From: a virus | Taxonomy: Duplodnaviria > Caudoviricetes | Reading direction: 5' to 3' (one strand) | DNA: 63,472 bases | Virus record (IMG/VR): IMGVR_UViG_3300045825_000308 | Location: 1-63,472 of that record | Part shown: one piece after another, positions 1 to 63,472 of the stretch | Layout: the number at the start of each line of letters is the position of its first letter | Numbering within the stretch: the stretch's first letter is position 1 | Program-made: the position numbers and the translations under genes | The notes under the pieces: generated by a model | Database searches by the model: none | The model's input: the letters and a program-made list of their open reading frames with translations, nothing else | What the model was told of the DNA's origin: nothing

Positions 1-11
1 CTACAACTAAT

Positions 12-482
12 ATGCTTATGTCTTGGTTAATTAGAAAAGTCCAAGGAATAGATTGTTCACATTGTTATGCTCAATTCACTTCATCAGCTGGAGAAGAATT
101 AGTTTATGAAGCAGAAGGCATGCAAACCCATTTAGTAAATAAAAAACAGTTTATTAAAGGAAATATAGTAGTTAGAGAATATGAGATAGAGGTTAATCCG
201 AAAACTTATGATGATATTAAAGTTTTTATTGAAAGAGATATTGGCGTTCCTTATGGTTGGCTAGAATTGGTTGGATTATTTTTAGTTTTTATAGTTAGAG
301 CTTTTATTGGAAAAACTATTAAAAATCCACTTCCTTCAAAAGATAAGATCTGTTCTGAAGCAGTTGGTTATATTTATGTCAATCATTTAAACGGTAATAA
401 AGATGTAGAATATGATGACATGGATATTGTCTGGTTATTAAATAAAATAAGTTCTGATAGTAGATTTAAAAGAATAAAATAA
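12..482 (+). CDS. permuted papain-like (NlpC/P60, YiiX-type) peptidase/amidase, possibly 5'-truncated
   Basis: SHC near the N-terminus, YEA, G-x-PYG and C-terminal ICSE motifs, i.e. His before Cys. Confidence 0.55.
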   Translation: MLMSWLIRKVQGIDCSHCYAQFTSSAGEELVYEAEGMQTHLVNKKQFIKGNIVVREYEIEVNPKTYDDIKVFIERDIGVPYGWLELVGLFLVFIVRAFIGKTIKNPLPSKDKICSEAVGYIYVNHLNGNKDVEYDDMDIVWLLNKISSDSRFKRIK

Positions 483-492
483 GGAGATCTAT

Positions 493-804
493 ATGGCTAT
501 CGTATCACAAAAAGTTGTTAATTATTTACCAGCACCAGATAAGAAATTATTTGTAGTCACTTTAAGTGCTGCCAATATAATTATGAAAAAATTAGCATTC
601 ATGGCTGTTGTTGAAGAAACATATGATGCAGGTGTTCCTGCTAATATCTTAAAAGGTGCCTGCTTAAATGTAGTTACAGGCAAATTTGAGATTCCAGAAA
701 TTACAGATGCAACTTATAAAGGAATGGTTGAAACGGTAGATCAAGCCAAAGCGCTTTCTGCTAGTGCATTGCCATTATTATATGAAAACTATAGTGAAAA
801 ATAA
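493..804 (+). CDS. hypothetical virion-region protein
   Basis: AGGAG RBS; operon context. Confidence 0.6.
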   Translation: MAIVSQKVVNYLPAPDKKLFVVTLSAANIIMKKLAFMAVVEETYDAGVPANILKGACLNVVTGKFEIPEITDATYKGMVETVDQAKALSASALPLLYENYSEK

Positions 805-813
805 GAGGTAGAA

Positions 814-1869
814 ATGTACACTTCAATATTAAAAGCAGATGCTTTCTTAACAGTTGATGAAGTAGCTGAATGGTTAGGAATATTTGATCAAATTCAAATA
901 CCAGCCATAGAAGTTAAGTCATTTAAAACTATTCAAGATTTAGTTTATACTTCTAAATTAGTTGGAATTTTAGGAAACGCAATAAGTATTGCTTATACTA
1001 ATGGCGCAACTGCTGGAAGTGAAGTGGTTTCTTTAATAGGAAATGCTATTTCTGTGCAAATAGAAAGTGGAGTATCAACTTCTCTCCAAATCAAAACAGC
1101 TATTGAAAATTCGGTAGCGGCTTTTGCTTTAGTTGGTGTTGCTTATAAACCATTGTCCACAGGCGTTGAAACTCAAGTCAGTCAGGTCACCACTTTATTA
1201 ACAGGTGGAACAAATGCTGGAGTTTGGATCAAAGGTGGAGAGCAAAATCGTAAAATCTTAGAAAGAATTATAAATATTTCTTGCGATAAGATAGAACAAA
1301 TAATTCAGACATCTGTTGTTGCTAAAGATTATGAAGAACAAATTGACGGAAACAATTCAAATGTGATCATGCCTTCTAAATGGCCATTAGTTTCTATAAC
1401 AGAAATTAAAATAGATTACAATAGAGGATTTTCTAGTTCAACTATTGTTAGTCCAGTGAATTATTTTGCTAGAGGATATGCAGATAAGAGACAATTACCG
1501 GGAGACACATCTTTAAGAATTATTGGAAATGATATTATCCTAAGAGATGATGGGAAAGACTCTATTGTTGGAAAGATTTTCAGCGGATCAGTTTTAGGAT
1601 CAATTAAAATAAAATATAAAGCTGGTTGGGCTTTAACTAATGCAGATATTCCATGGGATTTAAGACAAGCAGCAACATTATTGTGCGAATACTATTATTT
1701 TCAAAGAAGTAATAGAGACTTAAACATAACATCTAAAGGTGTTCGTGGAGAATCGTTCACTAAAATAAAAGACGGGATCCCAGATACTATTATGGAAATG
1801 GTTAATCCTTATGCAGATGTTTCAATGCCACTTTACGAAAAATCACAAATTAATGTGTTTGGAATTTAA
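814..1869 (+). CDS. head-tail connector (gp6/gp15-like) with inserted ~100-aa domain
   Basis: LTVDEVAEWLG helix; IKYKAGW...IPWDLRQAATLLCEYYY; IPDTIMEMVNPY. Confidence 0.75.
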   Translation: MYTSILKADAFLTVDEVAEWLGIFDQIQIPAIEVKSFKTIQDLVYTSKLVGILGNAISIAYTNGATAGSEVVSLIGNAISVQIESGVSTSLQIKTAIENSVAAFALVGVAYKPLSTGVETQVSQVTTLLTGGTNAGVWIKGGEQNRKILERIINISCDKIEQIIQTSVVAKDYEEQIDGNNSNVIMPSKWPLVSITEIKIDYNRGFSSSTIVSPVNYFARGYADKRQLPGDTSLRIIGNDIILRDDGKDSIVGKIFSGSVLGSIKIKYKAGWALTNADIPWDLRQAATLLCEYYYFQRSNRDLNITSKGVRGESFTKIKDGIPDTIMEMVNPYADVSMPLYEKSQINVFGI

Positions 1870-2354
1870 TGAAAGTAGTACTCAAAGAAAATATTAAAGA
1901 AGTAGTAGATACCCTCAATGCAGGGAAAACGCAGATTCAAAAGAATTTGCATGTTCAAATGTTTCAGGCTCTGAGCATACTTGAGGCCGCCATTAAACAA
2001 AATATTAGGAACAGGTCGGGGTTAAAAGTTCGCTCAGGGTCTTTGTTAAATTCTATTCAGAAAGATGTAAGTTCTAATGGAAATACTGTTACCGGAAGAA
2101 TTGGTCCAGAAAATATTCCTTACGCAGCGATTCATGAATATGGTGGAACTATTCCGGCTAAGAGAATTGAGCCACGTCATGGAAAAGCTTTAAGATGGAT
2201 GAGTGCTGGAGGAAAGTTTTCTTTTTCCAAAGGCCATGAGATTCCTGCTTTTGACATTAAGGCTAGACCATATTTAGAACCAGCAATAGCAGAAAAAGGC
2301 GAATTGATTAGACAGAACTTTGCTTTATTTATCACTAGGATTATGGAGAAATAA
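1869..2354 (+). CDS. neck / virion morphogenesis protein (HK97 gp10-like)
   Basis: RSGSLLNSI, YAAIHEYGG and ARPYLEPA motifs. Confidence 0.75.
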   Translation: MKVVLKENIKEVVDTLNAGKTQIQKNLHVQMFQALSILEAAIKQNIRNRSGLKVRSGSLLNSIQKDVSSNGNTVTGRIGPENIPYAAIHEYGGTIPAKRIEPRHGKALRWMSAGGKFSFSKGHEIPAFDIKARPYLEPAIAEKGELIRQNFALFITRIMEK

Positions 2355-2849
2355 ATGTTAATACCAATGCCAGAACTAGAAGCAATTCAAGCAAGCGTGA
2401 GTGTTTATAAGTCTAGACGACTAAAAATATTAAAAGCTATCGAGGCAACTCTAAGCACAATAAAAAAAGAAGCTGGATATACTAATACTGTTAACACTGT
2501 TACTTTCGATAGCAAGTCGTGGAGAGACATGGCAGCTCCACAAACTCCAGCCATTTTCATTATAGATGATATGGTTCAGATTAACAGATTTGTCGGAAAG
2601 ACCAGAGAATATACGTGGACTGTAAAATTATTCGGAGTCGTTAAAGAATTTACATTAGAAGAATTTGAAGAACACATAGCAGATATTGAAGAATGTCTAG
2701 AAGACAATAACCATTTAGCTGGAATGGCCGCTAAAGTAGAAGTTCAACAGGTAATAACGGATAACCAAATGTTCGAGAATACAAACAATCGTTTATATGA
2801 AATCGAACTAAAGATAGAATTTATCAGAAGTCTGAATAATCCAAGATAA
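2355..2849 (+). CDS. tail terminator / completion protein
   Basis: size, position between neck and tail tube, PAIFI motif. Confidence 0.6.
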   Translation: MLIPMPELEAIQASVSVYKSRRLKILKAIEATLSTIKKEAGYTNTVNTVTFDSKSWRDMAAPQTPAIFIIDDMVQINRFVGKTREYTWTVKLFGVVKEFTLEEFEEHIADIEECLEDNNHLAGMAAKVEVQQVITDNQMFENTNNRLYEIELKIEFIRSLNNPR

Positions 2850-2909
2850 GCTTTTCCTGTACATATCATAACGTAGACCCATAGTTATTCAAAACAAAGG
2901 AAGAAACGT

Positions 2910-3512
2910 ATGCCAGCATCTAACGGATTTATCCGATCTAAAATTAAAGACTCAGTAAAATTTGCTCAGACTCTTGTGAAAATCTCAGGGATTAAATCGC
3001 AAAAGCCAAACGCTTTTAATGTTGATTATAACGGTAATCGCTTTCATGGCGAACTTATGACCGCTTATAACTTAATATCTGATCCAACTAAAATTACTTT
3101 TAGTTACGGTCCAACAGTAAGAGCTGCAAAAACGATTCAAAATTTAACTTATTCTGCAGTGACTACTGGAATTGGTGGAAACTTAATCTCTATTGCTTAT
3201 ACTACAGGAGCAGTTGCAGGAGCTGAAGTTGTAAGTGTTATCGGAAATGTTATTTCAGTTCAAATTGAAAGTGGAGTATCTACTGCTGCTCAAATTAAGA
3301 CAGCAATTGAATTAGTACCAGCAGCTGTTGCATTAGTAACAATTGCAGTAACTGGTTTAGGAACAACTGCTCAAGTCGCAGCGGTTGCAGCAAACCTTAT
3401 TAGCGGACTTTCTCCTTTAAATTATGAACTTCTTCTTGCTAATATTCGAATTGTTCAAAGAATTAGAAGTAGAAAGTATGTTTTTAAAGCAAATATTTTA
3501 TCAATTGTCTAA
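2910..3512 (+). CDS. virion protein made largely of the shared inserted domain
   Basis: KTIQNLTY...GNLISIAY...GVSTAAQIKTAI segment. Confidence 0.6.
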   Translation: MPASNGFIRSKIKDSVKFAQTLVKISGIKSQKPNAFNVDYNGNRFHGELMTAYNLISDPTKITFSYGPTVRAAKTIQNLTYSAVTTGIGGNLISIAYTTGAVAGAEVVSVIGNVISVQIESGVSTAAQIKTAIELVPAAVALVTIAVTGLGTTAQVAAVAANLISGLSPLNYELLLANIRIVQRIRSRKYVFKANILSIV

Positions 3513-3545
3513 TACTAATTTTAATAATTAAAAAAGGAAGAATAT

Positions 3546-5114
3546 ATGTCAAGAGAATTAAAACGTAGAAGTCATGAGTTTTTAGGAGTAGATCAGAAGG
3601 CGTGGTTAGGTGCTGAAGTCGGTGGTTTCGGCGATCTAGCTGTTACTGGATTGGTTCCAGTTGATGCTGGTGCAGTAGATTTTATTGCATGCGATATCAA
3701 ATTTGATATTCCTAGAGAAGATTCACCAAGCCGTTCTGGTCGATCAGTAGTTGCAAGACTATCTGGTAAGAAAACAGTTGAAGTAAAAGTTGAAGCTCAT
3801 ATTATACCGGGAACACCAGATAATTTAGGAAACCCAACTCTTCCTCCAATGCACCCACTTATCCTTTCGGCTTTTGGTGATGTAGATTTAACAGATCCAA
3901 CGAAAATCCTTTATAAGCTTTCTCGATTTAATGGAAACTCTTCAAGAATATTGGAAGAAGCTACGCATTATTCTAGATTAGCTGTAGGCGTTGTTGCTGA
4001 TAAACTTTCTTTCTCTCTTCCAGGAGACGGTAAAGCACAAATGTCAATGGAAGGTTTTGCACAAGATGCTTATATGGCTGGCGAAACTAATTTGGTTCAA
4101 GCAAATACAGGTGTCGCAGTTGCAGCTTCTAAAGTTATCCAAGATTTAACTTTTACTGCTGACACTGTTGGTATTAATGGAAATCTAATTCAAGTTGAAT
4201 ATTTAGTGGGCGGTGTTGCTGGAGCAGAAGTTGTTACAACAACAGGAAGTAAAATTTCTGTTCAGATTGCAACGGGAGTTTCTACAGCTGCTCAAATTAA
4301 AACAGCCATTGATGCAAACGTTGCTGCTGCATTATTAGTGAATATTGTTGTTTCAGGTGTTGGTTCTAACACTCAAGTAGCCGCTGCAGTATCTAACTTA
4401 TCTGGCGGTCTTGGATTAAATGATATTAAAGTAACTGTTGGTCACGGCTTTAGAATGGAAGTAGAAGCCTATATTGATATCATTTTAGGAACTGACGGAA
4501 ATACCGTTGTAGTCTCTCAAAGAAAAGTTGTTCAAACTTATTCAGGTGTAAATGCTGATATCGTAACTGTTGATGGTGCAGCTCTTCCAGCTACAACTAT
4601 TGGTGATTATGTTATCGGACATGCTCCAGCAAACTATAGTCCTATCGCGTCAGATCAGGCTCTGCTTGGATTGCGCGGGACGTTTACAGTAGCTGGTTTT
4701 GCAATTAGTGATGCAGAATTAATCTCTGCAGAAATTAACTTATCAAACAACTACACTAAAAAAGATTTCCTTTATGGTACAGACAAAATAAAAGGTTTTC
4801 TACCAGATAAGCGAAGAGAAGTGTCTGTTAAAATAGAGGTTCTTTTAAACAAAGAAACCCTAAGTTTCTATATGAGAAACAAACAATTCGTAGCTGAAGA
4901 TTTGACAATCACTTTAGAGCCACAAAGAATCCCAGGACCAGCTTTCACAAGCTCAGTTGGTCGGACCTGGACATTCCATATGCCAAAGGTAGAATTTTCA
5001 ATTCCCCCCATCGAAAATGGAAATGAAAGCTACGTGAGTTTGAGTTTGGAAGGAAAGTGTTTGGCAACTAGTGCTAACTCTTTAGATGATGAATTTACTC
5101 TTCAGATTTCTTAA
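3546..5114 (+). CDS. major tail tube protein with inserted domain
   Basis: directly upstream of chaperone and tape measure; tube-like C-terminal pattern (EINLSNN...RREVSVKIE...TFHMPKVEF); followed by terminator. Confidence 0.75.
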   Translation: MSRELKRRSHEFLGVDQKAWLGAEVGGFGDLAVTGLVPVDAGAVDFIACDIKFDIPREDSPSRSGRSVVARLSGKKTVEVKVEAHIIPGTPDNLGNPTLPPMHPLILSAFGDVDLTDPTKILYKLSRFNGNSSRILEEATHYSRLAVGVVADKLSFSLPGDGKAQMSMEGFAQDAYMAGETNLVQANTGVAVAASKVIQDLTFTADTVGINGNLIQVEYLVGGVAGAEVVTTTGSKISVQIATGVSTAAQIKTAIDANVAAALLVNIVVSGVGSNTQVAAAVSNLSGGLGLNDIKVTVGHGFRMEVEAYIDIILGTDGNTVVVSQRKVVQTYSGVNADIVTVDGAALPATTIGDYVIGHAPANYSPIASDQALLGLRGTFTVAGFAISDAELISAEINLSNNYTKKDFLYGTDKIKGFLPDKRREVSVKIEVLLNKETLSFYMRNKQFVAEDLTITLEPQRIPGPAFTSSVGRTWTFHMPKVEFSIPPIENGNESYVSLSLEGKCLATSANSLDDEFTLQIS

Positions 5115-5137
5115 GTTAATATTTTTAAAGTATTATT

Positions 5138-5166
5138 AATAGGACGTGAAATATCGTCCTATTTTT
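5138..5166 (+). terminator. rho-independent terminator
   Basis: AATAGGACG/CGTCCTATT stem followed by T tract. Confidence 0.8.
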
Positions 5167-5184
5167 ATTTTAAGGGGATCACAA

Positions 5185-5652
5185 ATGAGTATTAAATTTT
5201 TAAGTTTCTCAACAATTCTTCCAGCAGTATCAATTTCTGATGATGCTATTGATAAAGAAAATTCCGACATCAAAGCTTATCAACAAGATTATGATGTAGC
5301 GCATTTAAAATTTAAAGAAGGATTGACCCCTACTTATTTTAACTTATCAAATGTTCCTGGTCCAGATTTAGTCATTATTCAGCAAGATCACTACATAACA
5401 GAATTGCCAGAAATCAAAGCTGGAATGTCTATGGAAGAAATGCAAAATCTGAAAGTCAGTGTAAAAGCTGTTAATCAGGGAATGATGCTAGTTAAGTATT
5501 TTAAAGCGGCATGTAAAACAATTACTGATAATGGTAAAACCATTGAAGTCAATGAGGAAGTTTTAAAGACAGTTCCTCCAAGTGTCTTGCAAGAAATCGG
5601 AAGTTTTGCAATGGCCAGAACAATTTTGAGCGATAGTAAAAAAAAATCTTAA
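5185..5652 (+). CDS. tail assembly chaperone (G-like)
   Basis: between tube and tape measure; AAGGGGA RBS before ATG 5185; ends in an A9 run. Confidence 0.75.
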   Translation: MSIKFLSFSTILPAVSISDDAIDKENSDIKAYQQDYDVAHLKFKEGLTPTYFNLSNVPGPDLVIIQQDHYITELPEIKAGMSMEEMQNLKVSVKAVNQGMMLVKYFKAACKTITDNGKTIEVNEEVLKTVPPSVLQEIGSFAMARTILSDSKKKS

Positions 5653-6035
5653 AAACTTTAACAGATATGGTTCTGGAAAATAAAAAAGCCAGAACCTTTG
5701 ATTGTCAAGAATGCGATTATAACCTTCAAATTCAAAGAAATTGCAACAACCAATATTCTCCAGCTAAAATCATCCTTAATCAGAATCTTTATACTCAATG
5801 CCCTAAATCAATAATATCTAACAATAGAGAGTTACGCTATCTGGTAGACACCTATTTTGAATGTCGAGAAAACAAGAACTATCCTATTCCAGGCTCTATC
5901 TATAATCAGACAGCTTTTACAGTAGAACTTTTTGACTTTTTAGATGATATTGTAAATAACTATAGGAATCGCAAACATCAAGAACAACTAAATCAAGTAA
6001 ATCAATCCAACAAAGATAATAAGTTAAGGAAATAG
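5640..6035 (+). CDS. tail assembly chaperone -1 frameshift extension (T-like), Cys-rich
   Basis: -1 frame is open from the A9 run (5638-5646) to 6035; no clear RBS before ATG 5667. Confidence 0.7.
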   Translation, partial: KKILKTLTDMVLENKKARTFDCQECDYNLQIQRNCNNQYSPAKIILNQNLYTQCPKSIISNNRELRYLVDTYFECRENKNYPIPGSIYNQTAFTVELFDFLDDIVNNYRNRKHQEQLNQVNQSNKDNKLRK

Positions 6036-6039
6036 CTTT

Positions 6040-9000
6040 ATGTCGGAAAAAGAAGTAAAATTAATTCTGACAGCAGAAGATAATATCTCTGATGTTATTA
6101 AGAAGGTTTCAGACCATTTAGGGGCTTCTGGATTAGGTCAAGCTATTACTGCTACCTCTACTGCTTTCTTGGCTATCAAAGGCGCTGCAGAAGTCGTTGG
6201 AACTGCTCTAGAAAAAGTCAATGCCATTGTTCAAGAAGGTATTAATGATGCAGCTAATGCAGAATTAGTTAATAAAAGACTAGCTATTTCTATGGCAAAT
6301 GTTGGAGATTATACAACAGAATCTTTCATAGCTATTAATGAATGGGCCGGAGCTCTTGAAACTGCTAACGGAATTTCCGATGAAGCTATTAGAAGTCAAG
6401 TCTCTTTAGGTCTTCAATATGGAATGTCTACTGAGCAAGCTAAGAAAGCAACGCAGGCAGCTATAGATTTAGCTGCTGCGACTGGCACAGACATGGAAAC
6501 AGCTTTCCGTCAATTGTCTATGACTTTAGATGGATCTGCCGGAAGAATGGGAAAATTTATTCCAGAACTTAGAAATCTAACTAAAGAACAATTGCAAAAT
6601 GGCGATGCAATAGATGTTATTGCTAAAAAATATAATGGATTTTCGGCGCAAACAGCTAACACTTATGCTGGAGCACAAAGAAAAATTGAATCAGAAATAG
6701 GAAACGTTAAAGAAGCATTCGGAAGATTGATTGCACAAAATCCTGCATACATTGCGAGCATGCAATCTAAAGCAGCAATGATTCACAACGTCTCTGAAGA
6801 GGTGGATAAATTATCAACCTATCTTCTCCAAAACGGAACGGCAATTGGGAACATGGCAAAAGCTGTTGGAACAACCGTTGCAATTGTTGGTGCATATTAT
6901 GCTGGAATAAAATTAGCAGCACTTGCTCAGACAGCGTGGGCTAGTTCAACTATGGTAGCAACAACAACTCAGAAGGCATTAGAGCTTCAAACTATAATGA
7001 CAACCTCAACTGTTAGAGCTCAAGAGATAATGGACAAAGCGTCAGCAGCAGTCAAAGCAGTTTTATCTGGACAAGTTCTTTCACAGATAGTAGCAGAAAA
7101 ATCTTTACAAGGTTCATTGATTGCAGGATTAGTAATTCAAAAAGCAAGACAAGCAGCAGACACTGCAATGATAGCAATCAAAGGAATGCTATCTGCTGAG
7201 ACCATAAAAAATACAGCAGTAGAGGCGGCAAATAAAATTGCTCTTATTGCATCTAATGCAGCAACAACAGGAATGGCAAGTGTTACTGGTTTTCTGTTAG
7301 CAGCAAGACAAGCTTTGACTTTAGAAAGTTTAAAAAATACAGCAGTCACAATTGGAAATACAATTGCACAAGCAGCAGCAGCGGTTGCAACTGGAGCTCT
7401 TGCTGTAGGAATAGGATTAGTAACTGCCGCACAGTGGGCTTTGAACATTGCACTTAACGCTAGCCCAATTGGATTGGTTGTTATAGGTGTTGCTGCTTTA
7501 ACTTATGCAATCTATAAACTTTATCAAAACTTTGATTTAGTTACTGGTGCCATTAAGATGGGATTAGGAAAAGCTTTAGAATGGATCATGATTCCGTTAA
7601 GTGCTTTGATGAGTGGTGTTGGAACTTTAATTAGCGCTTTTAATGCTGACTGGGGCAAAGCAATTGAGACAGCATCCGCTAGAATGAATAGTTATGCTTT
7701 AGAGCTTCAGAAATCTGGTCAAGCGCAAATGGATTTAGCTAATAATACTAAAAAGACAGGCACAGAACTATCAACGATGGGGTTAACTGCCGCAAGGGCT
7801 ACTGATGGTATTTCCGCAAAAATGGCTGCCGCCGCACAAGAGATAGCTAAGTTGCAAAATGCATTTGGAAAAGCGATGGAAGGAGCTCAGACTGCCTTTT
7901 CAGCCTTAAAAGACCTTTCTCCAAGAATGTCTTTAGACATGTTTAATGTCGATGCAAAAGCTTGGACAAAATCTATTGAAGATTTGAAGAAAAATGGTGC
8001 TGATTTAAAACTTAAATTAGGATTGCAACCTCAAGACGCAGCTGTTAAAGCTGAATTAGAAAAAATTAATCAACAAATAAGTTATGCTGAAGAAGCAACT
8101 AAAGCTTTGAGAATTAAAAAATCTCAAGAAGTTCGCGGTGCAACATTAAAAGAAGAAGAAATTAGATTAGCTCAAATTAAAGATAGAGAGCTTTCAGTTT
8201 CTGGCGAAATCATGATGATGCGCATCGATAACGTTAAGGCTATTCGTGATCGTTCTATAGCTATTGAGACAGAAAGAATATTAAAGAGCAGAGGACTCGC
8301 GTCTCAGGATGCTCAAGCCGGTGTTTCAGTTAAAGAACAAGCCTGGATGGATGCTAATGCAAAAGAAATGTCTGCATTTAATAATCATTTAGAACTTCAA
8401 AAACAAACAGCTGTTGGAGTTGAAGCTCAAAAACAATTAGCGCTTGCATCTCTTAAAGCATCAGCAATGAGTGGAGATACAGCTGGCGGAATGCAAGCAA
8501 AAAACGATGTCGAAGTTCAACAAGCAACAGATAGGGCCGCTATTTTAAAGCAGATGAAAGACTCTGATAAAATAAGCGAAAGTGATTATCAAAATGAATT
8601 AACAGCGATTCGTATTCAAGCAATGACTTCTAGAACTAATATGGAAGTTGCTTTAAATACTCAAAGAATTGCTCAATTAGGAATTTCACCAGAAGCTCAA
8701 CAGATAGCAATAGAAAATGCTAAAATACAAAACGCAGCGGAAGAAGATATTCTTAGAGAAAAATACGATAATACTGCAATGACAGATGAAGAATTTAAAG
8801 CTGCAGAATTAGATAGAGAATTAACGCACAAAGCAGCACTAACGGCTATTGAAGATGATTTCTCTAAGAAGAGAGAAGACAGGGACTTAAAGAATGGGGA
8901 CAAGTGGGGCGCTTTCTTAGAGACTAAAGCTAGATTAACTAGAGACAACGGAGCTGTTATTGGTTCAATGATGGCTTTCCAACAATCAGAGTATGGTAAG

Positions 9001-9540
9001 ACATTAGATAAAGGATTATCTGATGCATCAACTTTAATGGGCTCTAAAAATATTGAGATGTTTAAGATTGGTCAAGCAGCAGCGATCGCTCAAGCAGCCA
9101 TTCAAATTCCTATGTCAGCAATTAGCGCTTATACTTCTATGGCAAGTATACCAATCGTTGGTCCTGCTTTGGGTATTGCAGCAGCTGCAGCGGCTATTGC
9201 AGCGGGAAGTATGAACATTGCTAAAATTAAAGCGCAAAGACCACCTGGTGGTGCGGCCCATGGAGGAATGGATGAAATTCCGAAATCGATGGATAATAGT
9301 TCATTTATTTTGAAGGCCGGAGAAAGGGTTGTTGCACCGAATCAAAACCAAGACCTAGTTAAAGCAGTAGATAAAATTAATAATGGTGGAGCTAGTGGAC
9401 ACACTGTAAATATTTCAGTCAATGGTTCAGCAGATTCTAGCACTATAGAGAATATCAAACGAGCTGTAATGGATGGACTACGCGAGGCATCTGAACGCGG
9501 TGTGCCAGTTATCAATAGTCGCGGCATAGTAAACGCTTAA
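6040..9540 (+). CDS. tail tape measure protein
   Basis: 1166 aa, Ala-rich and helical; TAAQWALNIALNASPIG motif; C-terminal AHGG...LKAGERVV. Confidence 0.92.
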   Translation: MSEKEVKLILTAEDNISDVIKKVSDHLGASGLGQAITATSTAFLAIKGAAEVVGTALEKVNAIVQEGINDAANAELVNKRLAISMANVGDYTTESFIAINEWAGALETANGISDEAIRSQVSLGLQYGMSTEQAKKATQAAIDLAAATGTDMETAFRQLSMTLDGSAGRMGKFIPELRNLTKEQLQNGDAIDVIAKKYNGFSAQTANTYAGAQRKIESEIGNVKEAFGRLIAQNPAYIASMQSKAAMIHNVSEEVDKLSTYLLQNGTAIGNMAKAVGTTVAIVGAYYAGIKLAALAQTAWASSTMVATTTQKALELQTIMTTSTVRAQEIMDKASAAVKAVLSGQVLSQIVAEKSLQGSLIAGLVIQKARQAADTAMIAIKGMLSAETIKNTAVEAANKIALIASNAATTGMASVTGFLLAARQALTLESLKNTAVTIGNTIAQAAAAVATGALAVGIGLVTAAQWALNIALNASPIGLVVIGVAALTYAIYKLYQNFDLVTGAIKMGLGKALEWIMIPLSALMSGVGTLISAFNADWGKAIETASARMNSYALELQKSGQAQMDLANNTKKTGTELSTMGLTAARATDGISAKMAAAAQEIAKLQNAFGKAMEGAQTAFSALKDLSPRMSLDMFNVDAKAWTKSIEDLKKNGADLKLKLGLQPQDAAVKAELEKINQQISYAEEATKALRIKKSQEVRGATLKEEEIRLAQIKDRELSVSGEIMMMRIDNVKAIRDRSIAIETERILKSRGLASQDAQAGVSVKEQAWMDANAKEMSAFNNHLELQKQTAVGVEAQKQLALASLKASAMSGDTAGGMQAKNDVEVQQATDRAAILKQMKDSDKISESDYQNELTAIRIQAMTSRTNMEVALNTQRIAQLGISPEAQQIAIENAKIQNAAEEDILREKYDNTAMTDEEFKAAELDRELTHKAALTAIEDDFSKKREDRDLKNGDKWGAFLETKARLTRDNGAVIGSMMAFQQSEYGKTLDKGLSDASTLMGSKNIEMFKIGQAAAIAQAAIQIPMSAISAYTSMASIPIVGPALGIAAAAAAIAAGSMNIAKIKAQRPPGGAAHGGMDEIPKSMDNSSFILKAGERVVAPNQNQDLVKAVDKINNGGASGHTVNISVNGSADSSTIENIKRAVMDGLREASERGVPVINSRGIVNA

Positions 9541-9550
9541 GGAATAATAT

Positions 9551-10363
9551 ATGACTTTAAATAGAACATCAATAGCTTTTTTGCACACATTTGATTTAGG
9601 CAACCGTCATATTGTGGATCCTAATCAAAATATTCTTTCAGTTACATCAACAGCGGCTGGAGATTTTAATGTTAATAATATTTTAACAGAATCTACCAGA
9701 AGAGTGTGGAGAAGCGCGACAGCGTTAACAGAACAATCTATTGTCATTAAAGCAGAAAAGAAATCTACTATAGATTGTTTTGCTATTTTAGGTCACAACT
9801 TTACTGATACCGCAGTAATAAAAGTTCAAGCTAATATCTCCAATAACTTCTTAGTTCCACCGGTTACTAGATATCTTGCATGGAATGAATATATTGTAAT
9901 GAGCTCTTTGACTTTTGGTGGAGAATATGAATATTATAAAATATCTATTTTAGATCCAGCAAATCCTTGTGGATATTTAGAAATAGGTAGAATAATTGGA
10001 GGAAGGGCTCTTCAGTTAATTGATAATGAGGATATCACAGATTCTTATTCAGTAGGTAAAAAAGATCTATCAGAAACTATGAAAACTGAAGGATATTTTA
10101 GAGTATCTAATGAGAATATTATAGCCAGAACTTTCAGTGCAAATTTTCAAAAGATCTATACAACAACTGGTTTTGATACTAATTATAAAAATCTGATAAC
10201 CATGTTTAAAACAGTTAAAGTAACTAAACCTTTCTTAACTATTTTAGACGTGAACAATCCTTATAAGTTTAATATCTGGGGACAACTAACAGATATTCCA
10301 GATGATGCTTTTGGGATAAATGATTTTGTCAACTTTCCGTTAAGAATTGAGGAAGTCTTTTAA
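9551..10363 (+). CDS. distal tail (Dit-like) protein
   Basis: follows tape measure; AILGHNF, YLEIGRI and terminal IEEV pattern. Confidence 0.55.
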   Translation: MTLNRTSIAFLHTFDLGNRHIVDPNQNILSVTSTAAGDFNVNNILTESTRRVWRSATALTEQSIVIKAEKKSTIDCFAILGHNFTDTAVIKVQANISNNFLVPPVTRYLAWNEYIVMSSLTFGGEYEYYKISILDPANPCGYLEIGRIIGGRALQLIDNEDITDSYSVGKKDLSETMKTEGYFRVSNENIIARTFSANFQKIYTTTGFDTNYKNLITMFKTVKVTKPFLTILDVNNPYKFNIWGQLTDIPDDAFGINDFVNFPLRIEEVF

Positions 10364-10438
10364 GAATTTGTATTAATATCATAGATCGCAATTTAATCTT
10401 TTAATAAATCAAGTAAATTTAAAAATGAGTAAATAACA

Positions 10439-12859
10439 ATGAGTCAGGCACTTTTTTTAAATCCTTTTGTTCTTACACCGGCTGCATTGACTGGTGGGTC
10501 TGTCGGCAATGGTACTCTGACAATAAACAAACTAACGCATTTTACAATCAATCAACAATATACGGCTGTTTGTACTTCAACAAGTCCTTTTACTGTTTTT
10601 AATGTGGTTGGTCAATTTGACGGAGCAGTCGGTGTTGCAGTTGTAGGAACGCAATTCAGTGATATTGATTTAAAAGTTTTCTTAACTATGCAACAAGGAC
10701 CAACACTTTTTGCCATTGGCGATACATTTAATTTTGAAGTGGCTCAAGGGACAGATGTAACGCAGCAAAATTTAGATGCTTATGATGAACTTCCTCAAAA
10801 GAATTTTGGTGTCGGACAAACTGGGTTAAATAAAGGCGATCATAACTTAAGATTCAACTCTGCTCCAACATCAGCTAGCAAAACTATTGGCAATCTTCAT
10901 TATGTTTCAACTATAGCTGGACCATTAGGTAATGGAATATCTATAGAATATGTTGCTGGATCCTATCTGGCAGCTGCAAACAGAACTATTCAATCAATTC
11001 TATATACTGCGAATGCTTCTGGCTCAGCTGGAAACAATATTCAAATTCAATACGAAGAATATACTCCATCAGTTAAAGCAATAGCAACAATTCAAAACAT
11101 TAGTTATAGTGCTGACTTGGGTGGCACTAATGGAAATCTAATAAGTATTGCCTATACTTCTGGTGGAACAGCGGGAAGTGAAGTGGCTACGGTAGTTGGC
11201 AATGCGATCAGTGTTCAAATTCAATCAGGAGTTTCTACCGCTAATCAAATCATGATTGCCATTGGTTTACACGCACCGGCTGCAGCTTTAATTGATTATA
11301 TTCCGACAGGTACTGGTTTAGAAACTCAAACAACGCAATCAGCTATATTCTTAGTTGGTGGCGTGAATGCTATCGGTGATGCGGGACATGAAGTCATAAC
11401 TGTTATAGCAAACTTAATCAAAGTAAAATTTCAGTCAGGTGTTTCTACTGCTCAACAAATTTATGATAAATTAATGGCTAGTGTTCCGGCCTTGTCGTTG
11501 ATCTCTCCAACTATTACTGGTGTGCCAGCAAGTGTCCAAACAGCTCCAATCGGACCTTTAAATCTTCAGAATGGAACAGATGTTTTAGGTGATCCAGGGA
11601 ATGAAATAGTAACTGTTCTAGCAAATGCTATTAAAATTACTTTTATTAATGGAGCCTCTACAGCAACTCAAATACGAGCTAAAATATTAGCTACACCAGC
11701 AGCTGTGGCTTTGATTACTGTTGCACTAACTGGAACAGGATCTGAATTACAAGCTTCACCAGTAGCCACAACTTATTTAAGTGGCGGCAGAAACACTGGG
11801 ACATTTGCTTTTAACGAAACAGAGTTAACAGCTCCTGGCACTTTCTATGAAGGGAACGCATCAGTTCTTTTAAAAGATATTGTTGTTCAAGGAAACGATT
11901 TTACTTTTGGTGAAACTGTTAAGCAGGGCAAAGTTACTCTTAATGACGATGTTGTTCTTAATGCACCTGGTCCTTTGATTGATAATGCACAAAAAACTAT
12001 TAATAATCTTATTCAAAATGGAAAATGTTTCTTAGTTTCTGCGTTAGACGCTAAGACAGAATGGAGTAAACCAGCTGGAACTCTTCTTTTAAATGGTGAT
12101 ATTGTCTTAGTATTTGCTGAAACAAATATTAAAAATACTCTCTTAATGTCTGCTGGTCCATTTACATTAGCAGATGGCGAACATATTTACTTTGTTGCAG
12201 ATCGTTATAGCAATATTAATGTTACTCCTGTGATATCCACAACAGTTCCAAATTCTCCAAATAGTGAAAATATTTTCCGATTAGTTTCTAGAGTTGGAAC
12301 AACTCTTTATTGGTGGGATAACACTGCCCAAAGAGAAGGTAAGAAAATCAGAATTGGAGAGGGCGGAAGTTCTGGTGCTTGGCAGGAAAAATTAGGCGTA
12401 GGAAATGGTGCTAATTTAAATTTCCCTATCTTAAGTGGCTTCTTTCCAATAGCTCAAGAATCTATATTAGTTTTTTCTAATACAACACACTTTGTTACAA
12501 CTGAGTGGACTTACAATGTTATTCAAAATCAAATTGAATTTGTCACGGCTCCAGCAATTGGCGTAGAAGTCTATGTTTATTTCTTAACAGATGGAGACAC
12601 TATTGTTGTTCCATCACCGTCTGGTGTTCAACAAGTTCTTTATCATACTTTAACAAGTTTAGAAGTGACCAACAAATATTTAACTTTGTCGGTAGCTCCA
12701 GCGGTTCCTGCTAAGGTTTTAGTAGACTACGTTGGAGGAACATCTCAAGTTTATGGAACAGACTTTTCGATAACTGGTGCTATTTTTAGTTGGCCAGGAT
12801 TAGGATTAGAAGTATTAGCAGCTGCAGGAGATATTATCAGGATCGTGTATCAAGCATAA
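10439..12859 (+). CDS. tail protein with three nested copies of the shared domain
   Basis: beta-rich; three N-halves followed by three C-halves. Confidence 0.7.
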   Translation: MSQALFLNPFVLTPAALTGGSVGNGTLTINKLTHFTINQQYTAVCTSTSPFTVFNVVGQFDGAVGVAVVGTQFSDIDLKVFLTMQQGPTLFAIGDTFNFEVAQGTDVTQQNLDAYDELPQKNFGVGQTGLNKGDHNLRFNSAPTSASKTIGNLHYVSTIAGPLGNGISIEYVAGSYLAAANRTIQSILYTANASGSAGNNIQIQYEEYTPSVKAIATIQNISYSADLGGTNGNLISIAYTSGGTAGSEVATVVGNAISVQIQSGVSTANQIMIAIGLHAPAAALIDYIPTGTGLETQTTQSAIFLVGGVNAIGDAGHEVITVIANLIKVKFQSGVSTAQQIYDKLMASVPALSLISPTITGVPASVQTAPIGPLNLQNGTDVLGDPGNEIVTVLANAIKITFINGASTATQIRAKILATPAAVALITVALTGTGSELQASPVATTYLSGGRNTGTFAFNETELTAPGTFYEGNASVLLKDIVVQGNDFTFGETVKQGKVTLNDDVVLNAPGPLIDNAQKTINNLIQNGKCFLVSALDAKTEWSKPAGTLLLNGDIVLVFAETNIKNTLLMSAGPFTLADGEHIYFVADRYSNINVTPVISTTVPNSPNSENIFRLVSRVGTTLYWWDNTAQREGKKIRIGEGGSSGAWQEKLGVGNGANLNFPILSGFFPIAQESILVFSNTTHFVTTEWTYNVIQNQIEFVTAPAIGVEVYVYFLTDGDTIVVPSPSGVQQVLYHTLTSLEVTNKYLTLSVAPAVPAKVLVDYVGGTSQVYGTDFSITGAIFSWPGLGLEVLAAAGDIIRIVYQA

Positions 12860-12894
12860 TTGTAAAAATTTAACAATGTAACTAGGAGAAACAA

Positions 12895-13827
12895 ATGTCA
12901 TTAATTCAAACTAAATTTATGGTCGCTGATGCCATTGATGGATCAAAATTCAAATTAGCAAATGCTCAAACTTTAAGAGCTAGAAACTTCGCAAACAACG
13001 CTGATGTTGCTTTATTCAGCTTAAATGCTTCAGACTTATTAGTGTTTAATACTCAACCCACTTTTGCTGCTGATCCAGTTAACGCTAACGACTTAACTAG
13101 AAAATCTTGGATCGATACACAATTAGGAAACTACGTTTTATCATCTGCAAAAGGTGTAGCAAACGGAGTAGCTTCTTTAGATGCTACTGGATTAATTCCA
13201 ATCGCTCAGCTACCGCCAACAGCTTTAGAAAGATTAGTCATCGTTGCTGATCAAGTAGCTAGATTTGCCTTGACAATTGCTACAGTTCAATTAGGTGACA
13301 CCGTAAAACAAACAGATACTGGTGCAATGTACTTCGTTGTTGATGTGGCTAACTTAGGCAACGCTGCTGGTTATGTTGTTTATACTGCCGGAACAGCTTC
13401 TTCAATTGCTTGGTCTGGAGTAACTTCAACACCAACTACTTTAGCTGGTTACGGAATTACAGATGTTCCCGCTGCTGCAAAAGCTGCTGCCGTAGCTAAC
13501 TCAATTACTACTGGCATTACTGATGTTGCTCCTTCTCAAGCTGCAGTATTTACCGCTCTTGCTGCTAAAGCTGATGCAACAACAATTGTAATCCCAGGAA
13601 GAGAAGTTATTACTTTAATTGCTGGAGATATCACTGCTGGTTATATTGAATTAGCTCATCCTATTAAAGCAAACTCTTTAATGATTGCTCCAAAAGGTGG
13701 ATTAGTTCAAGAACCAGGTGTTGATTTCACAGAATCAATTGTAGTGACTAACACTAGAGTAACTTTCGCTGGTGATTTATTATTATTAGCTGCTACTGAT
13801 AAATTAATTTGTTCTTATATGTACTAA
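12895..13827 (+). CDS. tail fibre-like structural protein
   Basis: KGVANGVASLDATGLIPIAQLP and PTTLAGYGITD fibre motifs. Confidence 0.7.
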   Translation: MSLIQTKFMVADAIDGSKFKLANAQTLRARNFANNADVALFSLNASDLLVFNTQPTFAADPVNANDLTRKSWIDTQLGNYVLSSAKGVANGVASLDATGLIPIAQLPPTALERLVIVADQVARFALTIATVQLGDTVKQTDTGAMYFVVDVANLGNAAGYVVYTAGTASSIAWSGVTSTPTTLAGYGITDVPAAAKAAAVANSITTGITDVAPSQAAVFTALAAKADATTIVIPGREVITLIAGDITAGYIELAHPIKANSLMIAPKGGLVQEPGVDFTESIVVTNTRVTFAGDLLLLAATDKLICSYMY

Positions 13828-13837
13828 GGATTATTGA

Positions 13838-14086
13838 ATGTCTTTGTTACAATTAAAATGGTCTAATGCTGGTGGAGGAACTTTTCAAAAAGAAGTTCCC
13901 ACCGGCACTATAAATGGTTCGAATGTAAACTTCGTGACCAGTCAGGTCCCCAAGACGGGATCTCTTTTAGTTTTTGTAGATAGTATCTTAGAAACAAATT
14001 ACACATACACAAATGGAACTAAAACTATAGCATTTTCTGTGGCGCCGATACTTGGGCAAAACATTTATGTGACTTATAGTTATTAA
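13838..14086 (+). CDS. small structural beta-domain protein
   Basis: EVPTGTINGSNVNF...IAFSVAP; resembles a C-terminal domain of 10439..12859. Confidence 0.6.
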   Translation: MSLLQLKWSNAGGGTFQKEVPTGTINGSNVNFVTSQVPKTGSLLVFVDSILETNYTYTNGTKTIAFSVAPILGQNIYVTYSY

Positions 14087-14095
14087 GAGGAATAT

Positions 14096-17000
14096 ATGGC
14101 TGGAAAAATTCAGAACGCAGACATCAAAACAGAAGCAGAATTAATTGCTTTAGGAGCAACTAAAACTGAATTACCTAATACTACTAAGGTGTATTCTCCA
14201 AAGACTACCAATGTCCTTGAGACAGACTTAAGAAAGAATAATGATGTAGCTACTACTGATCCAGCAGTAGGGAACGATAGCTCTCAGAATTACGAACCAG
14301 GAAGCAGATGGTTAAATACTACTAGTGGTGAATTGTATGTTTGTATGTCGAATGCTACTGGAGCAGCCGTTTGGAAAGAACAAGTTGGAGCAACGGCTAC
14401 ACAAATATTAACTAATAAAACTTTAACTTCTCCAGTTTTAAATAGCCCAAGTGTAGTTACTCCAAGTAGATTGGATGCTAAGCCAGATACTTATGCAAAT
14501 TTAGTCACCTATGCGTCTACTGCTACTGATGGTCAATTTTGTTTTGCAACAGACACTAAAGTAATGTACCAAGTTATCAACGGACTATTAGCTGATGTAG
14601 GAAGTGGCGGTGGAGTTGGTAGCTTAGATGTTTTATCATCTGATTCTGCAGATAAAGCTGTCTTAGCAGATTACACTCAAACCAACTTAGAAATAGTATC
14701 CACTCCAATAGTATTACATGGAACTAAATCTTTTAGACTTCAACATACTACTTCAATTAAATCATTTAAGAAAGTTATAGCAGTTGATAAAAAATTCAGA
14801 GGTAAAAATAATACAGTGACTTTAGATGTGTTATCTACAGCAACTTCTGGAAACCTTAATATTTTATTTTATGATGAAACTAATGCTGCAAATTTAGTAG
14901 CTTCTCAAAGTATCGCTACAAACTCTCTTCCTCTAACTGCAACTACAGCAAATGCTAGTAATCAATTAACAGGATTAACTCAAGCATTTTACAATACTTT
15001 AAAAGTTGGTATGGTTATTACTGGTTCAGCTATTCCGGTTGGAACTACTATTACTGCTTTAGCTCCATCAACTTTAACTGCTACCATTTCTCAAAATGCT
15101 ACTGGAGTAAGTACAGGAATTAGAATTTCAGACTTAGTTCAAAAGAAAACTTTTAGCTTTGATGTTCCAAATAACTGCTTAAGTTTATCTTGGACAATTT
15201 CAAGCGTTGTTGAAGCCGCAGTAGAATCTTATATTGATGATGTTGTTGTTCAACTAACTGCTCAGGCTTTGAGTTCAACTTCAATAACAGTTCCAGTTAA
15301 TAATAATTATTCTGGTTTAATTGTTTCAGGAATGACCATTGGAGCAACAACTACTGCTCCAACAAAAGGAACTATAGTTACAGATAAAATTGTTCACTCT
15401 AGATTCGAAAATAGATTAAAAGCTTCTTTTCAATTTAATCAATCTGCCGGTGGAACTGCTGGTAGTGGAGATTATTTATTCACTCTTCCTAATTCATTAA
15501 GTTTTGATTCTAATCAAATCACTCCTTATGCTGGTGCTGGATGGTCAGGAAACAATGGTATTGTGTCTGCATATGTTGGATCTGCCGATGTAACTTACGG
15601 CGGTATTTATATGGGGATTGGTAAAGCCTTTGCCTATAGTTCAACGCAATTTAGGATATATATAGAAACTACGACTACTGCAGGTGGTGGAGCTCTTGGT
15701 TATTTACTTGGGTCATCAAATTTTCCTTTAAGCGGAGCTGCAGCTATTAATGCAGAAATAGACGCACCTATCGCTGGATGGTCATCAAATCAAACAACCA
15801 CAACAACAATCCCACTTACTACAGCGCAACTAGTTCAGCAGAGTGATAGTACATTAAAACTAAGTACCAATAACGGATACGGATCTACTAACACTAAAAT
15901 TAGAAGATTTGTGAATATAGATAAAAATATAGGTTCTTCGATTTCTTATCAAGATTCTGCAACTTTTGGAGCAAGCTTCACCGTACTAGAAGCAGGAGAA
16001 TTTCAGATAACCTATTATGATAACTTTACATCAGCACAAGGAATGGGATTAACAGTCAATAGCGCGGAACTCACTACTGTAATTGACTCAGTTTTAACCA
16101 CTTCTCGATTAGCTAACATTACAACGCAAGGAGCAGGTTCTCCTGGAAATGTATCATGGTCTGGGTATTTAGAAGTTGGTGACGTAGTTAGAGTGCATAC
16201 TTCAGGAGTTGCCACAACTACTGCGGCTAACAGTGGATTTACAATCTCAAAACAAGGCTCCCTAAAACAACTCAATCCTTCAAGTGATTCAAAAATTACA
16301 ATCCCAACGCATTCATTAAGATTTGAAGGTTGTTCTACACGTGGTTCTACCGATACAGCAATAGTTAAATTCGACACTCAAACAATTACTCAAGGTGATG
16401 CTTGGTCTGTTGTTAATACTGCGGCTAATGGAACTGTTGTTACGATGTTGAAAGCTGGGAAGTTAACAGTATCTTCTACTGTTTATTTAGCAACAACTGG
16501 CTATACATTTATAACAAAAAATCAAGCAATATTAACTGCAAATCCAGTAACGTCTGAGATAGTTGCAAGTACTTACGGTAATGCCAATCAGGTTTACAAT
16601 GCGTCTGGAACAGTGGATGTTGTAGTTGGCGACAAGATCAGAATTGCAACCAATGTAACACCTACATCTGATTTTGGAAACAGACTTACGTTCTCCCTCA
16701 CAGAAACCTCAATCCCAGCTAACTTTTCAAATGTTTTACCGCAATGGAGTCAGTCGGATTCTTCAATAAGACTAGATACAGGTAACGGTACTGGGTCAAC
16801 AAATACTCAAGTAAGAAGATTTGCTAGTAATCCTGACAATCTTGGAACTGCAATATCCTATACTGATTCAGCAACTCTAGGTGCTAGTTTCACGATTAAT
16901 GAAGATGGGGATTATACAATAAGCTACACCGATACCACTACAGCACTAGCAGCTATACAGTTAGTAAAAAATCAAACCACCAATGCGGTAGGTACGAATA

Positions 17001-18598
17001 TTTTAAACGTATCCTCAATTCAAGCTGGGGTTACTGGACATGTTTCAGCTAACCCTTATCTCGTAAAGGGTGATGTAATTAGAGCAGTAGTAAACAACAT
17101 CGCATCTTTTGATTCAGTCTCTACTTCGGCTAAATTCACAATCTCAAAAGTCGGTAAACCAAATCTAACTTCAGTCGATGTTACTCCTTTTGTAAATATG
17201 AAGACGACTGATGTTGAGGCTATTACCTATTTTGGAGCACAGAGTGGATTAACTGATAGATCAGGTGAAATTCAGTTTCCGATTGGATCAGTTCAAAGAA
17301 CCAACAATGGAATTATTTCTGTAGTTGACGATACTGCAAGCACTAGAACTAAGTTCACTGCACTTAAAAAAACAATAATTAATGTATCTTTTTCATGTTC
17401 AGCGTCTACTGCTACTACTTTTCCAATTATTTCAAAAAATGGGGTAGAGGTATTACAAGGATCAATGGCAGGTGTTACATCAAATCGTGAAACCGTATCA
17501 GGTAGTATAAGTTTAGAGGTAGGGGATTTTATCACTGTCGGAACAAATAATGCTGTAGAAAATAGTGCAACTACTTTAGATTTATTAATTACCGCAACCG
17601 CAGACAACAACGCCACAGCTTCACCAACTCAACAAGTTTCTTCTGATACAATGAACTTTGCGTTTAAAGCTACTGCAATTGATCCTGCAGTTGATGCGGT
17701 TGGTACGTTTAATACTTATGCGTTTACAGCGAACTCTAGTACACCAACTATAACAGCGTCTAATCAATCAACTCAAACAAGTTCATCTATGAATATTAAT
17801 GGAGTTCAACTATTTAGTAGAGCTTTTAATGCAAATAGTGTTGCTGGACAACCAGTTAGATTTGAAATATTTATAGGTAAAGGATTAAAAAGTAATCAGG
17901 TAGATATGTACGCGGCAGCTAGTAAAACAAATTCATTTTCTTATAATAGAATGATTAGAACGTTGTCTTCAGAAGGCGGAACAGAGGTTAGTTATAGTGA
18001 AACATCAGGTATATTGGTATTAGATGCAGCTACATCAGCAATAGCTAATACAGGCAGAACTTTAGATGCAGTTGGGTTTGTGCCAACTTCAGGTTACTTC
18101 GTTTTCAATGCTTCAAAATCACCATCGCTTGTTACGATACCAAACTTAACTCAGAGGATTGCTTATTTGAGTGATGTGAAGGCAAATACAACAGCGGCTG
18201 GAACAGCATTTGCAACTGTTTATGGTACGAGAACATTGAATACTTTGGTAGACAATACTGGGATTGTAACTAGTTTAGCAGCCAATCAATTTACACTAAA
18301 TAAAGGTGTTTATAATATAGACGCCACTTGTCAAGCATATCTTGCAAATGCGCACAGGGCAAGAATTAGAAATATTACAGATGGCACAACGATATTGCTT
18401 GGCTCCTCAGAATATGCTAACGGCTCTACTCAAAATACAAGTAGAGTTAATGGAGAAATAACAATTACATCTTCTAAAACTTTTGAGTTACAGCATTTTA
18501 CAACCACAGCTACAGCAACAAATGGTTTAGGAGTTCCAGCTTCATCTGGCGAATCTGAAGTTTATGCAACTTGCAAAATTACTAAAATACGAGATTAA
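14096..18598 (+). CDS. large tail fibre / receptor-binding adhesin
   Basis: 1500 aa, Thr/Ser-rich; TQILTNKTLTSP motif; tandem C1q-like domains. Confidence 0.8.
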   Translation: MAGKIQNADIKTEAELIALGATKTELPNTTKVYSPKTTNVLETDLRKNNDVATTDPAVGNDSSQNYEPGSRWLNTTSGELYVCMSNATGAAVWKEQVGATATQILTNKTLTSPVLNSPSVVTPSRLDAKPDTYANLVTYASTATDGQFCFATDTKVMYQVINGLLADVGSGGGVGSLDVLSSDSADKAVLADYTQTNLEIVSTPIVLHGTKSFRLQHTTSIKSFKKVIAVDKKFRGKNNTVTLDVLSTATSGNLNILFYDETNAANLVASQSIATNSLPLTATTANASNQLTGLTQAFYNTLKVGMVITGSAIPVGTTITALAPSTLTATISQNATGVSTGIRISDLVQKKTFSFDVPNNCLSLSWTISSVVEAAVESYIDDVVVQLTAQALSSTSITVPVNNNYSGLIVSGMTIGATTTAPTKGTIVTDKIVHSRFENRLKASFQFNQSAGGTAGSGDYLFTLPNSLSFDSNQITPYAGAGWSGNNGIVSAYVGSADVTYGGIYMGIGKAFAYSSTQFRIYIETTTTAGGGALGYLLGSSNFPLSGAAAINAEIDAPIAGWSSNQTTTTTIPLTTAQLVQQSDSTLKLSTNNGYGSTNTKIRRFVNIDKNIGSSISYQDSATFGASFTVLEAGEFQITYYDNFTSAQGMGLTVNSAELTTVIDSVLTTSRLANITTQGAGSPGNVSWSGYLEVGDVVRVHTSGVATTTAANSGFTISKQGSLKQLNPSSDSKITIPTHSLRFEGCSTRGSTDTAIVKFDTQTITQGDAWSVVNTAANGTVVTMLKAGKLTVSSTVYLATTGYTFITKNQAILTANPVTSEIVASTYGNANQVYNASGTVDVVVGDKIRIATNVTPTSDFGNRLTFSLTETSIPANFSNVLPQWSQSDSSIRLDTGNGTGSTNTQVRRFASNPDNLGTAISYTDSATLGASFTINEDGDYTISYTDTTTALAAIQLVKNQTTNAVGTNILNVSSIQAGVTGHVSANPYLVKGDVIRAVVNNIASFDSVSTSAKFTISKVGKPNLTSVDVTPFVNMKTTDVEAITYFGAQSGLTDRSGEIQFPIGSVQRTNNGIISVVDDTASTRTKFTALKKTIINVSFSCSASTATTFPIISKNGVEVLQGSMAGVTSNRETVSGSISLEVGDFITVGTNNAVENSATTLDLLITATADNNATASPTQQVSSDTMNFAFKATAIDPAVDAVGTFNTYAFTANSSTPTITASNQSTQTSSSMNINGVQLFSRAFNANSVAGQPVRFEIFIGKGLKSNQVDMYAAASKTNSFSYNRMIRTLSSEGGTEVSYSETSGILVLDAATSAIANTGRTLDAVGFVPTSGYFVFNASKSPSLVTIPNLTQRIAYLSDVKANTTAAGTAFATVYGTRTLNTLVDNTGIVTSLAANQFTLNKGVYNIDATCQAYLANAHRARIRNITDGTTILLGSSEYANGSTQNTSRVNGEITITSSKTFELQHFTTTATATNGLGVPASSGESEVYATCKITKIRD

Positions 18599-18600
18599 GA

Positions 18601-19275
18601 ATGTATAAAATATTAAAAACTTGTACAAAGTGTAAAGACATTAAGACTATTGATATGTTTTATAAAGACAGAAAAAAAATAGATGGATTATGTTCCCACT
18701 GTAAAATGTGCAAACAAATAGCTAATAAAAAATGGATAGATAATAATCCAGAAAAAATGAAGCAGTCTACTAATGCATGGATAGAACGTAATAAAAGCAG
18801 ATTTTTACAAAAATCTAGAGATTATTATTATAACCATAAAGAAGTTGCATTAGCTAAATCAAAAGAATATGATAAATTAAATAGAGCGACAAAGAGAATT
18901 TATAGTTTGAATTATTATAAAAATAATCCAGACAAAATGAAAAATTATCATAAAAAATCGTATCAGCGAAATAAAGAAAAAATTATAAAGCGTAGCAACC
19001 TAAGACATGTTCTAAAAAGAAAAAGTAGTATCATTTCGCAAAAATTAAATATGATTGGTGAAATTACTTATATATATACATTAGCTAAGTTTTTATCTAA
19101 GATATTAACGATAAGAGTTTCTATTGACCACATAATCCCCTTAAAAAACAAATTTATTTGCGGGTTAGATGTGCCATGGAATATGCAGTTATTAGAATTA
19201 AGAGACAATATAAGCAAGAATAATAAATTTGATGGAACTTATAATAATAGTGGATGGTGCAATCATGTTATATAA
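18601..19275 (+). CDS. HNH homing endonuclease
   Basis: N-terminal CxxC...CxxC; IDHIIPL...CGLDVPWNMQLL...N..KNNKF. Confidence 0.85.
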   Translation: MYKILKTCTKCKDIKTIDMFYKDRKKIDGLCSHCKMCKQIANKKWIDNNPEKMKQSTNAWIERNKSRFLQKSRDYYYNHKEVALAKSKEYDKLNRATKRIYSLNYYKNNPDKMKNYHKKSYQRNKEKIIKRSNLRHVLKRKSSIISQKLNMIGEITYIYTLAKFLSKILTIRVSIDHIIPLKNKFICGLDVPWNMQLLELRDNISKNNKFDGTYNNSGWCNHVI

Positions 19276-20092
19276 AAAATGTTTAGAAAAATTAGGATTC
19301 GTTGAAAATAAAGATTTTGCTCTAACAGTAGGTTCTTTCATTATGCTTCAACAATCCAGAATGGTTAATCAATTCATTATTCACCCAGAGGTTCCTGCAA
19401 CTTTTGATATTGATGGCATTACAGAATTGACTCCATTAATTCCAACATGGAATGAAAAAGTAATTATCCACCATCCATTAGTTCCAGCAGTTATAGATGT
19501 AGATGGAGTAACTATAATCACCCCAGAAGTTTTGGCTTATGATGAAGATGTTTTAGTTGAAGAGTTCTTTACTCTAACTGCTCCAACTCAACTTCAATTA
19601 GATGAAACATGGAAACAGGTTCAACTATCAGAATCAGACATCTCATTATTAATTGGTGAATATCTTAAAGGAAAAGATCTTTTAAGAGATCCAGAAAATG
19701 ATTCAATCAATATAGTTAATGGAAATATCCATTCTTGGTCTTTCAAGAATATAGTTCAACCTACAGTAGATGAATTAGTTGCTTTAATAGCTCCGATGAA
19801 TGCTAAAAATACTGAAGATAAAAGAACATCTGATTTATTAGCTTTGGGTAAGAAATCCCGAGAAGCTTGTGACAAAGCTTTAGATTTAATATCTGGGCAT
19901 AATCAACTAACCGCATTAACAGATATTCAGATAACAGAAATGACAACTGTTTTTGCTCCAATAGTAATGGCGTTATCGGTGCACAAAAGACCAAATCTAG
20001 CAAAAGCATTAATAACTGCCATTGTCCCAGATGAAGTAACGGTAACTACTCAAATGAAGAATGATCTATTAGCGATCCTTACCATTCTTTAA
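19265..20092 (+). CDS. tail fibre-associated / assembly protein
   Basis: position after fibre; internal tandem repeat; ATG 19265 overlaps the HNH 3' end (ORF track start is 19229). Confidence 0.5.
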   Translation: MLYKKCLEKLGFVENKDFALTVGSFIMLQQSRMVNQFIIHPEVPATFDIDGITELTPLIPTWNEKVIIHHPLVPAVIDVDGVTIITPEVLAYDEDVLVEEFFTLTAPTQLQLDETWKQVQLSESDISLLIGEYLKGKDLLRDPENDSINIVNGNIHSWSFKNIVQPTVDELVALIAPMNAKNTEDKRTSDLLALGKKSREACDKALDLISGHNQLTALTDIQITEMTTVFAPIVMALSVHKRPNLAKALITAIVPDEVTVTTQMKNDLLAILTIL

Positions 20093-20122
20093 TTGTAAAA
20101 TTGTAAAGATATTATTATAATA

Positions 20123-20148
20123 GAGGGAGTCATTTGAACTCCCTTTTT
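20123..20148 (+). terminator. rho-independent terminator
   Basis: AGGGAGT/ACTCCCT stem followed by T tract. Confidence 0.75.
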
Positions 20149-20166
20149 CATTTTTAAGGACTAATT

Positions 20167-20652
20167 ATGGAAAGCAATACACACTTTGACATTAAACAAT
20201 TCCAACATGTTTTTGAACAACTTGGCCAATTTTTTCATTTAAAACTATTATTCGCACTTCTTTTCACATTCTTCAGTTGGTCTTTTGATGGATCAATAGA
20301 AATTCTGATAACCATCTTTACATTAATAAGTCTAGATACTATTACCGGAACAGGTATAGCTATCAGAAATAAATTCCTAGATAAGAAAGGACTATATGTT
20401 GGAGATAAGAAGCATATTTTTAGCTCAAGAGGAATTTATAGAGGACCAATTAAGGTGGTAGTTTATGCTTTAATGGTTTTAGTTTCAAGATTAGCAGATA
20501 AACATGTTCCGCTTCATGTCTTTTCTCCAATGATGGACACCTTTCTAGTCTCAACAGAAGTATATTCAATATTAGAAAACTTTGCTAAGATGGGATTCAG
20601 CGTACCGACTACAATGATTGGTAAATTGAAACTATTAGCTGGGGCAAAATAA
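20167..20652 (+). CDS. holin (toxin secretion / phage lysis holin family)
   Basis: TM segments; LDTITG, SSRG and EVYSILEN..KMG..VP motifs. Confidence 0.85.
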   Translation: MESNTHFDIKQFQHVFEQLGQFFHLKLLFALLFTFFSWSFDGSIEILITIFTLISLDTITGTGIAIRNKFLDKKGLYVGDKKHIFSSRGIYRGPIKVVVYALMVLVSRLADKHVPLHVFSPMMDTFLVSTEVYSILENFAKMGFSVPTTMIGKLKLLAGAK

Positions 20653-23600
20653 TGGCATGCGGAGCTAATCTAGGTAAATTCAGATGGTTTTATACGGGCA
20701 ACGAGGTTGGTTTTTTAAATCACACTGGTCTTTATAATTTTATGGCTGGTGGACCAAGTGGTTCAGGAATATCTGCAGGAACTACTGTAAAAAAATTCTT
20801 CCCAGGTGAAATATCAAGAGCTCTATGGGAATATCCAAACTCTAAATTAAATCAAGAACTATTAAATGCTGCATATCCTTTTATAGAATTAAATTGGATC
20901 GCAGATATTACTATTTCAGACGCTGTAACTTTTAGAGTAAGTGATAGAAACATTTATGTAGAAGATATTAATTTAATTCCATATTTTTATGAAGCTCGAG
21001 TGGCTAAAGGTCCATCGATTAATGTAACTTCTGGTGAATGGTTATCTCCATCATTTGAGATAGGTGATTTAAAATTAGAAATCAATAATCGAGATGGTTT
21101 CTTTAATGATTATCTGCCGCAAGGTGTTAATTATCTACAATGGACTGGATCAAAAGTATCTATAAAAGTTGGTTTCGGAGAAAGCTATTCTAATTATTAT
21201 GAAGTTTTCACTGGTAAAGTAGCTAGCAAGCAAGGAGTTACTGGAACGGCCGAAACAATTATTTTAAAAATATATGATAGAGCAGCTGATGATGAAATTC
21301 CTATACCGGCTAGCGTATTTGACAGAACTAATTATCCGAATACTGATCCATCAAATATGGGAAAGGTTCTTCCAATTATTTACGGCGACTGGTCAATTGA
21401 AGCAGGAACATATGGAGAAATTCCAGCAATTTGTTCTAATGCTCAAGACACTAACGCTAGTGTTTATGTGTGGAATATTTCTGAAAATGCTTTGAGAGAA
21501 ATCGGAGACGTTTATTTACATCGTGGAGATAACATTCCAGACAAAGATGGGCCAATTCTTTTATTAAATTCTGCAATAACTAAATTTCCAGAAAGTGGAA
21601 AGATAGAAATACCAGTAAATATTCCATCACTGTCTAAAAATTATCTTTTATTAGATAGAGTTCGTGCTGGGTTAGGATCAGGAGTAAGAACACTCGTAGC
21701 AGATAGTGTCACAACTAATTATGAAGCGATGGGCGTTCAGATAGATGACGTTGTTTTAATAGATGGTGATCCATCTCAATATGTAATTGATTCAGTTAGC
21801 ACTGGGATTATAACTACTTTAACTGGTAACTTCCCAGTAGGAACAAATTACCGAATCATTACTGATAAATATAAATTTAAAAAAGGCGATAAGCTTTCTA
21901 TTTTCTGCAAAGGAAAAGATTTAGCAATCCTATCAACGACTAGAATAAGTGATTCTGGAATCATAGGAATGAATCCAAGAGGCCTTTCAGTAGCTCTTGA
22001 TAACAGCTATTGGACCATTGATAACGACGCTCAGAAGGTATATAATATAACCTTTAACAATAGAGTTCAAAAGACCATTAACTTCGCAGATATTGATCCG
22101 TCAATTACTTTTATTAGTTCTTTAGTTGTTCAATATGATGGAACACTTTGGTTATTGGAAAGAAATCAGTCTAAAGTTTATAGATATATTGTTGCTGAAA
22201 ATGCTTTAGGATTAAGTTTTACAACTTTATCTAGTGGAATAGATTTAGTCTTAGGAAATCCATCAGCCATTACTATTGATGAAGGAAACGTTCTGACAAT
22301 TGTTGATAACGATACTGGAATATTTTATCGAGTCAACCCATTTTCTCCAACTCTAGCTTTGCTCGGGTCATTCAATAAATCAGCATTTGCTCCATTAGCA
22401 ATTGACATTGTAGATTTAGGATTTGATGTTAGTGTTCAAAATCTAATTGTTTTAGACAGAGCAACAAGCTCTTATTATAGAATTAATCCAACAACAGGCG
22501 CTTTAATATCATCTCGAAATGTTTTAACGATAGCTAATAATTTTAATTATCCAGTTGGCATTGGTTACTATATCGATGGAACAATTTTTATATTAAATAA
22601 ATCTGATTTATCAATTTATAATTATAATGAATTTTTAGACTGTTCTGATAATGTTGGTTTTATTTGCCGCAATATTCTACAGTCTTACGCTGGTAAAACT
22701 AGTTTTGATTTTGATTTATTGTGGAATGAAACCAGTAGACTAAGTTTAAATGAATATAAAGCGCGAGCCCATATCAGTGAAAAAGTTAACGCGATAAATT
22801 ATATTCACACTTTATTAAGTGGATTCAATGCAAACGCTTATATTAGAATGCAAAAATACGCACTCTATCAAATAAACTTTAGTAATTTTAAAACCACAGG
22901 CGATATTTTACGAGAAGGAGATATTAAAGAAAAGACTTTTAATCCTTCAAAAGAATATAATCAATATTTTAATACTGCAACAGCTTCTTATAAATACCTT
23001 CCATTCTCTGCATCAAATATTAGTAGTGATATTTATGTTTCACCAAGCGGAGTAAAACTAGCAGGAAGAGAAATAGCTAAAAAATTAGAAATGAAAGCAG
23101 TTTATCGACGAGCTGACTTAGATAAACTAGTTCCATTATTTGTAAGATTGGCTGCAGCTGAGCCAGAGTTTGTGAATTTGACTACTGGATTTAGAATGTT
23201 ATTCACTCAATTAAATGCATTTTATAATATCAATTATACGAATGTAGAATTTGGAAAAACCAGCGGCCGCCGTTTTAATATGGTCCCATCTTTTGTTAGA
23301 TCATATACTATGAATTTAGATACTATGCAAATTAGTATGAAGTTATGGTCTTTAGGAACAACTCAATTTGGTTCTTATATGCCAGAAGGTGTGATTGGTG
23401 GTGGTGCTAATGATAATATTATTCTAACTAACTTAGGAACTGTTGGATATGTTTCACCAGTTGGACAAATAACCAGTTCTTCTCCAAATACTTTAATATT
23501 ATCTTTGGTTAGCGGAATAGATGCGCAATCAAGAACAAATAGTAGAACTGGAAACGCTTGGTTAGCAGGATTTAAAATAGGAATTTATAACGCAGCTACT

Positions 23601-23921
23601 CAAGTCTTAATAGAAGAAAAAACAATTCTTTCTGTTGTTGGTCAAGTGATAACCTTTACTGATAATATTTTAACAATAATAGTAAATACTCAATTAAATT
23701 CTAGCGGATTAATAACTGGTGGACATTATCTAAAATATACTAGTTATCCAAACGTTATTGATGCTCAGAAAGCTAAGTTTGGATATTTTACTAAACCAAT
23801 AGATGGTTATCCTACAACAACTAGTAAAGAAACAGATGAACTAAGAGCGGGATTACATAAATTTGATGACCAAAGATTGTCTTATATCTATCATCCATTT
23901 GATTATATTCCGGCAACATAG
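20652..23921 (+). CDS. baseplate hub / central tail protein with beta-propeller insertion
   Basis: LKLEINNRDGFF and GKVLPIIYGD hub motifs; central propeller-like blades. Confidence 0.65.
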   Translation: MACGANLGKFRWFYTGNEVGFLNHTGLYNFMAGGPSGSGISAGTTVKKFFPGEISRALWEYPNSKLNQELLNAAYPFIELNWIADITISDAVTFRVSDRNIYVEDINLIPYFYEARVAKGPSINVTSGEWLSPSFEIGDLKLEINNRDGFFNDYLPQGVNYLQWTGSKVSIKVGFGESYSNYYEVFTGKVASKQGVTGTAETIILKIYDRAADDEIPIPASVFDRTNYPNTDPSNMGKVLPIIYGDWSIEAGTYGEIPAICSNAQDTNASVYVWNISENALREIGDVYLHRGDNIPDKDGPILLLNSAITKFPESGKIEIPVNIPSLSKNYLLLDRVRAGLGSGVRTLVADSVTTNYEAMGVQIDDVVLIDGDPSQYVIDSVSTGIITTLTGNFPVGTNYRIITDKYKFKKGDKLSIFCKGKDLAILSTTRISDSGIIGMNPRGLSVALDNSYWTIDNDAQKVYNITFNNRVQKTINFADIDPSITFISSLVVQYDGTLWLLERNQSKVYRYIVAENALGLSFTTLSSGIDLVLGNPSAITIDEGNVLTIVDNDTGIFYRVNPFSPTLALLGSFNKSAFAPLAIDIVDLGFDVSVQNLIVLDRATSSYYRINPTTGALISSRNVLTIANNFNYPVGIGYYIDGTIFILNKSDLSIYNYNEFLDCSDNVGFICRNILQSYAGKTSFDFDLLWNETSRLSLNEYKARAHISEKVNAINYIHTLLSGFNANAYIRMQKYALYQINFSNFKTTGDILREGDIKEKTFNPSKEYNQYFNTATASYKYLPFSASNISSDIYVSPSGVKLAGREIAKKLEMKAVYRRADLDKLVPLFVRLAAAEPEFVNLTTGFRMLFTQLNAFYNINYTNVEFGKTSGRRFNMVPSFVRSYTMNLDTMQISMKLWSLGTTQFGSYMPEGVIGGGANDNIILTNLGTVGYVSPVGQITSSSPNTLILSLVSGIDAQSRTNSRTGNAWLAGFKIGIYNAATQVLIEEKTILSVVGQVITFTDNILTIIVNTQLNSSGLITGGHYLKYTSYPNVIDAQKAKFGYFTKPIDGYPTTTSKETDELRAGLHKFDDQRLSYIYHPFDYIPAT

Positions 23922-23929
23922 GTAAAAAG

Positions 23930-24460
23930 ATGACTATAGAAAATATAAAATTGAAACCGCCTAGAATTTTCACGCACGAAGCTGACTTCGGAACTTCTGC
24001 TGCTAGATATTTATGGCAGAAGATGATTAATAATCAAGCTTTCGTTGAAAAATGTTTTCCGATAGGGTATGTTTTATATTTCTATGCGTCACAAACAGAT
24101 GCAAATAATGTTCCGGTAACAGCTCCAAATCCAGAAATATGGGGATTATTAGATGGACATACTGTAAACGATGCAGATTCTATGCTCCATGGAGTTGTAT
24201 TGCCTGACCTGAGAGGGTATTTCTTAAAGGGCGGAGCAATACAAGGGTTAACTGGCGGACAGTCCACAATCAACATTAGCCATTCACATGGTGGTCAAAC
24301 AGGCGTTACAGATGATAGACAGCCGGATGTTCAGGCAAGTTATGGCGGTGGATATAATACTGGTTGTCCACACTATCATGCTATGAGTGGTGCGTGGTCT
24401 TCTACTGAAAATATTATTCCGCCATATGTATCAATGCAAATGTACATAAGGATTAAATAA
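23930..24460 (+). CDS. tail collar-domain protein 1
   Basis: PIG...WGLLDG...LPDLRGYFLKG...HSH...HYH...PPY. Confidence 0.75.
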   Translation: MTIENIKLKPPRIFTHEADFGTSAARYLWQKMINNQAFVEKCFPIGYVLYFYASQTDANNVPVTAPNPEIWGLLDGHTVNDADSMLHGVVLPDLRGYFLKGGAIQGLTGGQSTINISHSHGGQTGVTDDRQPDVQASYGGGYNTGCPHYHAMSGAWSSTENIIPPYVSMQMYIRIK

Positions 24461-24984
24461 TGAGCAATTCATCTAAAATAGATTTAACAGGTGTGTCAGA
24501 ATTTTCTGATGTCGTGTCTCAAGAGTTGGCAGCTGCATTAAAGCTCAACATAGATTTTCTCCAAAACCTTTGTGCTATTGGACAAGTGGCTCCAATCTTA
24601 ACAGGAATAGTAGGTGTTCCACTTCCTGATGCAAACATCTGGCAACTTTGTGATGGATCAGAAATAGTTAATGAAAATTCACCATTAAGATCGCAAGGAG
24701 CTTCTCAGCATTTCACTCCTAATATGACTAACAGATTTCAAATGATGGTTAAACCAGGCGGACAATCTGCTGGAACTTTAGGTGGAGAGAACAATACTTA
24801 CGCTTTTAAACATAATCATGGTGGATATACAGGAAGTGTTGGATCAAATCAAGATGGTAACCACTCACATTCTTTACGAGAAGCAGCTTTCTCACATAAT
24901 CATACAATTGCTTATGACTTCAATTATGGCGTTAATGTAGAGCCACCATTTTATACTGTTAAATTTTATATGAGGATCCAATGA
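24460..24984 (+). CDS. tail collar-domain protein 2
   Basis: WQLCDGS...TPNM...HNH...HNH...PPF. Confidence 0.75.
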   Translation: MSNSSKIDLTGVSEFSDVVSQELAAALKLNIDFLQNLCAIGQVAPILTGIVGVPLPDANIWQLCDGSEIVNENSPLRSQGASQHFTPNMTNRFQMMVKPGGQSAGTLGGENNTYAFKHNHGGYTGSVGSNQDGNHSHSLREAAFSHNHTIAYDFNYGVNVEPPFYTVKFYMRIQ

Positions 24985-25502
24985 TTATAACACCTCAACA
25001 ATTTACACCAACACACAATGAAGAAGTTTCTTATGAAGCACCAATCAATGAAGAAACATTAAAAAAAATTATCTTAAATAATAATTGGCTATTAGATTTA
25101 ATGCCTATTGGAGCAATTGTTGCAATTCAAACCAATCAAGCAGGTGGCGGAGTGCCTGACGGAAATATTTATCAATTCTGTGATGGTTCTGAAATAACTA
25201 ATGCCAATTCACCAATAAGATCTATCGGATTAAACCAAAGATTTGTTCCAAACTTGCAATCTAAATTCCCAAGGGTAGCTACCACAACTAATACGAACCC
25301 ATCTGGTGGCTCTTGGGATCACAACCTTGGTCATGCTCATGGAACAGGTACTTATTCTGCTGTGGGTAATTATATGGGAACGAAAGGCGATAGAAGAAGA
25401 AGAGATCATCATACTCACGCGATCTCTGCTCAGTATAATGATCCGACAACTATTGAAAATCCAGCCTATATTACTTATAACTTTTATATGAAAATTTCAT
25501 AA
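24981..25502 (+). CDS. tail collar-domain protein 3
   Basis: MPIG...QFCDGS...VPNL...HAH...HTH...PAY. Confidence 0.75.
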   Translation: MIITPQQFTPTHNEEVSYEAPINEETLKKIILNNNWLLDLMPIGAIVAIQTNQAGGGVPDGNIYQFCDGSEITNANSPIRSIGLNQRFVPNLQSKFPRVATTTNTNPSGGSWDHNLGHAHGTGTYSAVGNYMGTKGDRRRRDHHTHAISAQYNDPTTIENPAYITYNFYMKIS

Positions 25503-25511
25503 GGACAAATT

Positions 25512-25796
25512 ATGTTTAACTTTTGCATTGTATTGAATACTGCTCCATTTTATGTGTTGGCTCAAAATGAAAAAGATTTAGAAGAAATTCTAAAAGTTTA
25601 TGAAGGTAAAATTTCTATTGTGGTCAAAGCAAAAGATTTAGAAGTAATGGAATTTAAAATGCAAATGAGTTTGTTTTCTAAAAATACTCTATTAATTCCG
25701 ACAGTGGTCGAAGAAACTCAAGATGCTTTAGCTAAAATGATTAATGCTTCTGAACAAGATGAATTAATTTATGAATTAACTAATGATATTAACTGA
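25512..25796 (+). CDS. hypothetical protein
   Basis: AAGGA RBS; last gene of the tail operon, convergent overlap with the helicase. Confidence 0.6.
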   Translation: MFNFCIVLNTAPFYVLAQNEKDLEEILKVYEGKISIVVKAKDLEVMEFKMQMSLFSKNTLLIPTVVEETQDALAKMINASEQDELIYELTNDIN

Positions 25797-26657
25797 TTTG
25801 CCGTATACTTCTTTAATGATGCTCATTCTAGCTTTAGAGTGGGCAATTAAATTCTTCTGACCATTGTCTATAAAGTCAAAATAATATCCTACTTGTTTGT
25901 TTTTAAAATTTCTCACAACTCTTCCACACTTTTGCATTAATTCAGATTCAGCTTTACCACCACCACAATTAATAATAGCTCCAGCTGCTTTAGTATCAAC
26001 GCCTTCACCTAAAACATCTGTTCCGATTAAACAAGGAATTTCTAAATTATTAAACTTTTTTACCATTTGCATATTATAAGATGCAGATTCATCTTGACCA
26101 TTTAAAAAGACGGCATCCTTTCCAAGGGCGCTTTGCAATTGCCTTCCATGGCCTATGTGTTCCACTAATATAATTGTCGGAACATTATTACGAATCATTT
26201 TTTTAGCTGTTTCAATAACAATTGCATTTCTAGCTTGATTGTTATCAATAAATAAAGGCACATCGCTTTTATAATTCTTCTTAGAAAGAATCTTTTTATT
26301 TGGCATATCAAAGAAAAAACTAACTAACGGTTTAATATATCCTAGATTGATAGCCTCTATAGTGGTAACAGAATATAAGGTATCACTTAAAACAGATTCT
26401 AAATAGATATTAGAATTAGGATCGTTTTTAAAATTCGTCGCTGTTAATCCATACCGATAATAGATTTCCGATAATCGATCGGCAAAATCAATTCTAACGC
26501 CTTCAGCACCAGAATTAGACGTTAAAATACCTTCAGCAACATAGTTATGATTATCTTCAACTGTTATATCATAGACCCACTCATCTGCTGAATCAACCTC
26601 TTCAATACTAATAATTGTTCCTTTGAGTAGTTCTCTGGTATCCTGACAATTTTCCAT
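25776..26657 (-). CDS. SF2 helicase C-terminal part preceded by a 48-aa C-intein
   Basis: VYDITVEDNHNYVAEGILTSN/S; GLTAT, EGVD and QKCGRVVR motifs (III, V, VI). Confidence 0.85.
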   Translation of the reverse strand: MENCQDTRELLKGTIISIEEVDSADEWVYDITVEDNHNYVAEGILTSNSGAEGVRIDFADRLSEIYYRYGLTATNFKNDPNSNIYLESVLSDTLYSVTTIEAINLGYIKPLVSFFFDMPNKKILSKKNYKSDVPLFIDNNQARNAIVIETAKKMIRNNVPTIILVEHIGHGRQLQSALGKDAVFLNGQDESASYNMQMVKKFNNLEIPCLIGTDVLGEGVDTKAAGAIINCGGGKAESELMQKCGRVVRNFKNKQVGYYFDFIDNGQKNLIAHSKARMSIIKEVYGKSVNIIS

Positions 26658-27361
26658 CCAATGCTTCCTAGTCTTATTTCTTTGCGTAAATCTTGTGCTT
26701 CTCTTCCTTTATGCGATGTTCCATCAACTTCAATGCCTATTTTTAAATCAGCATTAGCTAAATCTATTTTATAATTTCGTGGAAATTCACCATCTTTTAA
26801 ACCAATAGCAACTTCTGCTTCAAAGTTTTTAAAAATATCTAGCAAATAGATTTGAGTTGGCGTTAATGCACCACCATTCCCATATGTTCCACGACCAAAA
26901 GGATTATAAGAACCATCAGCAATTTTAGATTTTATTTTTAAAGATTGTTTTGATCGTACTTCGATAGAACGGTTTTTATTTGCCAGCGCAATTATTTCTC
27001 TATGTTTTTTTGATTTGCAGTTTTCTTGCCTAGTTTTAGGGGCAAGTCCCATAGTAAGTTTATCTCCAATTTTCATTTGTTCAATTCTAATCTTCCCATT
27101 ATCAGTTAAAAACTTATGATTTTTTGTTACTATAAATTCTTTTATATTTCCATCTTCATCTTGAACCCTTACTTTTAACATTTTGGGGGGAGCAGGATAT
27201 CTCATAGCATTTATAACTAATTTAGATTCCCATGCTTTACCGTTCCACGATATTACTTTTGGCTTACTGCCGTTATGAAATAACTTATAGATCTCTTCAA
27301 TAGTGCGAGTCTTATATGATTTTGATTTCGATCCAGAAATTTTAGTAAGTGGTGTAAAACA
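26514..27361 (-). mobile_element. intein spanning two reading frames, with endonuclease
   Basis: Cys1 codon at 27361; terminal Asn codon at 26516-26514; +1 Ser restores DEFHHSGA. Confidence 0.85.
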
Positions 27362-27985
27362 ATGATGGAACTCATCAAATATCAATTGAGAAAACTGCTT
27401 AAAGTAATTCGGATCCTTCGATGATAGAGCATGAAAATTCGTAACTATGATTGGCTTATCATGATGAACTTTTAATAATCCAACATCATCTGTTCCGAAA
27501 GATTCTGTTAAATACTCATAAGTCTGTTGTCGAAGATTTCCTGATGGTGTAATGATTAGCGTTGGTCTTTGAGTTCTAATAAGAGCTTCTTTAATAACTC
27601 TGCTTTTTCCAATACCAGTTGGCATTTCTAAAACACCGCTTGTGTTAGTTGCAATAGCATGAGCTCCAAGAATTTGTTCAGGATATAAAGGTGGTTCAAT
27701 TAATCTGTCAATTAAATTAATAGATTTGTGTTTGGGGATGATTCTGTTATCGGCAATATTAACCGGAAGATATCGTTCATCAAAATATTTGCTTACCCTT
27801 TTTACTAAGCCTGTTGGAAAATATCCATCTTCATCTATCAATAGAGTTGTTGAGGCATATCTATTTTTAGTTCTGATCCACGTTGACATGTTAAAATAAC
27901 TTACAGTCATTCGTAAGTTTTTAAGTAAGGATTTATCTAATCCAACAACACGAGACATAGAATTATTTAAAATTATCGTTATCAT
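26564..27985 (-). CDS. SF2 helicase N-terminal part + N-intein + Vsr/EDxHD-like endonuclease
   Basis: MPTGIGKS; DEFHH/CF; VTKNHKF block B; IDLA...IEVDGTSH. Confidence 0.85.
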   Translation of the reverse strand: MITIILNNSMSRVVGLDKSLLKNLRMTVSYFNMSTWIRTKNRYASTTLLIDEDGYFPTGLVKRVSKYFDERYLPVNIADNRIIPKHKSINLIDRLIEPPLYPEQILGAHAIATNTSGVLEMPTGIGKSRVIKEALIRTQRPTLIITPSGNLRQQTYEYLTESFGTDDVGLLKVHHDKPIIVTNFHALSSKDPNYFKQFSQLIFDEFHHCFTPLTKISGSKSKSYKTRTIEEIYKLFHNGSKPKVISWNGKAWESKLVINAMRYPAPPKMLKVRVQDEDGNIKEFIVTKNHKFLTDNGKIRIEQMKIGDKLTMGLAPKTRQENCKSKKHREIIALANKNRSIEVRSKQSLKIKSKIADGSYNPFGRGTYGNGGALTPTQIYLLDIFKNFEAEVAIGLKDGEFPRNYKIDLANADLKIGIEVDGTSHKGREAQDLRKEIRLGSIGWKIVRIPENYSKEQLLVLKRLIQQMSGSMI

Positions 27986-28648
27986 TATACATAATACTTT
28001 CTGTTAATAGAAAAAAAACGGGCGCAACATTGAATAGGTATTCTACGAAGTTGGAAAAGAATGATCTTTTTTATTTTTGCATATCGTTTTTCTGTTATAC
28101 GAAGTATCAGAAGACTCTAGGACCGGTGGTTGGACATTGGTTTTGTCCCCCGCCCTCCAGAGAGGGGGCAAAAAGGCAAAGGAGACTCCTTAAGGTATCT
28201 TAATAAGAGTTTTAAGAAAGACAAGAGAGAGAAAATAAAAATCTAGAGAAAAAATAAGAGAAAAAAATAAAGTCAAGAGAAAAAATATAAATAATTAAAA
28301 ATAAAGATAATAGTAAAAATATATTAAATAAAGATTTACAAAATGAGACTTCTTGATAAAATATCGAAATAAGATTAATATTAAGATTTATATATAAATA
28401 ATTTATAAAAATTATTGTAAAAATTTCAAGGTCTCGCTTCACTTGGGTTCTCGCTCAGTGAAATTTTCCATAATTATAAAAAATTAAATTTAAAAAATAT
28501 TTTAAAATTTTAAAAAACTTCAATTTACGCTATTTGTCATATTACGCAGTACTTCCATCAACACCTCTAGACGCACATCATCAAAAAATACCTTTAAAAT
28601 TATAAGAGTATTATCCATCACAGTATCTATAAAAGTAAAAGGTTATTA
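27986..28648. other. AT-rich divergent intergenic region, candidate replication origin / promoter region
   Basis: no credible ORF; A-rich tract and inverted repeats; lies between helicase and DnaB/primase. Confidence 0.5.
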
Positions 28649-30013
28649 ATGAATCAAGAGATGCAATTACCGTTTGACGATAAATTTCAACTAACATTAT
28701 TAGAATTGATATTATCAGATAAACACGTGGCTGAAAAAAGTTATGTTCATTTAAGACCTGAATTTTTTCCAAATGAATATTTTGCTAAGATCTTTGGAAT
28801 GTTAAAAGGATTAAATGAACTATATGAAGCAGCTCCTTCTCAAAATCAATTAAAAAATGAACTATTAAAGATAACAGATCCTAAACAATCACAACTTTAT
28901 TTAGATATCTATAAACGAATAACTAATCCACAAGATTTTAGAGATTATGAATATACTAAAAAGAACTTAGATTCTTATTTTAAATCTAGAAACATCTTTA
29001 AATTGACCAATGATATCATAAAAAATCAACATCTTCATCCAGATAAACTAACAGAATTAATAGAAAATCATATAAAGACCATATCAGAAATCAGTTTTAA
29101 TAATGTTAAAACGAGAGGATTAGAAAATCTGTTAGGATTCTTAGATGAATGTAAAGCAGATGCTGGTAATTTAATACCAACCTTTCTTCCAACTATAGAT
29201 AAAGCCCTAGGTGGTGGTTGTCCAAGAGGAACTCTTGCAATGGCTATTGGAGCAACTAACGTTGGTAAGTCAGTATGGTTGATTAATTGGACCTATAAAC
29301 TCATTAAAGCTGGTTATAAGGTCCTTTATGTTAATCTTGAGGGATATGAGCGCCAGACCATGCAAAGACTCATCTGTCGAGCCATTAGAGCTCCATTATA
29401 TAATGTGAAGAATAAGATATTAACAGAATTTCAATTAGATCAGGTAGTCAATTTTCAAGAGGAATGCAAAGAAAACTTTAAATTCTTTCATAATAATTCA
29501 TTTGATATGACCATCGAAAGTTTTATACCAGCTTTAAAACACATCGTGTTACATGAATTTAAAGCAGATGTTGTTGTTTATGACTATGGACAATTATTTA
29601 AGTCTAAAAAGAATCATGATGGAAATAGACATGAGCAAGCTTATTGTCATAGAGCAATAACTATGATGGCGGGGGAATTAGATCACTTAGCTGTTACTGT
29701 TGCACAGGGTCAACGAGATACTAACATCAAAAATAGTTCAGCATCTTCATTAACAAGAATGACTGATATTGCAGAATGCTTTGAAATAAATCGAGCAGCA
29801 GCAACTGTCTTTACTTTAAATCGTTCGGAAAGAGATGAAGAAATGGAATGGATAAAAATCTTAATGGATAAACAACGCGATGGCGCCAAGAATATTGTTG
29901 AGATTTGTAAGACAGATTTTCATACTGTTACTATGTTTGGAGATGAATCAGAAGGATTAGGCTTTATTAATGCTAAAACTTATTTAGAACAAACAGCTCA
30001 GAAGCAATTATGA
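28649..30013 (+). CDS. dnaB: replicative DNA helicase, DnaB-like
   Basis: GATNVGKS Walker A; YVNLE; VVYDY; DKQRDG. Confidence 0.85.
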   Translation: MNQEMQLPFDDKFQLTLLELILSDKHVAEKSYVHLRPEFFPNEYFAKIFGMLKGLNELYEAAPSQNQLKNELLKITDPKQSQLYLDIYKRITNPQDFRDYEYTKKNLDSYFKSRNIFKLTNDIIKNQHLHPDKLTELIENHIKTISEISFNNVKTRGLENLLGFLDECKADAGNLIPTFLPTIDKALGGGCPRGTLAMAIGATNVGKSVWLINWTYKLIKAGYKVLYVNLEGYERQTMQRLICRAIRAPLYNVKNKILTEFQLDQVVNFQEECKENFKFFHNNSFDMTIESFIPALKHIVLHEFKADVVVYDYGQLFKSKKNHDGNRHEQAYCHRAITMMAGELDHLAVTVAQGQRDTNIKNSSASSLTRMTDIAECFEINRAAATVFTLNRSERDEEMEWIKILMDKQRDGAKNIVEICKTDFHTVTMFGDESEGLGFINAKTYLEQTAQKQL

Positions 30014-31116
30014 TTAAACTAGAGCCATTTAAAAAAATCCTTAATGATTGTGATATTGGATATCTTGAAAATCAGTCTCACATCATATTGAAAGAATGTC
30101 CTAACTGCAATGGTTCCGATAAGCTTTGGGTTTCTAAAGGTAATCTTCTTTGGAGATGCTTTAAATGTGAAGGTTTAAATTACAACACGGCTAAAGGTAA
30201 TTTTTACACACTATTAAGAGATGTTCTTGGTTTTGACAAATTTGAAATCAAACAGATTCTAAAAGAAAATGAAATTCCGTCATATGTTCCTGAGAAATTA
30301 GAAGCTGCACCGCTTCAAAGAAAAGAATTAATTGAAGATAAAGAAATTAAAATCGATAAGTTTGACATTCCTTCCAACTTTTTCTTATTAGATGGATCAG
30401 AAACTCAATTAAGAAATCACATGGAAGTCTATTCTTATTTAGTATCGCGACATGTTACGAATTTAGAAACTATTCAGAAATTTAAGTTAAGATATAATCC
30501 GGCAGTTAAAAGATTAGTCTTCCCAGTTTATAATGGAGACAAGACATGTGTTGGAGTCCAGACAAGAGATATCACTGATAGATATAAGCAAATGCATCTT
30601 AAGTGTCAGAACTTTGAATGCTCCCTATTCCGTCAATTTTATTTCTTTAAGACAAAAGAAGAAATTTCTCATTGTCCAGAGTGTAGATCAGAACTTTTAG
30701 AATCTTTTTATCCTAAATCATCTAACTCTAGAAATTTTCCTAAGACTGAAATATTTTTTAATCAACAAAATATTGATTGGACTCAGCCAGTAGCTATGGT
30801 AGAAGGTCCTTTCGATTGCACTAACACACCAAATGCTATTGGACTATTAGGAAGAACGCTTTCTTATTCGCAATTGTGGATTATTTTAAATAATTTAAAA
30901 GCACCATTGATTTTATTTTTAGATGGTGATCAAGCTGGAACAGAATCAACGATAGATGTTTATCATAAATTATCTCTATTTGTTGATGATATTAAAATTT
31001 GTTTATTAGAAAATGGCGATGATCCAGGCAGTCATTCAATAGAAGAAAATAAAGTATTATTATCACAAGCGACACACCCGCACACTTGGTTTATAAATAA
31101 ACAAATCATGTTTTAG
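30010..31116 (+). CDS. DNA primase (Zn finger + TOPRIM)
   Basis: CPNC...CFKC; MVEGPFD; LDGDQAG; DDPG. Confidence 0.85.
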   Translation: MIKLEPFKKILNDCDIGYLENQSHIILKECPNCNGSDKLWVSKGNLLWRCFKCEGLNYNTAKGNFYTLLRDVLGFDKFEIKQILKENEIPSYVPEKLEAAPLQRKELIEDKEIKIDKFDIPSNFFLLDGSETQLRNHMEVYSYLVSRHVTNLETIQKFKLRYNPAVKRLVFPVYNGDKTCVGVQTRDITDRYKQMHLKCQNFECSLFRQFYFFKTKEEISHCPECRSELLESFYPKSSNSRNFPKTEIFFNQQNIDWTQPVAMVEGPFDCTNTPNAIGLLGRTLSYSQLWIILNNLKAPLILFLDGDQAGTESTIDVYHKLSLFVDDIKICLLENGDDPGSHSIEENKVLLSQATHPHTWFINKQIMF

Positions 31117-31232
31117 TCTGGCGCATATCACAAAAATAGTTGTCAGTAAATGTCGAATTAATTATGTATCGTCTTCTTAAAACCTATGTAAAGATCCATC
31201 ATCACATTTTTTAGATCTTACATGGAGGCACT

Positions 31233-31955
31233 ATGACGAAGGCGACAGAACTTTATCAGAAACCAGTTTATTCAGACGAACTTTTTAAATCTTTCTATCC
31301 GATGATTTGTAAAGTGATTAATGACACAGTACTTAAATTACCGCAAGGGTCAGAAAACATTGACCGTTATGAAGATTATGTGCAGCGTTGTAGAATTTGG
31401 CTATGGGAACATTGTGAATTATATGATGCCACGCGCACTGGTAAGAATGGCAAGATTTGTAAGTTCTCTACCTATATGCACATGGTATTTTACTCACGAC
31501 TCGGTGCAATTAGAAATAATTTATTAAAGAAAAGAAAAGATAATATTTGTGTTGACTTTTCAAACTTAATGAACCCGCAATCTCTAAATGAAAACACGAA
31601 TAATGACATCTCATATTTATCAGAAGATGTCTGTGTGGATATAGATTTCACAATGCTATTAAAAGAAAAACTGATCTTTCTCCAAAAACTTCTACCACCA
31701 GAAAAATTTGGATTATATAAAGAATACTTTCTTGACGGAAATCAAGAACTTAGTTCCTTATCTGAAAAGTATTTTAATCCAGAGTATAATCAAATTAAAG
31801 AAACGATAAATGAATTAAAGAAAATTCATGAAGACTGTTGGGGAATAAATGTTAAATCCAGAAAACAAGTGCGCAAATCTGTTCAACCAAGAAGTAAAAA
31901 GCATTCAGCATTCTGTCAAGACAATGTTGGACATGCAATTGAGTTTGCAACGTGA
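31233..31955 (+). CDS. sigma-70-like factor
   Basis: region 2-like EDYVQ..RIWLW...YD...KFSTYM; GGAGG RBS. Confidence 0.6.
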   Translation: MTKATELYQKPVYSDELFKSFYPMICKVINDTVLKLPQGSENIDRYEDYVQRCRIWLWEHCELYDATRTGKNGKICKFSTYMHMVFYSRLGAIRNNLLKKRKDNICVDFSNLMNPQSLNENTNNDISYLSEDVCVDIDFTMLLKEKLIFLQKLLPPEKFGLYKEYFLDGNQELSSLSEKYFNPEYNQIKETINELKKIHEDCWGINVKSRKQVRKSVQPRSKKHSAFCQDNVGHAIEFAT

Positions 31956-32286
31956 GTATTTTAAAAGAGGCAAAGGAATTGATTATGATAATGCCTCTTT
32001 TAAAGAAAAGATTAATGAAATCAAAAGCCAAAAGATTAATTTTGATTCTGAGTTTAACGAGTTGCTTGACACACTGCCGTGGAAACCTTGGCGATCATAT
32101 ACTGAAGATCAATTAAAAGGGTTTGCTTCACCAGAAGTAAAGTTAGAAGCGCAATATGAGATCATCGATGGTTTTCATTTTTTCATGAATATGTGTTTAT
32201 TGATGGATATTGATGGTGATACGTTTGAAAAACTTTATATGACTAAGAACAAAGAGAATTTTGATAGACAAGAACGTGGTTATTAA
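31849..32286 (+). CDS. all-alpha dCTPase/dUTPase, T4 gp56-like
   Basis: NKCANL, MLDMQ, EFNELL, WKPW, EIIDGFHF, LYMTKNKENFDRQERGY. Confidence 0.85.
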   Translation: MLNPENKCANLFNQEVKSIQHSVKTMLDMQLSLQREYFKRGKGIDYDNASFKEKINEIKSQKINFDSEFNELLDTLPWKPWRSYTEDQLKGFASPEVKLEAQYEIIDGFHFFMNMCLLMDIDGDTFEKLYMTKNKENFDRQERGY

Positions 32287-32300
32287 ATAAGGAGAACTTT

Positions 32301-32639
32301 ATGACAGAAGAAACAAAAGCAGTTGAACCAAAAGCAACGAAGTATGTTAGACCAAAATATGTTGTAGGTCTTTACAAATCTGGTATGACGAAAATGGAAG
32401 ACTTAATTGAAGCCGTGCGCAATATGGAAAATAGTGTTATTTTACGCAAGAATGTAAAACATCCACGAGATACTTTCTTTTATAAAAGAAATATTCACTG
32501 GGCACTATCTGATGCAACAAAGGCTGGAGAAATCACTGGTTATGTTATTAAACTTAGAAAAGTCAATACAGCAGTAAACAAAAAAGAAGCTCCTGTAAAT
32601 AATGTTGAAACATCAACTGATTCAATCCCAACTATCTAG
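32301..32639 (+). CDS. hypothetical basic protein
   Basis: AAGGAG RBS. Confidence 0.65.
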   Translation: MTEETKAVEPKATKYVRPKYVVGLYKSGMTKMEDLIEAVRNMENSVILRKNVKHPRDTFFYKRNIHWALSDATKAGEITGYVIKLRKVNTAVNKKEAPVNNVETSTDSIPTI

Positions 32640-32648
32640 GAATAACAA

Positions 32649-33155
32649 ATGCTGTGCATCATAGAAGGTTCTGACAAAGCAGGAAAAAGTACATTAGCAA
32701 AACATTTATCCGAAGTATTTAATTTAGAATGCACACATTTGACTAAACCTAAAACTGATGATTCATTTAACGAATATTCAGATATGATTGACAATATCAA
32801 AGGTCCAATGATTTATGATAGAAGTTTCTTGTCTGAATATGTTTATGCAAATCTTTGGCGTGGTGGTTGTAAGATTACTAATGATCAGTTTAGAGCGTTA
32901 GAAAATAAAATTGTTTTGAAAGCTCATGAACTGAAGTTGCAAGTTTTTGTAATTTATGCATTTGCACCACTTGAAATAATTAAAGAAAGATGTATCAAAG
33001 AAAAAGAAGACCTTCTCCAATTAGATCAGGTAGAAAAGTGTCAAAAACTATATTCAGAAATCATGTCTAAAACAATGTTAATGAAAATTAATTATAATTC
33101 TTCAACACAACTGCCTAAACATATCTCACAATTAATTGGTCAATTATCTCAGTAG
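32649..33155 (+). CDS. dNMP kinase (thymidylate kinase-like)
   Basis: IIEGSDKAGKST P-loop; YDRSFLSEYVY. Confidence 0.85.
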   Translation: MLCIIEGSDKAGKSTLAKHLSEVFNLECTHLTKPKTDDSFNEYSDMIDNIKGPMIYDRSFLSEYVYANLWRGGCKITNDQFRALENKIVLKAHELKLQVFVIYAFAPLEIIKERCIKEKEDLLQLDQVEKCQKLYSEIMSKTMLMKINYNSSTQLPKHISQLIGQLSQ

Positions 33156-33165
33156 GAAAATAAAC

Positions 33166-34017
33166 ATGAAAGTTTGGCAAGATATACTTAAAACAGTTCT
33201 TGAGAATGGTGAGAAGAGAAATGATAGGACTGGCTGTGGAACATTGGCTTTATTTAATAAAGTTATCGAATTTGATAATGAATTTTCCTTCCCCGCAGTT
33301 ACAACGAAAAAATTGGCGTTTAAATCAATGGCTAGTGAATTAGCTTGCTTTATTCATGGTAAATCAAAACTATCTGATTTTCATAAATTCAATTGTAAGA
33401 TATGGGATGCTAATGGAAATGCGGATTATTGGTTAAAGAATACAAACAATATTGATCCAGGTAATTATTTGGGTCGCATCTATGGTGTCAACTGGCGTGG
33501 TTGGAAAAGTGTTAATACTACAAAAGAAACATTAGAGATTAAAGAAACAGATCAATTACATGATCTGGTTCAAGCTATTAAAAAAGAGCCACACAGCAGA
33601 AGACATGTGGTCCTAGCTTTTAATCCAGGAGAACTTGATCAAACGGTGCTCCCGGCCTGTCATTTAGGTTTTCAAGTTTTCGTAAGAGGATCGACTCATA
33701 TAGATATAGCTGTTCAAATGAGATCTGTTGATTTGTTTCTTGGTTTACCTTTTGATGTTGCGAGTTACGCTCTTCTCCAAAGACTAATAGCTAAGGAAGT
33801 TGGTTTGACTTCTGGTAAGCTTTATTTCAATTTAGGCGACACTCATATCTATTTGAATCATATTGAGCAAGTCAAAACTATTTTGACTAGAACTCCTCAC
33901 ACACCGCCACAACTCAAGTTATCAGATGATGCTTCTTTGTTTGATTTTCATCCTTCACAAGCGGAATTAGTTAGTTATGAATCATATGGAATACTTGCAG
34001 CTCCCATGAGTGTCTAA
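33166..34017 (+). CDS. ThyA-family enzyme, candidate dCMP (hydroxy)methylase
   Basis: DRTG, SRR, PACH, MRSVDLFLGLPFD, DTHIYLNH; Asp at the Asn177-equivalent position. Confidence 0.85.
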   Translation: MKVWQDILKTVLENGEKRNDRTGCGTLALFNKVIEFDNEFSFPAVTTKKLAFKSMASELACFIHGKSKLSDFHKFNCKIWDANGNADYWLKNTNNIDPGNYLGRIYGVNWRGWKSVNTTKETLEIKETDQLHDLVQAIKKEPHSRRHVVLAFNPGELDQTVLPACHLGFQVFVRGSTHIDIAVQMRSVDLFLGLPFDVASYALLQRLIAKEVGLTSGKLYFNLGDTHIYLNHIEQVKTILTRTPHTPPQLKLSDDASLFDFHPSQAELVSYESYGILAAPMSV

Positions 34018-34030
34018 AGTATAATAGGGC

Positions 34031-37000
34031 ATGATCACATACGCTAATCTAAATACTAAATCACATTATTCAGCAGGTCTAGCAGTTGGCACAACAACTG
34101 AAATTATAAAAAAGGCTATGGAGAAAAAACTTCATGGCCTTGCTTTAACAGATCGCAACACAGCGTCTGGCTTAATTGATTTTTATAATAAAGCAAAAGA
34201 ATTAAAATTCAAAGCATCTCTTGGTATTGAGATTTTTTATTATGATAATGCAAACAAACTTCAAAAAATCGTTCTATTAGCTATTAACCAGGAAGGTTAT
34301 TTTAATCTATGTCATTTAGTAACTAATTCATGGAATAATGTTCATTTATTTAATATGCCATGTGTTTCTTTATACGATTTAAATGAATATTCGCAATATT
34401 TATATTGTTTATCGAGTTCATTTGCACAAAGAAAAGATTTAAAGTCTATCTATAAAGACAAACTAATTTTTCAAATATTCTTAGACTATCAAAATAATGA
34501 AAATAATTTTAATATCTTAAAATCCTCAGAAAAATATATTATTTCATGTGATGCTTTTATTCCTGATTGGGATTTTAAAGAGCTTCAAGATGTAATGTTA
34601 AGCAATAGTAAATCTGCTACTGATGCAGATAAAGCTATTAGCGCTAAGCCAATCTTATCAGCTGTTGAAATAATGCAATATTGGAAAACCAATATGAATT
34701 ATATGACAATAGAACAATTGGCACAAGCTTTTCAATTATCTGTTTCAATTCTAGATGAATGCTCAAAGATTGAATTAAAGTTTAGAGATCAGGTTGTAAA
34801 TTATCCTCACCTTCTTCATCCATTAAATCATGACGGTTGTTCAAAAGAAGAGTTGGTTTATAGAATAGCTAAAGATTATGGAAGATTTCCTATTGATAAT
34901 TCAATATATAAAGACAGATTTGAATATGAGATGGATGCTATCACCAATAACGGAAGAGTAAATCTAATAGATTATTTCTTAGTGCTTGAAGATTTGTGCA
35001 GATGGTGTAGAGAGAATGGTATTACTGTTGGTCCAGGCAGGGGTTCTGGAGCTGGAGCTCTTGTTAACTATTGTCTGAAGATTACTCACTTGGATCCTAT
35101 TGTTTATAATCTTTTATTTGAAAGATTCATATCTAAAGGAAGGATAATCAATGGAAATATGCCCGATGTCGACCTAGATTTTTCCGAGCAAGAACCAGTT
35201 AGAGAATATTTAATAGAAAAATATGGATCTGATCGAGTTTATAGAATAGGAACGTTTCAAACATTAAAAACATTAGGCTCTATTAAAGATATTTGTAAAT
35301 CAATGCAAGATAAATATCCAGAATTAGATTTTGTTACTGTTAATAACGTTACAAAAACTTTTGGAGATAAAGACATAGAAGAATCAGAAGCTGAATTTTT
35401 TGAAAGAGTGTTAGAAGAAAATGAAGTTGCGCAAACCTTCTTCCAAAAATATCCAGATGTATTAAGCAAGGTTGAAAGGCTTGTTGGATATAATAGACAA
35501 GCGGGTATTCATCCCTGCTTTAATGGTAATATGAAAATATTAACAGATATCGGATATAAAACTTTTTATGAATTAGAAAATAAAAGCGCTATGATTTTAA
35601 CGCCATCCGGTTGGAGAAATGCTGTATTTTTTAAAAATGGTATAAAACAAACGTATAAACATATTATCGCAAGATCACATTTATCAACGAGAGGATACAT
35701 AGAAATTATATGTACAAAAGATCATATATTTAAATCAGACAATGATAGTGATTCAGAATTATATAAAAAGAAGATCTTGAGTAATCATAATTGTAATGAG
35801 TTAAGTTTAAATCATTTTTTATTAGGTTGGATATGGAATGATGGTTATTTTAATAAAAATGCAAATAGATTTATTGCATGCATCACCCCAGAGAAGGATA
35901 AGGAATTTTTTAAAATTTTTCCTGAGGATAATTTTCAATTAAAGCAAAAAAAATATGCATATACTTTTAAACATGAATTTAATCAAATTTTTGATAACCT
36001 TGGATATGATTATAATAAAACCACAACTAAGCAGTTTCCAATACAATGGAACACTTGGACAATTATAGAAAAATTTTCATGGCTTAAGGGAATGTTTTCA
36101 GCAAATGGATTTATCGTAAGAAAAAAATTTGGCATTAAATTAACATCTAGAAAATTAATTATTGATATGATTACGGCATTGAATGAATTAGGCATTACGA
36201 CAACAACAAATTTTAATGATCAGCCATCAATCGAGTGGAAATCAAAGGCTGCAAGTTATTTTTATTTAACACAGCATGGTAATAACACTTTTATTAAAGC
36301 TATAGGCTTTGTACAAGATTATAAGAATAATAATATTTTGAAAGATAACAGATATATTGCGCAAAAAATAATTAAACACAACATAGAGCCTGTTTTTGAT
36401 TTTACCGTTATTGATGGAGATCCATATGGCTTGGTTGAGGGATTTTGGGCACACAATTGTGGACTCGCATTGTGTCAAGATAATGTAGAAGACTTTGCTC
36501 CACTGAGATCATATAAGGGCACAAAAGTTTTAGATATTAATGCTGGAGCATGTGAACAATCGGGAATTTTAAAATATGATATCTTAGGATTAAGAACTTT
36601 AAAATATATTCAAGCCACATGTGATCTCGTTGGCATTAAAGATATTTACTCTATACCGTTGGATGATAGACTAACCCACAATAAGTTTGCTGAGGGAGAT
36701 ACTAATGGAGTGTTTCAGTTTAATTCTGATGTAGCTATTGGAATCTTAACAATGATACCAAAGAATAAAATGTCTTTGGATGTTGAATCATTAACAACAT
36801 CATGTGGACGTCCAGGACCAATGCGAAATGGACAGCATATTGAATTTGCAAAAAGAGTGAGTGGTGATAGATTAGCAACAGCTCCGCACCCAGCACTTGA
36901 AGAAGAATTAAAATCAACATTCGGAATTATGATTTATCAAGAAAATGTTATGAAGACATCACAAATACTTGGTGGATTTTCTTTAGCCGAAGCAGATGAT

Positions 37001-38020
37001 ATTAGACGCGCAATGGGTAAAAAGAAAGCATCTGTGCTTGCTCCATATAAAAGTAGATTCATTGACAATTGTCAACTTAAATTTCCTGAAACTAAAGATA
37101 AATATTTAGATGAAAAAAATCCAAGCTCAACTATATCTAAAGCAGAATACATTTGGAACTTAATGGCTACATTTTCCGGGTATGGTTTTTGCAAGGCCCA
37201 CAGCGTTGCATATACTCTTATTGGTTATCAATGTCAATATTTAAAGACTCATCATCATCTTGAATGGTGGACAGCTTGCTTAATGCATGCTAAGTCAGAT
37301 AAGATTCAATCTTATTATCAAGATGCTATGCAGTATTGTATCGATCCAGATATTAATAAATCACAAGAAAACTATAAAATTATTGATGGCAAAATTCAAA
37401 TGCCACTAACCTCTATTAAGGGATTAGGGCCAAAAGCTTCACAAGACATTTATTACTTGAGACCATTCACTTCAATGCAAGATTGTTTAACTAGAGTCAA
37501 CAAAAGAGCTGTTAATAAAAAAGTTGCTCTCCAATTGATTTATGCAGGTTGTTTTGACTCACTTCATCCAGAAGGAAAACAACATCTAGTTAATGAATAC
37601 TTTAGATTTCGTGGTGAAAAAGCACCAGAAGAATTAAAAACCCTAACAAGAAATCAATTAACAGACTTTAGAATTAAAGCTTTGTCTTATTTGCAGAGAG
37701 ATTTATATGAAATCTTTGCAGATATATTTTCAGAACCATTAACGCAATATGAAAATATAGTTATGACCAATGAGCCAATCCATATACTTGGAAAAGTAGA
37801 TTCACTAAAGAAAAAGAAAACAAAGAATGGTAATGATTTTGGCGACTTAATGATTTCAAATAATGGCGAAGTATTAAAGATAAGAATGTGGGAAGACGAA
37901 TTGAAATGTTACAAAGAGAACTTAAAAGAAAAGAATGAACTAAGACTAAAATGTAAAGTGTCAGAGTACAATAACCAAGTACAGCTTACATTAATTAGTT
38001 GTAAAATATTGGGAGTTTAA
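34031..38020 (+). CDS. dnaE: DNA polymerase III alpha subunit with intein
   Basis: GPGRGSGAG, FERF, PDVDLD, KYDILGL, GVFQF, IYQE, GYGFCKAHS; C-terminal OB fold. Confidence 0.95.
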   Translation: MITYANLNTKSHYSAGLAVGTTTEIIKKAMEKKLHGLALTDRNTASGLIDFYNKAKELKFKASLGIEIFYYDNANKLQKIVLLAINQEGYFNLCHLVTNSWNNVHLFNMPCVSLYDLNEYSQYLYCLSSSFAQRKDLKSIYKDKLIFQIFLDYQNNENNFNILKSSEKYIISCDAFIPDWDFKELQDVMLSNSKSATDADKAISAKPILSAVEIMQYWKTNMNYMTIEQLAQAFQLSVSILDECSKIELKFRDQVVNYPHLLHPLNHDGCSKEELVYRIAKDYGRFPIDNSIYKDRFEYEMDAITNNGRVNLIDYFLVLEDLCRWCRENGITVGPGRGSGAGALVNYCLKITHLDPIVYNLLFERFISKGRIINGNMPDVDLDFSEQEPVREYLIEKYGSDRVYRIGTFQTLKTLGSIKDICKSMQDKYPELDFVTVNNVTKTFGDKDIEESEAEFFERVLEENEVAQTFFQKYPDVLSKVERLVGYNRQAGIHPCFNGNMKILTDIGYKTFYELENKSAMILTPSGWRNAVFFKNGIKQTYKHIIARSHLSTRGYIEIICTKDHIFKSDNDSDSELYKKKILSNHNCNELSLNHFLLGWIWNDGYFNKNANRFIACITPEKDKEFFKIFPEDNFQLKQKKYAYTFKHEFNQIFDNLGYDYNKTTTKQFPIQWNTWTIIEKFSWLKGMFSANGFIVRKKFGIKLTSRKLIIDMITALNELGITTTTNFNDQPSIEWKSKAASYFYLTQHGNNTFIKAIGFVQDYKNNNILKDNRYIAQKIIKHNIEPVFDFTVIDGDPYGLVEGFWAHNCGLALCQDNVEDFAPLRSYKGTKVLDINAGACEQSGILKYDILGLRTLKYIQATCDLVGIKDIYSIPLDDRLTHNKFAEGDTNGVFQFNSDVAIGILTMIPKNKMSLDVESLTTSCGRPGPMRNGQHIEFAKRVSGDRLATAPHPALEEELKSTFGIMIYQENVMKTSQILGGFSLAEADDIRRAMGKKKASVLAPYKSRFIDNCQLKFPETKDKYLDEKNPSSTISKAEYIWNLMATFSGYGFCKAHSVAYTLIGYQCQYLKTHHHLEWWTACLMHAKSDKIQSYYQDAMQYCIDPDINKSQENYKIIDGKIQMPLTSIKGLGPKASQDIYYLRPFTSMQDCLTRVNKRAVNKKVALQLIYAGCFDSLHPEGKQHLVNEYFRFRGEKAPEELKTLTRNQLTDFRIKALSYLQRDLYEIFADIFSEPLTQYENIVMTNEPIHILGKVDSLKKKKTKNGNDFGDLMISNNGEVLKIRMWEDELKCYKENLKEKNELRLKCKVSEYNNQVQLTLISCKILGV
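35516..36457 (+). mobile_element. cis intein (314 aa) with LAGLIDADG-type endonuclease
   Basis: GIHP/CFNG; CTKDH; LLGWIWNDG; LKGMFSANG; VFDF...AHN/C. Confidence 0.9.
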
Positions 38021-38545
38021 ATGCAAACTGAAGAACAAATTAAAGAACAGATGAAAGAATACGGAGTTGAATTAGTAATCAATCCTGGTCCACTATATAA
38101 TATTGGAGATGATACAATTCATATTGAGTGTGATCTTGATATTAATCTTGGATTAGATTGGATTAATAATTGCGTTCTAACAAAAATAACTAAGCGTAAT
38201 ACAAAAATGTTTTGTACTTTTGAGCAAAAACCAGAAACATTAACAATTAAGTTTGCGACTATTCTTCCAAAGAGTTTTAAAGAAACCTATAAACCAGTTT
38301 ATGGAAAACAAGTTTGTACTACTTTTCCAGACTTATGCTGGTTATATTCAGAAGGAACCACAACTCAAACACTAACAGAAGTAGAAACCAAGCCTAGAGA
38401 CAATGTTCCGACTGGAGATTTACTTTGGCTGTTATCTTCTCGATTTGCAGATGATTTAATTGAAATGATCCACACTATTAACCCAGAATTTATGTCAGGC
38501 CTAATGCGCGATGCCGTGTGTTATGGACCATATTATAATTTTTAG
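38021..38545 (+). CDS. hypothetical protein
   Basis: abuts the dnaE stop; GGAG RBS. Confidence 0.65.
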   Translation: MQTEEQIKEQMKEYGVELVINPGPLYNIGDDTIHIECDLDINLGLDWINNCVLTKITKRNTKMFCTFEQKPETLTIKFATILPKSFKETYKPVYGKQVCTTFPDLCWLYSEGTTTQTLTEVETKPRDNVPTGDLLWLLSSRFADDLIEMIHTINPEFMSGLMRDAVCYGPYYNF

Positions 38546-38578
38546 ACTCTAGTCGAGTCATATTTTTAAGGAGTATCT

Positions 38579-39541
38579 ATGTCTAATGAGTATTTTGGTT
38601 TTGATGACAACATGTTTTCTTCTACACAGAGGATTAAATTCACATCTTTTAAAAATGGTGAACACCGTTTTAGAGTGCTTCCGCCGTTTGCACAAGGTAA
38701 ACTTTACCATCAAGTTGATCTTCACTGGGGATTTACTGATGAAAATAATAAAAAGAAAGCTTTAAAATGTACTAAATATGAATTTAAGACTTGTGCTATC
38801 TGTGATGAAGCTGATAAAGCAAAAGCAGACGCCGATATGATTTCTAAGAATCCACAAGGATTTGCTTCTTCAGAAGAACTTAAAATGGCCTTTGATGAAA
38901 AAATGAAAAGATATAGTGACTTGAAAAAGAAAGCATCTTATCTATGGAATATCATGGCTGATGATGGAGTTCCTACAGTTCTTCAATTATCATGGAATGG
39001 TCATGAACAATTATTCAATAAGGTTAGATTTCTTTGGGAACAAAGTAAAATCAATGTTTCTGATGCTAACAACAGCACTCAATTGTGGTGTTCAAGAACT
39101 GGCCAAGGCGTAATGACTCGTTATCAATTTGAAACAATTGCTAACTCAGGTAGAAAACTAGAAAACATTGGACAGTTAGTTGATCTCACAAAAGTATATA
39201 AAGAAACAACTCCATCTGAATTGAAGTTGATTGTAGATCGTGGTTATGTTCCTCAAACTTTGGAAGATCCAAATGATAGAAATTTCAAAGCTGCTCCGGC
39301 AAACAGTATGAAAGACATTCCAGCTTACCAAGCGCCAGCGGCTCAGGCTCAACCAGTAGTTCAAACTCAACCACAAGAAGTTGCTGCACCAACCTATCAA
39401 GCACAATTTGATCAGGCAACTACACCACAACAGAATCCTTCTCCAGTTGTTGCTCAAGTAGTTCTTCCTGTAGCTCCTGTTAATAATATTAATATTGAAG
39501 ATGATATTGCTAAGATGCAAAATCTATTAGGACAAAGGTAG
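38579..39541 (+). CDS. single-stranded DNA-binding protein, T4 gp32-like
   Basis: RFRVLPP; H...C...CAIC zinc motif; low-complexity tail; recombination gene context. Confidence 0.75.
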   Translation: MSNEYFGFDDNMFSSTQRIKFTSFKNGEHRFRVLPPFAQGKLYHQVDLHWGFTDENNKKKALKCTKYEFKTCAICDEADKAKADADMISKNPQGFASSEELKMAFDEKMKRYSDLKKKASYLWNIMADDGVPTVLQLSWNGHEQLFNKVRFLWEQSKINVSDANNSTQLWCSRTGQGVMTRYQFETIANSGRKLENIGQLVDLTKVYKETTPSELKLIVDRGYVPQTLEDPNDRNFKAAPANSMKDIPAYQAPAAQAQPVVQTQPQEVAAPTYQAQFDQATTPQQNPSPVVAQVVLPVAPVNNINIEDDIAKMQNLLGQR

Positions 39542-39544
39542 AAA

Positions 39545-39985
39545 ATGTTTTCTGTTAGATATAAAGATTCTGCTGAATTTCAAAACGCACATGAGAAAAA
39601 GTTTGAATCTATATTGTCAGCAACAACTAAACTAAAGTCATCAAGCCAGATTTCGGAGTCTGGCTTTGCTTTGGTTGAAACAGAAAGACTTACGTATGAA
39701 TTTTTAAATCTATCGGCAGTTTGTTCTGATCTTCTGTTTGGATTATCTGCTAGTGTCTTAGATGCTAAAGCTAAAATGAAACAAATTGAGGGTATGTTCT
39801 TTAGAGATTTAACTGTTAAGACTTCCGCTATTGATAAAGCAAAGCTTGTTCATTGTTTACCACAATATATAGAAGCAGACAAGAATTATAATGATTTAAC
39901 AGATTTGGCAGATTACATCTTAATGAAAAAGAAAGATTTTGATTCTGCACATTATCACTATCGTGAATTAAATAATAAAAAATAA
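39545..39985 (+). CDS. UvsY-like recombination mediator
   Basis: helical ~146 aa between SSB and RecA. Confidence 0.5.
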   Translation: MFSVRYKDSAEFQNAHEKKFESILSATTKLKSSSQISESGFALVETERLTYEFLNLSAVCSDLLFGLSASVLDAKAKMKQIEGMFFRDLTVKTSAIDKAKLVHCLPQYIEADKNYNDLTDLADYILMKKKDFDSAHYHYRELNNKK

Positions 39986-39994
39986 GGAAATTAT

Positions 39995-41080
39995 ATGACT
40001 GAAGAAACCACCACTCCTCCAATTAAGAAAAATCTATTTGGAAATCTTCTTAAGATTGAAGGATTTTATAAAGCATCTACAATAGTAGATGAGTTAAATG
40101 CCATCATCCCACAACGCAACACTCTTTATTCAACATCTCCATCTTTATCCTGGTTATCTGGTGGATTCATTCCTGGAATGATGTCTCTTTGGTATGGTCC
40201 AAAATCTTCTGGCAAGACAATGCTGACACTTGATTTAATTAAGAATGCCCTTAACCAAGAACCAGATGGCATTGTTGTTTATGTCGATGCTGAAATGTCT
40301 TTTGAAAAAGAGCCAACAATTAAATGGATGATAGCTAATGGAGTCGATGTTAGTAGGGTTATGCTCTTAAGAGAAATATGTATTAAAGAAATTTTTGATG
40401 TAAAAATTTTAAAAGATATTCAACTATCTATTAAAAATGATGGCACTAAAGTAATAGCCATTGTCTTAGATTCTGTTCAAGCAACATCTATGCATAATTT
40501 ACCCAACACTGATAAACAAATTCTTAATGCAGATTATGCAAAGCAAGATTTTGGTGCACGGGCAAATTATTTATCTAGAATTTTTCCACAACTTAGGGCA
40601 TTTTGCAGAAATTACAATGTGCATTTCTTTTTTATTGGTCAAGCACGATCAGGTGGAAAAGATTTTTACGGAAATGAAATTATCATAACTACGGGTGGCG
40701 AAGCCCTCCAGCATGAAATCCAATATAAATTTTTGATAACTCCAGATGGAGAGCCGATTTTTCATGAAACTGACAAAGATGCCGACGGAAAATTTATAAA
40801 AGTAGGACACCAAATAAAAATTGTGTGCTTAAAAAACAAGGTCTCGGAAGGCCAAGATAAAGTCGGGTGGGTTAAAATAAAATATATGCAAGGCATTGTT
40901 GATACTGAGAGTGAACTAGTTGATATCTGCACTAAGCTAAATATAGTTAATACCGCTGGAGCATGGTTATCGTATTCCGATAAAAAATGGAATGGCGCAG
41001 CTAAGATGGCAGAGTATTTAAAAGAAGATCAACTAATGTATCGTGAGCTTTATAATAAAATGCTATTTAGAATGGGTTAA
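39995..41080 (+). CDS. RecA/UvsX-like recombinase
   Basis: YGPKSSGKT; YVDAE; VLDSV; TGGEAL; KNKV; AGAWLSY. Confidence 0.9.
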   Translation: MTEETTTPPIKKNLFGNLLKIEGFYKASTIVDELNAIIPQRNTLYSTSPSLSWLSGGFIPGMMSLWYGPKSSGKTMLTLDLIKNALNQEPDGIVVYVDAEMSFEKEPTIKWMIANGVDVSRVMLLREICIKEIFDVKILKDIQLSIKNDGTKVIAIVLDSVQATSMHNLPNTDKQILNADYAKQDFGARANYLSRIFPQLRAFCRNYNVHFFFIGQARSGGKDFYGNEIIITTGGEALQHEIQYKFLITPDGEPIFHETDKDADGKFIKVGHQIKIVCLKNKVSEGQDKVGWVKIKYMQGIVDTESELVDICTKLNIVNTAGAWLSYSDKKWNGAAKMAEYLKEDQLMYRELYNKMLFRMG

Positions 41081-41082
41081 TT

Positions 41083-44000
41083 ATGAAAAAGTTATTTATA
41101 TGGATTTCAGATGTTCACCTTTCAATTAAAAATCTAACAGTATCAATCCAAGTATTAAGAGAATCTTTAGAATTAGCGAGGAACAGAAATGTTCCTCTTG
41201 TTATATCTGGAGACTTAAATGATGGAAAAGCAATCATGCGATCTGAATGGGTATCTGCTTTAATTAATTTGTTTGATGAGTTCGTTGATGTTAAGATTTA
41301 CGTCTTAACCGGAAATCACGACATGGATAATAAAAATTCTAATACTCATTCATTAGAATTTCTCAAACCAATTAGAAATGTTGTTATCATAGATAAACCA
41401 TCAGTTCATTATGTTTCAGGACATCCATTCTTTTGTATTCCTTATTGCATAAACACTGATGCTTTCAAAGATGCTCTTAATCAAGCACGGGCTAATGGAA
41501 TTACAAAGGTTATCGCCCATCAAGGTGTGCTCGGCGCGTCAATTGGCGACTATTTAGTTGATGAATCTTCTGTTAGTCCAGAAGAGTTTGCAGACTTTGA
41601 TATTGTTTTACTTGGTCACTACCATAAATTTCAAAGAAATCTAAATTATATTTACTGCGGCTCGCCATTCACAACAAATTTTTCAGAAGCTGATCAGATA
41701 AAGTTTATCCATGAAGTTGATATGGATGAGCCAACCGGTATTTTGCTTCTTGCTCATCATGAAACTAATGTCAGAAGACATGTTAAATATTTAATTGAAT
41801 CAGATGAAGACTTGTCAAAGATTAAGAATATTCCATGTTCACTTGCACAAGTTGTTATTAAAGGTGATAAAGCATTTATCAAAAAATATAGCGATATAAC
41901 TTTGATGAAACAATTATCTGGAGCAGAATCTATTTCTATCATACCAGAAATTAATCGTCAGTCAGAACATAGAATTTCTGCAGAGATTCTTCACTCCCCA
42001 CTAAAAGTTATTAATCACTATTTAGACGATGCTAAAACTATTTTAGATAAAGAAAAATTAAAAGATTATCTCTTTAACGCTGCTCAAGATTTATTAACCA
42101 GTTTTTCTTCCAACACATCTAAAAGTTTTAATATCACAAGAGCAACTGCTAAGAACTTTCTTTCTTTCCAAGAGTTAGATTTTACTTATTCTGCTATGGG
42201 ATTAACTTTAGTAGAGGGCTTTGATGAAGATAAAATGATAAATACCGGCGCTGGAAAATCAAGTTTCTTTGATGTAATAGTTTATGGATTGTTTGGACAG
42301 ACTTCAAAAGATATTAAAGCTGATGAAGTTATTAACAGAATTGCAAAGAAAGATTGTGAGATTGCTATTTATTTATCTGCTAATGATGGTGATTATATTC
42401 TATATAGATATAGAAAACATTCTAAGTTTGATAATGATTTGTTATTAGTTTTGCCAGATGGAAAAGAATTAAGAGGAAAAGACAATAGAGAAACTCAAAA
42501 ACTAATTGAACAAGAACTAGGTTGTAGTTGTGATTTATTTTTGAAGTCTTCTTACTTCACACAATTTGGTGCGATTGACAGATTTCTTTCAGCTTCTGAT
42601 ACTGAAAAGAAGAAACTCATTTCTGACATCACTGATCTATCTATCTATGATAACATACTAGAAAAGGTTAAAAGTGCTTTAAGATTGAATCTGGATGTCC
42701 TGAATGGCCAAGAAAAGGAACTTCTCAAGGTCCAGTCTTCTTATGATACAACTCATCATCATCTGGCACAAGATAAGGTTAACAAAGATCAATGGGAAAG
42801 TTCTCACAATATTAAGATAAACAATCTTAAGGTTAGTCTGAATAATTGGAATAATGATCGAGATGCCGAATTATTTAATGCGCGCAATCAAGAATTAGAA
42901 TATGAAGTTCAAAGACAAAAGAATATTGACTGGGCCTTAAAACTTTCTCAGGACTTTGATATAAAAATTGGACAAGAAGTTTTAGTTTTAGAAAAAGAAC
43001 TAGAAACTTTTGAACAAAGTAAAGCTTTAGCAATTCTAGCAATTGAAGAAAAGATTACACAAAATCATAATCACAGTTTAGAACTTAAGAAGCAGATTGA
43101 TCAATTAGAGCTTCAAAGAGGTTCAGAACAATTGTTGGCCGACTTATCAGAAGTTAATAAAAAATTAGATATGATTGAACAGCTTCAAGCTAAAGCAATG
43201 AAGATAGAGCATTCTGATATTGCTTTGATTGATTCTCAAATAAGAACTTTGCAAGGCAAAATAAAATTAGAAGAAGAAAAATTATCTGTTAATGCAAATA
43301 GCACTTGCCAAAGCTGTCATCAAGAAATTTCTCCATTCGCTATTAAAAATGTTATCTTTGATATGAATACTGATATTCAAGTTCTAGAGAAGCAAAGACT
43401 TCCTTTAGTTGAAAGTTTAAAAGATATCAGGGCAATGACAGAAAAGAAAGGAATAACTCTTGCGGCTAAAGAAACTATTCAAGATGCAATTGCTAAGTCA
43501 AGAGCTGTTGATGATGTGATCAGATCAAAGTCTAATGAAATGACGTCTCTTCATAATGCACACAAAAATCTTGTTGCACAAAAAGAAGAGAAAGAACTTC
43601 AAAAGTCTAATGCACCATATCAAATTACTATTGTTAGACAAAAAGTAAACCCTTCTTCCAAAGAGATTGAAACCCTTAAGACAGCTTTAAATCCATTCAC
43701 ACAGCAGATGGTTACTCTCCATAATCAGATAAATCCTTTTATAAATTCTATTAAGATTGAAGAGGAAACTATTAATCCTTTTATTAATTCTGTTAAGGAA
43801 AAGGAAAGCGATTTAGCTATTCAACAAACTAAAGTTGATGCAGCTCAATCTGATGTGAATAAAACTAGTCTAGACATTACATATGGCGAATGGTGGAAAC
43901 AAGCCCTGCACGTCTATATCAAGTCCTATTTAATGGATTCATGTCTTGACCAGATTAATGATTACACTAATGAATATCTGCAAACTCTTTTTGATGGCGT

Positions 44001-44382
44001 GCTTCAATTTAATATTACAGCTACAACAGAAGCTGGAAAAGATACTAAAGAGAAGATTGATATCTCTATTATAAATAATGGCGATGAATGTTCTTATCAG
44101 TCTTTATCAGGTGGAGAGCGTTGTCGGATTTGCTTAGCAGTAAATTTAGCACTGTCTCAGATAATATCTAAGACCAATGGTAAAAACTTTGGAATGATCT
44201 TCTTAGATGAAATCCTTAACGGATTAGATGAAGTTGGTAAAGCACAGTCAATGAAGTTATTAAAAGAGTTAGAAGAAAGATTTCAGTCAGTCTTCATAAT
44301 CGATCATGCGGAGGGCTTCCAATCATTATTCACTAACTCTATTATGATCAAGAAGAGGAACAAAGTATCATATATTGTATAA
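41083..44382 (+). CDS. fused SbcD(Mre11)-SbcC(Rad50) nuclease-ATPase
   Basis: SDVH, GD, GNHD, GHYH; then NFLS, GAGKSS, CQSC hook, LSGGE, FLDE in one ORF. Confidence 0.9.
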   Translation: MKKLFIWISDVHLSIKNLTVSIQVLRESLELARNRNVPLVISGDLNDGKAIMRSEWVSALINLFDEFVDVKIYVLTGNHDMDNKNSNTHSLEFLKPIRNVVIIDKPSVHYVSGHPFFCIPYCINTDAFKDALNQARANGITKVIAHQGVLGASIGDYLVDESSVSPEEFADFDIVLLGHYHKFQRNLNYIYCGSPFTTNFSEADQIKFIHEVDMDEPTGILLLAHHETNVRRHVKYLIESDEDLSKIKNIPCSLAQVVIKGDKAFIKKYSDITLMKQLSGAESISIIPEINRQSEHRISAEILHSPLKVINHYLDDAKTILDKEKLKDYLFNAAQDLLTSFSSNTSKSFNITRATAKNFLSFQELDFTYSAMGLTLVEGFDEDKMINTGAGKSSFFDVIVYGLFGQTSKDIKADEVINRIAKKDCEIAIYLSANDGDYILYRYRKHSKFDNDLLLVLPDGKELRGKDNRETQKLIEQELGCSCDLFLKSSYFTQFGAIDRFLSASDTEKKKLISDITDLSIYDNILEKVKSALRLNLDVLNGQEKELLKVQSSYDTTHHHLAQDKVNKDQWESSHNIKINNLKVSLNNWNNDRDAELFNARNQELEYEVQRQKNIDWALKLSQDFDIKIGQEVLVLEKELETFEQSKALAILAIEEKITQNHNHSLELKKQIDQLELQRGSEQLLADLSEVNKKLDMIEQLQAKAMKIEHSDIALIDSQIRTLQGKIKLEEEKLSVNANSTCQSCHQEISPFAIKNVIFDMNTDIQVLEKQRLPLVESLKDIRAMTEKKGITLAAKETIQDAIAKSRAVDDVIRSKSNEMTSLHNAHKNLVAQKEEKELQKSNAPYQITIVRQKVNPSSKEIETLKTALNPFTQQMVTLHNQINPFINSIKIEEETINPFINSVKEKESDLAIQQTKVDAAQSDVNKTSLDITYGEWWKQALHVYIKSYLMDSCLDQINDYTNEYLQTLFDGVLQFNITATTEAGKDTKEKIDISIINNGDECSYQSLSGGERCRICLAVNLALSQIISKTNGKNFGMIFLDEILNGLDEVGKAQSMKLLKELEERFQSVFIIDHAEGFQSLFTNSIMIKKRNKVSYIV

Positions 44383-44423
44383 ACAGTAAGAAAGATCTTA
44401 CTAATTCTTATAAGGAGATTACT

Positions 44424-44666
44424 ATGGAAAAGGCGTATGATTTAAAAGCTCTAGGGGAAAAAATTGTTGCTGGCGGATTGCCTGCACTAAAAGAAGTTGG
44501 AGAAGCTGAAGCTCTACATATCTATAAATCATTAAAAGAATGGTTAAAAGAATCTGCAGTTATCTCACCAACTCCGGTTGATAATGTTGTTATGTCTTTC
44601 ATTGACAATCTTGATAGTCTTGCTCTTCCGGCAATTGACAAGATCGATGGACAAAAAGATCTTTAA
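44424..44666 (+). CDS. small hypothetical protein
   Basis: AAGGAG RBS. Confidence 0.65.
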   Translation: MEKAYDLKALGEKIVAGGLPALKEVGEAEALHIYKSLKEWLKESAVISPTPVDNVVMSFIDNLDSLALPAIDKIDGQKDL

Positions 44667-44974
44667 TGAAAATCAATTGGATATCTATTAGAAATTCAAT
44701 TATAAAGTATCTTAAGGGCGAGTCGGTGAAACTTGCCTTTAAGACTTTGTTTAAGTCCGCTGCTTTCGGCGGCATTCGTTTATGGTTAGTCAAAACAATT
44801 GTTAATGAATTTTATGATGAAATCGGTGAACCAATTATTAAAGCAGCTTTTGTGCAAGCGGGCTATGAGTATAATAAGATTGAAGGAAATATTCTTGTTA
44901 AACGATTAGAGGAAGCTAAACATGAAAATAATCAAACTGCTTATGATAATGCTACTGACGATATTTTTAAATAG
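44666..44974 (+). CDS. hypothetical protein
   Basis: start overlaps the upstream stop (TAATG). Confidence 0.6.
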   Translation: MKINWISIRNSIIKYLKGESVKLAFKTLFKSAAFGGIRLWLVKTIVNEFYDEIGEPIIKAAFVQAGYEYNKIEGNILVKRLEEAKHENNQTAYDNATDDIFK

Positions 44975-45332
44975 TTGTAAGACTAAAATCATATGCGCTC
45001 AAATAAAATCTGCAGAAATTAAACCATTAAAACTTTGTGATATATCTTTTCAGTTTAAAAGATGCAGATGCAGATGTTTTGATATCAATAAATGGAACAC
45101 TCTTCCGATAAAACAATGCACAGAGCTTGCTGCTTATGCTGATGAGAATCCACAAAGCTTTACTCCTGAAAATATTGATCAATCGTTAGATAAAATATCT
45201 CAATCAGAATCGGTCAACCTTCCAATAGAATCATGCGATGCAATAGGCGGCTTTACATTAAATGATATGGCCAAAGAAATAATGCCTAATATTAAAAAAC
45301 TTAATGCTATTAAAGAAGATTATTGCCAATGA
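44922..45332 (+). CDS. Cys-rich lipoprotein (o-spanin candidate)
   Basis: MKIIKLLMIMLLTIFLNS-C lipobox; overlaps the upstream gene. Confidence 0.5.
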   Translation: MKIIKLLMIMLLTIFLNSCKTKIICAQIKSAEIKPLKLCDISFQFKRCRCRCFDINKWNTLPIKQCTELAAYADENPQSFTPENIDQSLDKISQSESVNLPIESCDAIGGFTLNDMAKEIMPNIKKLNAIKEDYCQ

Positions 45333-46045
45333 GAGTTCTAGCATTCGACTTATCTACTAAAACTGGTTGGGCATTATTCGATAATGAAAAGTTAATTTGT
45401 TATGGCCAATTGAAATCAGCAGTTGTTGGAGATGAGACTTCTTCAAACTATCCACAAAATTATATTGATATGGCAAATAAGATGGGGCAAGATGTTCGCA
45501 AGAATATTGAATCAGCTAAACCAGATTATATTGTCACTGAAGAAACTAATAAAGGAAAGAATAGATATTCACAAAAGCAATTGGAGTTTATTCATTTTGC
45601 TGTTAATACTCTATCGGATTTTAAAATTCATTATATGGATACTTCTGAATGGAGAAGTCTATTAGGAATTACTTTAGACAAAGAACAACGAAAAGATAAT
45701 CGCACAATCAATGGAGCTCGTGCTGAAGAATTTAGCAAAGCATATAATGCTTGTGCTGCTCAAGATTATTTAACTCTTCAGGTGGAGCTCTCAAGATGTA
45801 CAGGAAAGCGTGATCAGAATAAGGTTAAGAAAACATTTCATAACAAAGCAACCGTTGCAGCAAAGAAGATGATGAAGAGCTATAGATATAAAGAAGAAGG
45901 CAAAGTTGTTGGAAAGATAACCTGCAAAACTCTTTCTGTTAATTATGTTAACAAACGATTCTCTCTCCAACTAAAAATGAAAGATAACGATGTGGCTGAT
46001 TCAATATGTATTGGTCAAGCATTTATTGATAAGATGAAAGTATAA
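45323..46045 (+). CDS. RuvC-like Holliday junction resolvase
   Basis: LAFDLSTKTGWA; VTEE; DVADSICI. Confidence 0.75.
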   Translation: MPMRVLAFDLSTKTGWALFDNEKLICYGQLKSAVVGDETSSNYPQNYIDMANKMGQDVRKNIESAKPDYIVTEETNKGKNRYSQKQLEFIHFAVNTLSDFKIHYMDTSEWRSLLGITLDKEQRKDNRTINGARAEEFSKAYNACAAQDYLTLQVELSRCTGKRDQNKVKKTFHNKATVAAKKMMKSYRYKEEGKVVGKITCKTLSVNYVNKRFSLQLKMKDNDVADSICIGQAFIDKMKV

Positions 46046-46063
46046 TTTACACAGGAGAATATA

Positions 46064-46501
46064 ATGGAAAATGAAAAGCCAAAGAAAGTACAAAAGATGT
46101 TTGATAGTTTAGCTCTTGTCTTATCCAACCAATTAGCATCTATTCAGAGTAATAATAAAATCTGGCAAGATAAAGTTAATGATGATCTTGAAAAGTTTAA
46201 AAAGAAATATAATGAAATGCATGGACTTCTGTTAAGAAAGTTCTTAGTAGAATTGGAATCACGCGTTAGACTAGCAGAAATCAATTCTATTAGCTTAGTT
46301 AAATTATATGTCCACAAGTTTTATGAGTTAGAAAAAAGATTAGATCCCACTTTTAGTATGAGTTTCGAAGAATATTATCAAAGACTGTCTCATGATATTA
46401 CAACTGTAAGCGCGCAAGTAACTAAAGAAATGGAGAAAGAAGATGAGATGGCCATGGCAAAAACAACCGAAGATAGTGGAACAGAGGCAATCAAAGAATA
46501 A
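46064..46501 (+). CDS. hypothetical coiled-coil protein
   Basis: AGGAG RBS. Confidence 0.65.
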   Translation: MENEKPKKVQKMFDSLALVLSNQLASIQSNNKIWQDKVNDDLEKFKKKYNEMHGLLLRKFLVELESRVRLAEINSISLVKLYVHKFYELEKRLDPTFSMSFEEYYQRLSHDITTVSAQVTKEMEKEDEMAMAKTTEDSGTEAIKE

Positions 46502-46664
46502 AACATCTGTAACAGATGAAGAATGTAAAAAAGTTGGTAAGTTGATTGATGCAGTTATATATCCACAAATTAAGAAACAAATTGAAATTCTCAATAAACA
46601 TTTAGAGAAAGACGGTATACAGGCAGGAGTTGAGATTACTTGGATATTTGATCGATTAGAATAA
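46443..46664 (+). CDS. hypothetical protein
   Basis: fills the gap; GGAG upstream. Confidence 0.45.
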   Translation: MRWPWQKQPKIVEQRQSKNKTSVTDEECKKVGKLIDAVIYPQIKKQIEILNKHLEKDGIQAGVEITWIFDRLE

Positions 46665-46724
46665 TTATTACATTTTATTTTGTCTCGCAGTATAATTTAT
46701 TATAAGTTTATTAATGGAGACAAT

Positions 46725-47072
46725 ATGCAATCACAAACACTTTCATTTTCTAAAATTGAAAAATCAATTAGCAGAATTGATAATGATCTAAACTCTTTAT
46801 TAGAGAAGGTTACTTTTAAATTTGCCACTCATAATCAATCCGCTATCAAAGGCAAAATGATTGTGACAATCTTTTATGATGAAAAGCCTGGCAAAGTAAG
46901 AGCTAAAGCTTTTAAAGACCAGTCGCATAAAAATCTTGATCAGGTTGTTAATCATTTTATTTCTGATAAGAAAGTACAATTCGTTACACAAACTTTTATT
47001 GGTTCTAGCATCTACACGATTGTTTATTATGTAGCTGGAAAGAATGAAGATCAATCAACAGACCCAACTTAA
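46725..47072 (+). CDS. hypothetical protein with two short similar domains
   Basis: GGAG RBS before ATG 46725; IDNDLNSLL...VTIFY versus LDQVVNHFI...TIVYY. Confidence 0.55.
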   Translation: MQSQTLSFSKIEKSISRIDNDLNSLLEKVTFKFATHNQSAIKGKMIVTIFYDEKPGKVRAKAFKDQSHKNLDQVVNHFISDKKVQFVTQTFIGSSIYTIVYYVAGKNEDQSTDPT

Positions 47073-47090
47073 TCATCATTAGGATAATCA

Positions 47091-47672
47091 ATGAGCAGAA
47101 ATAAAACAAGGACTGTTTTATCTTCATTATCTAATGAGGAAAGAGATAGGCAGGGATTAGAAACAGAAAGGTTAATTAAGAATGAGATGTCTTATATAGT
47201 TAATCACTACATCTATCGCTATCAACATGCCGCAGCAAATACTTTAGGTTGGGACAAAGACGATCTTCTCCAATATATCAGAATGGTTCTTTACACTGGC
47301 GTTGTTACTTTCTCAATAGAGAAGAAAGTTAAAATGACTTCATATCTTTCTTCTATTCTTTATTATCAGATGGGAAATCTTTCTATTAAGATTCAAAATA
47401 AGAAGAATACTAATTCAAAATTAGTTATGGTTGAAACTATTTATGAATCAGAAGACATGATTGATTATACATCTTCTGAAGATTGGTTAGTCTATGCTAG
47501 AAAATTTGAGAATATTGTTAGCAAGTTAAGCAATACAGAACAAAAACTTCTAGTCTATCATTTAGTTTATGGTCATTCTATGAGAGAGTTGGAAGAAAAG
47601 ATTGGTGCACCTAAAATTGAAATAGTAAAAGCTTTAAAAACGTTGAAACATAAAATAGAGGACCTAAGATGA
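47091..47672 (+). CDS. sigma-70-like factor (regions 2 and 4)
   Basis: DKDDLLQ...KMTSYL; LSNTEQKLL...GHSMRELEEKIG HTH. Confidence 0.7.
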   Translation: MSRNKTRTVLSSLSNEERDRQGLETERLIKNEMSYIVNHYIYRYQHAAANTLGWDKDDLLQYIRMVLYTGVVTFSIEKKVKMTSYLSSILYYQMGNLSIKIQNKKNTNSKLVMVETIYESEDMIDYTSSEDWLVYARKFENIVSKLSNTEQKLLVYHLVYGHSMRELEEKIGAPKIEIVKALKTLKHKIEDLR

Positions 47673-47998
47673 AGAATCAAATTTATCTTTATAAAGATGA
47701 TAACAAAGCGATCGTTCTTTCCAAGGATCATTATCATGGAGTTGTTGTTCAAGTTGTCAGATTTATTGACCAGTTACAACCAGGACCTAATGGAGAATTG
47801 TACAATGTTAAAACCAATTCTGTTGTGTTTCAGGTATTAGTTCCGATAACAGAATTATTTAGAAATCAAACAGCAGAAGCCATTAAGAAATGTGAAGTGT
47901 ATTTGCAAGACATGACAGCAAAAGATAATGAGATTGATGGTCTACTTAATGATTATTATAGTGCTCATAAGGATTTAAATGAACCAGGACAACAATGA
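47669..47998 (+). CDS. hypothetical protein
   Basis: ATGA coupling; GAGG RBS. Confidence 0.6.
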   Translation: MKNQIYLYKDDNKAIVLSKDHYHGVVVQVVRFIDQLQPGPNGELYNVKTNSVVFQVLVPITELFRNQTAEAIKKCEVYLQDMTAKDNEIDGLLNDYYSAHKDLNEPGQQ

Positions 47999-48668
47999 AA
48001 TCTTAATAGATGTTGGTGAGCTTGATGAGGTATCTGACATACTTATTAAGAAAGAAGAAGAATCGTTATCTGAACGACTTAAACAAGATCCATTTTTTCA
48101 TAAGATGGTGAAAGAAATGTTAGTAGACTATGTGGCAAATAGTTTATCTCATCATTTATTATCAGAAAAATATCACATATCAGTTTACTTGGTTAAAAAA
48201 ATTGCTACACGATTTAAGTTTGAAAGTCGCAAAAAAGAATATGACAAGAAACTTCTTGACACTGTTTTAAGCAAAGCACAAAAACAGCAGACAGCAATCA
48301 TTGCAAAAATTACAATGGCTATTAATAATCAAGTTAATAGATTAATTAAAATGCAAGAAGATAATCCAGACTTCCTTATTTCAAGTAGTCATATGAAAGA
48401 TTTGATTGCATCATTAACTATCTTTAGTAAAGAATATAGATTAGATAATGATCAATTAACAGATTCTGTTGGATTTACTGTTAAGGTTGAATATCCCACA
48501 AACGTTCCAATCATTACAAATAACAATCAGCGACCAAAAGATATTGAAACAGAAGCTGAAGAGGTAAAAGAAATAGTTGCTGAAGAACAAAAGAAAGAAT
48601 CAATTCAATTAAATGAAGCAGAACCTTCTGTTAGTAATTCATCTTTCTTTGGATCAATACTAGAATGA
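47979..48668 (+). CDS. terminase small subunit (probable)
   Basis: HTH-like N-terminus; coupled to terL. Confidence 0.6.
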   Translation: MNQDNNEILIDVGELDEVSDILIKKEEESLSERLKQDPFFHKMVKEMLVDYVANSLSHHLLSEKYHISVYLVKKIATRFKFESRKKEYDKKLLDTVLSKAQKQQTAIIAKITMAINNQVNRLIKMQEDNPDFLISSSHMKDLIASLTIFSKEYRLDNDQLTDSVGFTVKVEYPTNVPIITNNNQRPKDIETEAEEVKEIVAEEQKKESIQLNEAEPSVSNSSFFGSILE

Positions 48669-50053
48669 AGCAAGCAGTATTCAAAATCAATTATCAAAAT
48701 CATGAAGGTCAAGAAGAAGTTCTTAAAGGCATCATGGCATCAGAAGCTGACGTAATTACGATTGACTGTTCTCGTGGTTGGGGTAAAACTTTATTCGCTG
48801 TCTGTGCCTTGGCCATTCCTCCAACTGTAAATATTCCACACTTTCAACTTTGTTGGATTGCACCAAACTATAAGATCGCAAAGTCTCCGATAGATGATGT
48901 GCTATTCGGTATTAACGAAGATACTGGTGAAAGATTTGTTAACGACATTTGTCCAGTCACTGGATTTAAGTTCTTTGAATATAAAAGAGGAGATAATGAA
49001 GTTCACTGGTGGAATAGTGCTAAGTGGTTTCTAAGGTCAGCAGATGCCCCAGATTCAATTGTATCGAAAGGATACAATATGATTATCATAGATGAGGCCG
49101 CACTGATTCAGAAAGACGTATGGCAAAAACAAATACTTCCTATTGCTCGTAAGAAGAATTGTAAGATTGTTCTAATCTCAACACCACGTGGTAGAAATTG
49201 GTTCTATCAATTATATTTAGATGGTCTAGACAAAGCTAAGAAACGATATTTCTCTGCTCAACAACCTTGGTGGAAGCGTCCAAACTATCCACAACTTCTT
49301 ATTGATCTAATGAAAGATCTTCCTAAACATATTAGAGAGCAAGAGTTCGAAGCTAAGTTTTTAGATGCTGGTGGTGGTATCTTTGGAAACTTTGCTAGCA
49401 TATTTTGGGGAGAAGAAATTCAATATGAATCTGATCATCAAGAGTGGTATCATAAAGACTGGAAGAAGATCGCCTTTTCCAAAGAGACTGTGCTTGGTGT
49501 AGACTTTGCAAAGAGTTTAGATTATACTGTTATGTCAATTCTAACATTAGATACTAAAGAACTTATCTATTACTATCGGATTAATAAACAAGATTATAAA
49601 AAGATATTAGAAAAAATTAATACTATTGGTGTTAGATTTAATTATCCTGATTTAATTTATGATGCGACTGGTGTTGGTTCTGGTCTTGGTGACTTCATCG
49701 GAACAACTTTAAATGTTCACCCATTTGTTTTTACCAATGAAACTAAAAATGAATTAGTTCATAATTTAGTTATTGCTTTTGAATATGCTCAGATAAAAAT
49801 TCCTAACATCTTAACAGTCAGAAATGAATTTGAAATCTTTGAGATGGGATTAACTAAGACTGGGAAGATTTCTTATAATGCTCCTGATGGAAAGCATGAT
49901 GACTGTATTATGTCGATTGGTCTCTGCAATTGGTTCATCGAGAACAATTCAAGCAAGTCTGAGATAGGTGAAGTCGAAGACATTCTAAACACTTACAAAG
50001 AAGCTAAGTCTTTTCTTGATGAAATGGATGAAGATGATTTAGATGATGCATAA
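48665..50053 (+). CDS. terL: terminase large subunit
   Basis: SRGWGKT; IIIDEAA; ISTPRGRNWFY; GVDFA; DATGVG; HDDCIMS. Confidence 0.92.
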   Translation: MKQAVFKINYQNHEGQEEVLKGIMASEADVITIDCSRGWGKTLFAVCALAIPPTVNIPHFQLCWIAPNYKIAKSPIDDVLFGINEDTGERFVNDICPVTGFKFFEYKRGDNEVHWWNSAKWFLRSADAPDSIVSKGYNMIIIDEAALIQKDVWQKQILPIARKKNCKIVLISTPRGRNWFYQLYLDGLDKAKKRYFSAQQPWWKRPNYPQLLIDLMKDLPKHIREQEFEAKFLDAGGGIFGNFASIFWGEEIQYESDHQEWYHKDWKKIAFSKETVLGVDFAKSLDYTVMSILTLDTKELIYYYRINKQDYKKILEKINTIGVRFNYPDLIYDATGVGSGLGDFIGTTLNVHPFVFTNETKNELVHNLVIAFEYAQIKIPNILTVRNEFEIFEMGLTKTGKISYNAPDGKHDDCIMSIGLCNWFIENNSSKSEIGEVEDILNTYKEAKSFLDEMDEDDLDDA

Positions 50054-50102
50054 CCTAAATACCTGATATTATTCAATAACGTAATATTTAAGTAGAAATG
50101 CT

Positions 50103-50131
50103 TTTACTTACTTGTCAGAACGTGATATAAT
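50103..50131 (+). promoter_or_regulatory. sigma-70-type promoter
   Basis: TTTACT-17 bp-TATAAT with extended TG, at the head of the accessory cluster. Confidence 0.6.
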
Positions 50132-50163
50132 GAATCATAAGCAACTTAAACAAAAGGTTATTT

Positions 50164-50352
50164 ATGAACAGATTAACACTCATTAGAATGATAACAGATT
50201 TAGAAATGTTCCGATTAGATGTTAAAATTGAATTAACTGGCAACAATGAAAGTGATTCAATGGAATCAGCACACAAAGCAATCCAATTAAATGAAGAAAT
50301 AGAAGCGCTCACAACTGTTATTAGAAATCTTAAAAAAAGAATAGGAGAATAA
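50164..50352 (+). CDS. small hypothetical protein
   Basis: AAGG RBS downstream of the promoter. Confidence 0.55.
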   Translation: MNRLTLIRMITDLEMFRLDVKIELTGNNESDSMESAHKAIQLNEEIEALTTVIRNLKKRIGE

Positions 50353-50353
50353 T

Positions 50354-50899
50354 ATGAAAGCATTATTGATTTTATCTTTAGTTCTGTTAGTTTCTTGTAA
50401 TGGTGGTCCTGGAGTTGGTCCAGCCGCTTCTCCAACAACTGCACAGCCAACGGCATCTAACCCAACTAATGGAATCAATTGGAACAGTAGACTCGATAAC
50501 AACGCGCAAGCAATTTCTTATGATATTGCAATTGGTTTTATGTCTTATTACTCCTCAACAAGTCATTTTGCCGATAGCGATGTTTGGACTATACCAGAAT
50601 TTATTAATATTGATAATGATTCTCTAAATGCAATTCAATCTGATGATTATGTAGAGCTTCAAATAGCTGGAAGAACTCATTGCCGATATAATAAAGTAAC
50701 TAATTACTTTCAATTTCAATCTTGTCAAACTGTAAATCCAGCAATCACATGGACCATGGCCGCAGGTGATTCATATTATCAATCAGACTTGAATGGAAAT
50801 TCTATAGCAATGGATAAAGATAAAGTAATATTTGTTTTAAAGTCTGGTGTAATGAATCGCGTTATGAATGGCCATATTACTTTTAGTTATGATTTATAG
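50354..50899 (+). CDS. lipoprotein
   Basis: MKALLILSLVLLVS-C lipobox; Pro/Thr linker. Confidence 0.75.
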   Translation: MKALLILSLVLLVSCNGGPGVGPAASPTTAQPTASNPTNGINWNSRLDNNAQAISYDIAIGFMSYYSSTSHFADSDVWTIPEFINIDNDSLNAIQSDDYVELQIAGRTHCRYNKVTNYFQFQSCQTVNPAITWTMAAGDSYYQSDLNGNSIAMDKDKVIFVLKSGVMNRVMNGHITFSYDL

Positions 50900-50907
50900 G
50901 AAAACAT

Positions 50908-51306
50908 ATGTCAGAAAATTATTTTGAATATATTGGAAAACAACTGTCAGGAATAGTCGAAAGAAGTGGTTTAACTATGTGGCAGGTTGTCGATCACTTG
51001 GGCATGAATAGCACTCAAACTTTATCAGCAGTTCTAGCTGGAAGAACTCTTCTCCAACCACGCTATCATGAAAGATTCGCAGAATTATTTAAAGACGAAA
51101 TCCCAGATAAAGAAGCATTCTATAAGAAAATAGATGATGCACATCGTAGAAGAGATGTAGAAATCTTTCAAGAAAAAAGAGTAGGAAAGAGAAAGAAAAT
51201 ACTTATCTTAGAGAATATACCTGAAGAAGAAAGGAAAGGCAGAGTCGGTCAAAGAAAAAGATGGTGGGAACAAAAGCAAGCTGAAGTATTATTAAACGTA
51301 GGATAA
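50908..51306 (+). CDS. XRE-type HTH protein
   Basis: SGLTMWQVVDHLGMNSTQTLSAVLAG. Confidence 0.6.
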   Translation: MSENYFEYIGKQLSGIVERSGLTMWQVVDHLGMNSTQTLSAVLAGRTLLQPRYHERFAELFKDEIPDKEAFYKKIDDAHRRRDVEIFQEKRVGKRKKILILENIPEEERKGRVGQRKRWWEQKQAEVLLNVG

Positions 51307-51371
51307 CCTTTATAAGGAATTAAAATGTTTGTTAATAAAAAGATCTTAGCTGCTGACGCTGAATGTTTTCA
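51304..51371 (+). repeat. 68-bp direct repeat, copy 1
   Basis: identical to 52314-52381. Confidence 0.95.
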
Positions 51372-51386
51372 GTCTATAATACTTAT

Positions 51387-52181
51387 ATGATTAGATTATG
51401 GCACGGAGATTGTTTAGAGAAGATGAAGGATATACCCTCTAAGAGTATAGACCTCATACTAACTGACCCACCTTACGGGACAACCGCTTGTAAGTGGGAC
51501 GCTATTATACCTTTTGATCTAATGTGGTTAGAATTGAATAGAGTCATTAAAGACAATGGTGCAATCGTATTATTTGGCGGTGAACCTTTTAGTAGCCATT
51601 TACGAACGAGCAATTTAGGTATGTTTAAGTATGATTGGTACTGGAATAAGTCTAGTAACTCAGGATTTGTAAATGCTAAATTAAAGCCAATGAACACCGT
51701 TGAGACAATATCTGTTTTTAGTAAAGGTAAAACTTCAAATGGCAATAAAAACAATATGCTATATTTTCCACAAGGATTATTGCCTTACGGCAAAATAACG
51801 AAAAACGGCAATAAGCCTACAAAGGAAAATTCACCTGGCCGTACAAATAATAAATCTTCAAATGGTGGATATTTACAAGAGTTCACTAACTACCCCAAAA
51901 ACTATTTAAGTTTTGATATGGTTCGGGCTGGTGCAGTTCACCCCACCCAAAAACCAGTTGCTCTACTAGAATATCTAATCAAAACATATACTTTAGAGAA
52001 TGAAACCGTACTAGATTTCACTATGGGCAGTGGTAGTACAGGTATAGCTTGTATAAATACTAAACGTAAGTTTATAGGCATAGAGAAAGATGATAAGTAT
52101 TTCCAAGTAGCTAAAGATAGAATAGATAGTCGAATCTTGGATCACTGTGAAGAAGTATCTAACTTCGCCCCTGCTATCTAA
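51387..52181 (+). CDS. DNA amino-methyltransferase (N6-A/N4-C, beta class)
   Basis: GDCLE; TDPPY; HPTQKP; LDFTMGSGSTG. Confidence 0.92.
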   Translation: MIRLWHGDCLEKMKDIPSKSIDLILTDPPYGTTACKWDAIIPFDLMWLELNRVIKDNGAIVLFGGEPFSSHLRTSNLGMFKYDWYWNKSSNSGFVNAKLKPMNTVETISVFSKGKTSNGNKNNMLYFPQGLLPYGKITKNGNKPTKENSPGRTNNKSSNGGYLQEFTNYPKNYLSFDMVRAGAVHPTQKPVALLEYLIKTYTLENETVLDFTMGSGSTGIACINTKRKFIGIEKDDKYFQVAKDRIDSRILDHCEEVSNFAPAI

Positions 52182-52313
52182 GCCCATAAGTCATTATAAC
52201 ACAAACAGTCAAATATTTGACGCTTATTGTTGAGTATTGTGTTATAAATGAATTTTTATAGGTAGTTAGATGATTAAACTATTTTGTTTAGAACAGGGAA
52301 ATGGGCCAGTTTT

Positions 52314-52381
52314 TAACCTTTATAAGGAATTAAAATGTTTGTTAATAAAAAGATCTTAGCTGCTGACGCTGAATGTTTTCA
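52314..52381 (+). repeat. 68-bp direct repeat, copy 2
   Basis: identical to 51304-51371. Confidence 0.95.
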
Positions 52382-52919
52382 CGATGTCAGACCACCATTC
52401 ACATTCGGAGCTTCTGAGTATTTAGGCAATGCTGTGACCTGCACACTAACGAATGAAGGCGAATATAAAGACTGGGTGGGTGATAATACAATCTTTGCTA
52501 TGTGGAAATATGCAATCAACTTCGATATGTTATTAACATACAACGGATTAAGTTTTGATTATCCATTATGGGGTGGTTCAATTCTTGGACCAGAACATTT
52601 AGAAGCTAGAAAATTCTTTGAGAAATCTTTTAAAGGAAGAACAATAGATTTGTGTTTAGATTTCTTTGATGCTCTAGGCGTTAGAGTGGGTTTAGATTCC
52701 GTGTCTATTCCTACTCTCGGAGATGTCAAAGAAATGCAGGGAAAATTTGCGCCTCAAATGTGGAGAGAGGGTAATTGCCTGGAAACAATTACTTATTGCA
52801 GAGGTGATGTCAGAAGAACTTATGGTCTATTAGATAGAATAATCAAAGGTGAAAAACTTAAACATCAAAAGAAAGATGGAACTATCATAGAATTTACTTG
52901 CACACCAAAACTTAGATAA
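52335..52919 (+). CDS. RNase H-fold DEDD-type 3'-5' exonuclease (YprB-like)
   Basis: DAE; YNGLSFDYP; YCRGDV. Confidence 0.8.
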   Translation: MFVNKKILAADAECFHDVRPPFTFGASEYLGNAVTCTLTNEGEYKDWVGDNTIFAMWKYAINFDMLLTYNGLSFDYPLWGGSILGPEHLEARKFFEKSFKGRTIDLCLDFFDALGVRVGLDSVSIPTLGDVKEMQGKFAPQMWREGNCLETITYCRGDVRRTYGLLDRIIKGEKLKHQKKDGTIIEFTCTPKLR

Positions 52920-53015
52920 CAATTAATAGACTCCTCCATGAGTCAAATAATCTTCCATGATAACAAATATTTACAACACGCCGATTAAAAGCAATTCTGT
53001 TAAGTAATATTAACT

Positions 53016-53306
53016 ATGAATTTTACACTAACAGAAATTATTTTAGCTATCGGTTTATTAGTATCTTTAATCTTTTATGGTAGTCTAGTAGCTAGATATA
53101 CTGTAATGAGAATGGGATATACTGAAACACTAAAACATAATAAAACTCTTTATGAACTATATTGTCAAAGTCATGCATCTGGCATGGGTTTATTAGAATC
53201 TTTAAATAACGCCTTAGCTTATCAGAAGTCCTTAGAAGAAAAGAATTATAAACTATCTATGGAAAATCTGCAATTAAAATTCAGAGATCCGCCAAAATTA
53301 ATGTAA
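53016..53306 (+). CDS. membrane-anchored hypothetical protein
   Basis: N-terminal TM helix followed by coiled coil. Confidence 0.55.
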   Translation: MNFTLTEIILAIGLLVSLIFYGSLVARYTVMRMGYTETLKHNKTLYELYCQSHASGMGLLESLNNALAYQKSLEEKNYKLSMENLQLKFRDPPKLM

Positions 53307-53338
53307 GATATACATATAATATTTTGGAGGTTTTAATC

Positions 53339-55062
53339 ATGGAAGATTTAAAAATTGCCAATGAACTTCTGAAGTCTGAGATTATACAGCTCACACATAA
53401 GAACAAAGTTTATCAGGAAGTAGTTGAATACTATGCAAATCCGTTAAACAAATATGATCAAGGTGTAATTGCCAGGAAGGCATTTAAAAATTTAACAATT
53501 AAAAATTATAAGTATAATAGGATAAATGATTTAATGTTTAATCCTATTGCAACATATTCAGGAAGTGATGATTATGAATAAATTAATAGTAGATCAAGAT
53601 TTTATTAATAACTTTTCAATTGCTAAAGTGAAAGACTACGAAGGTTGTCCAGATGCTTTAAGAATGTTAATATTGAGATTTGGTCATGGCTCTGATGTTC
53701 TTTCCAGAAGGAAAGCAGACTTTATTAAAATAGCAACAGAAGATAACAAACCGCATTGGATTATCAACTTCTTATGCAATATGTTAAAAGAAGAATATAA
53801 GATCTCATTCTATCAAGATTATCTAAAGACCTGCTTAAATGTATGTCCAGACAATAAAATGGTCCAGGATTGTCTCCAGGACATCCAGGAAGTCAAAAAT
53901 CTAGGCACTTCTGGCTTATTTGATTACATTCAGAACCTAGAAGATCTTATTAAACAAAAAGAGTTTGAACTAAGCAGTGCACAATCTTTTGATGATGGGA
54001 TTCAAACTAACTATGAAAAGTCTGTTTGTCAAAGTATTTTGATAGTTTTAAAAGATACTAATAAAGTTTACACTCGTTCTTTAACTGCTGCGTTGCAAAA
54101 GATAGCTGAAGCTAAATCAATTCTAGATTTAGACAACTCAAGAGATAATATCAAATTAAAAACTATTGCATTGAAGCTAATAGATTTCTCGGAAATATTT
54201 GAGGATTAAATATGAAAAGCACTAAAATGATGGATGGCGATAAAAAAAGAGTGTCACCCGTTCTCCAAGAAAAAATGAAAGCTTTAGATGAAAGAACAAT
54301 CATTAAAATTAATGGGCATGAAATTCTTATGAAAGATTATATGATTGATCCTAAATATTATAATAATCTACCGTTTAAAGATACGTCCGCTGATGAAGTA
54401 TTATTGGAATGCAAACACAACCTAGAAGAAAAAAGCAAGATTGCAAGGCCAATAGATTATGTGGATTATAAACAGGATACTTAATTACTTTGAAACAAAA
54501 AAGATTAAACAATCTATTCGTCGCTTAACTAAAATCACTATCTCTAATCAAGAAATTCGAGATATCGAAATCAAATCTGAATTGTTTTTATTGCCAGGAA
54601 GATACTCCTTAGTTTATAGAGATAAGTTTTCTAACACTCAAATGAAACGATTCACTATACAAGAACCAATAGACATTTCAATTAAAGACATCTTTTCTTT
54701 GAAGTAATATATGAAGAATTTCACAGGAGAATTATATGAATATTGATAATGTTAATAAATTTAATAAAGAAGCAACTAAACTATTAAAGAAGTATAAGGG
54801 TAAAGCATTCTTTGTAACAGAAGAAACTATCGAAAAAAATAAAGAGCAGATGAGAATGACTAGTGATCTAGTATTAGAAGCAACGAAAGAAGTCTTTAAC
54901 ATTTGCGTCAAACAAAATATTAGCGCGATAGACAGTAAACATTTTGGAAACTTTATTATTGATATGACTAAACTTTATTGGAATAATTTTGGAGCTATCA
55001 CAAATGAAACACAACAAGCTGAATCACAGCCTATAGGAGAATCAAATGAACACTCAAACTGA
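53339..55062 (+). CDS. run of five small hypothetical genes (53339-53581, ~53574-54209, 54212-54484, 54459-54707, 54736-55062)
   Basis: tightly packed co-oriented ORFs, several with RBS. Confidence 0.55.
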
Positions 55063-55504
55063 ATCAACAAATCCCGAACTAGTTCCATCAAATCTAGGCG
55101 AAGCAATACCGGCTGCACCAGAAACAAAGCCTCTTCCTCCAAAGATTGAAGACTTTGATGTTAAAGAAACTCTTGTCTTTGATTTAACAGATGCAGAACT
55201 TTTAGAGATTGGAAAGAATGTTGCCACTCTTTCTGCTGAAAAAAGATCTAAAGAAGCTTTGTTAAAAGGATATATTGCAGATCGTAAAGATGAAATCAAA
55301 GGACTTGAAGCTGATATTCGTTTCAATGTAAAACTAATTGAAGTTAGAAAGCAAGGCAAAGAAGTTGATTGCATAATGAGAAAAGATTATACTAGAGGAA
55401 TTGTTCAGTTCATCTTTGCTGGAAATGTAATGAAAGAAAGAGCCCTTGAGCATCATGAAAAAGTTCGTCCTCAAGATAATACAATGTCTTCTGTTAATCA
55501 ATAA
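55046..55504 (+). CDS. hypothetical coiled-coil protein
   Basis: AGGAG RBS. Confidence 0.65.
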   Translation: MNTQTESTNPELVPSNLGEAIPAAPETKPLPPKIEDFDVKETLVFDLTDAELLEIGKNVATLSAEKRSKEALLKGYIADRKDEIKGLEADIRFNVKLIEVRKQGKEVDCIMRKDYTRGIVQFIFAGNVMKERALEHHEKVRPQDNTMSSVNQ

Positions 55505-55514
55505 GGATTGAATC

Positions 55515-55748
55515 ATGTCTAAGTTTAAAGTCACTGCTGTAATTACTTTGTCTCTAGATATTATGGCAGATACAGAAAAGCAAGCTCTTGAGTTAGCTAA
55601 AGATCAATTTGATATTGAAGATCATCTGAATGTTTTAGATGAATCTATTAAGTTTACAAAAGCTAAAATTGATGAGAATGAAGATGAAGATGTTGTTTTT
55701 GAATCTTATGGTTCTGACGACGATGAAGATGAAGAGTATGATGATTAA
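55515..55748 (+). CDS. small acidic protein
   Basis: AAGGA RBS; D/E-rich tail. Confidence 0.6.
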   Translation: MSKFKVTAVITLSLDIMADTEKQALELAKDQFDIEDHLNVLDESIKFTKAKIDENEDEDVVFESYGSDDDEDEEYDD

Positions 55749-55770
55749 ATAGGTCTCGCGAGGAAGAGTA

Positions 55771-55838
55771 ATACTTATAGCTCAGTTGGGAGAGTGGTAG
55801 TTTCTATCGGGTCGCAGGTTCGAGTCCTGTTAAGTATT
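55771..55838 (+). ncRNA. tRNA-like RNA with a collapsed 3-nt anticodon loop
   Basis: acceptor ATACTTA/TAAGTAT; D arm GCTC-AGTTGGGA-GAGT; T arm GCAGG-TTCGAGT-CCTGT; GGTAG-TTT-CTATC. Confidence 0.75.
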
Positions 55839-55840
55839 GT

Positions 55841-55876
55841 GGGGGAGTAGTTTAAAATGCTCCCCTCTCTTTTTTT
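55841..55876 (+). terminator. rho-independent terminator
   Basis: GGGGAGTA/TGCTCCCC stem followed by T-rich tail. Confidence 0.7.
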
Positions 55877-55885
55877 AAGGATAGT

Positions 55886-56098
55886 ATGTTAAGTTTTAAG
55901 TTTAGTAAGAGTAGACCATTACAAATTAAAGATACTATAACGCAAGAAGTTATAGAGTTAATAGTTCCTGAAGATTATAAGAATAATAGTATGACTATTA
56001 ATTTAAATATATCTCAACGTTTTCAAATAATTAGAAAGTCAGCAGATGCTGATTCAAAACCAAAGGAAGTATCCGATGAATCAAGCCATAATTGTTAG
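55886..56098 (+). CDS. CsrA-like small protein (tentative)
   Basis: 70 aa; ML.F...LQI.D...IELIV...MTINLN...QIIR beta pattern. Confidence 0.4.
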   Translation: MLSFKFSKSRPLQIKDTITQEVIELIVPEDYKNNSMTINLNISQRFQIIRKSADADSKPKEVSDESSHNC

Positions 56099-56128
56099 AA
56101 GTATAATCAGACAATATTCAATAGGAGA

Positions 56129-57475
56129 TTGCTAATGAAGAAGTTAAGATTACTTTTATTAAAGTATAAAATGGGTTTCAAATGTCTGTGGTGGTTATTC
56201 AGATATAGAAAAGAAGAACTAACTACAGCTAAAGTTTATTTGTGTGCACCGTTTCAAGCACCACATCTTGGGGAAGTGTTTTATATTCTTGATCATACAA
56301 ATGGTTCTTGCTTCATGACTAATCATAATAATCAGGAAGACAGAATCAAAACAGTCTTTTCTCCAACTTGTTATCTAATGCATAAGTCGAAAAAGATGTT
56401 AGTTAACTTTAAAAGAAATCAAACATTAATGTTGGCGCCTTTTTCTTTTGTTAATATGCCGGCTGGTCTTTCTTATAATAATATGAAGAAGTTTTATAAA
56501 GGTCACAACGTTCAATTCCTTTACACAACAGTGGTGAGACTATGAGAACAACCGACTGGCCTAACTTAAATAATCAAAACAAATCTCCGATCACTTCAGA
56601 GTTGATGCAAGATTATGCTGTAACCAGAAAAGAATCTAAGAAAGTTCTTAACAAGATTTATCTGTTTGCAATTTGCATAATGTATCTGGGTCTATTAGGA
56701 TTGTTATTTTTTGAAGGACAAGAAAATGGTTGGTGGTAGTTTTATAGTGCAGGGAATTATTAATAACACAGAAACTTTTATGTTAGCAGATAATTGTAAG
56801 ACTACTGCTATTCAAAGAGCTAAAGATAAAATTAGAGAAAAACACTTTAGAGATAGAGGTAACAAATCTTCTTTTAAAATAATTTATTATAGGAAGATTG
56901 TCTATCAAGCTTTCGTTAGTGATTATAGAAGTCGATTTACCATAGAAGTAAAATGAAAGAAACAGAACTAAGAAAAACATTAACAGCAAGTGAATGGAAG
57001 AAGTATAGAATGTGTACTCGCAAGAGGAAGTTTAGTAAAGCTAAAGCAGATATGATTATTGATGATCAAGCTAAGAAGAAAATTATTAACTACTATTATC
57101 TTTGTCCTTATTGTCAGAACTATCACATAACTTCACAGGATCGTTAATATGCAAAATAATAAACATCTCTCTATCGGAATAGTTCTTGGGGGTTATCTTG
57201 ATCAGTCAAATCATTTGATGGATCGCAAAGAGCTTAACAGAAGAATATCTGGGTTACAAAAATTAGTAACGAAACTAAACCAGGATCTTTTCCAACAAAG
57301 ATTTAACAACAAGCATAATCTTTCTATTGATGGAGTAATATCCAATAAGATAATGACTCAGGAACAAAAGTTAGAAACTCTTAGTGATGCAATGATGTGG
57401 TTAAAATACTATCATCATGATGTTGTAGACAGTCCTAATACAGAAATTGATAAATTTATACGGGAGAATAAATGA
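56129..57475 (+). CDS. run of five small hypothetical genes, including a zinc-finger protein at 56953-57147
   Basis: overlapping starts and stops; CTRKRKF...YLCPYC..YHITS. Confidence 0.55.
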
Positions 57476-57551
57476 ATCCAAATCTGTTAATAATTAATTT
57501 TCATTATTATAAATTAGATAACAAAAGAATCTATTTTATCAGGGAGTATCC

Positions 57552-57827
57552 ATGGAAGAACCAATAGAGATAATTAAACCACCAAATGATTGGCATGCCG
57601 GTACACAGATCACAATATTCCGGAGAATGTTAATAGAAAAGAGTATGGAATATCCTAAAAAACAATTCATGTTAGATTTGTCTGAAGTTGAATACATGGA
57701 TTCATGTTCTTTTAGAGTTGTATTTGATTTCTTGCCAATGTTTGGTAAAGTGATTCCGCCTAAAATAAAACATATTATCATGATGTATGATCAATGGTTA
57801 GAATCAAAGAAAGGATTAGAAAAATGA
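57552..57827 (+). CDS. STAS domain protein (anti-sigma-factor antagonist-like)
   Basis: FMLDLSEVEYMDSC matches the STAS hhDhSxVxYhDSS motif; GGAG RBS. Confidence 0.7.
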   Translation: MEEPIEIIKPPNDWHAGTQITIFRRMLIEKSMEYPKKQFMLDLSEVEYMDSCSFRVVFDFLPMFGKVIPPKIKHIIMMYDQWLESKKGLEK

Positions 57828-58147
57828 AAAAAATACCATTCTTTTACGTATCAACTTCTGTTAATTATGCTGTATTGCTAAACGATCCTAATCTTTTCAT
57901 TCAAGGATTAAATTCTCATCTAGTTAAAACATTTAATGATGTTAAAGAAAACAAAACCCAGAATTATGCTTTTGGTTCTATCTTCTTAACAGAATCAGAA
58001 TATAACAATTTCATAAGAGAAACTATTCATGGGAAAGTAGAAAAATTAGATCGCCTTTTCCAAGAAGATACTATACCAGAAGCAGTTATAAACAATATTC
58101 AATCAGATATCAAAAGAGTGTTTACTTTAATCCAAGGAGAGTTATGA
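57824..58147 (+). CDS. hypothetical protein
   Basis: ATGA-coupled to the STAS gene. Confidence 0.55.
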   Translation: MKKIPFFYVSTSVNYAVLLNDPNLFIQGLNSHLVKTFNDVKENKTQNYAFGSIFLTESEYNNFIRETIHGKVEKLDRLFQEDTIPEAVINNIQSDIKRVFTLIQGEL

Positions 58148-58521
58148 GCAAGTGGATAGTGATAAAATCCATAGAAGAAATGAAAACTTTCTATGAAACA
58201 ATCTTACCAGAATTAAGAACAATAGCTAAAGAACATGGATATGCTTTAGGTTTACATGGATCACTAACTAGAGATTTAGATCTGATAGCAGTTCCTTGGA
58301 TAGAAAACTATTCTGATAAAGAAGATCTAGCCAGAGATATTCAAAAGACAGCTTGTGGTTTTACCATGTCAGAATATAACTGGGAACAAAAACCTCATTC
58401 AAGAATGGCCACTTGCTTTCCAATATGTTTTATAGATAAAGAACTTTGGAAGGATGATAGACCTTCTTTAGGACATATTGACTTATCAGTAATTGAATTT
58501 AATCACAAAAGGATAAACTAA
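58144..58521 (+). CDS. minimal nucleotidyltransferase-like protein
   Basis: GLHGSLTRDLDLIAVPW (GS...DxD); later HIDLSV. Confidence 0.5.
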   Translation: MSKWIVIKSIEEMKTFYETILPELRTIAKEHGYALGLHGSLTRDLDLIAVPWIENYSDKEDLARDIQKTACGFTMSEYNWEQKPHSRMATCFPICFIDKELWKDDRPSLGHIDLSVIEFNHKRIN

Positions 58522-60160
58522 TGATCAATCTACAAGACCATATAGAAGACATATCAGACGACTTTCAATCAACTTTTACTCAAGTAGACCATGAGACATT
58601 AGCTAATATGTTAAATGGTCCAGATGAGTTCCAGGAAGTAACCAGGATCATTCAGAAGCATTATAAAGCAGATGTTACTTTTAAAAAAACAAATCAGTTA
58701 GGGAATAATAATTATAAGAATAGTTTCGATAATGATAACAGATAAAGTTATCTGATAAGAAATAAGTAGAAATAAATTTCATAACAAATGATCTGTTAAG
58801 GAAGTCACAATGCAACGAGTTATAAAATACATATTTCCGATAACAATATTAGTTAATCTAATTATTTGGTATTCAACAATTTCATTAATCTCTAGTGTTA
58901 TCAAGAGCTTTGGAGATTGTGATAAGAAGTATAATGTAGAGAAGTATATTAAGTCAGATTGGTTTTGTCCAATAGAAGATATATCAACTAAAGAGTTCTT
59001 TAAGAACTTTGATAAACCACATCATAAGGGGAATAGATAAATGCAACAATCATTAGTAACAGAAGATACTCAACTAACTCCACCTAATCCATTAACTAAA
59101 GATCAAATGGTAAAGCTCTCTATGATCCAAGAGAAGATAGACTTCTTATATGATCAGAAGAAAGCAATCATTCAAGAAGTTCTGACTGGACATTATTCAG
59201 TTAGTAACTGCACCAAGATTGATGGACTAGATAAACCATGGATGAGAGTAACATTAACAGATAATCTTAATGTCTTTAAAGATCAAGATGCAGTATTCCG
59301 TATGGCAACTATTAACAGATACGAATCTAAGATTGAGTTCTTAAAGAATGAACCAAAGGCAAAAGAATGAAGATCATACTCTGTATTTATCTTATCGGAA
59401 TATTGTCTGGATTATATCTAGCTAAGAAAAGAAAGGATCCTTCTTTATTCTGGTTCGCTTTCATTCCATTACTTGGAACTTACTACGCAACGAAAGTAGC
59501 AATCAACGCTTTTATTAAAGGATAATAACAATGTCAAAAGAAATGGAATATAAACTGTTCATTGAAGAATTTAAAGGTAATCCGATCTTTGCTATATGGA
59601 AGATAGATAAAGAAGGAAACAAAGTAAACCCTTCTCCAATGATATCTTTCGGTAAGAACAAAGCTAAAGAACTCTTAAAGTATTATGAAGAGCTTAAACA
59701 ATTTGTTGGAGAAGAGAATGATCAAGCTTAATGATGTCTTGCTGTTAACTGATCATGGAGAGCCGACACTTGTTCTAGTAACAGATGTTGGTCGTTTCTT
59801 TAATGATGAACTCGGACTAGAAGTCTTAACAGAAGAATCTAATGGTTCTGATAAGATGTTATTATCTAAACAATGGTTCTTAGATAATGATCATTATAGA
59901 GCAATCAATCTAGGTCAGCTCTAGTGGATAGTCTCACAGCTCATGAACTAAGATTATTGGTCCACAACACTCAGTTCTTTTCTTATAAGGGAAAGAACTA
60001 TAAAGTAATCAAATTAGTTAAGATCAAATCAGTAGTCACTAATGTTTGGTTCGATGGTGTTGAATACATTCCTTTATATGATATGCCTAAAGGAGAATGG
60101 TCAGGATCCTTTGTTAGACCACTATCAGATTTCCTAAACCTCTTTTCTCCAACAAATTAA
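58521..60160 (+). CDS. run of small hypothetical genes (58521-58745, 58810-59040, 59041-59370, 59367-59525 membrane peptide, 59531-59731, ~59718-59924, 59924-60160)
   Basis: tightly packed co-oriented ORFs. Confidence 0.5.
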
Positions 60161-60252
60161 ATAATACATTGCACAAGGTAGCTTCTCCCTATGATATAGT
60201 GGCACTTATTAGTCAAAGTATAATCAACTAACGTTAAACAAGGAGAATACAA

Positions 60253-60678
60253 ATGAACGCACCAACAAACGTTAGTCCTGAAACTGTTACTTGCTCAGCC
60301 TTTATTTCTTTAGCAGCTTATGATCAAAATGAGCTCGTCTTCATCCAACCAGATGAGGATGCCGATCTACTAGAAGATGAGAACGCTATCCCGGTTACTT
60401 TAACCTTTAATGTGCCTATCCACAAACTAAAGCTTAGAGCTATCACCTATGGAGAAGTTACTAAGTATCATCTTATTAATAACGAGCCGAATCATATTCT
60501 TCCTTATGAATTGTTTATGAATGTCTTAAGGTATCTAAGAACACAAGATTGTTTCACTAGTAAACTTAGCTGGAATCTATATCCTGGGCAACCGGTGTAT
60601 GAGTTCATTGGTAGTGGTGAAGCTATGAAAGAACTCATAGAAGCTTATCACAGTAGAGTTAAGGTAGAACTAATCTAA
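60253..60678 (+). CDS. hypothetical protein
   Basis: AAGGAG RBS. Confidence 0.65.
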   Translation: MNAPTNVSPETVTCSAFISLAAYDQNELVFIQPDEDADLLEDENAIPVTLTFNVPIHKLKLRAITYGEVTKYHLINNEPNHILPYELFMNVLRYLRTQDCFTSKLSWNLYPGQPVYEFIGSGEAMKELIEAYHSRVKVELI

Positions 60679-60987
60679 ATGGCTAAGTCAGGTTATTATG
60701 ATTCATTGAGAGAAGTCCTGGAGTTTAAACAGATTCCAGGCTCTAATGGTTATGTGATTAATTGCTTTGGTCAAGTCTTTCATCATAAGACAAAAAGATA
60801 TAAAATATATGATGGAAAGAAATGGGGAGTACATAATTATGTGGTCCTTATCATTAATGGACAACCTAAAGAGCTCTTAATCTTTAAAGTCTTATTCCAA
60901 TTATTTGGTGTGACGCATCATAAAGAAGATGAAAGGTTTGATGATATCTTATTGGCTTTGAATAGAGAAAGAAAGGGCAAAGTATAA
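60679..60987 (+). CDS. NUMOD4-like domain protein without an HNH domain
   Basis: FKQIPGSNGYVINCFGQV motif. Confidence 0.55.
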   Translation: MAKSGYYDSLREVLEFKQIPGSNGYVINCFGQVFHHKTKRYKIYDGKKWGVHNYVVLIINGQPKELLIFKVLFQLFGVTHHKEDERFDDILLALNRERKGKV

Positions 60988-61235
60988 TAGCTCAGTTAAC
61001 AGATAAGACCGTTGGATTAGAATGTAAAAATCAACTTATAAAACAATGTCTTATCTGTTATCTTTAAAGGAAAGTAATATGTTTAGTAGTTACTGGAAAT
61101 TTGGATTCAATCATTCTTATCTTCAACCCAAAGAAGTCACTACCGTATTCTTTGGAATTAAAGGGCCAATCGAAACTACTTGGAAAAGAATGTTCTCAAT
61201 CAAACAATATGGATTCTATTATAAAGGAGTAACAA

Positions 61236-61751
61236 ATGAACGAAGCTACTAAAGAAAAATTTAAATTAGGCACATATCGCTTAAATGGTTTGACAACAAC
61301 TATTAGAGTGGTTGAATCAAATACTGATGGTGTTATCGGAATTATACGCGAAGGAGATGTTACTTATGTCTTTGAAAATGAATTTGAATCTCTTTATCCT
61401 GAGTGTGATTATCTAGGATTGAACTATAAAGAAGAGAAGAAGATACTTTGTCTAAAGTCTTTTGATCCTGACGAAATGCAATATATGATAACAGAAGTTC
61501 CTGAGAAAGTTATCGAAAGCTTTCTTCCAACAGACTTGGAAGCTTTTATTAATGTTGAACTTGAACTAATCTATTTAACTCAACATGAATTAGACGTTCT
61601 TAATATGAATGGAAACATGATGTGGAATGGTTGTTCTTATGCAGAAGCTAAAGCAGAAGCTATTAGTGATCTTCATGAAGAGTTAGATGCTCTTAATATT
61701 AGGATAGCGAAACTAAATGAACTTAAGAAACCAATAGAAGAAGTGGAATAA
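61236..61751 (+). CDS. hypothetical protein
   Basis: AAGGAG RBS. Confidence 0.65.
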   Translation: MNEATKEKFKLGTYRLNGLTTTIRVVESNTDGVIGIIREGDVTYVFENEFESLYPECDYLGLNYKEEKKILCLKSFDPDEMQYMITEVPEKVIESFLPTDLEAFINVELELIYLTQHELDVLNMNGNMMWNGCSYAEAKAEAISDLHEELDALNIRIAKLNELKKPIEEVE

Positions 61752-61768
61752 TCTACATAGGAGTTATT

Positions 61769-62089
61769 ATGATTACAGTTAAAGGCAAAGAGTTTACTAA
61801 TTTAAAAGAAGCACAAGACTATGCAGCAAGTCAGATGGATGCTAGTGAAGTTAAAGAAGTAGCGGCTGATATTAAAACAACTGATGAAATGAATGGTGTT
61901 ATTATTCCAGCTCAGGCAGCACCAGAATTATCTACTGAACAAACAGAAGCAATCGATCTAGCAGCACAAGTTGATTCTTTAACAGATGAAGATCCAGAGT
62001 TAGCAGAAGAATTAGATGCTGCTTTGGATGAAGATCAAACACAAGTCTTAACAGATGCTCATGATGAATCAGCAGAGGCTGGAGCTTAA
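61769..62089 (+). CDS. highly acidic hypothetical protein
   Basis: AGGAG RBS; D/E-rich. Confidence 0.65.
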   Translation: MITVKGKEFTNLKEAQDYAASQMDASEVKEVAADIKTTDEMNGVIIPAQAAPELSTEQTEAIDLAAQVDSLTDEDPELAEELDAALDEDQTQVLTDAHDESAEAGA

Positions 62090-62186
62090 TGTTTGATCCA
62101 AAGATAATTATATTTTATCTTGCATTGTTCATGACTATGGTTATCAAAATCTGTTATCAGATGTTTCCCCATACACACTAACTGTA

Positions 62187-62221
62187 AATATCTCCTGAGA
62201 TTAAAACACTTAGGAGATATT
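62187..62221 (+). promoter_or_regulatory. RBS-sequestering hairpin upstream of the endolysin
   Basis: AATATCTCCTGAG/CTTAGGAGATATT 13-bp stem containing AGGAG. Confidence 0.75.
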
Positions 62222-62222
62222 C

Positions 62223-62981
62223 ATGTTAAAGAAACTTATCAATTGGTTATTTGGAAATAAACAAACCCTTCCTCCAATAGAATCTAAACCATTACCTAAT
62301 ATTCCATCATCCGTAGAAGTTCCACCAGTAGTTGTGGTCATACAAGAAGCTGCACAGCCTGCTAGTGTTCTATCTATTAAACCTTTCCTTAACTTCCCAG
62401 ACATATCGCATTATGAACCTTGTGACTTTAATAAGGTTGAAGGCTTTAACGATATGATCACTAAAGCAACTGAAGGTGAGTCAATGATTGACGGAACTCT
62501 TAAGTTCAATATGAATAACTGTAAAAAGAAAGATATCAGATTCGGTGCTTATCACTTCTATAAGTGCAATATCGATCCCATCATTCAAGCCACGCATTAT
62601 ATCAAGGCTGTTGGATTAGATAACCTTAAAAGCTTTTACTATGAACCTATTGTTGATTATGAAACAACTAAGGGACAAACAGAAGAGAATCTAAAGAAAG
62701 CCATACCAGAATTAAAGATCTTTATTAATTATATCTATGAACAAACCGGAAGATATACTATATTCTATTCTTATGAATCACTAATCGCTTATCTAGAATT
62801 AGATTCTTACTTCACTAACTGTAAACTTTGGATTGCTAGATATGGAAAGGAACCTACTAAGTTAGCTCCTTGGAAAGAGTATTGGGCTTGGCAATATAGT
62901 GATGGTGAAATCCCTTCTCCAAAGTATAATGATTCGTTTCCTGGTATCGGTAGATGTGATAGTAATATATTTAAAAAATAA
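62223..62981 (+). CDS. GH25 muramidase (endolysin)
   Basis: DISHY; KATEG; GAYHF; DYE; LWIARY; WQYS. Confidence 0.9.
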   Translation: MLKKLINWLFGNKQTLPPIESKPLPNIPSSVEVPPVVVVIQEAAQPASVLSIKPFLNFPDISHYEPCDFNKVEGFNDMITKATEGESMIDGTLKFNMNNCKKKDIRFGAYHFYKCNIDPIIQATHYIKAVGLDNLKSFYYEPIVDYETTKGQTEENLKKAIPELKIFINYIYEQTGRYTIFYSYESLIAYLELDSYFTNCKLWIARYGKEPTKLAPWKEYWAWQYSDGEIPSPKYNDSFPGIGRCDSNIFKK

Positions 62982-62990
62982 GGAGCTCTT

Positions 62991-63152
62991 ATGATCAAGG
63001 ATGATCTGAAGTTGTTACTTCAATTAAGAATCATGCAACTAAATAAAGTAAAGGATACAATAGGAGTCACTCATTCGCAATCTTATAATCGTTCGATTGC
63101 TTGGATTGATTCTATTATTGCTATTAATGAAAGACTATTAATACTTCTCTAG
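62991..63152 (+). CDS. small hypothetical protein (53 aa)
   Basis: AAGGAG RBS right after the endolysin. Confidence 0.5.
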   Translation: MIKDDLKLLLQLRIMQLNKVKDTIGVTHSQSYNRSIAWIDSIIAINERLLILL

Positions 63153-63472
63153 AACCTCATATCTGACCGTAAGAGCTCCATTAGAAATAATGCAGTGAGA
63201 GTTAAAGACTTTCCGGTCAGTCCACCAACGTCTTATAGAATATCTAGTATTATCTTAATCAAATCAATAACTTAGAAGCGCAGTGTAAAATAGATGTCTT
63301 ATAGAAATATATCTTTACATTATGTTTCTTATCAGATATAAATCGCGCATGCAACAATTATCTATCGAAAGAATAACTAAATTTAATTTATTTAAAACAA
63401 ATGATATTAGGAAAGACTTATCAACTCACTTGCCATATGTGTGCATTAATCATTGGAAGTATGAAATGGTTA

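Follow-up and report, generated by a model that had tools for sequence, protein, structure and literature searches.

Neck and Tail Genes of the Window

The window, meaning the whole 63,472-nt stretch of viral DNA analyzed here (IMG/VR record IMGVR_UViG_3300045825_000308), carries a run of neck and tail genes on the + strand. The gene at 814..1869 (+) encodes a 351-aa head-tail adaptor/head completion protein that matches phrog_442 (head-tail adaptor) at 1.9e-12 over aa 149-338, outside the insert described below. A profile of its orthologs matches the head completion protein 8hqo_R in the PDB (E 2.5e-4), and the head completion family PF24163, against which the window adaptor scores 19.4 bits (below the cut-off of 27), is precomputed on 45/45 orthologs. 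Next come a Neck1/tail completion gene (1869-2354, +; phrog_5 at 1.7e-9), a tail terminator gene (2355-2849, +; phrog_5078 at 9.4e-4), a gene for a 200-aa protein (2910..3512, +) and the gene for the 522-aa tail tube protein (3546..5114, +; phrog_290). The tube matches PF18906 (Phage_tube_2) with 28.9 bits over aa 353-504, above the gathering cut-off of 27. Two putative tail chaperone genes, a tape measure gene and a Dit-position gene were placed at 5146..10363 (+) from the ORF list. The tape measure gene (6040-9540, +) encodes 1166 aa and the Dit-position gene (9551-10363, +; phrog_8610 at 5.1e-16) 270 aa; the labels chaperone, tape measure and Dit are assigned from gene order and size. Downstream of the tape measure and Dit-like genes lies the gene for an 806-aa distal tail protein (10439..12859, +). 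The synteny of the tail genes is kept across loci L045-L051. The sheath core PF04984 was not found in the record, which is 56% complete; from this and the gene order, the tail looks non-contractile and siphovirus-like.

Several of these products are distant from characterized proteins. No family was assigned to the 200-aa protein in Pfam or PHROG searches, and an ESM Atlas structure search returned, as leads only, sheath, M14 peptidase and flagellin-containing clusters at TM ~0.5, with feature matches below 0.8. The flanks of the 806-aa protein and a 96-aa core of the small protein gave no Pfam/PHROG match better than E 0.027. PDB profile searches with the tube and with the 806-aa protein returned nothing, the tube had no tblastn match in 50,697 deposited phage records, and a search for close relatives through the tail terminator yielded 0 loci.

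Four Copies of One Domain in Four Virion Proteins

Profile comparison revealed a domain of ~100 aa present in four full copies in the window, each in a different virion protein. A phmmer search of all 419 six-frame ORFs (minimum length 40 aa), seeded with adaptor aa 31-132, matched four ORFs and no others: the adaptor itself (1.1e-57), the 806-aa protein (1.2e-37), the 200-aa protein (6e-25) and the tube (1.5e-18). A four-copy HMM recovered these ORFs with E-values from 2.6e-77 to 2.8e-46, against 1.6 for the next unrelated ORF; over the four full copies, the HMM E runs from 1e-46 to 1e-50. The envelopes are 904..1218 (+; adaptor aa 31-135 of 351, HMM E 4.5e-49), 3102..3410 (+; aa 65-167 of the 200-aa protein, E 5.2e-49), 4104..4415 (+; tube aa 187-290 of 522, E 1.6e-47) and 11057..11371 (+) in the 806-aa protein. 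The original prediction, made from the letters and ORF translations alone, had placed one domain at 904-1209, 3117-3407 and 4119-4409, with a further copy in gene 10439. All three intervals lie inside the envelopes, the further copy was located, and the alignment and HMM it had proposed bear out that the copies are alignable. As it had also stated, the copies are internal, with none of those in the adaptor, small protein and tube at a host terminus.

Amino acid identity to copy 1 is 47-57%, and 33 columns of the four-copy alignment are invariant. The copies are 56-64% identical at the DNA level, and the longest exact word in common is 15 nt; they are therefore old paralogous modules, neither a recent duplication, which was rejected on this divergence, nor an assembly artefact. 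In the domain tree, the four window copies do not form one clade; the one in the tube groups with its L033 tube counterpart. A donor copy cannot be named, since 14 of the 28 inner branches are unresolved.

The Segment Is an Optional Insert

Comparison with orthologs separated the domain from its hosts. Among adaptor orthologs, 29/45 carry it (340-453 aa) and 16/45 lack it (239-269 aa); in the alignment, the copy is missing as a single block from the 252-aa orthologs P0198, P0205, P0209 and P0210. Tube orthologs divide into 57/94 with the domain and 37/94 without (412-424 aa), and a single block is again missing from P0233, P0234, P0243 and P0240 (75-80% overall identity). In L047 and L048, the syntenic orthologs of the small protein measure 96 and 99 aa and lack the domain, an indel seen in alignment A7. 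Because close orthologs of these first three hosts (61-80% identity) lack exactly that segment, it is a dispensable insert and not part of the core fold. The domain had been described as portable, and these clean blocks bear that out; the opposing case, a segment belonging to the core fold in all orthologs, does not apply to the adaptors, the small protein and the tubes. Two conserved adaptor segments flank the insert in the alignment, which fits the predicted position between the first two helices of the connector, and both the clean indels and the alignment ranges of the nested model described below would imply the proposed adjacency of the N and C termini. The N-terminal part of the L029 tube matches PF18906 profile positions 1-141, which places the insert near position 131-141 of that profile.

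The distribution differs among genes of the same phage. In L047 and L048 (60-73% aa identity), the domain is absent from all three genes, and the nested triple described below is kept in the homolog of the 806-aa protein; in L050, the tube is the only one of the three with the domain. The nested triple is the copy conserved in all relatives. On a tree of 93 tube cores, presence and absence require at least five changes, three of them forced by starred branches; 13 insert-free tubes group inside a 41-row clade whose remaining 28 rows carry the domain. Read from this sequence tree, the domain is gained or lost repeatedly among tubes. Such near-identical phages, some carrying the insert and some lacking it in each of three genes, offer a ready-made experiment on a decoration role.

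Beyond the window, the domain family comprises 4152 representative clusters at E≤1e-3 (50% identity clustering). It occurs at the tube N terminus in L009, L014 and L021, in an SU10-type adaptor in L010 and P0017, in large fibre-like proteins, and as homologous copies in proteins annotated as tail sheaths (L017, L036, L038). Within the Phage_tube_2 family it is inserted at two different places, and elsewhere it forms tandem arrays of up to 12 units. The predicted spread over unrelated virion proteins thus holds for the adaptor, small protein, tube and distal tail protein of the window and extends to these further hosts. A PHROG match at 1e-5 is absent from 70 of 84 short carriers. A genome-collection scan with the four-copy alignment returned only 2 loci, both in metagenome-assembled genomes.

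Likeness to the Outer Domain of Contractile Sheaths

The AF2 model of tube copy 3 (pLDDT 95.4) has helices at 62-71 and 73-76. The domain is modeled as two halves: half a contains a β-hairpin, a short helix and a strand, and half b a β-hairpin, two helices and two strands. A structure search with the single domain gave 9 tail sheath rows among the top 11, and a search with the nested model gave 11 among the 13 matches listed. The predicted fold agrees with the solved sheath outer domains 3HXL, 3LML and 9GB1. PF17481 (Phage_sheath_domII) matches 20/31 copies weakly (best E 3.6e-4, all below the gathering threshold of 31.4 bits); for the tube copy of the window, residues 1-102 align to profile positions 1-96 of 98 at 10.5 bits. 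In a sequence-based PDB search with the domain profile, no match was significant: the top one was an enolase (E 0.15), and sheath 3hxl stood at E 0.66. The likeness to contractile-sheath insertion domains, pointed out in the original prediction, is borne out by these structure and profile matches, and on the predicted models the domain shares its structural lineage with the outermost domain of contractile tail sheath proteins.

The conserved columns are chiefly glycines, core hydrophobics and an S-T-x-x-Q helix cap, a pattern that points to a scaffold without a visible binding site. Partial matches to "tail sheath" PHROGs (e.g., phrog_279, positions about 90-230) may reflect the module alone, so non-sheath proteins can be mislabelled as sheaths.

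Predicted Nesting of Copies Within Copies in the Distal Tail Protein

In the 806-aa protein, two half-units stand on either side of full copy 4, giving the unit order a-a-[ab]-b-b. Half-units a1 (10871..10963, +) and a2 (10973..11053, +) would be the N-terminal parts of the outermost and middle nested domains, copy 4 (a3b3) the innermost domain, and b2 (11378..11575, +; HMM positions 38-102, E 2.4e-12) and b1 (11594..11794, +; HMM positions 39-104, E 1.1e-13) the C-terminal parts of the middle and outermost domains. The original prediction did not include the half-units around copy 4. An AF2 model of aa 130-465, built from 19 sequences, reached pLDDT 92.2 and pTM 0.68. Read by alignment ranges, single sheath domains align 80-96 of their residues over 81..183, 47..253 and 12..328 of the model. 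The protein appears to fold as three domains, each inside the next in Russian-doll style; at the level of prediction, a complete member of the family repeatedly splits another. The half-unit order and the apparent nesting are new in this analysis. Among 31 related representatives, the N-terminal ~450 aa are conserved and the C termini vary in length.

The same grammar recurs in relatives. Strings of a and b are balanced in 90 of the 150 top representatives, where 24.5 would be expected among the 93 with equal counts, and 57 of the 150, spread over 17 host clusters, reach a bracket depth of two or more. In P0037 the half-units read a8b8, and balanced-bracket strings apparently reach eight levels. 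The strings are not balanced in the other 60 of the 150; one added unit would balance 39 of these.

Proposed Role and Alternatives

We propose, with a probability of roughly 0.7, that a module of ~100 aa from the sheath lineage has been spliced in-frame into virion proteins, can nest in itself and most likely serves as a non-essential surface decoration. The module would fold independently with its two ends meeting, so that it could enter a surface loop of a host in frame without disturbing the host fold. In this way it would have entered the adaptor, the tail tube and the small protein encoded between terminator and tube; three copies may have accumulated in the distal tail protein, each later one placed in the a/b loop of its predecessor. 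By analogy with sheaths, and given its dispensability, the module is probably exposed on the virion exterior, with many copies on each virion along the outside of the neck, tail shaft and tail tip. Its function would be that of an exposed decoration or adhesion module; most likely it would adhere weakly and multivalently to surfaces of the host or of the environment and/or provide lateral bracing. Nesting would yield a rigid projection that can be adjusted in length and that leads the chain back to where it began.

A broader form of this proposal, to which we give somewhat less credence but still favor, is a matryoshka block: any copy could take up another, either in the a/b loop or in a second loop ahead of the main helix; such recursion, with 2 to at least 8 levels, would grow graded rigid projections on fibres, adaptors and other virion proteins, and tube, neck and sheath would gain and lose the same module as an optional coat. 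If so, one family would show widespread recursive self-insertion and would stand beside Ig-like domains as a new class of exchangeable surface module in phages.

Phages with near-identical tubes and adaptors do without the module, so bracing is not required for assembly, and ring-to-ring bracing makes little sense for long fibre-like proteins and tandem arrays. Both points weigh against a mainly structural brace, in which copies on neighboring subunits or the next ring stiffen neck and tail and bind nothing outside. We consider such a brace unlikely, even though the conservation pattern is of the scaffold type, extra sheath domains have been proposed to cement the assembled tail, with phage 812 contacts cited (PMC9230969), and in the YSD1 tube the inserted domain2 contributes a large intra-ring interface (PMC8718954).

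It is highly improbable that the copies are what is left of a former contractile sheath, with the 200-aa gene as a decayed sheath gene and the source of the others. That gene does sit at a sheath-like position, after the terminator and just upstream of the tube, the domain itself is of sheath type, and the top structure match of its product in the ESM Atlas is a phage tail sheath cluster (TM 0.55, 133 aligned; a lead only). However, its 96- and 99-aa orthologs lack the domain and have no Pfam/PHROG match at E≤1, sheath families included, which indicates insertion into a small unrelated protein and not the core of a decayed sheath; in addition, the sheath core was not found in the incomplete record, and the copy conserved in all relatives is the nested triple. 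Recent spread within the genome, by a burst of duplication or gene conversion or by a selfish in-frame element (intein-like or miniature mobile), can be set aside as hardly credible: the four copies lie within 11 kb, and in the domain tree the adaptor copy pairs with the inner copy of the 806-aa protein with moderate support (90/78), but the DNA divergence and the scattered placement of the copies in that tree speak against it, as do the homology of the insert to a structural domain and its retention in the mature reading frame.

Comparison with Known Systems

Among the known systems closest to the decoration module proposed here is the sheath outer domain (PF17481; 3HXL DSY3957, 3LML Lin1278, the phiCD508 sheath 9GB1/9G8S and the phage 812 sheath). 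That domain lies near residue 90-200 of a tail sheath, whereas the window copies lie in an adaptor, a small protein, a tube and a distal tail protein, and self-nesting is not described for it within the open-access papers and preprints searched. The same literature gave nothing specific on the domain outside sheaths or on nested insertion in phage proteins. The module links the contractile-sheath outer domain to non-contractile tails, necks and fibres.

Surface decoration of phages has so far been ascribed largely to Ig-like domains and carbohydrate-binding modules, to which the module adds a large, essentially unannotated family. The general idea of exchangeable Ig-like modules reportedly goes back to Fraser et al. 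2006. Like the window module, Ig-like decoration domains (Big_2 on lambda gpV, T5 pb6) are small and dispensable, attached to the tube and other virion proteins and exchanged among phages; they are exposed, as the window module probably is too. Their removal leaves tails able to form, and those of lambda gpV, T5 pb6 and YSD1 are C-terminal appendages (PMC8718954); the window module is instead internal and nests in itself. In the model it is also α/β with two helices, not an all-β sandwich, and the window hosts and domain copies gave no Pfam match to Big_2, FN3 or I-set. The YSD1/chi tail tube has a β-rich domain2 inserted inside a siphophage tube protein (same source), a fixed part that builds the intra-ring interface, whereas the tube insert of the window is optional. 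The best functional analogy is with lactococcal 936 phages, in which carbohydrate-binding modules occur on the neck, major tail protein and Dit, with host binding shown for two (PMC6669499). There too one kind of module extends over siphophage neck, shaft and tip, but no sequence or fold relation to the window module was found.

For recursion, the parallel is Si3 of the cyanobacterial RNA polymerase β′ subunit, in which HABAS/sandwich-barrel hybrid motif domains insert into themselves over six levels (PMC13114784, PMC11515920). In both cases, by prediction for the phage module, one family is host and insert, in an A1-B1-C-B2-A2 type of arrangement. The proteins appear unrelated and no fold relation was seen; among the matches listed in the structure searches of the single domain and of the nested model, none was an RNA polymerase chain. 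Unlike that of Si3, the recursion predicted for the phage module is spread over at least 17 host-sequence clusters of virion-type proteins and apparently goes as deep as eight levels, beside plain tandem arrays. The nested copies would add a second example of recursive domain self-insertion, independent of the first and apparently deeper, which is relevant to protein evolution and to the engineering of insertion-tolerant scaffolds.

A shared internal domain in four virion proteins

A phmmer search with an adaptor seed against the 419 six-frame ORFs of the window matched four named ORFs only, those of the head-tail adaptor, a 200-aa protein, the tail tube, and an 806-aa distal tail protein, with domain envelopes at 904-1218, 3102-3410, 4104-4415, and 11057-11371, respectively. 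An HMM built from the four copies recovered them with E-values of 2.6e-77 to 2.8e-46, and the next ORF scored E 1.6. Protein identity among the copies is 47-57%; since DNA identity is 56-64%, and the longest common word is 15 nt, the copies are old. In the 806-aa protein, the full copy is flanked by two N-terminal (a) and two C-terminal (b) half-units, giving the order a-a-[ab]-b-b.

An entire IMG/VR record makes up the window (63,472 bases, G+C ~33%); CheckV puts its completeness at 56%, no sheath core (PF04984) was found in it, and almost every gene is encoded on the + strand. The neck-tail module is encoded in the first 14 kb and begins with the head-tail adaptor (814-1869, +; phrog_442, 1.9e-12), followed by Neck1/tail completion (1869-2354, +), a tail terminator identified by a weak match (2355-2849, +), the 200-aa protein, which has no family (2910-3512, +), and the tail tube (3546-5114, +; PF18906, 28.9 bits, cut-off 27). 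A tblastn search with the tube against 50,697 deposited phage genomes was negative. The tail chaperone and tape measure positions are occupied by two small genes and a gene for a 1166-aa protein, which are named by gene order. The small genes lie in the tube-to-tape measure interval at 5146-6035, at the position of a tail chaperone pair; they encode 168 and 122 aa, are 15 nt apart, and are kept in relatives. Downstream of the tape-measure-position gene are genes for a 270-aa protein and the 806-aa protein (10439-12859), and then fibre-like genes.

The remaining genes are for replication, recombination, nucleotide metabolism, terminase, and lysis. The sole minus-strand block contains overlapping ORFs of 293 and 473 aa (25776-27985) from the same DNA helicase family; they match consecutive stretches of phrog_16 (positions 404-615 and 235-396) and may represent a split or frameshifted helicase. 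A single 1099-aa ORF at 41083-44382, with an SbcD-like match at aa 1-344 and an SbcC-like match at aa 198-1098, appears to fuse these two nuclease subunits. An endonuclease VII-like gene (18601-19275; phrog_1035, 3.4e-18) lies amid structural genes, directly after a 1500-aa ORF of the tail-fibre region.

The domain is an optional insert

Adaptor orthologs (n = 45) were gathered using the insert-free part of the adaptor as the query, and tube orthologs (n = 94) using the N-terminal 190 residues of the tube. In both sets, one relative bears a Bacteroidota MAG label, a tentative pointer to candidate hosts. The domain is present in 29 of the adaptors (340-453 aa) and absent from 16 (239-269 aa); among the tubes, 57 carry it and 37 (412-424 aa) do not. 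Residues ~34-136 of the adaptor are missing as a single clean block in orthologs that are 61-67% identical overall, as are residues ~186-291 of the tube in orthologs 75-80% identical. In two IMG/VR relatives, L047 and L048, which are 60-73% identical and fully preserve the gene order, the domain is missing from all three proteins (adaptor, 252/269 aa; small protein, 96/99 aa; tube, 416/415 aa). Another relative, L050, carries the domain in the tube and not in the adaptor, and two further contigs, matched between the two ortholog sets by equal length, suggest the converse arrangement. The a-a-[ab]-b-b array is kept in the 806-aa homolog of every relative whose locus reaches the gene. Collectively, these results show that the domain segment is an optional insert, dispensable for its hosts. 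The original prediction of a repeated internal domain in several virion proteins was borne out by the four-ORF HMM matches, and its reading of that domain as a portable insertion was largely right, given the clean absence blocks and the domain-free small proteins.

In an unrooted tree of the tube core (93 rows, domain removed), the distribution of the domain needs at least five changes, three of them forced by well-supported branches. Thirteen insert-free tubes fall inside a 41-row clade whose other members carry the domain, and one carrier falls inside an insert-free clade of 20 rows. Because the tree is unrooted, gain and loss are not formally separable; the same tube site seems to have undergone both, or else exchange between alleles by recombination.

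At the position of the 200-aa gene, locus L044 (8314-9345; same contig as L029) encodes a 344-aa protein with an a-half at aa 56-88 and a b-half at aa 230-297. The ~140 residues between them are unrecognised by the domain HMMs, and the insert in this same a/b loop is either degenerate or foreign.

Relationship to sheath outer domains

The AlphaFold2 model of the domain, made with a 31-copy alignment (pLDDT 95.4), has the element order E6-12, E15-22, H24-28, E30-34, E43-47, E50-54, H62-71, H73-76, E79-83, and E94-98. A Foldseek search of the PDB returned no row at E<=0.001; its first seven rows were 3LML and 3HXL, both sheath proteins (probability 0.77-0.91, TM 0.51-0.54). PF17481 matched 20 of the 31 copies weakly over the full length, with a best E-value of 3.6e-4 and all matches below the Pfam cut-off, and a sequence search of the PDB gave nothing significant. 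The likeness to sheath insertion domains, part of the original prediction, is upheld by the Foldseek and PF17481 matches. On the same evidence, we place the domain in the sheath outer-domain lineage, as a divergent branch that current models miss.

Predicted nesting of the module within itself

The profile was cut at the a/b loop and the stored proteins were scanned with the halves. Among the best 150 of 4152 representatives, a and b counts were equal in 93, and 90 of these 93 gave balanced-bracket strings; random ordering would be expected to give 24.5. Nesting depth in the balanced proteins was 1 (n = 33), 2 (n = 24), 3 (n = 31), 4 (n = 1), or 6 (n = 1), and the 57 proteins of the 150 with a depth of at least 2 form 17 clusters by non-domain sequence. 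The other 60 strings were unbalanced; one more unit would balance 39 of them. In P0037 (969 aa), eight consecutive a-units (aa 11-262; one of them at only E 0.028) precede eight b-units (aa 261-805), an arrangement that implies an eight-level nest. Four other representatives (P0038, P0063, P0064, and P0128) show a plus short-b ... long-b patterns, and in these a second split site seems to lie within the b-half, between its first hairpin and, immediately beyond the site, the main helix (b positions ~22-26).

Residues 130-465 of the 806-aa protein were modeled with AlphaFold2 using 19 homologs (pLDDT 92.2, pTM 0.68). Each a-unit of the model has a strand-strand-helix-strand arrangement and each b-unit follows that of the C-terminal half. 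Sheath outer domains of ~100 residues, taken singly, align on the model as A1[A2[A3B3]B2]B1 predicts, and this topology, with three nested domains, is the predicted one.

Other hosts and insertion sites

Thirty-five IMG/VR loci were retrieved with the four-copy alignment. In the Phage_tube_2 tubes of L009, L014, and L021, the domain is near the N-terminus (profile position ~20), and in those of the window, L029, and L033, it is mid-protein (~131-141). It also occurs in SU10-type adaptors (L010 and P0017), in proteins annotated as tail sheaths (L017, L036, and L038; aa 57-203), and in proteins of 900-1800 aa, one of which (L023) ends in a C1q domain. A tree of the domain copies places those at the N-terminus of tubes in a separate, well-supported clade, apart from the mid-tube copies, and the four copies of the window are not one group. 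The module moves between hosts and between insertion sites. The L023 protein (5371-10893; 1841 aa) is a homolog of the 806-aa protein that retains the a-a-[ab]-b-b array; its C1q-type domain (PF00386, 4.1e-15, aa 1589-1688) fits a receptor-binding tip, as expected.

A 31-copy profile searched against 1.84 billion proteins gave 4152 representative clusters at E<=1e-3 and 1908 at E<=1e-10. Seventy of 84 short carriers had no PHROG match at 1e-5; the matches found were largely with "tail sheath" families and covered the region equivalent to the module. Matches to phrog_279 ("tail sheath") confined to positions ~90-230 and to phrog_8757 ("virion structural protein") at positions ~107-220 coincide with the module, and such partial matches could mislabel non-sheath proteins as sheaths. 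Giant carriers (P0041, 3886 aa; P0065, 5977 aa; P0179, 5619 aa) contain 5-24 domain stretches; two of them have strings of 17-18 a-type matches in which no b-half is recognisable and which may be a shortened form of the repeat.

Possible function

The module is self-contained, tolerates insertion, and is tolerated as an insert by its hosts. Like the homologous domain on sheaths, it would be displayed on the outside of the neck, shaft, and tip, and it is most likely a decoration that provides weak, multivalent adhesion, bracing, or both. Adhesion and bracing have each been proposed for additional sheath domains (PMC9230969). Conserved columns of the domain are mainly glycines, core residues, and a helix cap, a pattern that singles out no binding site. 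In the 806-aa family, the N-terminal ~450 aa are conserved and the C-termini are variable (655-1867 aa), which suggests a fibre or receptor-binding protein, with the nested triple as a possible side projection.

Comparison with known systems

The domains of T4 gp18 are reportedly inserted one into another, and Fraser et al. are said to have surveyed Ig-like domains. Domains inserted in or appended to tubes are known; examples are domain2 of YSD1 and, in lambda and T5, Ig-like domains (PMC8718954). Recursive self-insertion is known from the HABAS domains of cyanobacterial RNA polymerase, with six levels (PMC13114784 and PMC11515920); P0037 would have eight, against the six reported for RNA polymerase Si3. 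A search of the open-access literature found no description of this sheath-type module outside sheath proteins, nor of its nesting in proteins of phages. The observation is confirmed; extended to a coat module that is optional and predicted to be self-nesting, it varies known kinds and adds no new category. The closest functional analogy for the module is with the carbohydrate-binding modules that lactococcal 936 phages bear on neck, tail, and Dit, for which binding has been demonstrated (PMC6669499).

Follow-up and report, generated by a model that had tools for sequence, protein, structure and literature searches.

The array-carrying gene occupies positions 10439..12859 on the plus strand of the window, by which we mean the whole 63,472-nucleotide stretch of viral DNA that was analyzed. 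It encodes an 806-aa virion protein by the ORF list and follows a tape-measure gene (6040..9540) and a gene of 270 aa (9551..10363). The 270-aa gene occupies the usual distal tail protein slot by position alone, its PHROG matches all being of unknown function. No family match for the 806-aa protein was found in Pfam (E up to 0.1), PHROG or NCBIfam, Tal and hub families included. At its start lies a domain (aa 1-145; 10439..10873, plus strand) that is the entry point of the array and the best-conserved part of the protein, with most invariant columns of alignment A1 (78 orthologues, all three-deep) falling within aa 3-138; nine of the top-300 covarying pairs connect this N-terminal domain to the first linker. 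The C-terminal part (aa 455-806; 11801..12859, plus strand) is variable; among orthologues, between about 200 and 1400 aa follow the array, and the only leads are weak, tail-fibre-like ones to DUF4183 and Phage_T7_tail clusters (scores 0.81-0.82, TM 0.37-0.44).

Between these two parts lies an array of three 26-aa N-pieces followed by three 65-aa C-pieces. The region singled out by the original prediction, 10871-11788, corresponds to residues 145-450, and its pieces read exactly as quoted there, as three N-halves and three C-halves with only the central copy contiguous. A single 91-column HMM covers the openers (columns 1-26), the closers (columns 27-91) and the contiguous copies, which makes host and guest members of a single family. 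The outer domain, D1, is opened by N1 (HMM columns 1-26, aa 146-171; 10874..10951) and closed by Cc (aa 386-450; 11594..11788), with which N1 covaries; the middle domain, D2, is opened by N2 (aa 180-205; 10976..11053) and closed by its covarying partner Cb (HMM columns 27-91, aa 315-379; 11381..11575). D3, the innermost domain and sole contiguous copy (11078..11362), is composed of N3 (aa 214-239), a 5-aa junction, and Ca (aa 245-308). The N1-to-N2 and N2-to-N3 linkers (10952..10975 and 11054..11077) are 8 aa each, while the Ca-to-Cb linker (11363..11380) and the Cb-to-Cc linker (11576..11593) are 6 aa each; all of these features are on the plus strand. Both outer levels are split at the identical site, HMM column 26|27, and the two pieces of the outer domains are separated by 109 and 214 residues. 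The 26-residue opener looks like a β-hairpin, judging from its alternating residue pattern. The same spacings recur elsewhere: the 5-aa N-to-C junction of N3-Ca is the commonest length in contiguous copies (196 of 274 junctions), and among homologues the N-to-N linker is 8 aa in 151 of 220 cases and the C-to-C linker 6 aa in 169 of 254.

HMMs built from just the three N and three C pieces were scanned against the six-frame ORFs of the window of at least 50 aa. One N followed directly by one C was found in exactly three other ORFs: 814..1869 (i-E 1.1e-09 for N and 1.2e-17 for C), 2910..3512 (1.1e-09 and 2e-19), and 3546..5114 (1.1e-07 and 4.4e-14). The next-best ORF reached a whole-sequence E of only 1.1 (N) and 0.21 (C), a gap that places the repeat far beyond chance and identifies N plus C as a real unit of about 95 aa. 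Each ORF holds a single contiguous cassette on the plus strand. In gene 814..1869, which matches the head-tail adaptor family phrog_442 (E 1.9e-12), the cassette spans aa 37-132 (922..1209), and the orthologues L001 (258 aa) and L002 (271 aa) are without aa ~24-137. The cassette of the 200-aa gene 2910..3512 spans aa 72-166 (3123..3407), and here L001 (99 aa) and L002 (112 aa) are without aa ~66-171. In gene 3546..5114, assigned to the tail tube by Pfam Phage_tube_2 on aa 353-504, it spans aa 194-288 (4125..4409) and is missing from the orthologues L001, L002 and L007 (423, 425 and 419 aa); a three-way alignment of W522, L001 and L007 gives a clean gap, and the L001/L002 flanks are 66-77% identical. 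Besides the 806-aa protein, the module is carried by the adaptor, the 200-aa protein and the tube, and it is optional among relatives, the nearest of which lack it through clean gaps of about 100 aa in these last three. These gaps bear out the description of a modular decoration in the original prediction. Its further suggestion that the system is self-targeting found no support: no DNA-level repeats or mobility signature were seen, and the domain copies are 38-61% identical to one another.

The pairing of N with C pieces was examined by covariation, using APC-corrected mutual information (MIp) across the 78 three-deep orthologues. Among the top-60 N-C column pairs, 47 fall in the nested blocks (18 N1-Cc, 10 N2-Cb and 19 N3-Ca) and 13 in the six non-nested blocks, and the position pairs (23,12), (13,38), (13,42) and (23,61) recur across the nested blocks. 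The five alternative pairings capture 6-23 of the top 60, and in a shuffle control (n=20) the nested blocks received 20-28 of 60; seven pairs exceeded the shuffled maximum, every one of them in a nested block. For the 40 top position pairs derived from 186 independent contiguous domains, the nested blocks showed an excess covariation of 0.058, 0.078 and 0.091, and the remaining blocks one of 0.003-0.027. A separate full-length MAFFT alignment placed seven of its top 300 pairs in each of N3-Ca, N2-Cb and N1-Cc, and one in N1-Ca. In this full-length alignment the outgoing and returning linkers also covary in nested order, the N1-N2 linker with the Cb-to-Cc linker (0.235 vs 0.082 for the other C linker) and the N2-N3 linker with the Ca-to-Cb linker (0.219 vs 0.132).

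Co-divergence of the halves follows the same order, with pairwise-identity correlations of 0.46, 0.40 and 0.40 for nested partners vs 0.16-0.34 for the others, and the conservation ranks agree (N2>N3>N1 and Cb>Ca>Cc). A mean-field direct-coupling (DCA) model, fitted to non-nested domains only, supplied coupling energies; after double centering, the sole positive cells are the three nested ones (+11.5, +8.0 and +9.8). These energies favored nested over parallel pairing in 26 of 29 two-deep proteins and nested over crossed pairing of the outer pieces in 60 of 78, and a held-out control, confounded by shared lineage, ranked the true partner first in 38 of 94. Mean-field contact scores computed on 264 domains mainly reflected local and gap signal and yielded no fold topology. 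On this sequence evidence it is very probable that pairing is nested, the partners of N1, N2 and N3 being the last, middle and first C-pieces, respectively; by far the greater part of that confidence goes to contacts inside a single chain, as opposed to contacts across subunits. Four lines of evidence back the predicted order N1-N2-N3-C3-C2-C1: the covarying columns, the joint divergence of the halves, the covarying linkers, and the grammar that the homologues follow (described below). They also uphold the proposed build, in which two linkers connect the domains at each level.

Homologues of the domain were found in 576 proteins at E up to 0.001 in a 1.84-billion-protein representative library, and tblastn with two carriers as queries matched none of 50,697 GenBank phage records. 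We define as orthologues the 95 proteins with the common N-terminal domain, of which 77 are 3+3, six are 2+2 and one is 1+1, giving equal N and C counts in 84 of 95; because the homologue set was collected with the nested region as query and is enriched for nested forms, such counts are not true frequencies. Strings of N and C pieces are balanced in 176 of 225 proteins and not well formed in 49, and a strict stack parser is passed by 163 of 225 and failed by 62. The ill-formed strings and parses mostly look like truncated or undetected pieces. Homologues of other depths, which the original prediction had anticipated, do exist, at depths of 1, 2, 3 and up to 8, the deepest being P0111 and P0124 (both 8 deep). 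P0080 carries a single outer domain in three pieces that holds two children, and P0149 and P0130 mix split points within one protein yet close them last-in-first-out. The domain family uses at least three split points, and opener and closer always total 91 columns. In P0111, for which no close homologues were found, coupling energies give modest support for nesting: the nested arrangement ranks in the top 0.55% of 40,320 assignments and in the top 4% without the central pair, and the best assignment recovers three of the eight nested pairs.

The original prediction derived the array from repeated insertion into the same loop. This part of it agrees with the split of both outer levels at 26|27, but the family as a whole uses several split points, and we only infer an origin by repeated insertion into one loop. 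The same architecture could instead have come from separate tandem duplications of a 34-aa N unit and a 70-aa C unit, with selection restoring equal N and C numbers, an origin that we regard as possible though rather unlikely. Such duplications would suit the constant, period-like spacing of the N and C units and the unbalanced form P0032, whose three C pieces stand against only two N pieces, with no space where a further N could sit. They would also suit a negative co-duplication test of N and C halves in P0111, where similarity among N pieces is not mirrored in the C pieces nested with them (r = -0.02, a value that 53% of permutations match). Against them stand the whole-cassette gain or loss directly observed in the three other genes, and P0080, P0149 and P0130, which carry whole domains in three different loops of the host copy, an arrangement that tandem duplication of half-units could not produce. 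Between 10800 and 11900 the DNA holds no more than two pairs of repeats, 27 and 30 nt long and 70-73% identical; the array copies are old at the DNA level, too old for a history of either insertion or half-unit duplication to be read from it.

Covariation does not distinguish contacts within a chain from those between subunits, and tail-tip proteins are usually oligomers, both of which count toward nested pairing between subunits, a domain swap in a trimer or hexamer that would build an interlocking collar instead of a free arm. We consider such a swap improbable, given that contiguous single cassettes with the same 5-aa junction occur in differing oligomeric contexts, which points to a self-contained fold, and that the short, constant 8- and 6-aa linkers and their mutual covariation suit a single chain running out and back. 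Read naively, the sequence is A-A-A-B-B-B and might be two adjoining independent arrays, three β-hairpin repeats and three other modules with no one-to-one pairing; this is extremely improbable, as N plus C form one contiguous unit in three window genes and most homologues, N and C numbers match in most orthologues, N-C covariation is strong and specific, and in proteins split at different columns opener and closer still make up the 91-column domain. Parallel pairing, which would give a ring (N1 with the first C, and so on), or crossed pairing (N1 with the middle C, N2 with the last C) is extremely improbable, since the two take 17 and 23 of the top-60 covarying pairs vs 47 for nesting, mixed split points in P0149 and P0130 close last-in-first-out, the central junction has the 5 aa of contiguous copies, and the parallel score of P0111, in the top 8% with training on 94 domains, drops to the 43rd percentile with the larger training set.

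With nested pairing within one chain, the chain would first lay down 26 residues of D1, an 8-aa linker, 26 residues of D2 and a second 8-aa linker, would then make D3 entire, and would return through two 6-aa linkers to finish D2 and then D1. It would leave the array beside its entry point, where the C-terminal part would adjoin the N-terminal domain, and the array is thus predicted to form a three-domain side arm with D3 at its tip and two linkers joining the domains at each level, rather than a spacer between the flanking parts. In three dimensions the array may be a rod or a cluster. That adaptor, 200-aa protein and tube each carry the same domain as an optional cassette suggests, by analogy, an accessory surface decoration or adhesion module, a role to which we give about even odds; the nested trio may then project this domain from the tail tip. 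No binding domain family was detected by Pfam on the four window proteins or eight other carriers. As a whole, we think it probable that the 806-aa protein belongs to the tail tip of an uncultured phage with a long tail, as a conserved structural component in which three self-nested copies form an arm. The chances are roughly balanced that the domain family is, more generally, a builder of rigid arms or fibres by recursive self-nesting, with the chain passing out and back through up to eight half-domains; part of that reading is that any of three surface turns would serve for docking, and that whole copies would be gained or lost while the rest stays folded.

Domain insertion is common in proteins. 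To our knowledge, level-after-level insertion of a domain into its own kind has been documented in very few systems, of which SI3 of the cyanobacterial RNA polymerase β' subunit is the clear published case. SI3 is described as a six-level nesting of sandwich-barrel hybrid motif domains (PMC13114784), and its crystal structure as containing eight motifs, four of them assembled from distant parts of the chain, in a body of 150 x 50 Å (PMC10895346). SI3 resembles the phage array in the recursive use of one family as both host and guest, the discontinuous outer domains and, for SI3 as for the predicted arm, an elongated body. SI3 differs in being part of an enzyme, whereas the phage domain sits in a virion protein, and in an irregular, partly tandem arrangement, whereas phage nesting is wholly regular, each level reusing one split column and linkers of 8 and 6 aa; depth 8 and three alternative split points likewise set the phage family apart from SI3. 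Same-fold recursive nesting is thus already published for SI3, and the phage array adds another, more regular case. Membership in the sandwich-barrel hybrid motif or HABAS families was rejected, with no Pfam match of the 806-aa protein at E up to 0.1, and the likeness is architectural only.

Carbohydrate-binding and Ig-like modules of virions have known folds and, in most cases, are either appended at a terminus or inserted once. Fraser and colleagues reportedly described Ig-like domains decorating phage virions in 2006. In 936 phages, carbohydrate-binding modules are reported from the neck passage structure, the major tail protein and Dit (PMC6669499). The phage cassette resembles these in being a single small module that recurs in neck, tube and tip and that some relatives carry and others lack, and no self-nesting of such modules is described in the papers compared. 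No Ig-like or carbohydrate-binding Pfam family was matched by the four window proteins and eight other carriers.

T4 sheath gp18 and flagellin also have a chain that runs outward and back, with outer domains inserted in inner ones and the termini together. These proteins nest different folds, whereas the phage array nests the same domain in itself. A candidate of similar length (98 positions) was PF17481 (Phage_sheath_domII), the β-sandwich of the Mu-type tail sheath, whose matches, though sub-threshold, cover it from one end to the other: P0112 aa 319-411 align to profile positions 5-97 (E 0.0077) and P0164 aa 68-167 to positions 4-97 (E 0.34), five of nine domain sequences match (best E 0.17), and on the window protein the per-genome E is 0.019 for N2 and 0.027 for N3+Ca (11.4 and 11.0 bits). 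All scores fall below the 31.4-bit cut-off, the highest being 25.7 bits (P0027); hmmscan gave no match in the 806-aa protein, and no sheath gene is present in the window. The relatives found for PF17481 were near-identical Mu-like sequences and one distant one, which gave no diverse template profile, and hhalign of a 26-sequence domain profile against a single-sequence Mu gpL domain template returned a probability of 0.13%, which did not bear out the lead. Sequence and profile searches of the PDB yielded no solved relative: the single protein and profile A1 had no match, profile A2 had one chance-level match (E 0.79), and profile A3 reached T4 gp23 residues 127-165 at E 0.38 and a fimbrial protein at E 0.61.

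We found no self-nesting in phage virion proteins in the open-access papers searched. The domain is a widespread, unnamed and putative surface module of the virion that is placed on neck, tube and tip and swapped among close relatives, and it opens questions on the evolution and rigidity of self-nested proteins. The family offers natural variants for such work, nested 1, 2, 3 or 8 deep and split at three alternative points, and it poses a folding question, in that an outer domain cannot finish before the inner ones are made. If true, arm-building by self-nesting would be a fibre principle apart from tandem repeats, coiled coils and β-helices, and the self-nesting domain would lend itself naturally to the design of proteins with programmable length, as their scaffold. 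Among the array copies, D3 is the one nearest to the single-copy cassettes of the window, at 47-56% identity. Two trees without support values, to be taken as hints only, contain further patterns: in a tree of domain units the D3 units cluster, and in a tree of the N-terminal domain the depth-2 orthologues are scattered.

The region from 10871 to 11788, which the original prediction described as a domain nested three-deep inside itself, corresponds to amino acids 145-450 of an 806-aa open reading frame (10439..12859, + strand), and the three N-half and three C-half strings quoted in that prediction are all present in it. Three N-pieces of ~26 aa each (N1-N3; aa 146-171, 180-205 and 214-239; motif T-I-x-x-(I/L)-x-Y ... 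G-N-x-I-x-I-x-Y) are followed on the same strand by three C-pieces of ~65 aa each (Ca, Cb and Cc; aa 245-308, 315-379 and 386-450; motif (A/P)-G-x-E-(V/I) ... G-(V/A)-S-T-A-x-Q-I ... L-x-x-G), and the sole adjoining pair is N3 with Ca. HMMs built from these six pieces only were run against every six-frame ORF of the window from 50 aa upwards, and three further ORFs matched, each carrying one N followed directly by one C (N, i-E 1e-7 to 1e-9; C, i-E 4e-14 to 2e-19): an adaptor-like gene (814..1869, +; phrog_442, E 1.9e-12), a 200-aa gene (2910..3512, +) and the tail tube gene (3546..5114, +; Pfam Phage_tube_2 on aa 353-504). The next ORF in the window scored E 0.21 or worse. Because the piece HMMs find contiguous N+C in three other ORFs, N+C is a genuine unit of ~95 aa. 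At the DNA level the domain copies are old, and the only repeats within 10800-11900 are 27-30 nt long at 70-73% identity.

The pairing of N with C was assessed by covariation among 78 three-deep orthologues, none more than 80% identical to another over the columns used, with N-column by C-column pairs ranked by APC-corrected mutual information (MIp). Among the top 60 pairs, 18 fall in N1-Cc, 10 in N2-Cb and 19 in N3-Ca, with 13 in the six other blocks, and position pairs (23,12), (13,38), (13,42) and (23,61) recur across the three nested blocks. The five alternative pairings account for 6 to 23 of the top 60, and 20 shuffles dealing the C half among proteins place 20 to 28 in the nested blocks; all 7 pairs above the highest shuffled value are nested. 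The 40 position pairs with the strongest covariation were also taken from 186 contiguous domains of other proteins; in the orthologues their excess covariation is 0.058, 0.078 and 0.091 for the nested blocks and 0.003 to 0.027 elsewhere. A full-length MAFFT alignment (A1), independent of the N and C HMMs, places N3-Ca, N2-Cb and N1-Cc at 7 each among its top 300 pairs and N1-Ca at 1. The linkers follow the same scheme: the outgoing N1-N2 linker covaries with the returning Cb-Cc linker (0.235 versus 0.082) and the N2-N3 linker with the Ca-Cb linker (0.219 versus 0.132), exactly as a two-linker ladder predicts. Identity correlations across orthologue pairs are 0.46 for N1-Cc, 0.40 for N2-Cb and 0.40 for N3-Ca, and 0.16 to 0.34 for the others. 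Finally, a mean-field direct-coupling (DCA) model, for which 94 non-nested domains were the only training data, gave positive double-centred energies on the three nested cells and on no others, preferring nested to parallel pairing in 26 of 29 two-deep proteins and, for the outer pairs, nested to crossed pairing in 60 of 78 three-deep proteins; in the held-out control the true partner came first in 38/94, a figure confounded by lineage. Covariation of pieces and linkers, co-divergence and coupling energies thus bear out the predicted order N1-N2-N3-C3-C2-C1, and three-deep nesting is well supported at the sequence level.

Homologues were collected from a 5.8-billion-protein index (102 proteins) and a 1.84-billion representative library (the best 150 of 576 proteins at E up to 0.001), giving 225 proteins including the four from the window, which were scanned with iterated N and C HMMs. 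The architectures were NNNCCC (78), NC (48), NNCC (29), NCNC (12) and rarer strings in the remainder, nested forms being over-represented because the nested region was the query. The N/C strings balance like brackets in 176 of the 225. A strict stack parser built on one 91-column HMM, under which a closing piece must always pick up at the column where its open domain broke off, accepts 163: 65 proteins of depth 1, 30 of depth 2 and 68 of depth 3. The 62 that fail look mostly like cases of truncated or missed pieces. Spacing is uniform, with an N-to-C junction of 5 aa in 196/274, an N-to-N linker of 8 aa in 151/220 and a C-to-C linker of 6 aa in 169/254, which suggests a fixed geometry of the array.

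Depth varies in nature. Among 95 proteins having the N-terminal domain in common, 77 carry 3 N + 3 C, six 2 N + 2 C, one (P0077) 1 N + 1 C, seven 2 N + 3 C (mostly with one degenerate N) and two 3 N + 2 C; the other two are the truncated P0114 (3 N + 1 C) and P0041, in which no N was detected. Exceptions to balance exist, since P0032 from the 2 + 3 group (aa 146-414; two N, closest to N1 and N3, and three C) is apparently unbalanced by a missing N2, and the 6 aa between its second N and first C leave no room for one. At the other extreme, P0111 is 8 deep, seven openers [1-26] and seven closers [27-91] flanking one full copy; no close homologues were found that could form a covariation set for it, and its coupling energies place the nested order in the top 0.55% of 40,320 assignments (top 4% with the central pair set aside). 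P0124 is also 8 deep and splits after HMM column ~46, just ahead of a segment with a helix-like periodic pattern, P0081 and P0091 split near column 40, where the G-N motif separates two stretches of strand-like residue alternation, and in P0080 a single outer domain is broken into three pieces by two children, each at its own site. In P0149 and P0130 different split points occur side by side in a single protein, openers [1-26], [1-46] and [1-46] being closed by [36/39-91], [46/47-91] and [27-91], a last-in-first-out order that nesting alone explains. A second module of ~75-80 aa lies between their closing pieces (P0149, aa ~318-390, 445-526 and 640-720; P0130, aa ~332-408, 460-541 and 653-730), so that modules of two types interleave; the P0130 version matches phrog_2885 (baseplate wedge subunit, E 7e-13), and P0149 aa 652-740 match phrog_10938. 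The domain may also host foreign inserts, as one copy in P0169 (aa 582-639 and 915-968; HMM columns 1-53 and 36-91) is seemingly split by ~275 non-matching aa.

Ten related viral loci (L001-L010) were compared. The orthologue of the 806-aa protein, here termed the tip protein, is nested in 9/9 loci with a complete gene (eight NNNCCC and one NNCC, in L008), and L010 ends after the three N-pieces. The presence of the single cassette varies in the adaptor, 200-aa and tube genes. In the closest relatives, L001 and L002 (tip proteins 72% and 69% identical to that of the window), the tube proteins have 423 and 425 aa versus 522 aa, with flanks 66-77% identical; aligning the window tube with those of L001 and L007, the latter likewise cassette-free, leaves a clean gap over aa ~190-290. 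Their adaptors (258 and 271 aa) lack aa ~24-137, and their counterparts of the 200-aa protein (99 and 112 aa) lack aa ~66-171. The missing cassettes indicate that the module is optional and portable, in keeping with the modular decoration originally proposed; nothing was found to make it self-targeting. In P0083 (aa 7-141 and 152-342), a two-deep nest comes after an adaptor domain of the SU10 type (Pfam PF24175, E 3.3e-07), which shows that adaptors of another type of phage carry the module too. Among themselves, the window's three single cassettes are 52-61% identical; they are 47-56% identical to the innermost domain (N3+Ca) and 38-48% identical to the two outer ones.

Given the N-C and linker pairings established by these comparisons, the chain is predicted to run out and back, so that aa ~145 and ~455 would meet at the base and the trio would form a lateral arm with the innermost domain at its tip, rather than separating the N-terminal domain from the variable C-terminal part as a spacer. 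The N-terminal domain (10439-10873) covaries with the first 8-aa linker (10952-10975), which supplies 9 of the top-300 pairs in A1, and the base of the array may be packed on this domain. By analogy, the module would serve as an exposed accessory for decoration or adhesion, displayed on neck, tube and tip; in the tip protein it would project outwards from the body. The array may have arisen in either of two ways. Insertion of whole domains is consistent with how the cassettes behave and with the multi-site cases; separate duplication of half-units is consistent with the existence of P0032 and with the uncorrelated N and C similarities in P0111 (r = -0.02).

The domain family has no name, is widespread among uncultured phages and hosts copies of itself with unusual readiness. 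The 806-aa protein matched no Pfam, PHROG or NCBIfam family and no PDB sequence, PHROGs gave no match on the domain in nine carriers, and its ESM Atlas neighbours are unnamed viral clusters. A weak sequence lead to Pfam PF17481 (domain II of Mu-type sheaths), whose end-to-end matches to the domain were all below threshold, did not hold up in hhalign against a single-sequence template, Mu gpL (probability 0.13%). A marginal match (E 0.38) of domain alignment A3, profile positions 45-84, to T4 gp23 (major capsid protein) residues 127-165, over a residue pattern suggestive of strand-helix-strand, is probably chance. The self-nesting principle is already known from RNA polymerase SI3, where it is described as six-level nesting (PMC13114784); a crystal structure (PMC10895346) shows a 150 x 50 Å body with eight motifs, of which four are discontinuous. 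SI3 differs in fold and in its irregular arrangement. No self-nesting in phage virion proteins was found in the open-access literature searched. Modular virion use of the domain resembles that of the carbohydrate-binding modules which lactococcal 936 phages carry on the neck, the major tail protein and Dit (PMC6669499).

The window spans the whole of its record, an IMG/VR virus contig rated 56% complete; consistent with this, none of the window proteins scanned was recognised as the product of a major capsid or portal gene. The phage has no cultured relative: the polymerase has at most ~30% identity to any GenBank phage, and tblastn of the 806-aa and tube proteins matched 0 of 50,697 phage records. 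No tRNA genes were found in the whole window, and G+C runs at 29-39%. Neck and terminator-like genes lie between the adaptor-like and 200-aa genes, the latter preceding the tube gene; two small genes, a tape-measure-sized 1166-aa gene and a 270-aa gene lead to the 806-aa gene, which is followed by a 310-aa minor tail or fibre-like gene, an 82-aa gene (13838-14086) and a 1500-aa gene (14096-18598). Directly after these come an endonuclease VII-like gene (18601-19275; phrog_1035, E 3.4e-18) and an overlapping 287-aa ORF without any family, and downstream of the tail genes lie a DnaE-like polymerase, helicases, SbcCD, UvsX and a large terminase. The 1500-aa protein, which matched no Pfam, PHROG or NCBIfam family, has an internal duplication of a ~230-aa unit (aa ~567-800 and ~870-1100; local alignment score 278 versus 50 +/- 9 in 200 shuffles). 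The 82-aa protein, not significantly similar to the end of the 310-aa protein, resembles the C-terminus of the 806-aa protein (12356-12859; score 73, shuffles 30.5 +/- 5.3, maximum 53) and matches phrog_11431, a virion structural protein, weakly.

Follow-up and report, generated by a model that had tools for sequence, protein, structure and literature searches.

A phage helicase gene divided between two overlapping reading frames, with a candidate split intein whose N half is fused to a DUF559 nuclease

Two overlapping reading frames carry the parts of one helicase

We analyzed a 63,472-nt stretch of phage DNA (IMG/VR record IMGVR_UViG_3300045825_000308, Caudoviricetes; hereafter the window) and focused on two separate ORFs on its minus strand, each of which contains one extein part and one intein part. 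ORF1 (473 aa; 26564..27985, with its stop codon at 26564-26566) encodes the helicase N-extein, the N half of the intein, a presumed DNA-binding linker, and a DUF559 nuclease; ORF2 (293 aa; 25776..26657, start codon ATG at 26657-26655) encodes the intein C half and then the helicase C-extein. ORF2 is read in the -1 frame relative to ORF1 and begins 94 nt before the ORF1 stop. The resulting dual-coding overlap (26564..26657) holds both the tail of ORF1, namely the strand GWKIVRI and the C-terminal helix, and codons 1-31 of ORF2. Upstream, the -1 frame is open for no more than 17 codons ahead of ATG 26657, starting 145 nt before the ORF1 stop. A Shine-Dalgarno (SD)-like AGGAAG (26664..26669) lies within the ORF1 coding sequence, 6 nt upstream of the ORF2 start codon, and an independent gene call (protein P0041) starts at the same Met as ORF2. 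A first-pass annotation made from the letters alone had described this layout; its 94-nt overlap, ATG 26657, and -1 frame were all recovered in the ORF listing, and the AGGA that it had placed upstream of the ATG is part of the AGGAAG at 26669-26664.

The N-extein (ORF1 residues 1-208; 27362..27985) corresponds to the N-terminal region of a UvsW/XPB-like SF2 helicase: it contains motif I (MPTGIGKS) and motif II (DEFHH) and gives a Pfam ResIII/DEAD match (ResIII at residues 112-212, E = 3.2e-11). Its best Foldseek match was T4 UvsW (1rif, E = 2.6e-9). The C-extein (ORF2 residues 49-293; 25779..26513) begins with Ser49, the +1 nucleophile, and includes motif III (LTAT) and a Helicase_C domain (Pfam, residues 156-250, E = 4.6e-10); its assignment is also supported by aligning it with helicases that lack the intein. 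The first-pass assignment of motifs I-II to ORF1 and of the later motifs to ORF2 is borne out by both the translations and the Pfam matches.

The intein halves are complementary and retain the splicing residues

The intein N half (ORF1 residues 209 to ~315; 27041..27361), as delimited by Pfam, residue invariance, and the predicted interface, opens with Cys209 (block A) directly after DEFHH and carries block B (Thr287..His290), which reads VTKNH. All three residues C209, T287, and H290 were invariant (10/10 sequences), in keeping with the intein Cys1 and block B named on first inspection. The C half (ORF2 residues 1-48; 26514..26657) contains the strand TIISIEEV, block F (VYDITVEDNHNY), and block G (ILTSN), with Asn48 as the final intein residue and Ser49 next to it, which agrees with the 48-aa C-intein ending in TSN that had been described. 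Here, D30, H37, N38, N48, and S49 were invariant in 7/7 sequences. When compared with the Pfam Intein_splicing profile (155 positions), ORF1 residues 225-338 matched positions 9-112 (18.6 bits) and ORF2 residues 8-47 matched positions 116-154 (27.4 bits); the two halves cover complementary parts of the profile, each under the Pfam gathering cut-off of 35.8.

The expected splicing product was also examined at the junction. One helicase without an intein (P0005; 444 aa, with 92% identity across the N half) is contiguous at this point and reads DEFHR-SAADG where splicing here would give DEFHH-SGAEG, matching the restored junction DEFHH-SGA that had been proposed earlier. The insert is missing from P0005 and from 26 further helicase matches, which cover the N-extein only. 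The penultimate His, a residue that is common in inteins and not universal, is absent, with Ser47 in its place in 7/7 loci and likewise Ser in the one-piece relative L005 (VSNS).

Complex prediction for ORF1 and ORF2 gave a score of 0.84 against 0.00 for the best control, a level attained in 116 of 157 complexes of solved structure and in 2 of 215 mismatched pairs, and this pass may reflect the likeness of the halves to, or the model's memory of, solved split-intein structures. Contact agreement among the runs was at least 81% and partner pLDDT at least 62, and the predicted interface joins ORF1 residues 207-315 with ORF2 residues 3-49. Docking needs no chemistry, and together with the missing penultimate His it would also fit a two-subunit helicase that never splices, in which the intein halves merely hold the helicase pieces or the gene works in pieces. 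We consider this quite unlikely: all splicing nucleophiles, like the residues of blocks B and F, stay invariant among sequences with an overall identity of only ~40-50%, and L005 shares the Ser-Asn-Ser end, which therefore goes with a form that must splice.

An apparently intact nuclease follows a presumed DNA-binding linker

The linker (ORF1 residues ~316-372; 26870..27040) comprises two predicted K/R/S-rich helices, placed by AF2 at residues 323-337 and 341-356, and then a conserved GRG.YGNGG stretch, with low pLDDT at 313-330 and 358-372. It is presumed to be the DNA-binding part of the nuclease, and we take it to be reminiscent of NUMOD-type motifs.

The nuclease core (ORF1 residues 373-473; 26567..26869) has a Vsr/EDxHD fold and was assigned to DUF559 by Pfam (residues 404-452, E = 3.4e-6, 27.3 bits against a cut-off of 20.6). 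Its motifs include IEVDGTSH and GWKIVRI, and the eight family-invariant residues (Y405, D408, E419, D421, G422, H425, D432, and L439; 63 sequences) are all present in the window, with D408, E419, D421, H425, and D432 taken as the conserved acidic/His residues by family alignment. The AF2 model of the domain reached a pLDDT of 87.3 and ends in a helix (residues 455-470) that lies inside the overlap. Foldseek matched this model to 3r3p, 1vsr, and 3hrl, the best being 3r3p, the catalytic domain of I-Bth0305I (E = 1.9e-3, TM 0.53/0.63), and the nuclease family profile matched 3hrl (DUF559) at E = 4.4e-10 and 3r3p at E = 2.4e-5. The first-pass label "Vsr/EDxHD-like" is thus valid at the level of fold and profile, with DUF559 as the closer family. 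The Phe-Trp-His motif of Vsr and of the Vsr-like family of Dassa et al. is absent from the nuclease here, which has G-T-S-H at that place. Judged by the eight invariant residues and the confident domain model, the nuclease looks intact.

The two-frame layout is conserved among distinct lineages

We found the same two-ORF layout in 14 distinct relatives or lineages at ~40-50% identity. At the protein level, the ORF1 architecture is shared by 9 of 36 non-self proteins (434-496 aa), whose tails align to the same end point. At the DNA level, ORF1 is followed by a -1 ORF2 in seven loci including the window (overlap 91-94 nt), and stops close the -1 frame 5-17 codons upstream of the ORF2 start in 7/7. 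No one-piece form of the window's helicase occurred among the 37 "near" matches (up to 828 aa), and the single "longer" match, P0039, is an in-frame DUF559 intein in a different, UvrD-type helicase. Mean pairwise nucleotide identity was then resolved by codon phase: it was lowest at the ORF1 wobble position in the nuclease-only zone (0.39) and at the ORF2 wobble position in the ORF2-only zone (0.41), and within the overlap all three phases showed at least 0.76 identity over codons 1-11, with the ORF2 wobble position lowest (0.59) over codons 12-22. This pattern fits two coding frames.

The layout itself is the sole possible support for a sequencing or assembly error, in which a one-base indel would split a real single in-frame ORF. 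The first-pass annotation had argued against such an error. The same stop and frame recur in independent assemblies at 40-50% identity, and contigs of two sequencing runs (X1 at depth 211 and X2 at depth 85) show 0 differences and 0 gaps when compared with 25700-28050, and hence carry no indel, though both runs may be the source sample. A third run contains identical 151-nt pieces at 26668-26818 and 26902-27052. An artifact of this kind is therefore extremely improbable. The same data bear on whether the element is decaying, with the helicase inactivated by the frameshift and ORF2 unexpressed. One indel would suffice to lead from an ancestor-like form, with the nuclease nested out of frame in a one-piece intein, to the window layout, but decay is very unlikely when both ORFs are kept open in 14 distinct lineages, the wobble patterns indicate purifying selection on ORF1 upstream and on ORF2 downstream of the overlap, and the C half of the helicase retains its motifs.

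Start signals in the overlap favor separate initiation over frameshifting

Comparison of the start region suggests that the C half has its own translation start, consisting of an ATG or GTG and an SD-like motif specific to the clade of the window. At the Gly-Trp position, the start codon is ATG in 6/7 and GTG in 1/7 of the clade loci; the same position in 54 other loci reads GTG (44), TTG (4), ATG (2), GTT (2), and GTA (2). An SD-like motif 4-16 nt upstream was detected in 7/7 clade loci versus 1/54 other loci, and these seven loci have a single origin on a quick tree, so that the start and SD counts are not seven independent events. The ORF1 residues at the SD spot vary (G, R, E, and W); the GGAG/AGGA nucleotides persist.

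The other reading to be weighed here is a cis intein made by programmed -1 ribosomal frameshifting, in which a fraction of the ribosomes would shift from ORF1 to ORF2 somewhere in the overlap, with TCA AAG G (26624) as one candidate site, and the one-piece precursor would splice in cis. ORF2 does lie in the -1 frame in 7/7 loci, nucleotide conservation is very high over overlap codons 1-11, and an in-frame A AAG tetramer at 26624, the only one and kept in 5/7 loci, would allow a -1 slip giving ...PENYSK-GTIISIEEV..., a plausible intein sequence. We found, however, no canonical X XXY YYZ heptamer in the overlap and the 30 nt upstream (0 matches), as had been observed for the overlap in the first-pass annotation. 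Moreover, the tetramer is missing from loci L003 and L037 and its Lys from proteins P0002 and P0003, and the overlap RNA, in place of a stimulatory structure, folds worse than shuffled sequence (MFE -16 kcal/mol, compared with -22.9 on average after shuffling, z = +2.28; 199 of 200 shuffled versions were at least as stable). The ATG and SD-like motif gained by the clade would be unneeded for frameshifting, and the -1 relation was inherited from the nested form across the whole family and is not specific to the window layout. Frameshifting is thus unlikely. Two readings had initially been offered: a frameshift-dependent cis intein, disfavored by the absent heptamer, the incomplete conservation of the A AAG, and the folding result, and a trans-splicing intein with the nuclease on its N half, which is favored by the conserved stop and -1 ORF2, the clade-specific start signals, the invariant splicing residues, and the predicted docking.

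Origin and mobility of the element

A point absent from the first-pass annotation is that this layout is probably a rare offshoot of a far larger family of one-piece inteins that carry the same nuclease out of frame. In 59 of 73 related loci, the host frame is open across the whole nuclease ORF, and it is from this much commoner nested form that the window layout probably derives. At the same helicase site, L005 has a one-piece intein in which the nuclease is nested in the +1 frame, and it is sister to the window clade on the quick tree; therefore, the probable origin is a deletion or change of frame on the 5' side of the nuclease gene, an event that joined the nuclease to the N half of the intein and interrupted the host frame. 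A further locus at this site, L004, carries a different C-terminal extension on its N half; its ORF2 is read in the +1 frame and overlaps by 8 nt. It is a second layout of the same kind.

We further compared the identity of the separate parts. The window N-extein shares 92% identity with intein-less P0005 and 52-72% with another 15 helicases that lack the intein. Relative to other carriers of the element, identity is 28-36% for the exteins (50% for the C-extein of L001), 52-58% for the nuclease, and 60-78% for the intein C half. This sporadic distribution, as read from sequence comparison, suggests mobility.

Tentatively, and with slightly less than even odds in our judgment, the locus may be an actively homing split intein in which the endonuclease is a covalent part of the N fragment and the 48-aa C fragment is bound non-covalently, in which case it would exemplify, in a form still active, a half-finished "loss of flanks", the step (IIIa) that Dassa et al. 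placed between fractured genes and ordinary nuclease-bearing inteins in the 2009 gene-breaking model. Fusion would have occurred on the 5' side only because the 3' side is locked: throughout the DUF559-intein family, the last strand and helix of the nuclease and the first C-terminal strand of the intein share nucleotides one base out of register, and an in-frame join would cost one of the two functions. The clade would then have evolved an ATG and a ribosome-binding site from a Gly-Trp codon pair to restart translation.

Proposed mechanism and implications

Together, these findings are best explained by an intein that is naturally split and splices in trans, located in a phage UvsW/XPB-like helicase gene and with its homing nuclease fused in frame to the N fragment; we assign this reading a probability of roughly 0.75. 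A single transcript would bear ORF1 and ORF2. Translation of ORF1 would yield the helicase N half, the intein N half, and the nuclease, ending at the stop at 26564, and separate ribosomes would initiate at ATG 26657 via AGGAAG to produce the 48-aa intein C half and the helicase C half. The acidic C half would dock onto the basic N half and complete the HINT fold, after which Cys209, Thr287/His290, Asn48, and Ser49 would carry out splicing and join DEFHH to SGAEG in a one-piece helicase of ~453 aa. The by-product, a 265-aa chain of intein N half and nuclease to which the 48-aa C piece stays bound, would resemble an ordinary nuclease-bearing intein nicked after the nuclease domain, and as a homing endonuclease this complex would cut intein-less helicase alleles and spread the whole unit. 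Against this reading, ribosomes may initiate inefficiently at a site that lies 94 nt within an ORF that is itself translated.

The locus offers an observed, conserved intermediate linking three layouts that were joined only hypothetically in the 2009 model: a nuclease that is free-standing or out of frame, a split intein, and a nuclease domain read in frame. Since every stage is represented within a single nuclease family, real sequences are available for studying the order of events. The overlap would be a clean dual-coding case in which both products are needed, with a start codon and a ribosome-binding site apparently carved from the coding sequence of another protein (GGG-TGG, giving Val in the nested forms, to GGA-TGG, giving Met). 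If the halves trans-splice, the homing nuclease would secure its own expression by riding on host-gene translation, and the pair would be a natural split intein with a large N fragment carrying a DNA-binding nuclease and a short C fragment of 48 aa, which may interest protein engineers. Such loci are also at risk of being recorded as a truncated helicase, a "very-short-patch-repair endonuclease", and a second helicase fragment, and two source names among the relatives already read in this way.

Comparison with known systems

The closest parallel is provided by the fractured phage genes of Dassa, London, Stoddard, Schueler-Furman & Pietrokovski (2009; PMC2677866), in which a split intein and a Vsr-fold homing nuclease lie at the break. 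In the part of that report drawn on here, the nuclease is free-standing, after a stop and 27-51 non-coding bases; the intein N parts have 88-105 aa and the C halves 33-54 aa, and the 3' end of the nuclease overlaps the start of the C half and gives its initiator Met (overlaps of 6-69 bp, 15 loci). The window shares with these genes a broken phage DNA-metabolism gene, a split intein, a Vsr-fold nuclease at the break, and a nuclease 3' end overlapping the C half, and its C half of 48 aa is within their range. However, it has neither the stop nor the spacer, the nuclease instead continues the N-half frame to give an N part of 265 aa rather than 88-105 aa, and the overlap of 94 nt is longer than the 6-69 bp reported in that text. 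The nuclease is also of DUF559 type (E.DG..H) where theirs is Vsr-like with the FWH motif, and the host is an SF2 helicase, not gp41. With reference to the hypothetical step IIIa as given there, the window represents half of it, the 5' flank alone being lost.

A nested, out-of-frame nuclease has been described in a cyanobacterial dnaX intein in the portion of Phillips, DeSimone & Gogarten (bioRxiv 10.64898/2026.09.14.751524, citing Gorbalenya 1998) considered here. The window resembles the nested form of the DUF559 loci in having the same nuclease family and the same -1 relation of nuclease to intein C half, and differs from it in that the host frame is closed across the nuclease, the N side shares the reading frame of the nuclease, and the gene is in two pieces. 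I-Bth0305I, which in the consulted part of Taylor et al. (2011; PMC3239194) is the EDxHD homing endonuclease prototype, group I intron-encoded and free-standing, is similar in fold (3r3p) and in having an N-terminal helical linker before the catalytic domain; unlike it, the window nuclease is covalently joined to an intein half, and identity is only ~22%. Our literature search found no report of a split intein whose N half carries the fused nuclease. Finally, canonical bifunctional inteins, exemplified within DUF559 by L041 and P0039, have the same order of intein N, nuclease, and intein C, with the usual insertion point after the N-terminal splicing strands. There, the last nuclease helix and then the first C-half strand follow in one frame, whereas in the window the same 94 nt are read in two frames and the chain is interrupted. 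The window layout is halfway between two known gene arrangements.

Gene layout and nuclease domain

The helicase pair lies on the minus strand as ORF1 (27985 to 26564, 473 aa) and ORF2 (26657 to 25776, 293 aa), which overlap by 94 nt, ORF2 being in the -1 frame relative to ORF1. Pfam searches assigned to ORF1 a ResIII/DEAD helicase N-terminal region, positions 9-112 of the 155-position Intein_splicing profile (its first two thirds) and a DUF559 nuclease (27.3 bits, above the cut-off of 20.6), and to ORF2 positions 116-154 of the same profile followed by Helicase_C. The two-ORF arrangement, 94-nt overlap and -1 frame described in the first-pass annotation are borne out by the ORF listing and these domains, and all of its motifs were found (MPTGIGKS, DEFHH-Cys, VTKNH, IEVDGTSH, GWKIVRI and ILTSN-Ser). 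The sequence AGGAAG stands 6 nt upstream of the ORF2 ATG, and the helicase portion has a predicted structure like those of T4 UvsW and archaeal XPB (1rif, E 2.6e-9). The pair is the sole minus-strand unit between plus-strand tail/lysis genes, which extend to 25796, and plus-strand replication genes, which begin at 28649; the 3' end of ORF2 overlaps the end of a converging plus-strand ORF (25512-25796) by 21 nt (25776-25796).

The nuclease had been read as Vsr/EDxHD-like, which agrees with its modelled structure (domain pLDDT 87.3): the best structural match was the I-Bth0305I catalytic domain (3r3p), and lower in the list stood E. coli Vsr (rank 6) and 3hrl, a DUF559 structure (rank 21). The family profile matched 3hrl with an E value of 4.4e-10 and 3r3p with one of 2.4e-5. 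Eight residues (Y405, D408, E419, D421, G422, H425, D432 and L439, ORF1 numbering) were invariant in a 63-sequence alignment, and all are present in the window.

Conservation of the two-ORF arrangement

A protein search with ORF1 returned 37 matches, one of them the window's own protein. Nine (39-51% identity, 434-496 aa) shared the architecture of helicase N half, intein N half and nuclease, and their tails aligned to a common end, RIPEN.SKE.L..LK.LI...S.SM-stop. The remaining 27 spanned the N-extein alone, namely intein-less helicases of 424-513 aa, including P0005 (92% identical in the N half), and one 272-aa fragment. No one-piece form of the window's helicase (~735 aa) was among the 37 matches, with lengths searched up to 828 aa, and a search for longer proteins gave a single match, a UvrD-type helicase with an in-frame DUF559 intein (P0039), which is weak evidence of absence. 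The search with ORF2 residues 1-60, which recovered a single relative besides the protein of the window itself, is likewise a weak sign of absence. At the nucleotide level, blastn of 25700-28050 against the phage collection gave no match, and tblastn of both ORFs against phages found distant helicases and nuclease matches within 'helicase' genes, nothing else.

Among the relatives' DNA (32 viral and 63 metagenome loci), the window's layout was found in seven loci, the window included, each with ORF1 followed by a -1-frame ORF2, an overlap of 91-94 nt, and stops that shut the -1 frame 5-17 codons upstream of the ORF2 start. Four of the seven had no match above 67% to any of the nine proteins and are thus distinct from them, which gives 14 distinct lineages. 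Contigs from two sequencing runs, X1 (depth 211) and X2 (depth 85), were identical to the window over 25700-28050 (0 differing letters, 0 gaps); as contigs rather than raw reads they could hide minor indel variants, and both may be the window's source sample. The 14 lineages and the indel-free contigs agree with the earlier view that this is no sequencing error, and the comparison of loci indicates that the two-ORF layout is neither an error nor a one-off. Also present in the same samples is another, diverged contig (depths 24.9 and 6.75), whose match to the window is confined to the conserved overlap and the catalytic stretch of the nuclease (26535-26773), suggesting that a related element co-occurs in another phage.

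Translation of the overlap

We compared the -1-frame codon at the nuclease Gly-Trp pair, scoring an SD-like motif 4-16 nt upstream of it. With the window's layout (n = 7) this codon was ATG in six loci and GTG in one (TTG, GTT and GTA in none) and an SD-like motif was present in 7/7, counts that are not independent events because the clade has one origin. The other loci (n = 54) had GTG in 44, TTG in four and ATG, GTT and GTA in two each, with an SD-like motif in 1/54, and there the codon is read as an internal Val of the intein. Among loci of the window's layout, ORF1 has different residues at the SD position (Gly, Arg, Glu, Trp), whereas the purine motif is kept.

Mean pairwise nucleotide identity per codon phase placed the freest position at the ORF1 wobble upstream of the overlap (0.39) and at the ORF2 wobble downstream of it (0.41). 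Inside the overlap, all three phases were constrained over codons 1-11 (at least 0.76), and the ORF2 wobble was freest over codons 12-22 (0.59). These identities suggest that both frames are read as protein, with the hand-over falling within the overlap's first third. The final helix of the nuclease fold (ORF1 455-470, block pLDDT 84-92) also lies inside the overlap, so the modelled ORF1 tail looks like real protein rather than read-through. Both lines of evidence agree with the first-pass view that the two overlapping frames are meaningful. Judged from the aligned loci, the start signals have persisted through the randomisation of wobble positions next to them, and we infer that ORF2 is initiated independently.

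The other route by which ORF2 could be made is a programmed frameshift, which the first-pass annotation had considered as a frameshift-dependent cis intein while seeing no canonical slippery heptamer. Three observations speak against this route. No such heptamer was found in the overlap; the single A AAG tetramer is absent in 2/7 loci and its Lys in two more proteins; and the RNA folds worse than 199/200 shuffles, which would instead suit an open ribosome-binding site.

Splicing residues and predicted association of the halves

The residues expected of a working intein are retained on both sides of the split: Cys209, Thr287 and His290 were invariant in 10/10 N halves, and Asp30, His37, Asn38, Asn48 and Ser49 in 7/7 C halves. 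The penultimate intein residue is Ser in 7/7 C halves and also in the relative L005, which, being one-piece, must splice in cis to yield helicase and yet carries this Ser. In complex prediction, ORF1 199-473 with ORF2 1-70 scored 0.84 (best control 0.00), a value attained by 116/157 solved complexes and 2/215 mismatched pairs; because split inteins have solved structures, this score reflects likeness to them and is not proof of binding. Contact agreement between runs was at least 81% and partner pLDDT at least 62, and the predicted contacts joined ORF2 3-49 to ORF1 207-315, a stretch of the intein rather than of the nuclease. Charge complementarity was considered as split-specific evidence and set aside, since it does not separate the split clade from one-piece forms (mean C-half charge -6.4 for split and -3.7 for nested loci; N half +3 to +14).

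Together, the conserved layout, the clade-specific start signals and the invariant splicing residues favour the earlier reading of a split intein with the nuclease still fused to its N half. By these comparative data, the conserved split intein, with a homing nuclease fused to its N half and a restart in dual-coding sequence, is real and probably functional; we infer trans-splicing of the halves and DNA cleavage by the nuclease.

Layouts across the nuclease-intein family

The window's nuclease family was found in 73 non-duplicate loci. In 59 of these, the frame one base behind the nuclease is open across the entire nuclease ORF, within host ORFs of several hundred to 2,500 codons, and in 52 of the 59 the next 60 codons contain an intein end (..HN then C, S or T). 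By their reading frames, these loci are one-piece inteins with a nuclease gene nested in the +1 frame, a form confirmed by Pfam for L005; a preprint describes the nested principle for the dnaX intein (bioRxiv 10.64898/2026.09.14.751524). The nested nuclease occurs in inteins of many different host genes (L005-L094), with the host frame open across ~190-260 nuclease codons. One such locus, among the nuclease matches of the tblastn search, belongs to the cultured Corynebacterium phage phi673 (L098), whose gp43 is a single 836-aa CDS called 'putative helicase'; the nuclease gene in its +1 frame carries no annotation. In nested forms one stretch of nucleotides encodes both the nuclease strand GW(K/T)VLRF and, in the other frame, the intein strand V(E/D)S(I/V)E(V/I), and this sharing by GWKVLRF and VESIEV fixes the Gly codon as GGG (44/54).

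Two loci (L026 and L084) have the fractured form, in which stop codons interrupt the linker and a free-standing nuclease overlaps both halves, and in L041 and P0039 the nuclease lies in frame within a one-piece intein. L068 has no intein, its nuclease being a free gene adjoining a helicase. The window's form (7 loci), in which the nuclease shares its frame with the N half but not with the C half, is a rare fourth layout. Wherever both parts were found, the intein C half was in the -1 frame relative to the nuclease except in the in-frame L041 and in L030, where the tblastn C-half match lies ~3 kb downstream and a motif search finds an intein end in the -1 frame.

Two further loci bear on N-fused nucleases. 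L004 (3713-6197) has another split layout at the same helicase insertion site (DEFHH/C): its ORF1 (553 aa) comprises helicase N half, intein N half and a ~190-aa extension, and its ORF2, in the +1 frame, overlaps ORF1 by 8 nt. At E 0.01 the extension gave no separate Pfam match; an Intein_splicing stretch (261-416) covers part of it, and by eye it contains CxxC...H...H and an FWH (Vsr-like) motif. L004 may represent an independent example of nuclease fusion to the N half. In L086 (1228-2711), where the host gene is a UvrD-like helicase (DLVIIDE/C), a single frame encodes N-extein, intein N half and the same nuclease as far as the contig reaches. L086 is either another N-fused example, in a different host, or a one-piece intein with the nuclease in frame.

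Origin and mobility

In a quick maximum-likelihood tree of 67 nuclease cores (midpoint root), the seven loci of the window's layout formed one group (SH-aLRT 92), sister to L005 (96), a nested form at the same helicase site that sits on a long branch, and both fell among nested forms. A change from nested to split is the parsimonious reading of this tree, not a proven direction; a single change 5' of the nuclease gene would have put the nuclease into the frame of the N half. The zinc-finger-like N-terminal region of L005 is absent from the window.

The window's closest helicases lack the element (P0005 at 92%, 15 more at 52-72%). Against other carriers, identity was 28-36% in the exteins (L001 C-extein 50%) vs 52-58% in the nuclease and 60-78% in the intein C half. 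The element is sporadically distributed, and this pattern, together with the identity contrast, fits the idea that the split unit as a whole has spread by homing; unequal constraint may also have a part in the contrast.

A second intein appears to lie in the DNA polymerase III alpha gene (34031-38020, plus strand, 1329 aa). A ~360-aa gap between its Pfam domains (496 to 857; about 35520-36500) contains GIHP/CFNGN, TKDH, LLGWIWNDGYF and WLKGMFSANGF (LAGLIDADG-like) and GFWAHN/C, and reads as an ordinary in-frame intein, so the same phage would carry a second, canonical one.

Comparison with known split inteins

We found no description of the N-fused form in the literature searched; Gorbalenya 1998, or the supplementary table and figures of Dassa et al. 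2009, could contain a case. In Dassa et al. (PMC2677866), fractured genes have the order N half, stop, 27-51 non-coding bases, nuclease gene and C half; their nucleases are free-standing, GIY-YIG or Vsr-like, and the nuclease end and C-half start have 6-69 bp in common. The 3' overlap and a phage DNA-metabolism host are found in the window too, but it lacks the defining free-standing gene, and its N fragment is 265 aa, because the nuclease is included, vs 88-105 aa (PMC2677866). In step IIIa of their scheme, an in-frame intein could arise anew when the nuclease gene loses its flanks (PMC2677866), and the window looks like this step completed on one side only.

Follow-up and report, generated by a model that had tools for sequence, protein, structure and literature searches.

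The pre-replicative synthesis of 5-methylcytosine (5mC) DNA is already known from bacteriophage Xp12 and from metagenomic phages, and both the occurrence of Asp177 homologues of thymidylate synthase (ThyA; E. coli numbering) on cytosine-modified contigs and their 5-methyl-dCMP (5mdCMP) product have been published. In Xp12, cytosine is fully replaced by 5mC, and 5mdCMP was made in vivo by the Xp12 enzyme and by five of seven metagenomic synthase homologues predicted from residue 177 to act on dCMP, the other two giving no 5mdC (bioRxiv 2024.12.05.627091). The same preprint links a deaminase/PRA-PH module experimentally to 5mC phages and proposes that such deaminases turn some of the 5mdCTP into dTTP. 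ThyA mutants with the N177D change act on dCMP and yield 5mdCMP, and Asp177 is reported as the residue most strongly tied to cytosine-modified contigs (eLife 2021). As regards the product, the methyl group goes with Leu143, the hydroxymethyl group with L143D/E and 5-hydroxy-dCMP with D169N, and all the 5-hydroxy-dCMP synthases tested (RB69 gp48 / DLP3 gp80 type) have Asn169 (NAR 2026). [quoted passage not shown] These residue rules are correlations and are not absolute, since in our alignment the proven Xp12 methylase has Asn143 and Ser at Tyr-2. In addition, DLP3, RB69 and RL38J1 encode YorR/thymidylate-kinase-like kinases next to synthase homologues that modify cytosine (NAR 2026, Table 1), and gp56 of T4 is annotated in the T4 record as clearing dCTP, dCDP, dUTP and dUDP from the pool.

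The window analysed here is the entire contig of phage IMGVR_UViG_3300045825_000308 (63,472 bp), which comes from a wetland metagenome. Four closely spaced genes, with intergenic gaps of 9-14 nt, are located on its plus strand immediately upstream of a gene encoding an intein-bearing DnaE (Table 1). The four ORFs of the initial annotation (pyrophosphatase, 112-aa gene, kinase and synthase), followed by DnaE, were confirmed. The synthase ORF, described there as 33136-34017, was present at this place; its start, however, is most likely the ATG at 33166 and not the TTG at 33136, because the gene call in the database has this length (283 aa) and the alignment with E. coli ThyA begins at the Met of this codon. 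No terminator-like site was found on the plus strand between 28000 and 38545, and co-transcription of the four-gene module with the replication genes forms part of the explanation that we consider probable. DnaE showed the Pfam domains PHP, DNA_pol3_alpha, finger and HHH_6, with a LAGLIDADG match in the gap between domains. Pfam scans of the 85 ORFs of the contig detected no deaminase, DHFR, second thymidylate synthase or ThyX, and no glycosyl-, carbamoyl- or other transferase or known tailoring enzyme; the lack of a glycosyltransferase noted earlier holds therefore for the annotated families of the whole contig. Numerous ORFs had no family assignment.

Table 1. Genes, motifs and diagnostic residues of the module and of the adjoining DnaE gene (residues in E. 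coli ThyA numbering).
Feature	Position	Strand	Details
gp56-like all-alpha dNTP pyrophosphatase, predicted dCTPase/dUTPase	31849..32286	+	145 aa
Pyrophosphatase motif MLDMQ	31924..31938	+	
Pyrophosphatase motif EFNELL	32050..32067	+	
Pyrophosphatase motif EIIDGFHF	32158..32181	+	
Pyrophosphatase motif KNKENFDRQERGY	32245..32283	+	
112-aa gene, rare family	32301..32639	+	112 aa
P-loop nucleotide monophosphate kinase, YorR/thymidylate-kinase-like, predicted 5-methyl-dCMP kinase	32649..33155	+	168 aa
Kinase P-loop	32667..32693	+	
ThyA-like enzyme Asp177/Met165/Leu143, predicted dCMP C5-methyltransferase	33166..34017	+	283 aa
Leu at position 143, three residues before catalytic Cys (33658-33660)	33649..33651	+	CTC; Leu in 120/120 homologues; Asp in T4 gp42
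Met at position 165 (ThyA: Gln)	33718..33720	+	ATG; Met in 110/120 homologues, also in T4 gp42
Asp at position 177	33754..33756	+	GAT; Asp in 119/120 close homologues
DnaE-type (family C) DNA polymerase alpha subunit with intein	34031..38020	+	
DnaE intein	35516..36457	+	borders HP/CFNG and WAHN/C

The synthase matched the Pfam family Thymidylat_synt (PF00303) with 263.6 bits (cut-off 24.3; E 2e-78) over profile positions 3-266 of 266. It was about 40% identical to solved and phage thymidylate synthases, the best match of this type of synthase among cultured phages not exceeding 40.6% identity. Its motif stretch reads QMRSVDLFLGLPFDVA and was paired by HMMER with 'qrsadiflgvpfn' of the solved thymidylate synthases, which gives the changes Gln165 to Met and Asn177 to Asp. 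Both hallmarks of dUMP-specific ThyA are thus replaced; the claimed Asp in place of the ThyA Asn was corroborated by its GAT codon, and the Met is indeed shared with T4 dCMP hydroxymethylase. The residues acting in catalysis, phosphate and folate binding and proton relay are retained (R21, E58, W80, Y94, R126, R127, C146, R166, S167, D169, H207 and Y209). Among the 120 closest database homologues (49-100% identity), R21, E58, Y94, C146, R126, R166, S167, D169, H207 and Y209 were invariant, Leu143 was as constant as Asp169 and R127 was found in 119. The residue at Tyr-2 is Arg, not Ser or Thr, and the C-terminal tail is full and ThyA-like, ending APMSV. The enzyme has consequently the residue set of dCMP C5-methyltransferases (Asp177, a non-acidic residue at 143 and Asp169 kept), and matches neither the hydroxymethylase signature (Leu at Cys-3, Arg at Tyr-2, tail present) nor the Asn169 of 5-hydroxy-dCMP synthases. 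The published residues point to a predicted dCMP methylase, yielding 5mdCMP, over a hydroxymethylase or a 5-hydroxylase. The earlier preference for 5mC over 5hmC agrees with Leu143, Asp169, the absence of Ser/Thr at Tyr-2 and the presence of the tail.

Asp177 was present in just 16 of the 233 thymidylate-synthase loci recovered from viral and metagenome collections, 211 having Asn and six lacking the motif. This scarcity, together with the frequencies of Asp177 and Met165 in the closest homologues, excludes chance or sequencing error as the origin of Asp177, which is a conserved trait of the clade. In a tree of 86 rows, the window enzyme fell inside a clade of 36 rows, all with Asp177 (SH-aLRT 99), and the Xp12 enzyme formed a separate long branch outside it. 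Gene neighbourhoods also differed: an Xp12-like dCMP deaminase was found at 9 of 16 Asp177 loci versus 7 of 211 Asn177 loci, and a T4-type DHFR at 3 of 16 versus 89 of 211. Around 12 Asp177 loci, out to about 4.5 kb, the Pfam tally was deaminase 9, MafB19-deam 9, PRA-PH 7, DNA_pol_A 3 and dUTPase_2 1; around 12 random Asn177 loci DHFR appeared six times, and deaminase and PRA-PH were absent among the families with at least two members. None of the 16 readable Asp177 loci had the kinase type of the window and one gave a weak match to the gp56 type. The subclade of the window would carry a gp56-type enzyme and a kinase in place of the deaminase/PRA-PH module of other clade members.

The pyrophosphatase gave matches to Pfam dUTPase_2 (PF08761; 29.6 bits, cut-off 22.9) and PHROG 173 (E 4.9e-19), and was 35% identical to T4 gp56 by BLASTP (E 1e-20). 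All the gp56 motifs that had been recognized by eye were located and aligned with those of T4 gp56, the two acidic motifs and the C-terminal KNKxNFxRQxxGY of the family among them. Its start at 31849 is real, as its homologues are of nearly the same length (143-146 aa) and align over 99-100% of the ORF. This family matched 1390 cultured-phage records; of 40 listed rows spread down that ranking, 37 were records of 160-178 kb, mostly annotated as dCTP pyrophosphatase, so that the cultured-phage relatives appear to be almost all T-even-type dCTPases. Source names for the close homologues are mixed ('dCTP pyrophosphatase' and 'dimeric dUTPase'), and the previous caveat that gp56-like enzymes may be plain dUTPases is therefore kept.

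The dNMP kinase proposed in the initial annotation proved to be a P-loop nucleotide kinase, although not of the gp1 type but YorR/thymidylate-kinase-like. The profile of its family matched SPbeta YorR (2axp/3kb2) as the best PDB entry over the full length (E 4.2e-16), and the protein matched PHROG 761 'thymidylate kinase' (E 1.9e-14); the score with Pfam Thymidylate_kin (PF02223), 26.7 bits, was below the cut-off of 27 and covered the P-loop region 5-40 only. The nearest named families act on dTMP. As for T4 gp1, its best BLASTP match had an E of 0.069 over 13 residues, and this assignment was rejected. The kinase family comprises only 17 members including that of the window. Seven of the other 16 are on contigs equal in size to those of the closest synthase homologues (P0002-5 and P0007-9), and gp56-like homologues are on contigs matching three of these sizes; a putative co-occurrence of the three enzymes in relatives is deduced from such equal sizes. 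The 112-aa gene showed no match in Pfam, in PHROG or among cultured phages, every Atlas score was 0.86 or lower, and only five relatives were found at E<=0.001 among 1.84 billion representatives. This family has a conserved core and a C-terminal IPT[IL] tail in four of five sequences.

From the homologies, conserved residues and gene neighbourhoods observed, we infer a pathway that most likely destroys dCTP, makes 5-methyl-dCTP and places 5mC instead of cytosine in the phage DNA. The gp56-like pyrophosphatase would hydrolyse dCTP, and probably also dCDP and dUTP, to the monophosphate, taking dCTP out of the pool and supplying dCMP to the synthase. In this ThyA-derived enzyme Asp177 would bind and protonate the cytosine and, the active site being closed and hydrophobic as in ThyA, the one-carbon unit of methylene-tetrahydrofolate is proposed to be transferred and reduced, with 5mdCMP and dihydrofolate as products. 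The small kinase would then phosphorylate 5mdCMP, the host nucleoside diphosphate kinase would give 5-methyl-dCTP, and its incorporation by the phage DnaE would convert most or all virion cytosine into 5mC, with a presumable benefit against restriction. The supply of dTTP and the recycling of dihydrofolate would be left to the host. Cytosine replacement by 5mC, as first proposed for this locus, is thus supported in silico. The contig has no GAATTC sites (28.9 +/- 5.9 expected), which shows that site avoidance is also used by the phage; evidently, some restriction enzymes can still cut its DNA. A more ambitious version, which we put forward tentatively, is a self-contained, fully 5mC route in which T4-type dCTP exclusion and a ThyA-derived dCMP methylase feed the DnaE replicase with no need of the deaminase and DHFR that every characterised 5mC phage has as partners; the narrowly distributed YorR-like kinase would have evolved as a dedicated 5mdCMP kinase, a specificity not yet described, and the rare 112-aa protein, which has a conserved C-terminal tail, might tether the enzymes to the replisome.

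Other readings of the module were considered. The three Pfam/PHROG names spell an ordinary supply of dTTP, in which a dUTPase (dUTP to dUMP), a thymidylate synthase (dUMP to dTMP) and a thymidylate kinase (dTMP to dTDP) would work in succession, Asp177 would be tolerated and the DNA would be unmodified. The identity of the synthase to true thymidylate synthases, its catalytic residues and tail, and the avoidance of GAATTC agree with this. However, such a function is quite improbable given that Asp177 is fixed in the clade alongside Met165, that N-to-D mutants of ThyA turn into dCMP methylases and Asp177 is the residue reported as most strongly associated with cytosine-modified contigs (eLife 2021), that five of the seven homologues of the predicted type gave 5mdCMP in the preprint, and that DHFR, the usual partner of true thymidylate synthases, is scarce at Asp177 loci. 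Rather unlikely, but with a somewhat better case, is that 5mdCMP, together with dCTP-derived nucleotides, serves mainly as a route to dTTP via deamination, the kinase acting on dTMP and the DNA having little or partial 5mC. Members of the same clade usually have a dCMP-deaminase-family gene, the preprint's proposal describes this conversion, the contig showed no dUMP-type thymidylate synthase of the phage's own and the kinase is nearest to the thymidylate kinases. Against it, the 85 ORFs included no deaminase-family gene, Xp12 as the model for this route still has its cytosine fully replaced, and a dedicated dCTPase suits the exclusion of cytosine better than the supply of dTTP alone.

A different C5 product, 5-hydroxymethyl-dCMP or 5-hydroxy-dCMP, perhaps tailored by the product of one of the many ORFs without family assignment, could be imagined because Asp177 and Met165 are common to T4 gp42 and the residue rules admit exceptions such as Asn143 of Xp12. 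We give it a slight chance, since Leu at Cys-3 is invariant where hydroxymethylases have Asp or Glu and the D145N change inactivates the T4 enzyme, Tyr-2 is not Ser/Thr, the sealing tail is present, Asp169 is retained, the identity to gp42 is 22% only and the contig scans detected no transferase. Replacement of cytosine by 5mC is accordingly the reading that we prefer.

As the principle is already published, this reading opens no new question. If true, it would provide a third accessory-gene layout for pre-replicative 5mC DNA, in addition to those of Xp12 and of the deaminase/PRA-PH modules, consisting of a gp56-type dCTPase, a dedicated small kinase and a DnaE replicase without deaminase or DHFR. 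It would also offer three compact enzymes of possible use in producing 5mC nucleotides or fully methylated DNA: a natural dCMP methylase whose ThyA scaffold is close to the canonical one, a putative kinase for 5mdCMP, and a dCTPase expected to spare 5mdCTP. As regards annotation, a cytosine-replacement pathway can hide under the labels 'dUTPase + thymidylate kinase + thymidylate synthase', and positions 143, 169 and 177 would reveal it.

Comparison with Xp12 and PaMx74-type phages revealed the same predicted strategy, an Asp177 enzyme converting dCMP into 5mdCMP before replication and 5mC for cytosine without glycosylation. However, the Xp12 enzyme shares only 27% identity with that of the window, belongs to a separate lineage (its type occurs in 75 records of cultured phages), has Leu165, Pro147 and Asn143 and ends without a ThyA-like tail; its gene sits between those of a HAD hydrolase and a dCMP deaminase plus DHFR, and Xp12 uses DNA polymerase I, whereas the locus of the window combines DnaE with a pyrophosphatase of the gp56 type and a YorR-like kinase. 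The MetaGPA metagenomic Asp177 modules (synthase, 5mC-selective dCMP-deaminase-family enzyme, PRA-PH and PolA) appear, judged by neighbourhood, to belong to the same ThyA-like clade, the top domains of our 12 Asp177 loci (deaminase, MafB19-deam, PRA-PH and DNA_pol_A) being those listed in the preprint; in the subclade of the window a gp56/dUTPase_2-type enzyme stands for PRA-PH, a dedicated kinase is added, the deaminase is absent and the polymerase is DnaE. With the gp56/gp42/gp1 hydroxymethylcytosine pathway of T4 the locus shares a gp56 homologue, a predicted dCMP-modifying enzyme that has the thymidylate synthase fold, Asp177 and Met165, and a phage-encoded kinase predicted to act on the modified monophosphate; but its synthase is ThyA-like, its kinase is unrelated to gp1 by sequence, glucosyltransferases are lacking and the polymerase is of family C instead of the family B of T4. 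DLP3, RB69 and RL38J1 also have a small Tmk/YorR-fold kinase beside a cytosine-modifying synthase homologue, a likeness drawn from the published description, although these phages carry a gp1-type kinase as well and make 5-hydroxy-dCMP, to which arabinosyl or hexosyl groups are added. Finally, the window enzyme appears as the natural counterpart of the engineered dCMP methylases L. casei N229D and E. coli N177D, a ThyA scaffold with the specificity switch and an otherwise intact methyl-transfer machinery, in which, unlike in those mutants, the natural clade has also fixed the change of Gln165 to Met, plus Val168 and Tyr82.

All the ORFs described in the initial annotation were present as stated. 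The motif mrsvdlflglpfd of the synthase was aligned by HMMER to qrsadiflgvpfn of solved thymidylate synthases, and when the enzyme was aligned by MAFFT to E. coli ThyA, whose numbering is used here, Met fell at 165 and Asp at 177. Cys146, His147, Arg166, Ser167, Asp169, Tyr94, Glu58, Trp80/83, His207, Tyr209 and the phosphate-binding arginines were all conserved, and the most likely start of the gene is the ATG at 33166, located 10 nt past the kinase stop codon. Among the 120 closest homologues (49–100% identity) found in a collection of 5.8 billion proteins, Asp177 was present in 119, P0093 being the only one with Asn; Met165 was found in 110, and both Leu143 and Asp169 in all 120. By contrast, of the 233 synthase loci retrieved from collections of viral and metagenome sequences, 16 carried Asp and 211 Asn, the motif being absent from the other 6. 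This fixation among homologues against its rarity across loci indicates that Asp177 is meaningful. The nearest fetched locus was 55% identical to the window synthase, and its closest relatives (66–78%) were not among the viral and metagenome loci fetched.

For the phylogeny of the synthases, four single enzymes (that of the window, E. coli ThyA, T4 gp42 and that of Xp12) were combined with 26 of the 120 homologues, the full set of 16 Asp loci and 40 random Asn loci, giving a tree of 86 rows (IQ-TREE quick search, SH-aLRT support only). The window synthase fell within a clade of 36 rows, every one with Asp177 (support 99), and formed with its homologues P0002–P0009 a nested subclade of nine rows (support 95). 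The Xp12 enzyme and gp42 were placed outside the 36-row clade on very long branches; the window synthase is 27% identical to the former and 22% to the latter. Three further small Asp lineages were recovered (loci L025-27, L014/L016 and L162/L198), so the Asn-to-Asp switch arose more than once. The first of these, from viral contigs of about 170 kb, retains Gln165 (QRSVDVFLGLPFD), adjoins a T4-type DHFR on T4-sized contigs and groups in the tree with the Asn177 enzyme N_L019; it represents an independent switch, perhaps a recent one.

Position 177, together with position 147, has been reported to show the strongest association with cytosine-modified contigs, and the N177D change moves ThyA from dUMP to dCMP with 5-methyl-dCMP (5mdCMP) as product (eLife 2021, MetaGPA paper). 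The Xp12 enzyme and five of seven metagenomic synthase homologues predicted to use dCMP gave 5mdC in E. coli DNA when co-expressed with T4 gp1, and such synthases are described as co-localising with genes of the dCMP-deaminase family, PRA-PH and PolA (bioRxiv 2024.12.05.627091). That neighbourhood was independently reproduced in our fetched loci. The Xp12-like deaminase was detected in 9 of the 16 Asp loci vs 7 of the 211 Asn loci, and the T4-type DHFR in 3 of 16 (the L025-27 lineage only) vs 89 of 211. For 12 of the 16 Asp loci (L025-27 were dropped as another lineage and L162 for its 1.7 kb), the Pfam families lying no more than about 4.5 kb from the synthase were tallied as deaminase 9, MafB19-deam 9, PRA-PH 7, DNA_pol_A 3 and dUTPase_2 1. 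In the control, 12 random Asn loci from the 157 of at least 9 kb, DHFR was counted 6 times and neither deaminase nor PRA-PH appeared among the families with at least two members, those with one member being partly listed. Therefore, the window synthase belongs to the clade that had already been linked to phages with modified cytosine.

Several residues have been linked to the product formed. A bulky hydrophobic residue at 143 is associated with a methyl product, Asp or Glu143 with a hydroxymethyl one, and Asn169 marks the 5-hydroxy-dCMP synthases (NAR 2026). Counting from the catalytic Cys146 and from Tyr94, the hydroxymethylase signature is Asp/Glu at Cys-3 and Ser/Thr at Tyr-2, and the ThyA C-terminal tail, which T4 dCMP hydroxymethylase does not have, seals the active site for hydride transfer (IUCrJ 2019). 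In the window synthase, Cys-3 is Leu, Tyr-2 is Arg, Asp169 is retained and the tail is complete, ending in APMSV, a combination that points to a reductive methylation with 5mdCMP and dihydrofolate as predicted products. Nevertheless, the Xp12 enzyme, a proven methylase, was aligned with Asn143 and Ser at Tyr-2, and these diagnostic rules are therefore not absolute.

The synthase is preceded by genes for a gp56-type pyrophosphatase, a rare 112-aa protein (orf112) and a kinase. The gp56 motifs given in the initial annotation were borne out, as the alignment with T4 gp56 (35% identity, E 1e-20) spanned both acidic motifs and the C-terminal KNKxNFxRQxxGY. This family matched 1390 records in cultured phages, and 37 of 40 listed in a spread were records of 160–178 kb, many annotated as dCTP pyrophosphatase. 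Homologues of 143–146 aa span the whole 145-aa form, although the gene as called in the database is a shorter one of 117 aa. Out of 1.84 billion representatives, 5 are related to the orf112 product; family and similarity searches gave it no family assignment, and Atlas feature and structure searches returned sub-threshold winged-helix-like leads only. It has a conserved core (YVRPKYV...RD..FY) and, as in three of four aligned relatives, ends after a variable linker in an IPT[IL] tail, which could be a short partner-binding tail. The genes are 9–14 nt apart and no plus-strand terminator-like site was found at 28000–38545, which fits co-expression with the replication genes; a promoter scan gave 81, not above the 86.1 of shuffles.

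The 168-aa kinase showed no sequence-level kinship to T4 gp1. Its family profile matched SPbeta YorR along the entire length (E 4.2e-16) and thymidylate kinases at the P-loop only. In DLP3, RB69 and RL38J1 the cytosine-modifying synthases have "nucleotide kinases" of YorR/Tmk type as neighbours (Table 1, NAR 2026), so the kinase-synthase pairing has precedent. The kinase family has 17 members in a large protein collection, and 7 of the 16 outside the window were on contigs of the same sizes as those of the closest synthase homologues (76764, 10478, 47397, 8896, 81663, 63677 and 8924); gp56-like homologues were on contigs of three of these sizes. From the identical sizes we infer that the kinase and synthase are probably co-located in these relatives, and in three of them the gp56 type as well. 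The neighbour genes (gp56-like gene, orf112, kinase, DnaE, DnaB, primase and SSB) were also queried against related synthase loci, first 153 and later 227 of them. No match was obtained by tblastn; phmmer found the gp56-like gene in 2 of 211 Asn loci and none of the other genes, and local HMMs detected the kinase in 0 of 227 loci and the gp56 type in one Asp locus (weakly) and two Asn loci.

Taken as a whole, a cytosine-replacement module is the probable reading of these genes. The gp56-like enzyme would hydrolyse dCTP, as well as dCDP and dUTP, to the monophosphate; the Asp177 enzyme would turn dCMP into 5mdCMP, its dihydrofolate going back to the host reductase; the YorR-like kinase would phosphorylate 5mdCMP to 5mdCDP, the host nucleoside diphosphate kinase would yield 5mdCTP and DnaE would incorporate it. 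An ordinary dUTPase/ThyA/Tmk module seems very unlikely to us. The pyrophosphatase does score above the Pfam dUTPase_2 threshold, and the synthase shares about 40% identity with true thymidylate synthases; on the other side stands the fixed Asp177. Another C5 product, for which the exception of Xp12 leaves some room, is just as improbable given the residues and tail of the enzyme. In agreement with the initial annotation, Pfam gave no glycosyltransferase in 85 ORFs (the non-overlapping set of at least 55 aa from 133).

A thymidylate bypass or partial replacement is unlikely, although less so. Deaminase, DHFR, second thymidylate synthase, ThyX, ribonucleotide reductase, carbamoyltransferase and dioxygenase were likewise absent from the 85 ORFs by Pfam. 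The EcoRI-type site GAATTC was counted 0 times on both strands. Dinucleotide shuffles contained 28.9 ± 5.9 of these sites, and a Markov model predicted about 51 with both strands counted. This strong avoidance was the sole robust signal among the site statistics examined. It implies that the phage also escapes one or more restriction specificities by site avoidance, a result that is neutral towards a claim of blanket protection or speaks mildly against it. Under the Markov model GATC, CATG, CTAG and GTAC were mildly depleted and GGCC, CCGG, GCGC and CGCG were not, while GATC was not depleted relative to shuffles (214 vs 220.6). Palindrome counts as a proxy for modification thus depended on the model, and no conclusion was drawn from them except for GAATTC. 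Replacement of cytosine by 5mC remains the reading that we favour.

The window, an entire contig of 63,472 bp, has a GC content of about 32% and the genes of a tailed phage (large terminase, holin, GH25 lysozyme and tail proteins), with replication genes for a DnaB-like helicase, primase, DnaE, SSB, RecA-like protein and SbcCD-like fusion; a tRNA scan of the window found no tRNA genes. The stretch was present in two wetland metagenome runs, in both as contigs, a form in which base modification is not visible. Megablast of 28000–40000 against cultured phages gave no match. CpG was depleted (observed/expected 0.59) and TG/CA mildly raised (1.12). CpG depletion is common among low-GC genomes, and this ratio is uninformative on global 5mC. 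A methyltransferase gene makes a second, post-replicative DNA modification likely. The DnaE intein is inserted between the NTPase and finger domains. The helicase ORF pair can be read as a "fractured gene" with a split intein or as a frameshifted intein.

Location of individual features in the window
Feature	Position (nt)	Strand	Remarks
DEAD/SNF2-type helicase	25776–27985	minus	two overlapping ORFs in different frames
Helicase, first ORF	26564–27985	minus	ResIII, N-terminal intein part and DUF559/MTES-type endonuclease domain
Helicase, second ORF	25776–26657	minus	~47-aa C-terminal intein part ending TSN/S, then Helicase_C
240-aa ORF upstream of gp56-like gene	31233–31955
Overlap of both genes	31849–31955		107 nt
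orf112	32301–32639	plus
Synthase Asp177 codon	33754–33756	plus	GAT
DnaE intein, 314 aa	35516–36457	plus	inside DnaE (34031–38020); LAGLIDADG-type match; bounds HP/CFNG and WAHN/C
N6/N4-type DNA methyltransferase	51363–52181		Pfam N6_N4_Mtase, E 2.3e-33

Published work already shows that phages make modified dCMP with Asp177 thymidylate-synthase homologues, that these enzymes occur widely in metaviromes and that 5mdCMP is one of the products. A layout with gp56-type dCTPase, dedicated small kinase and DnaE, without deaminase or DHFR, was not found in the literature searched at title and abstract level. The DNA polymerase differs from that of the 5mC phage Xp12, which has a family A enzyme whereas the window encodes DnaE.
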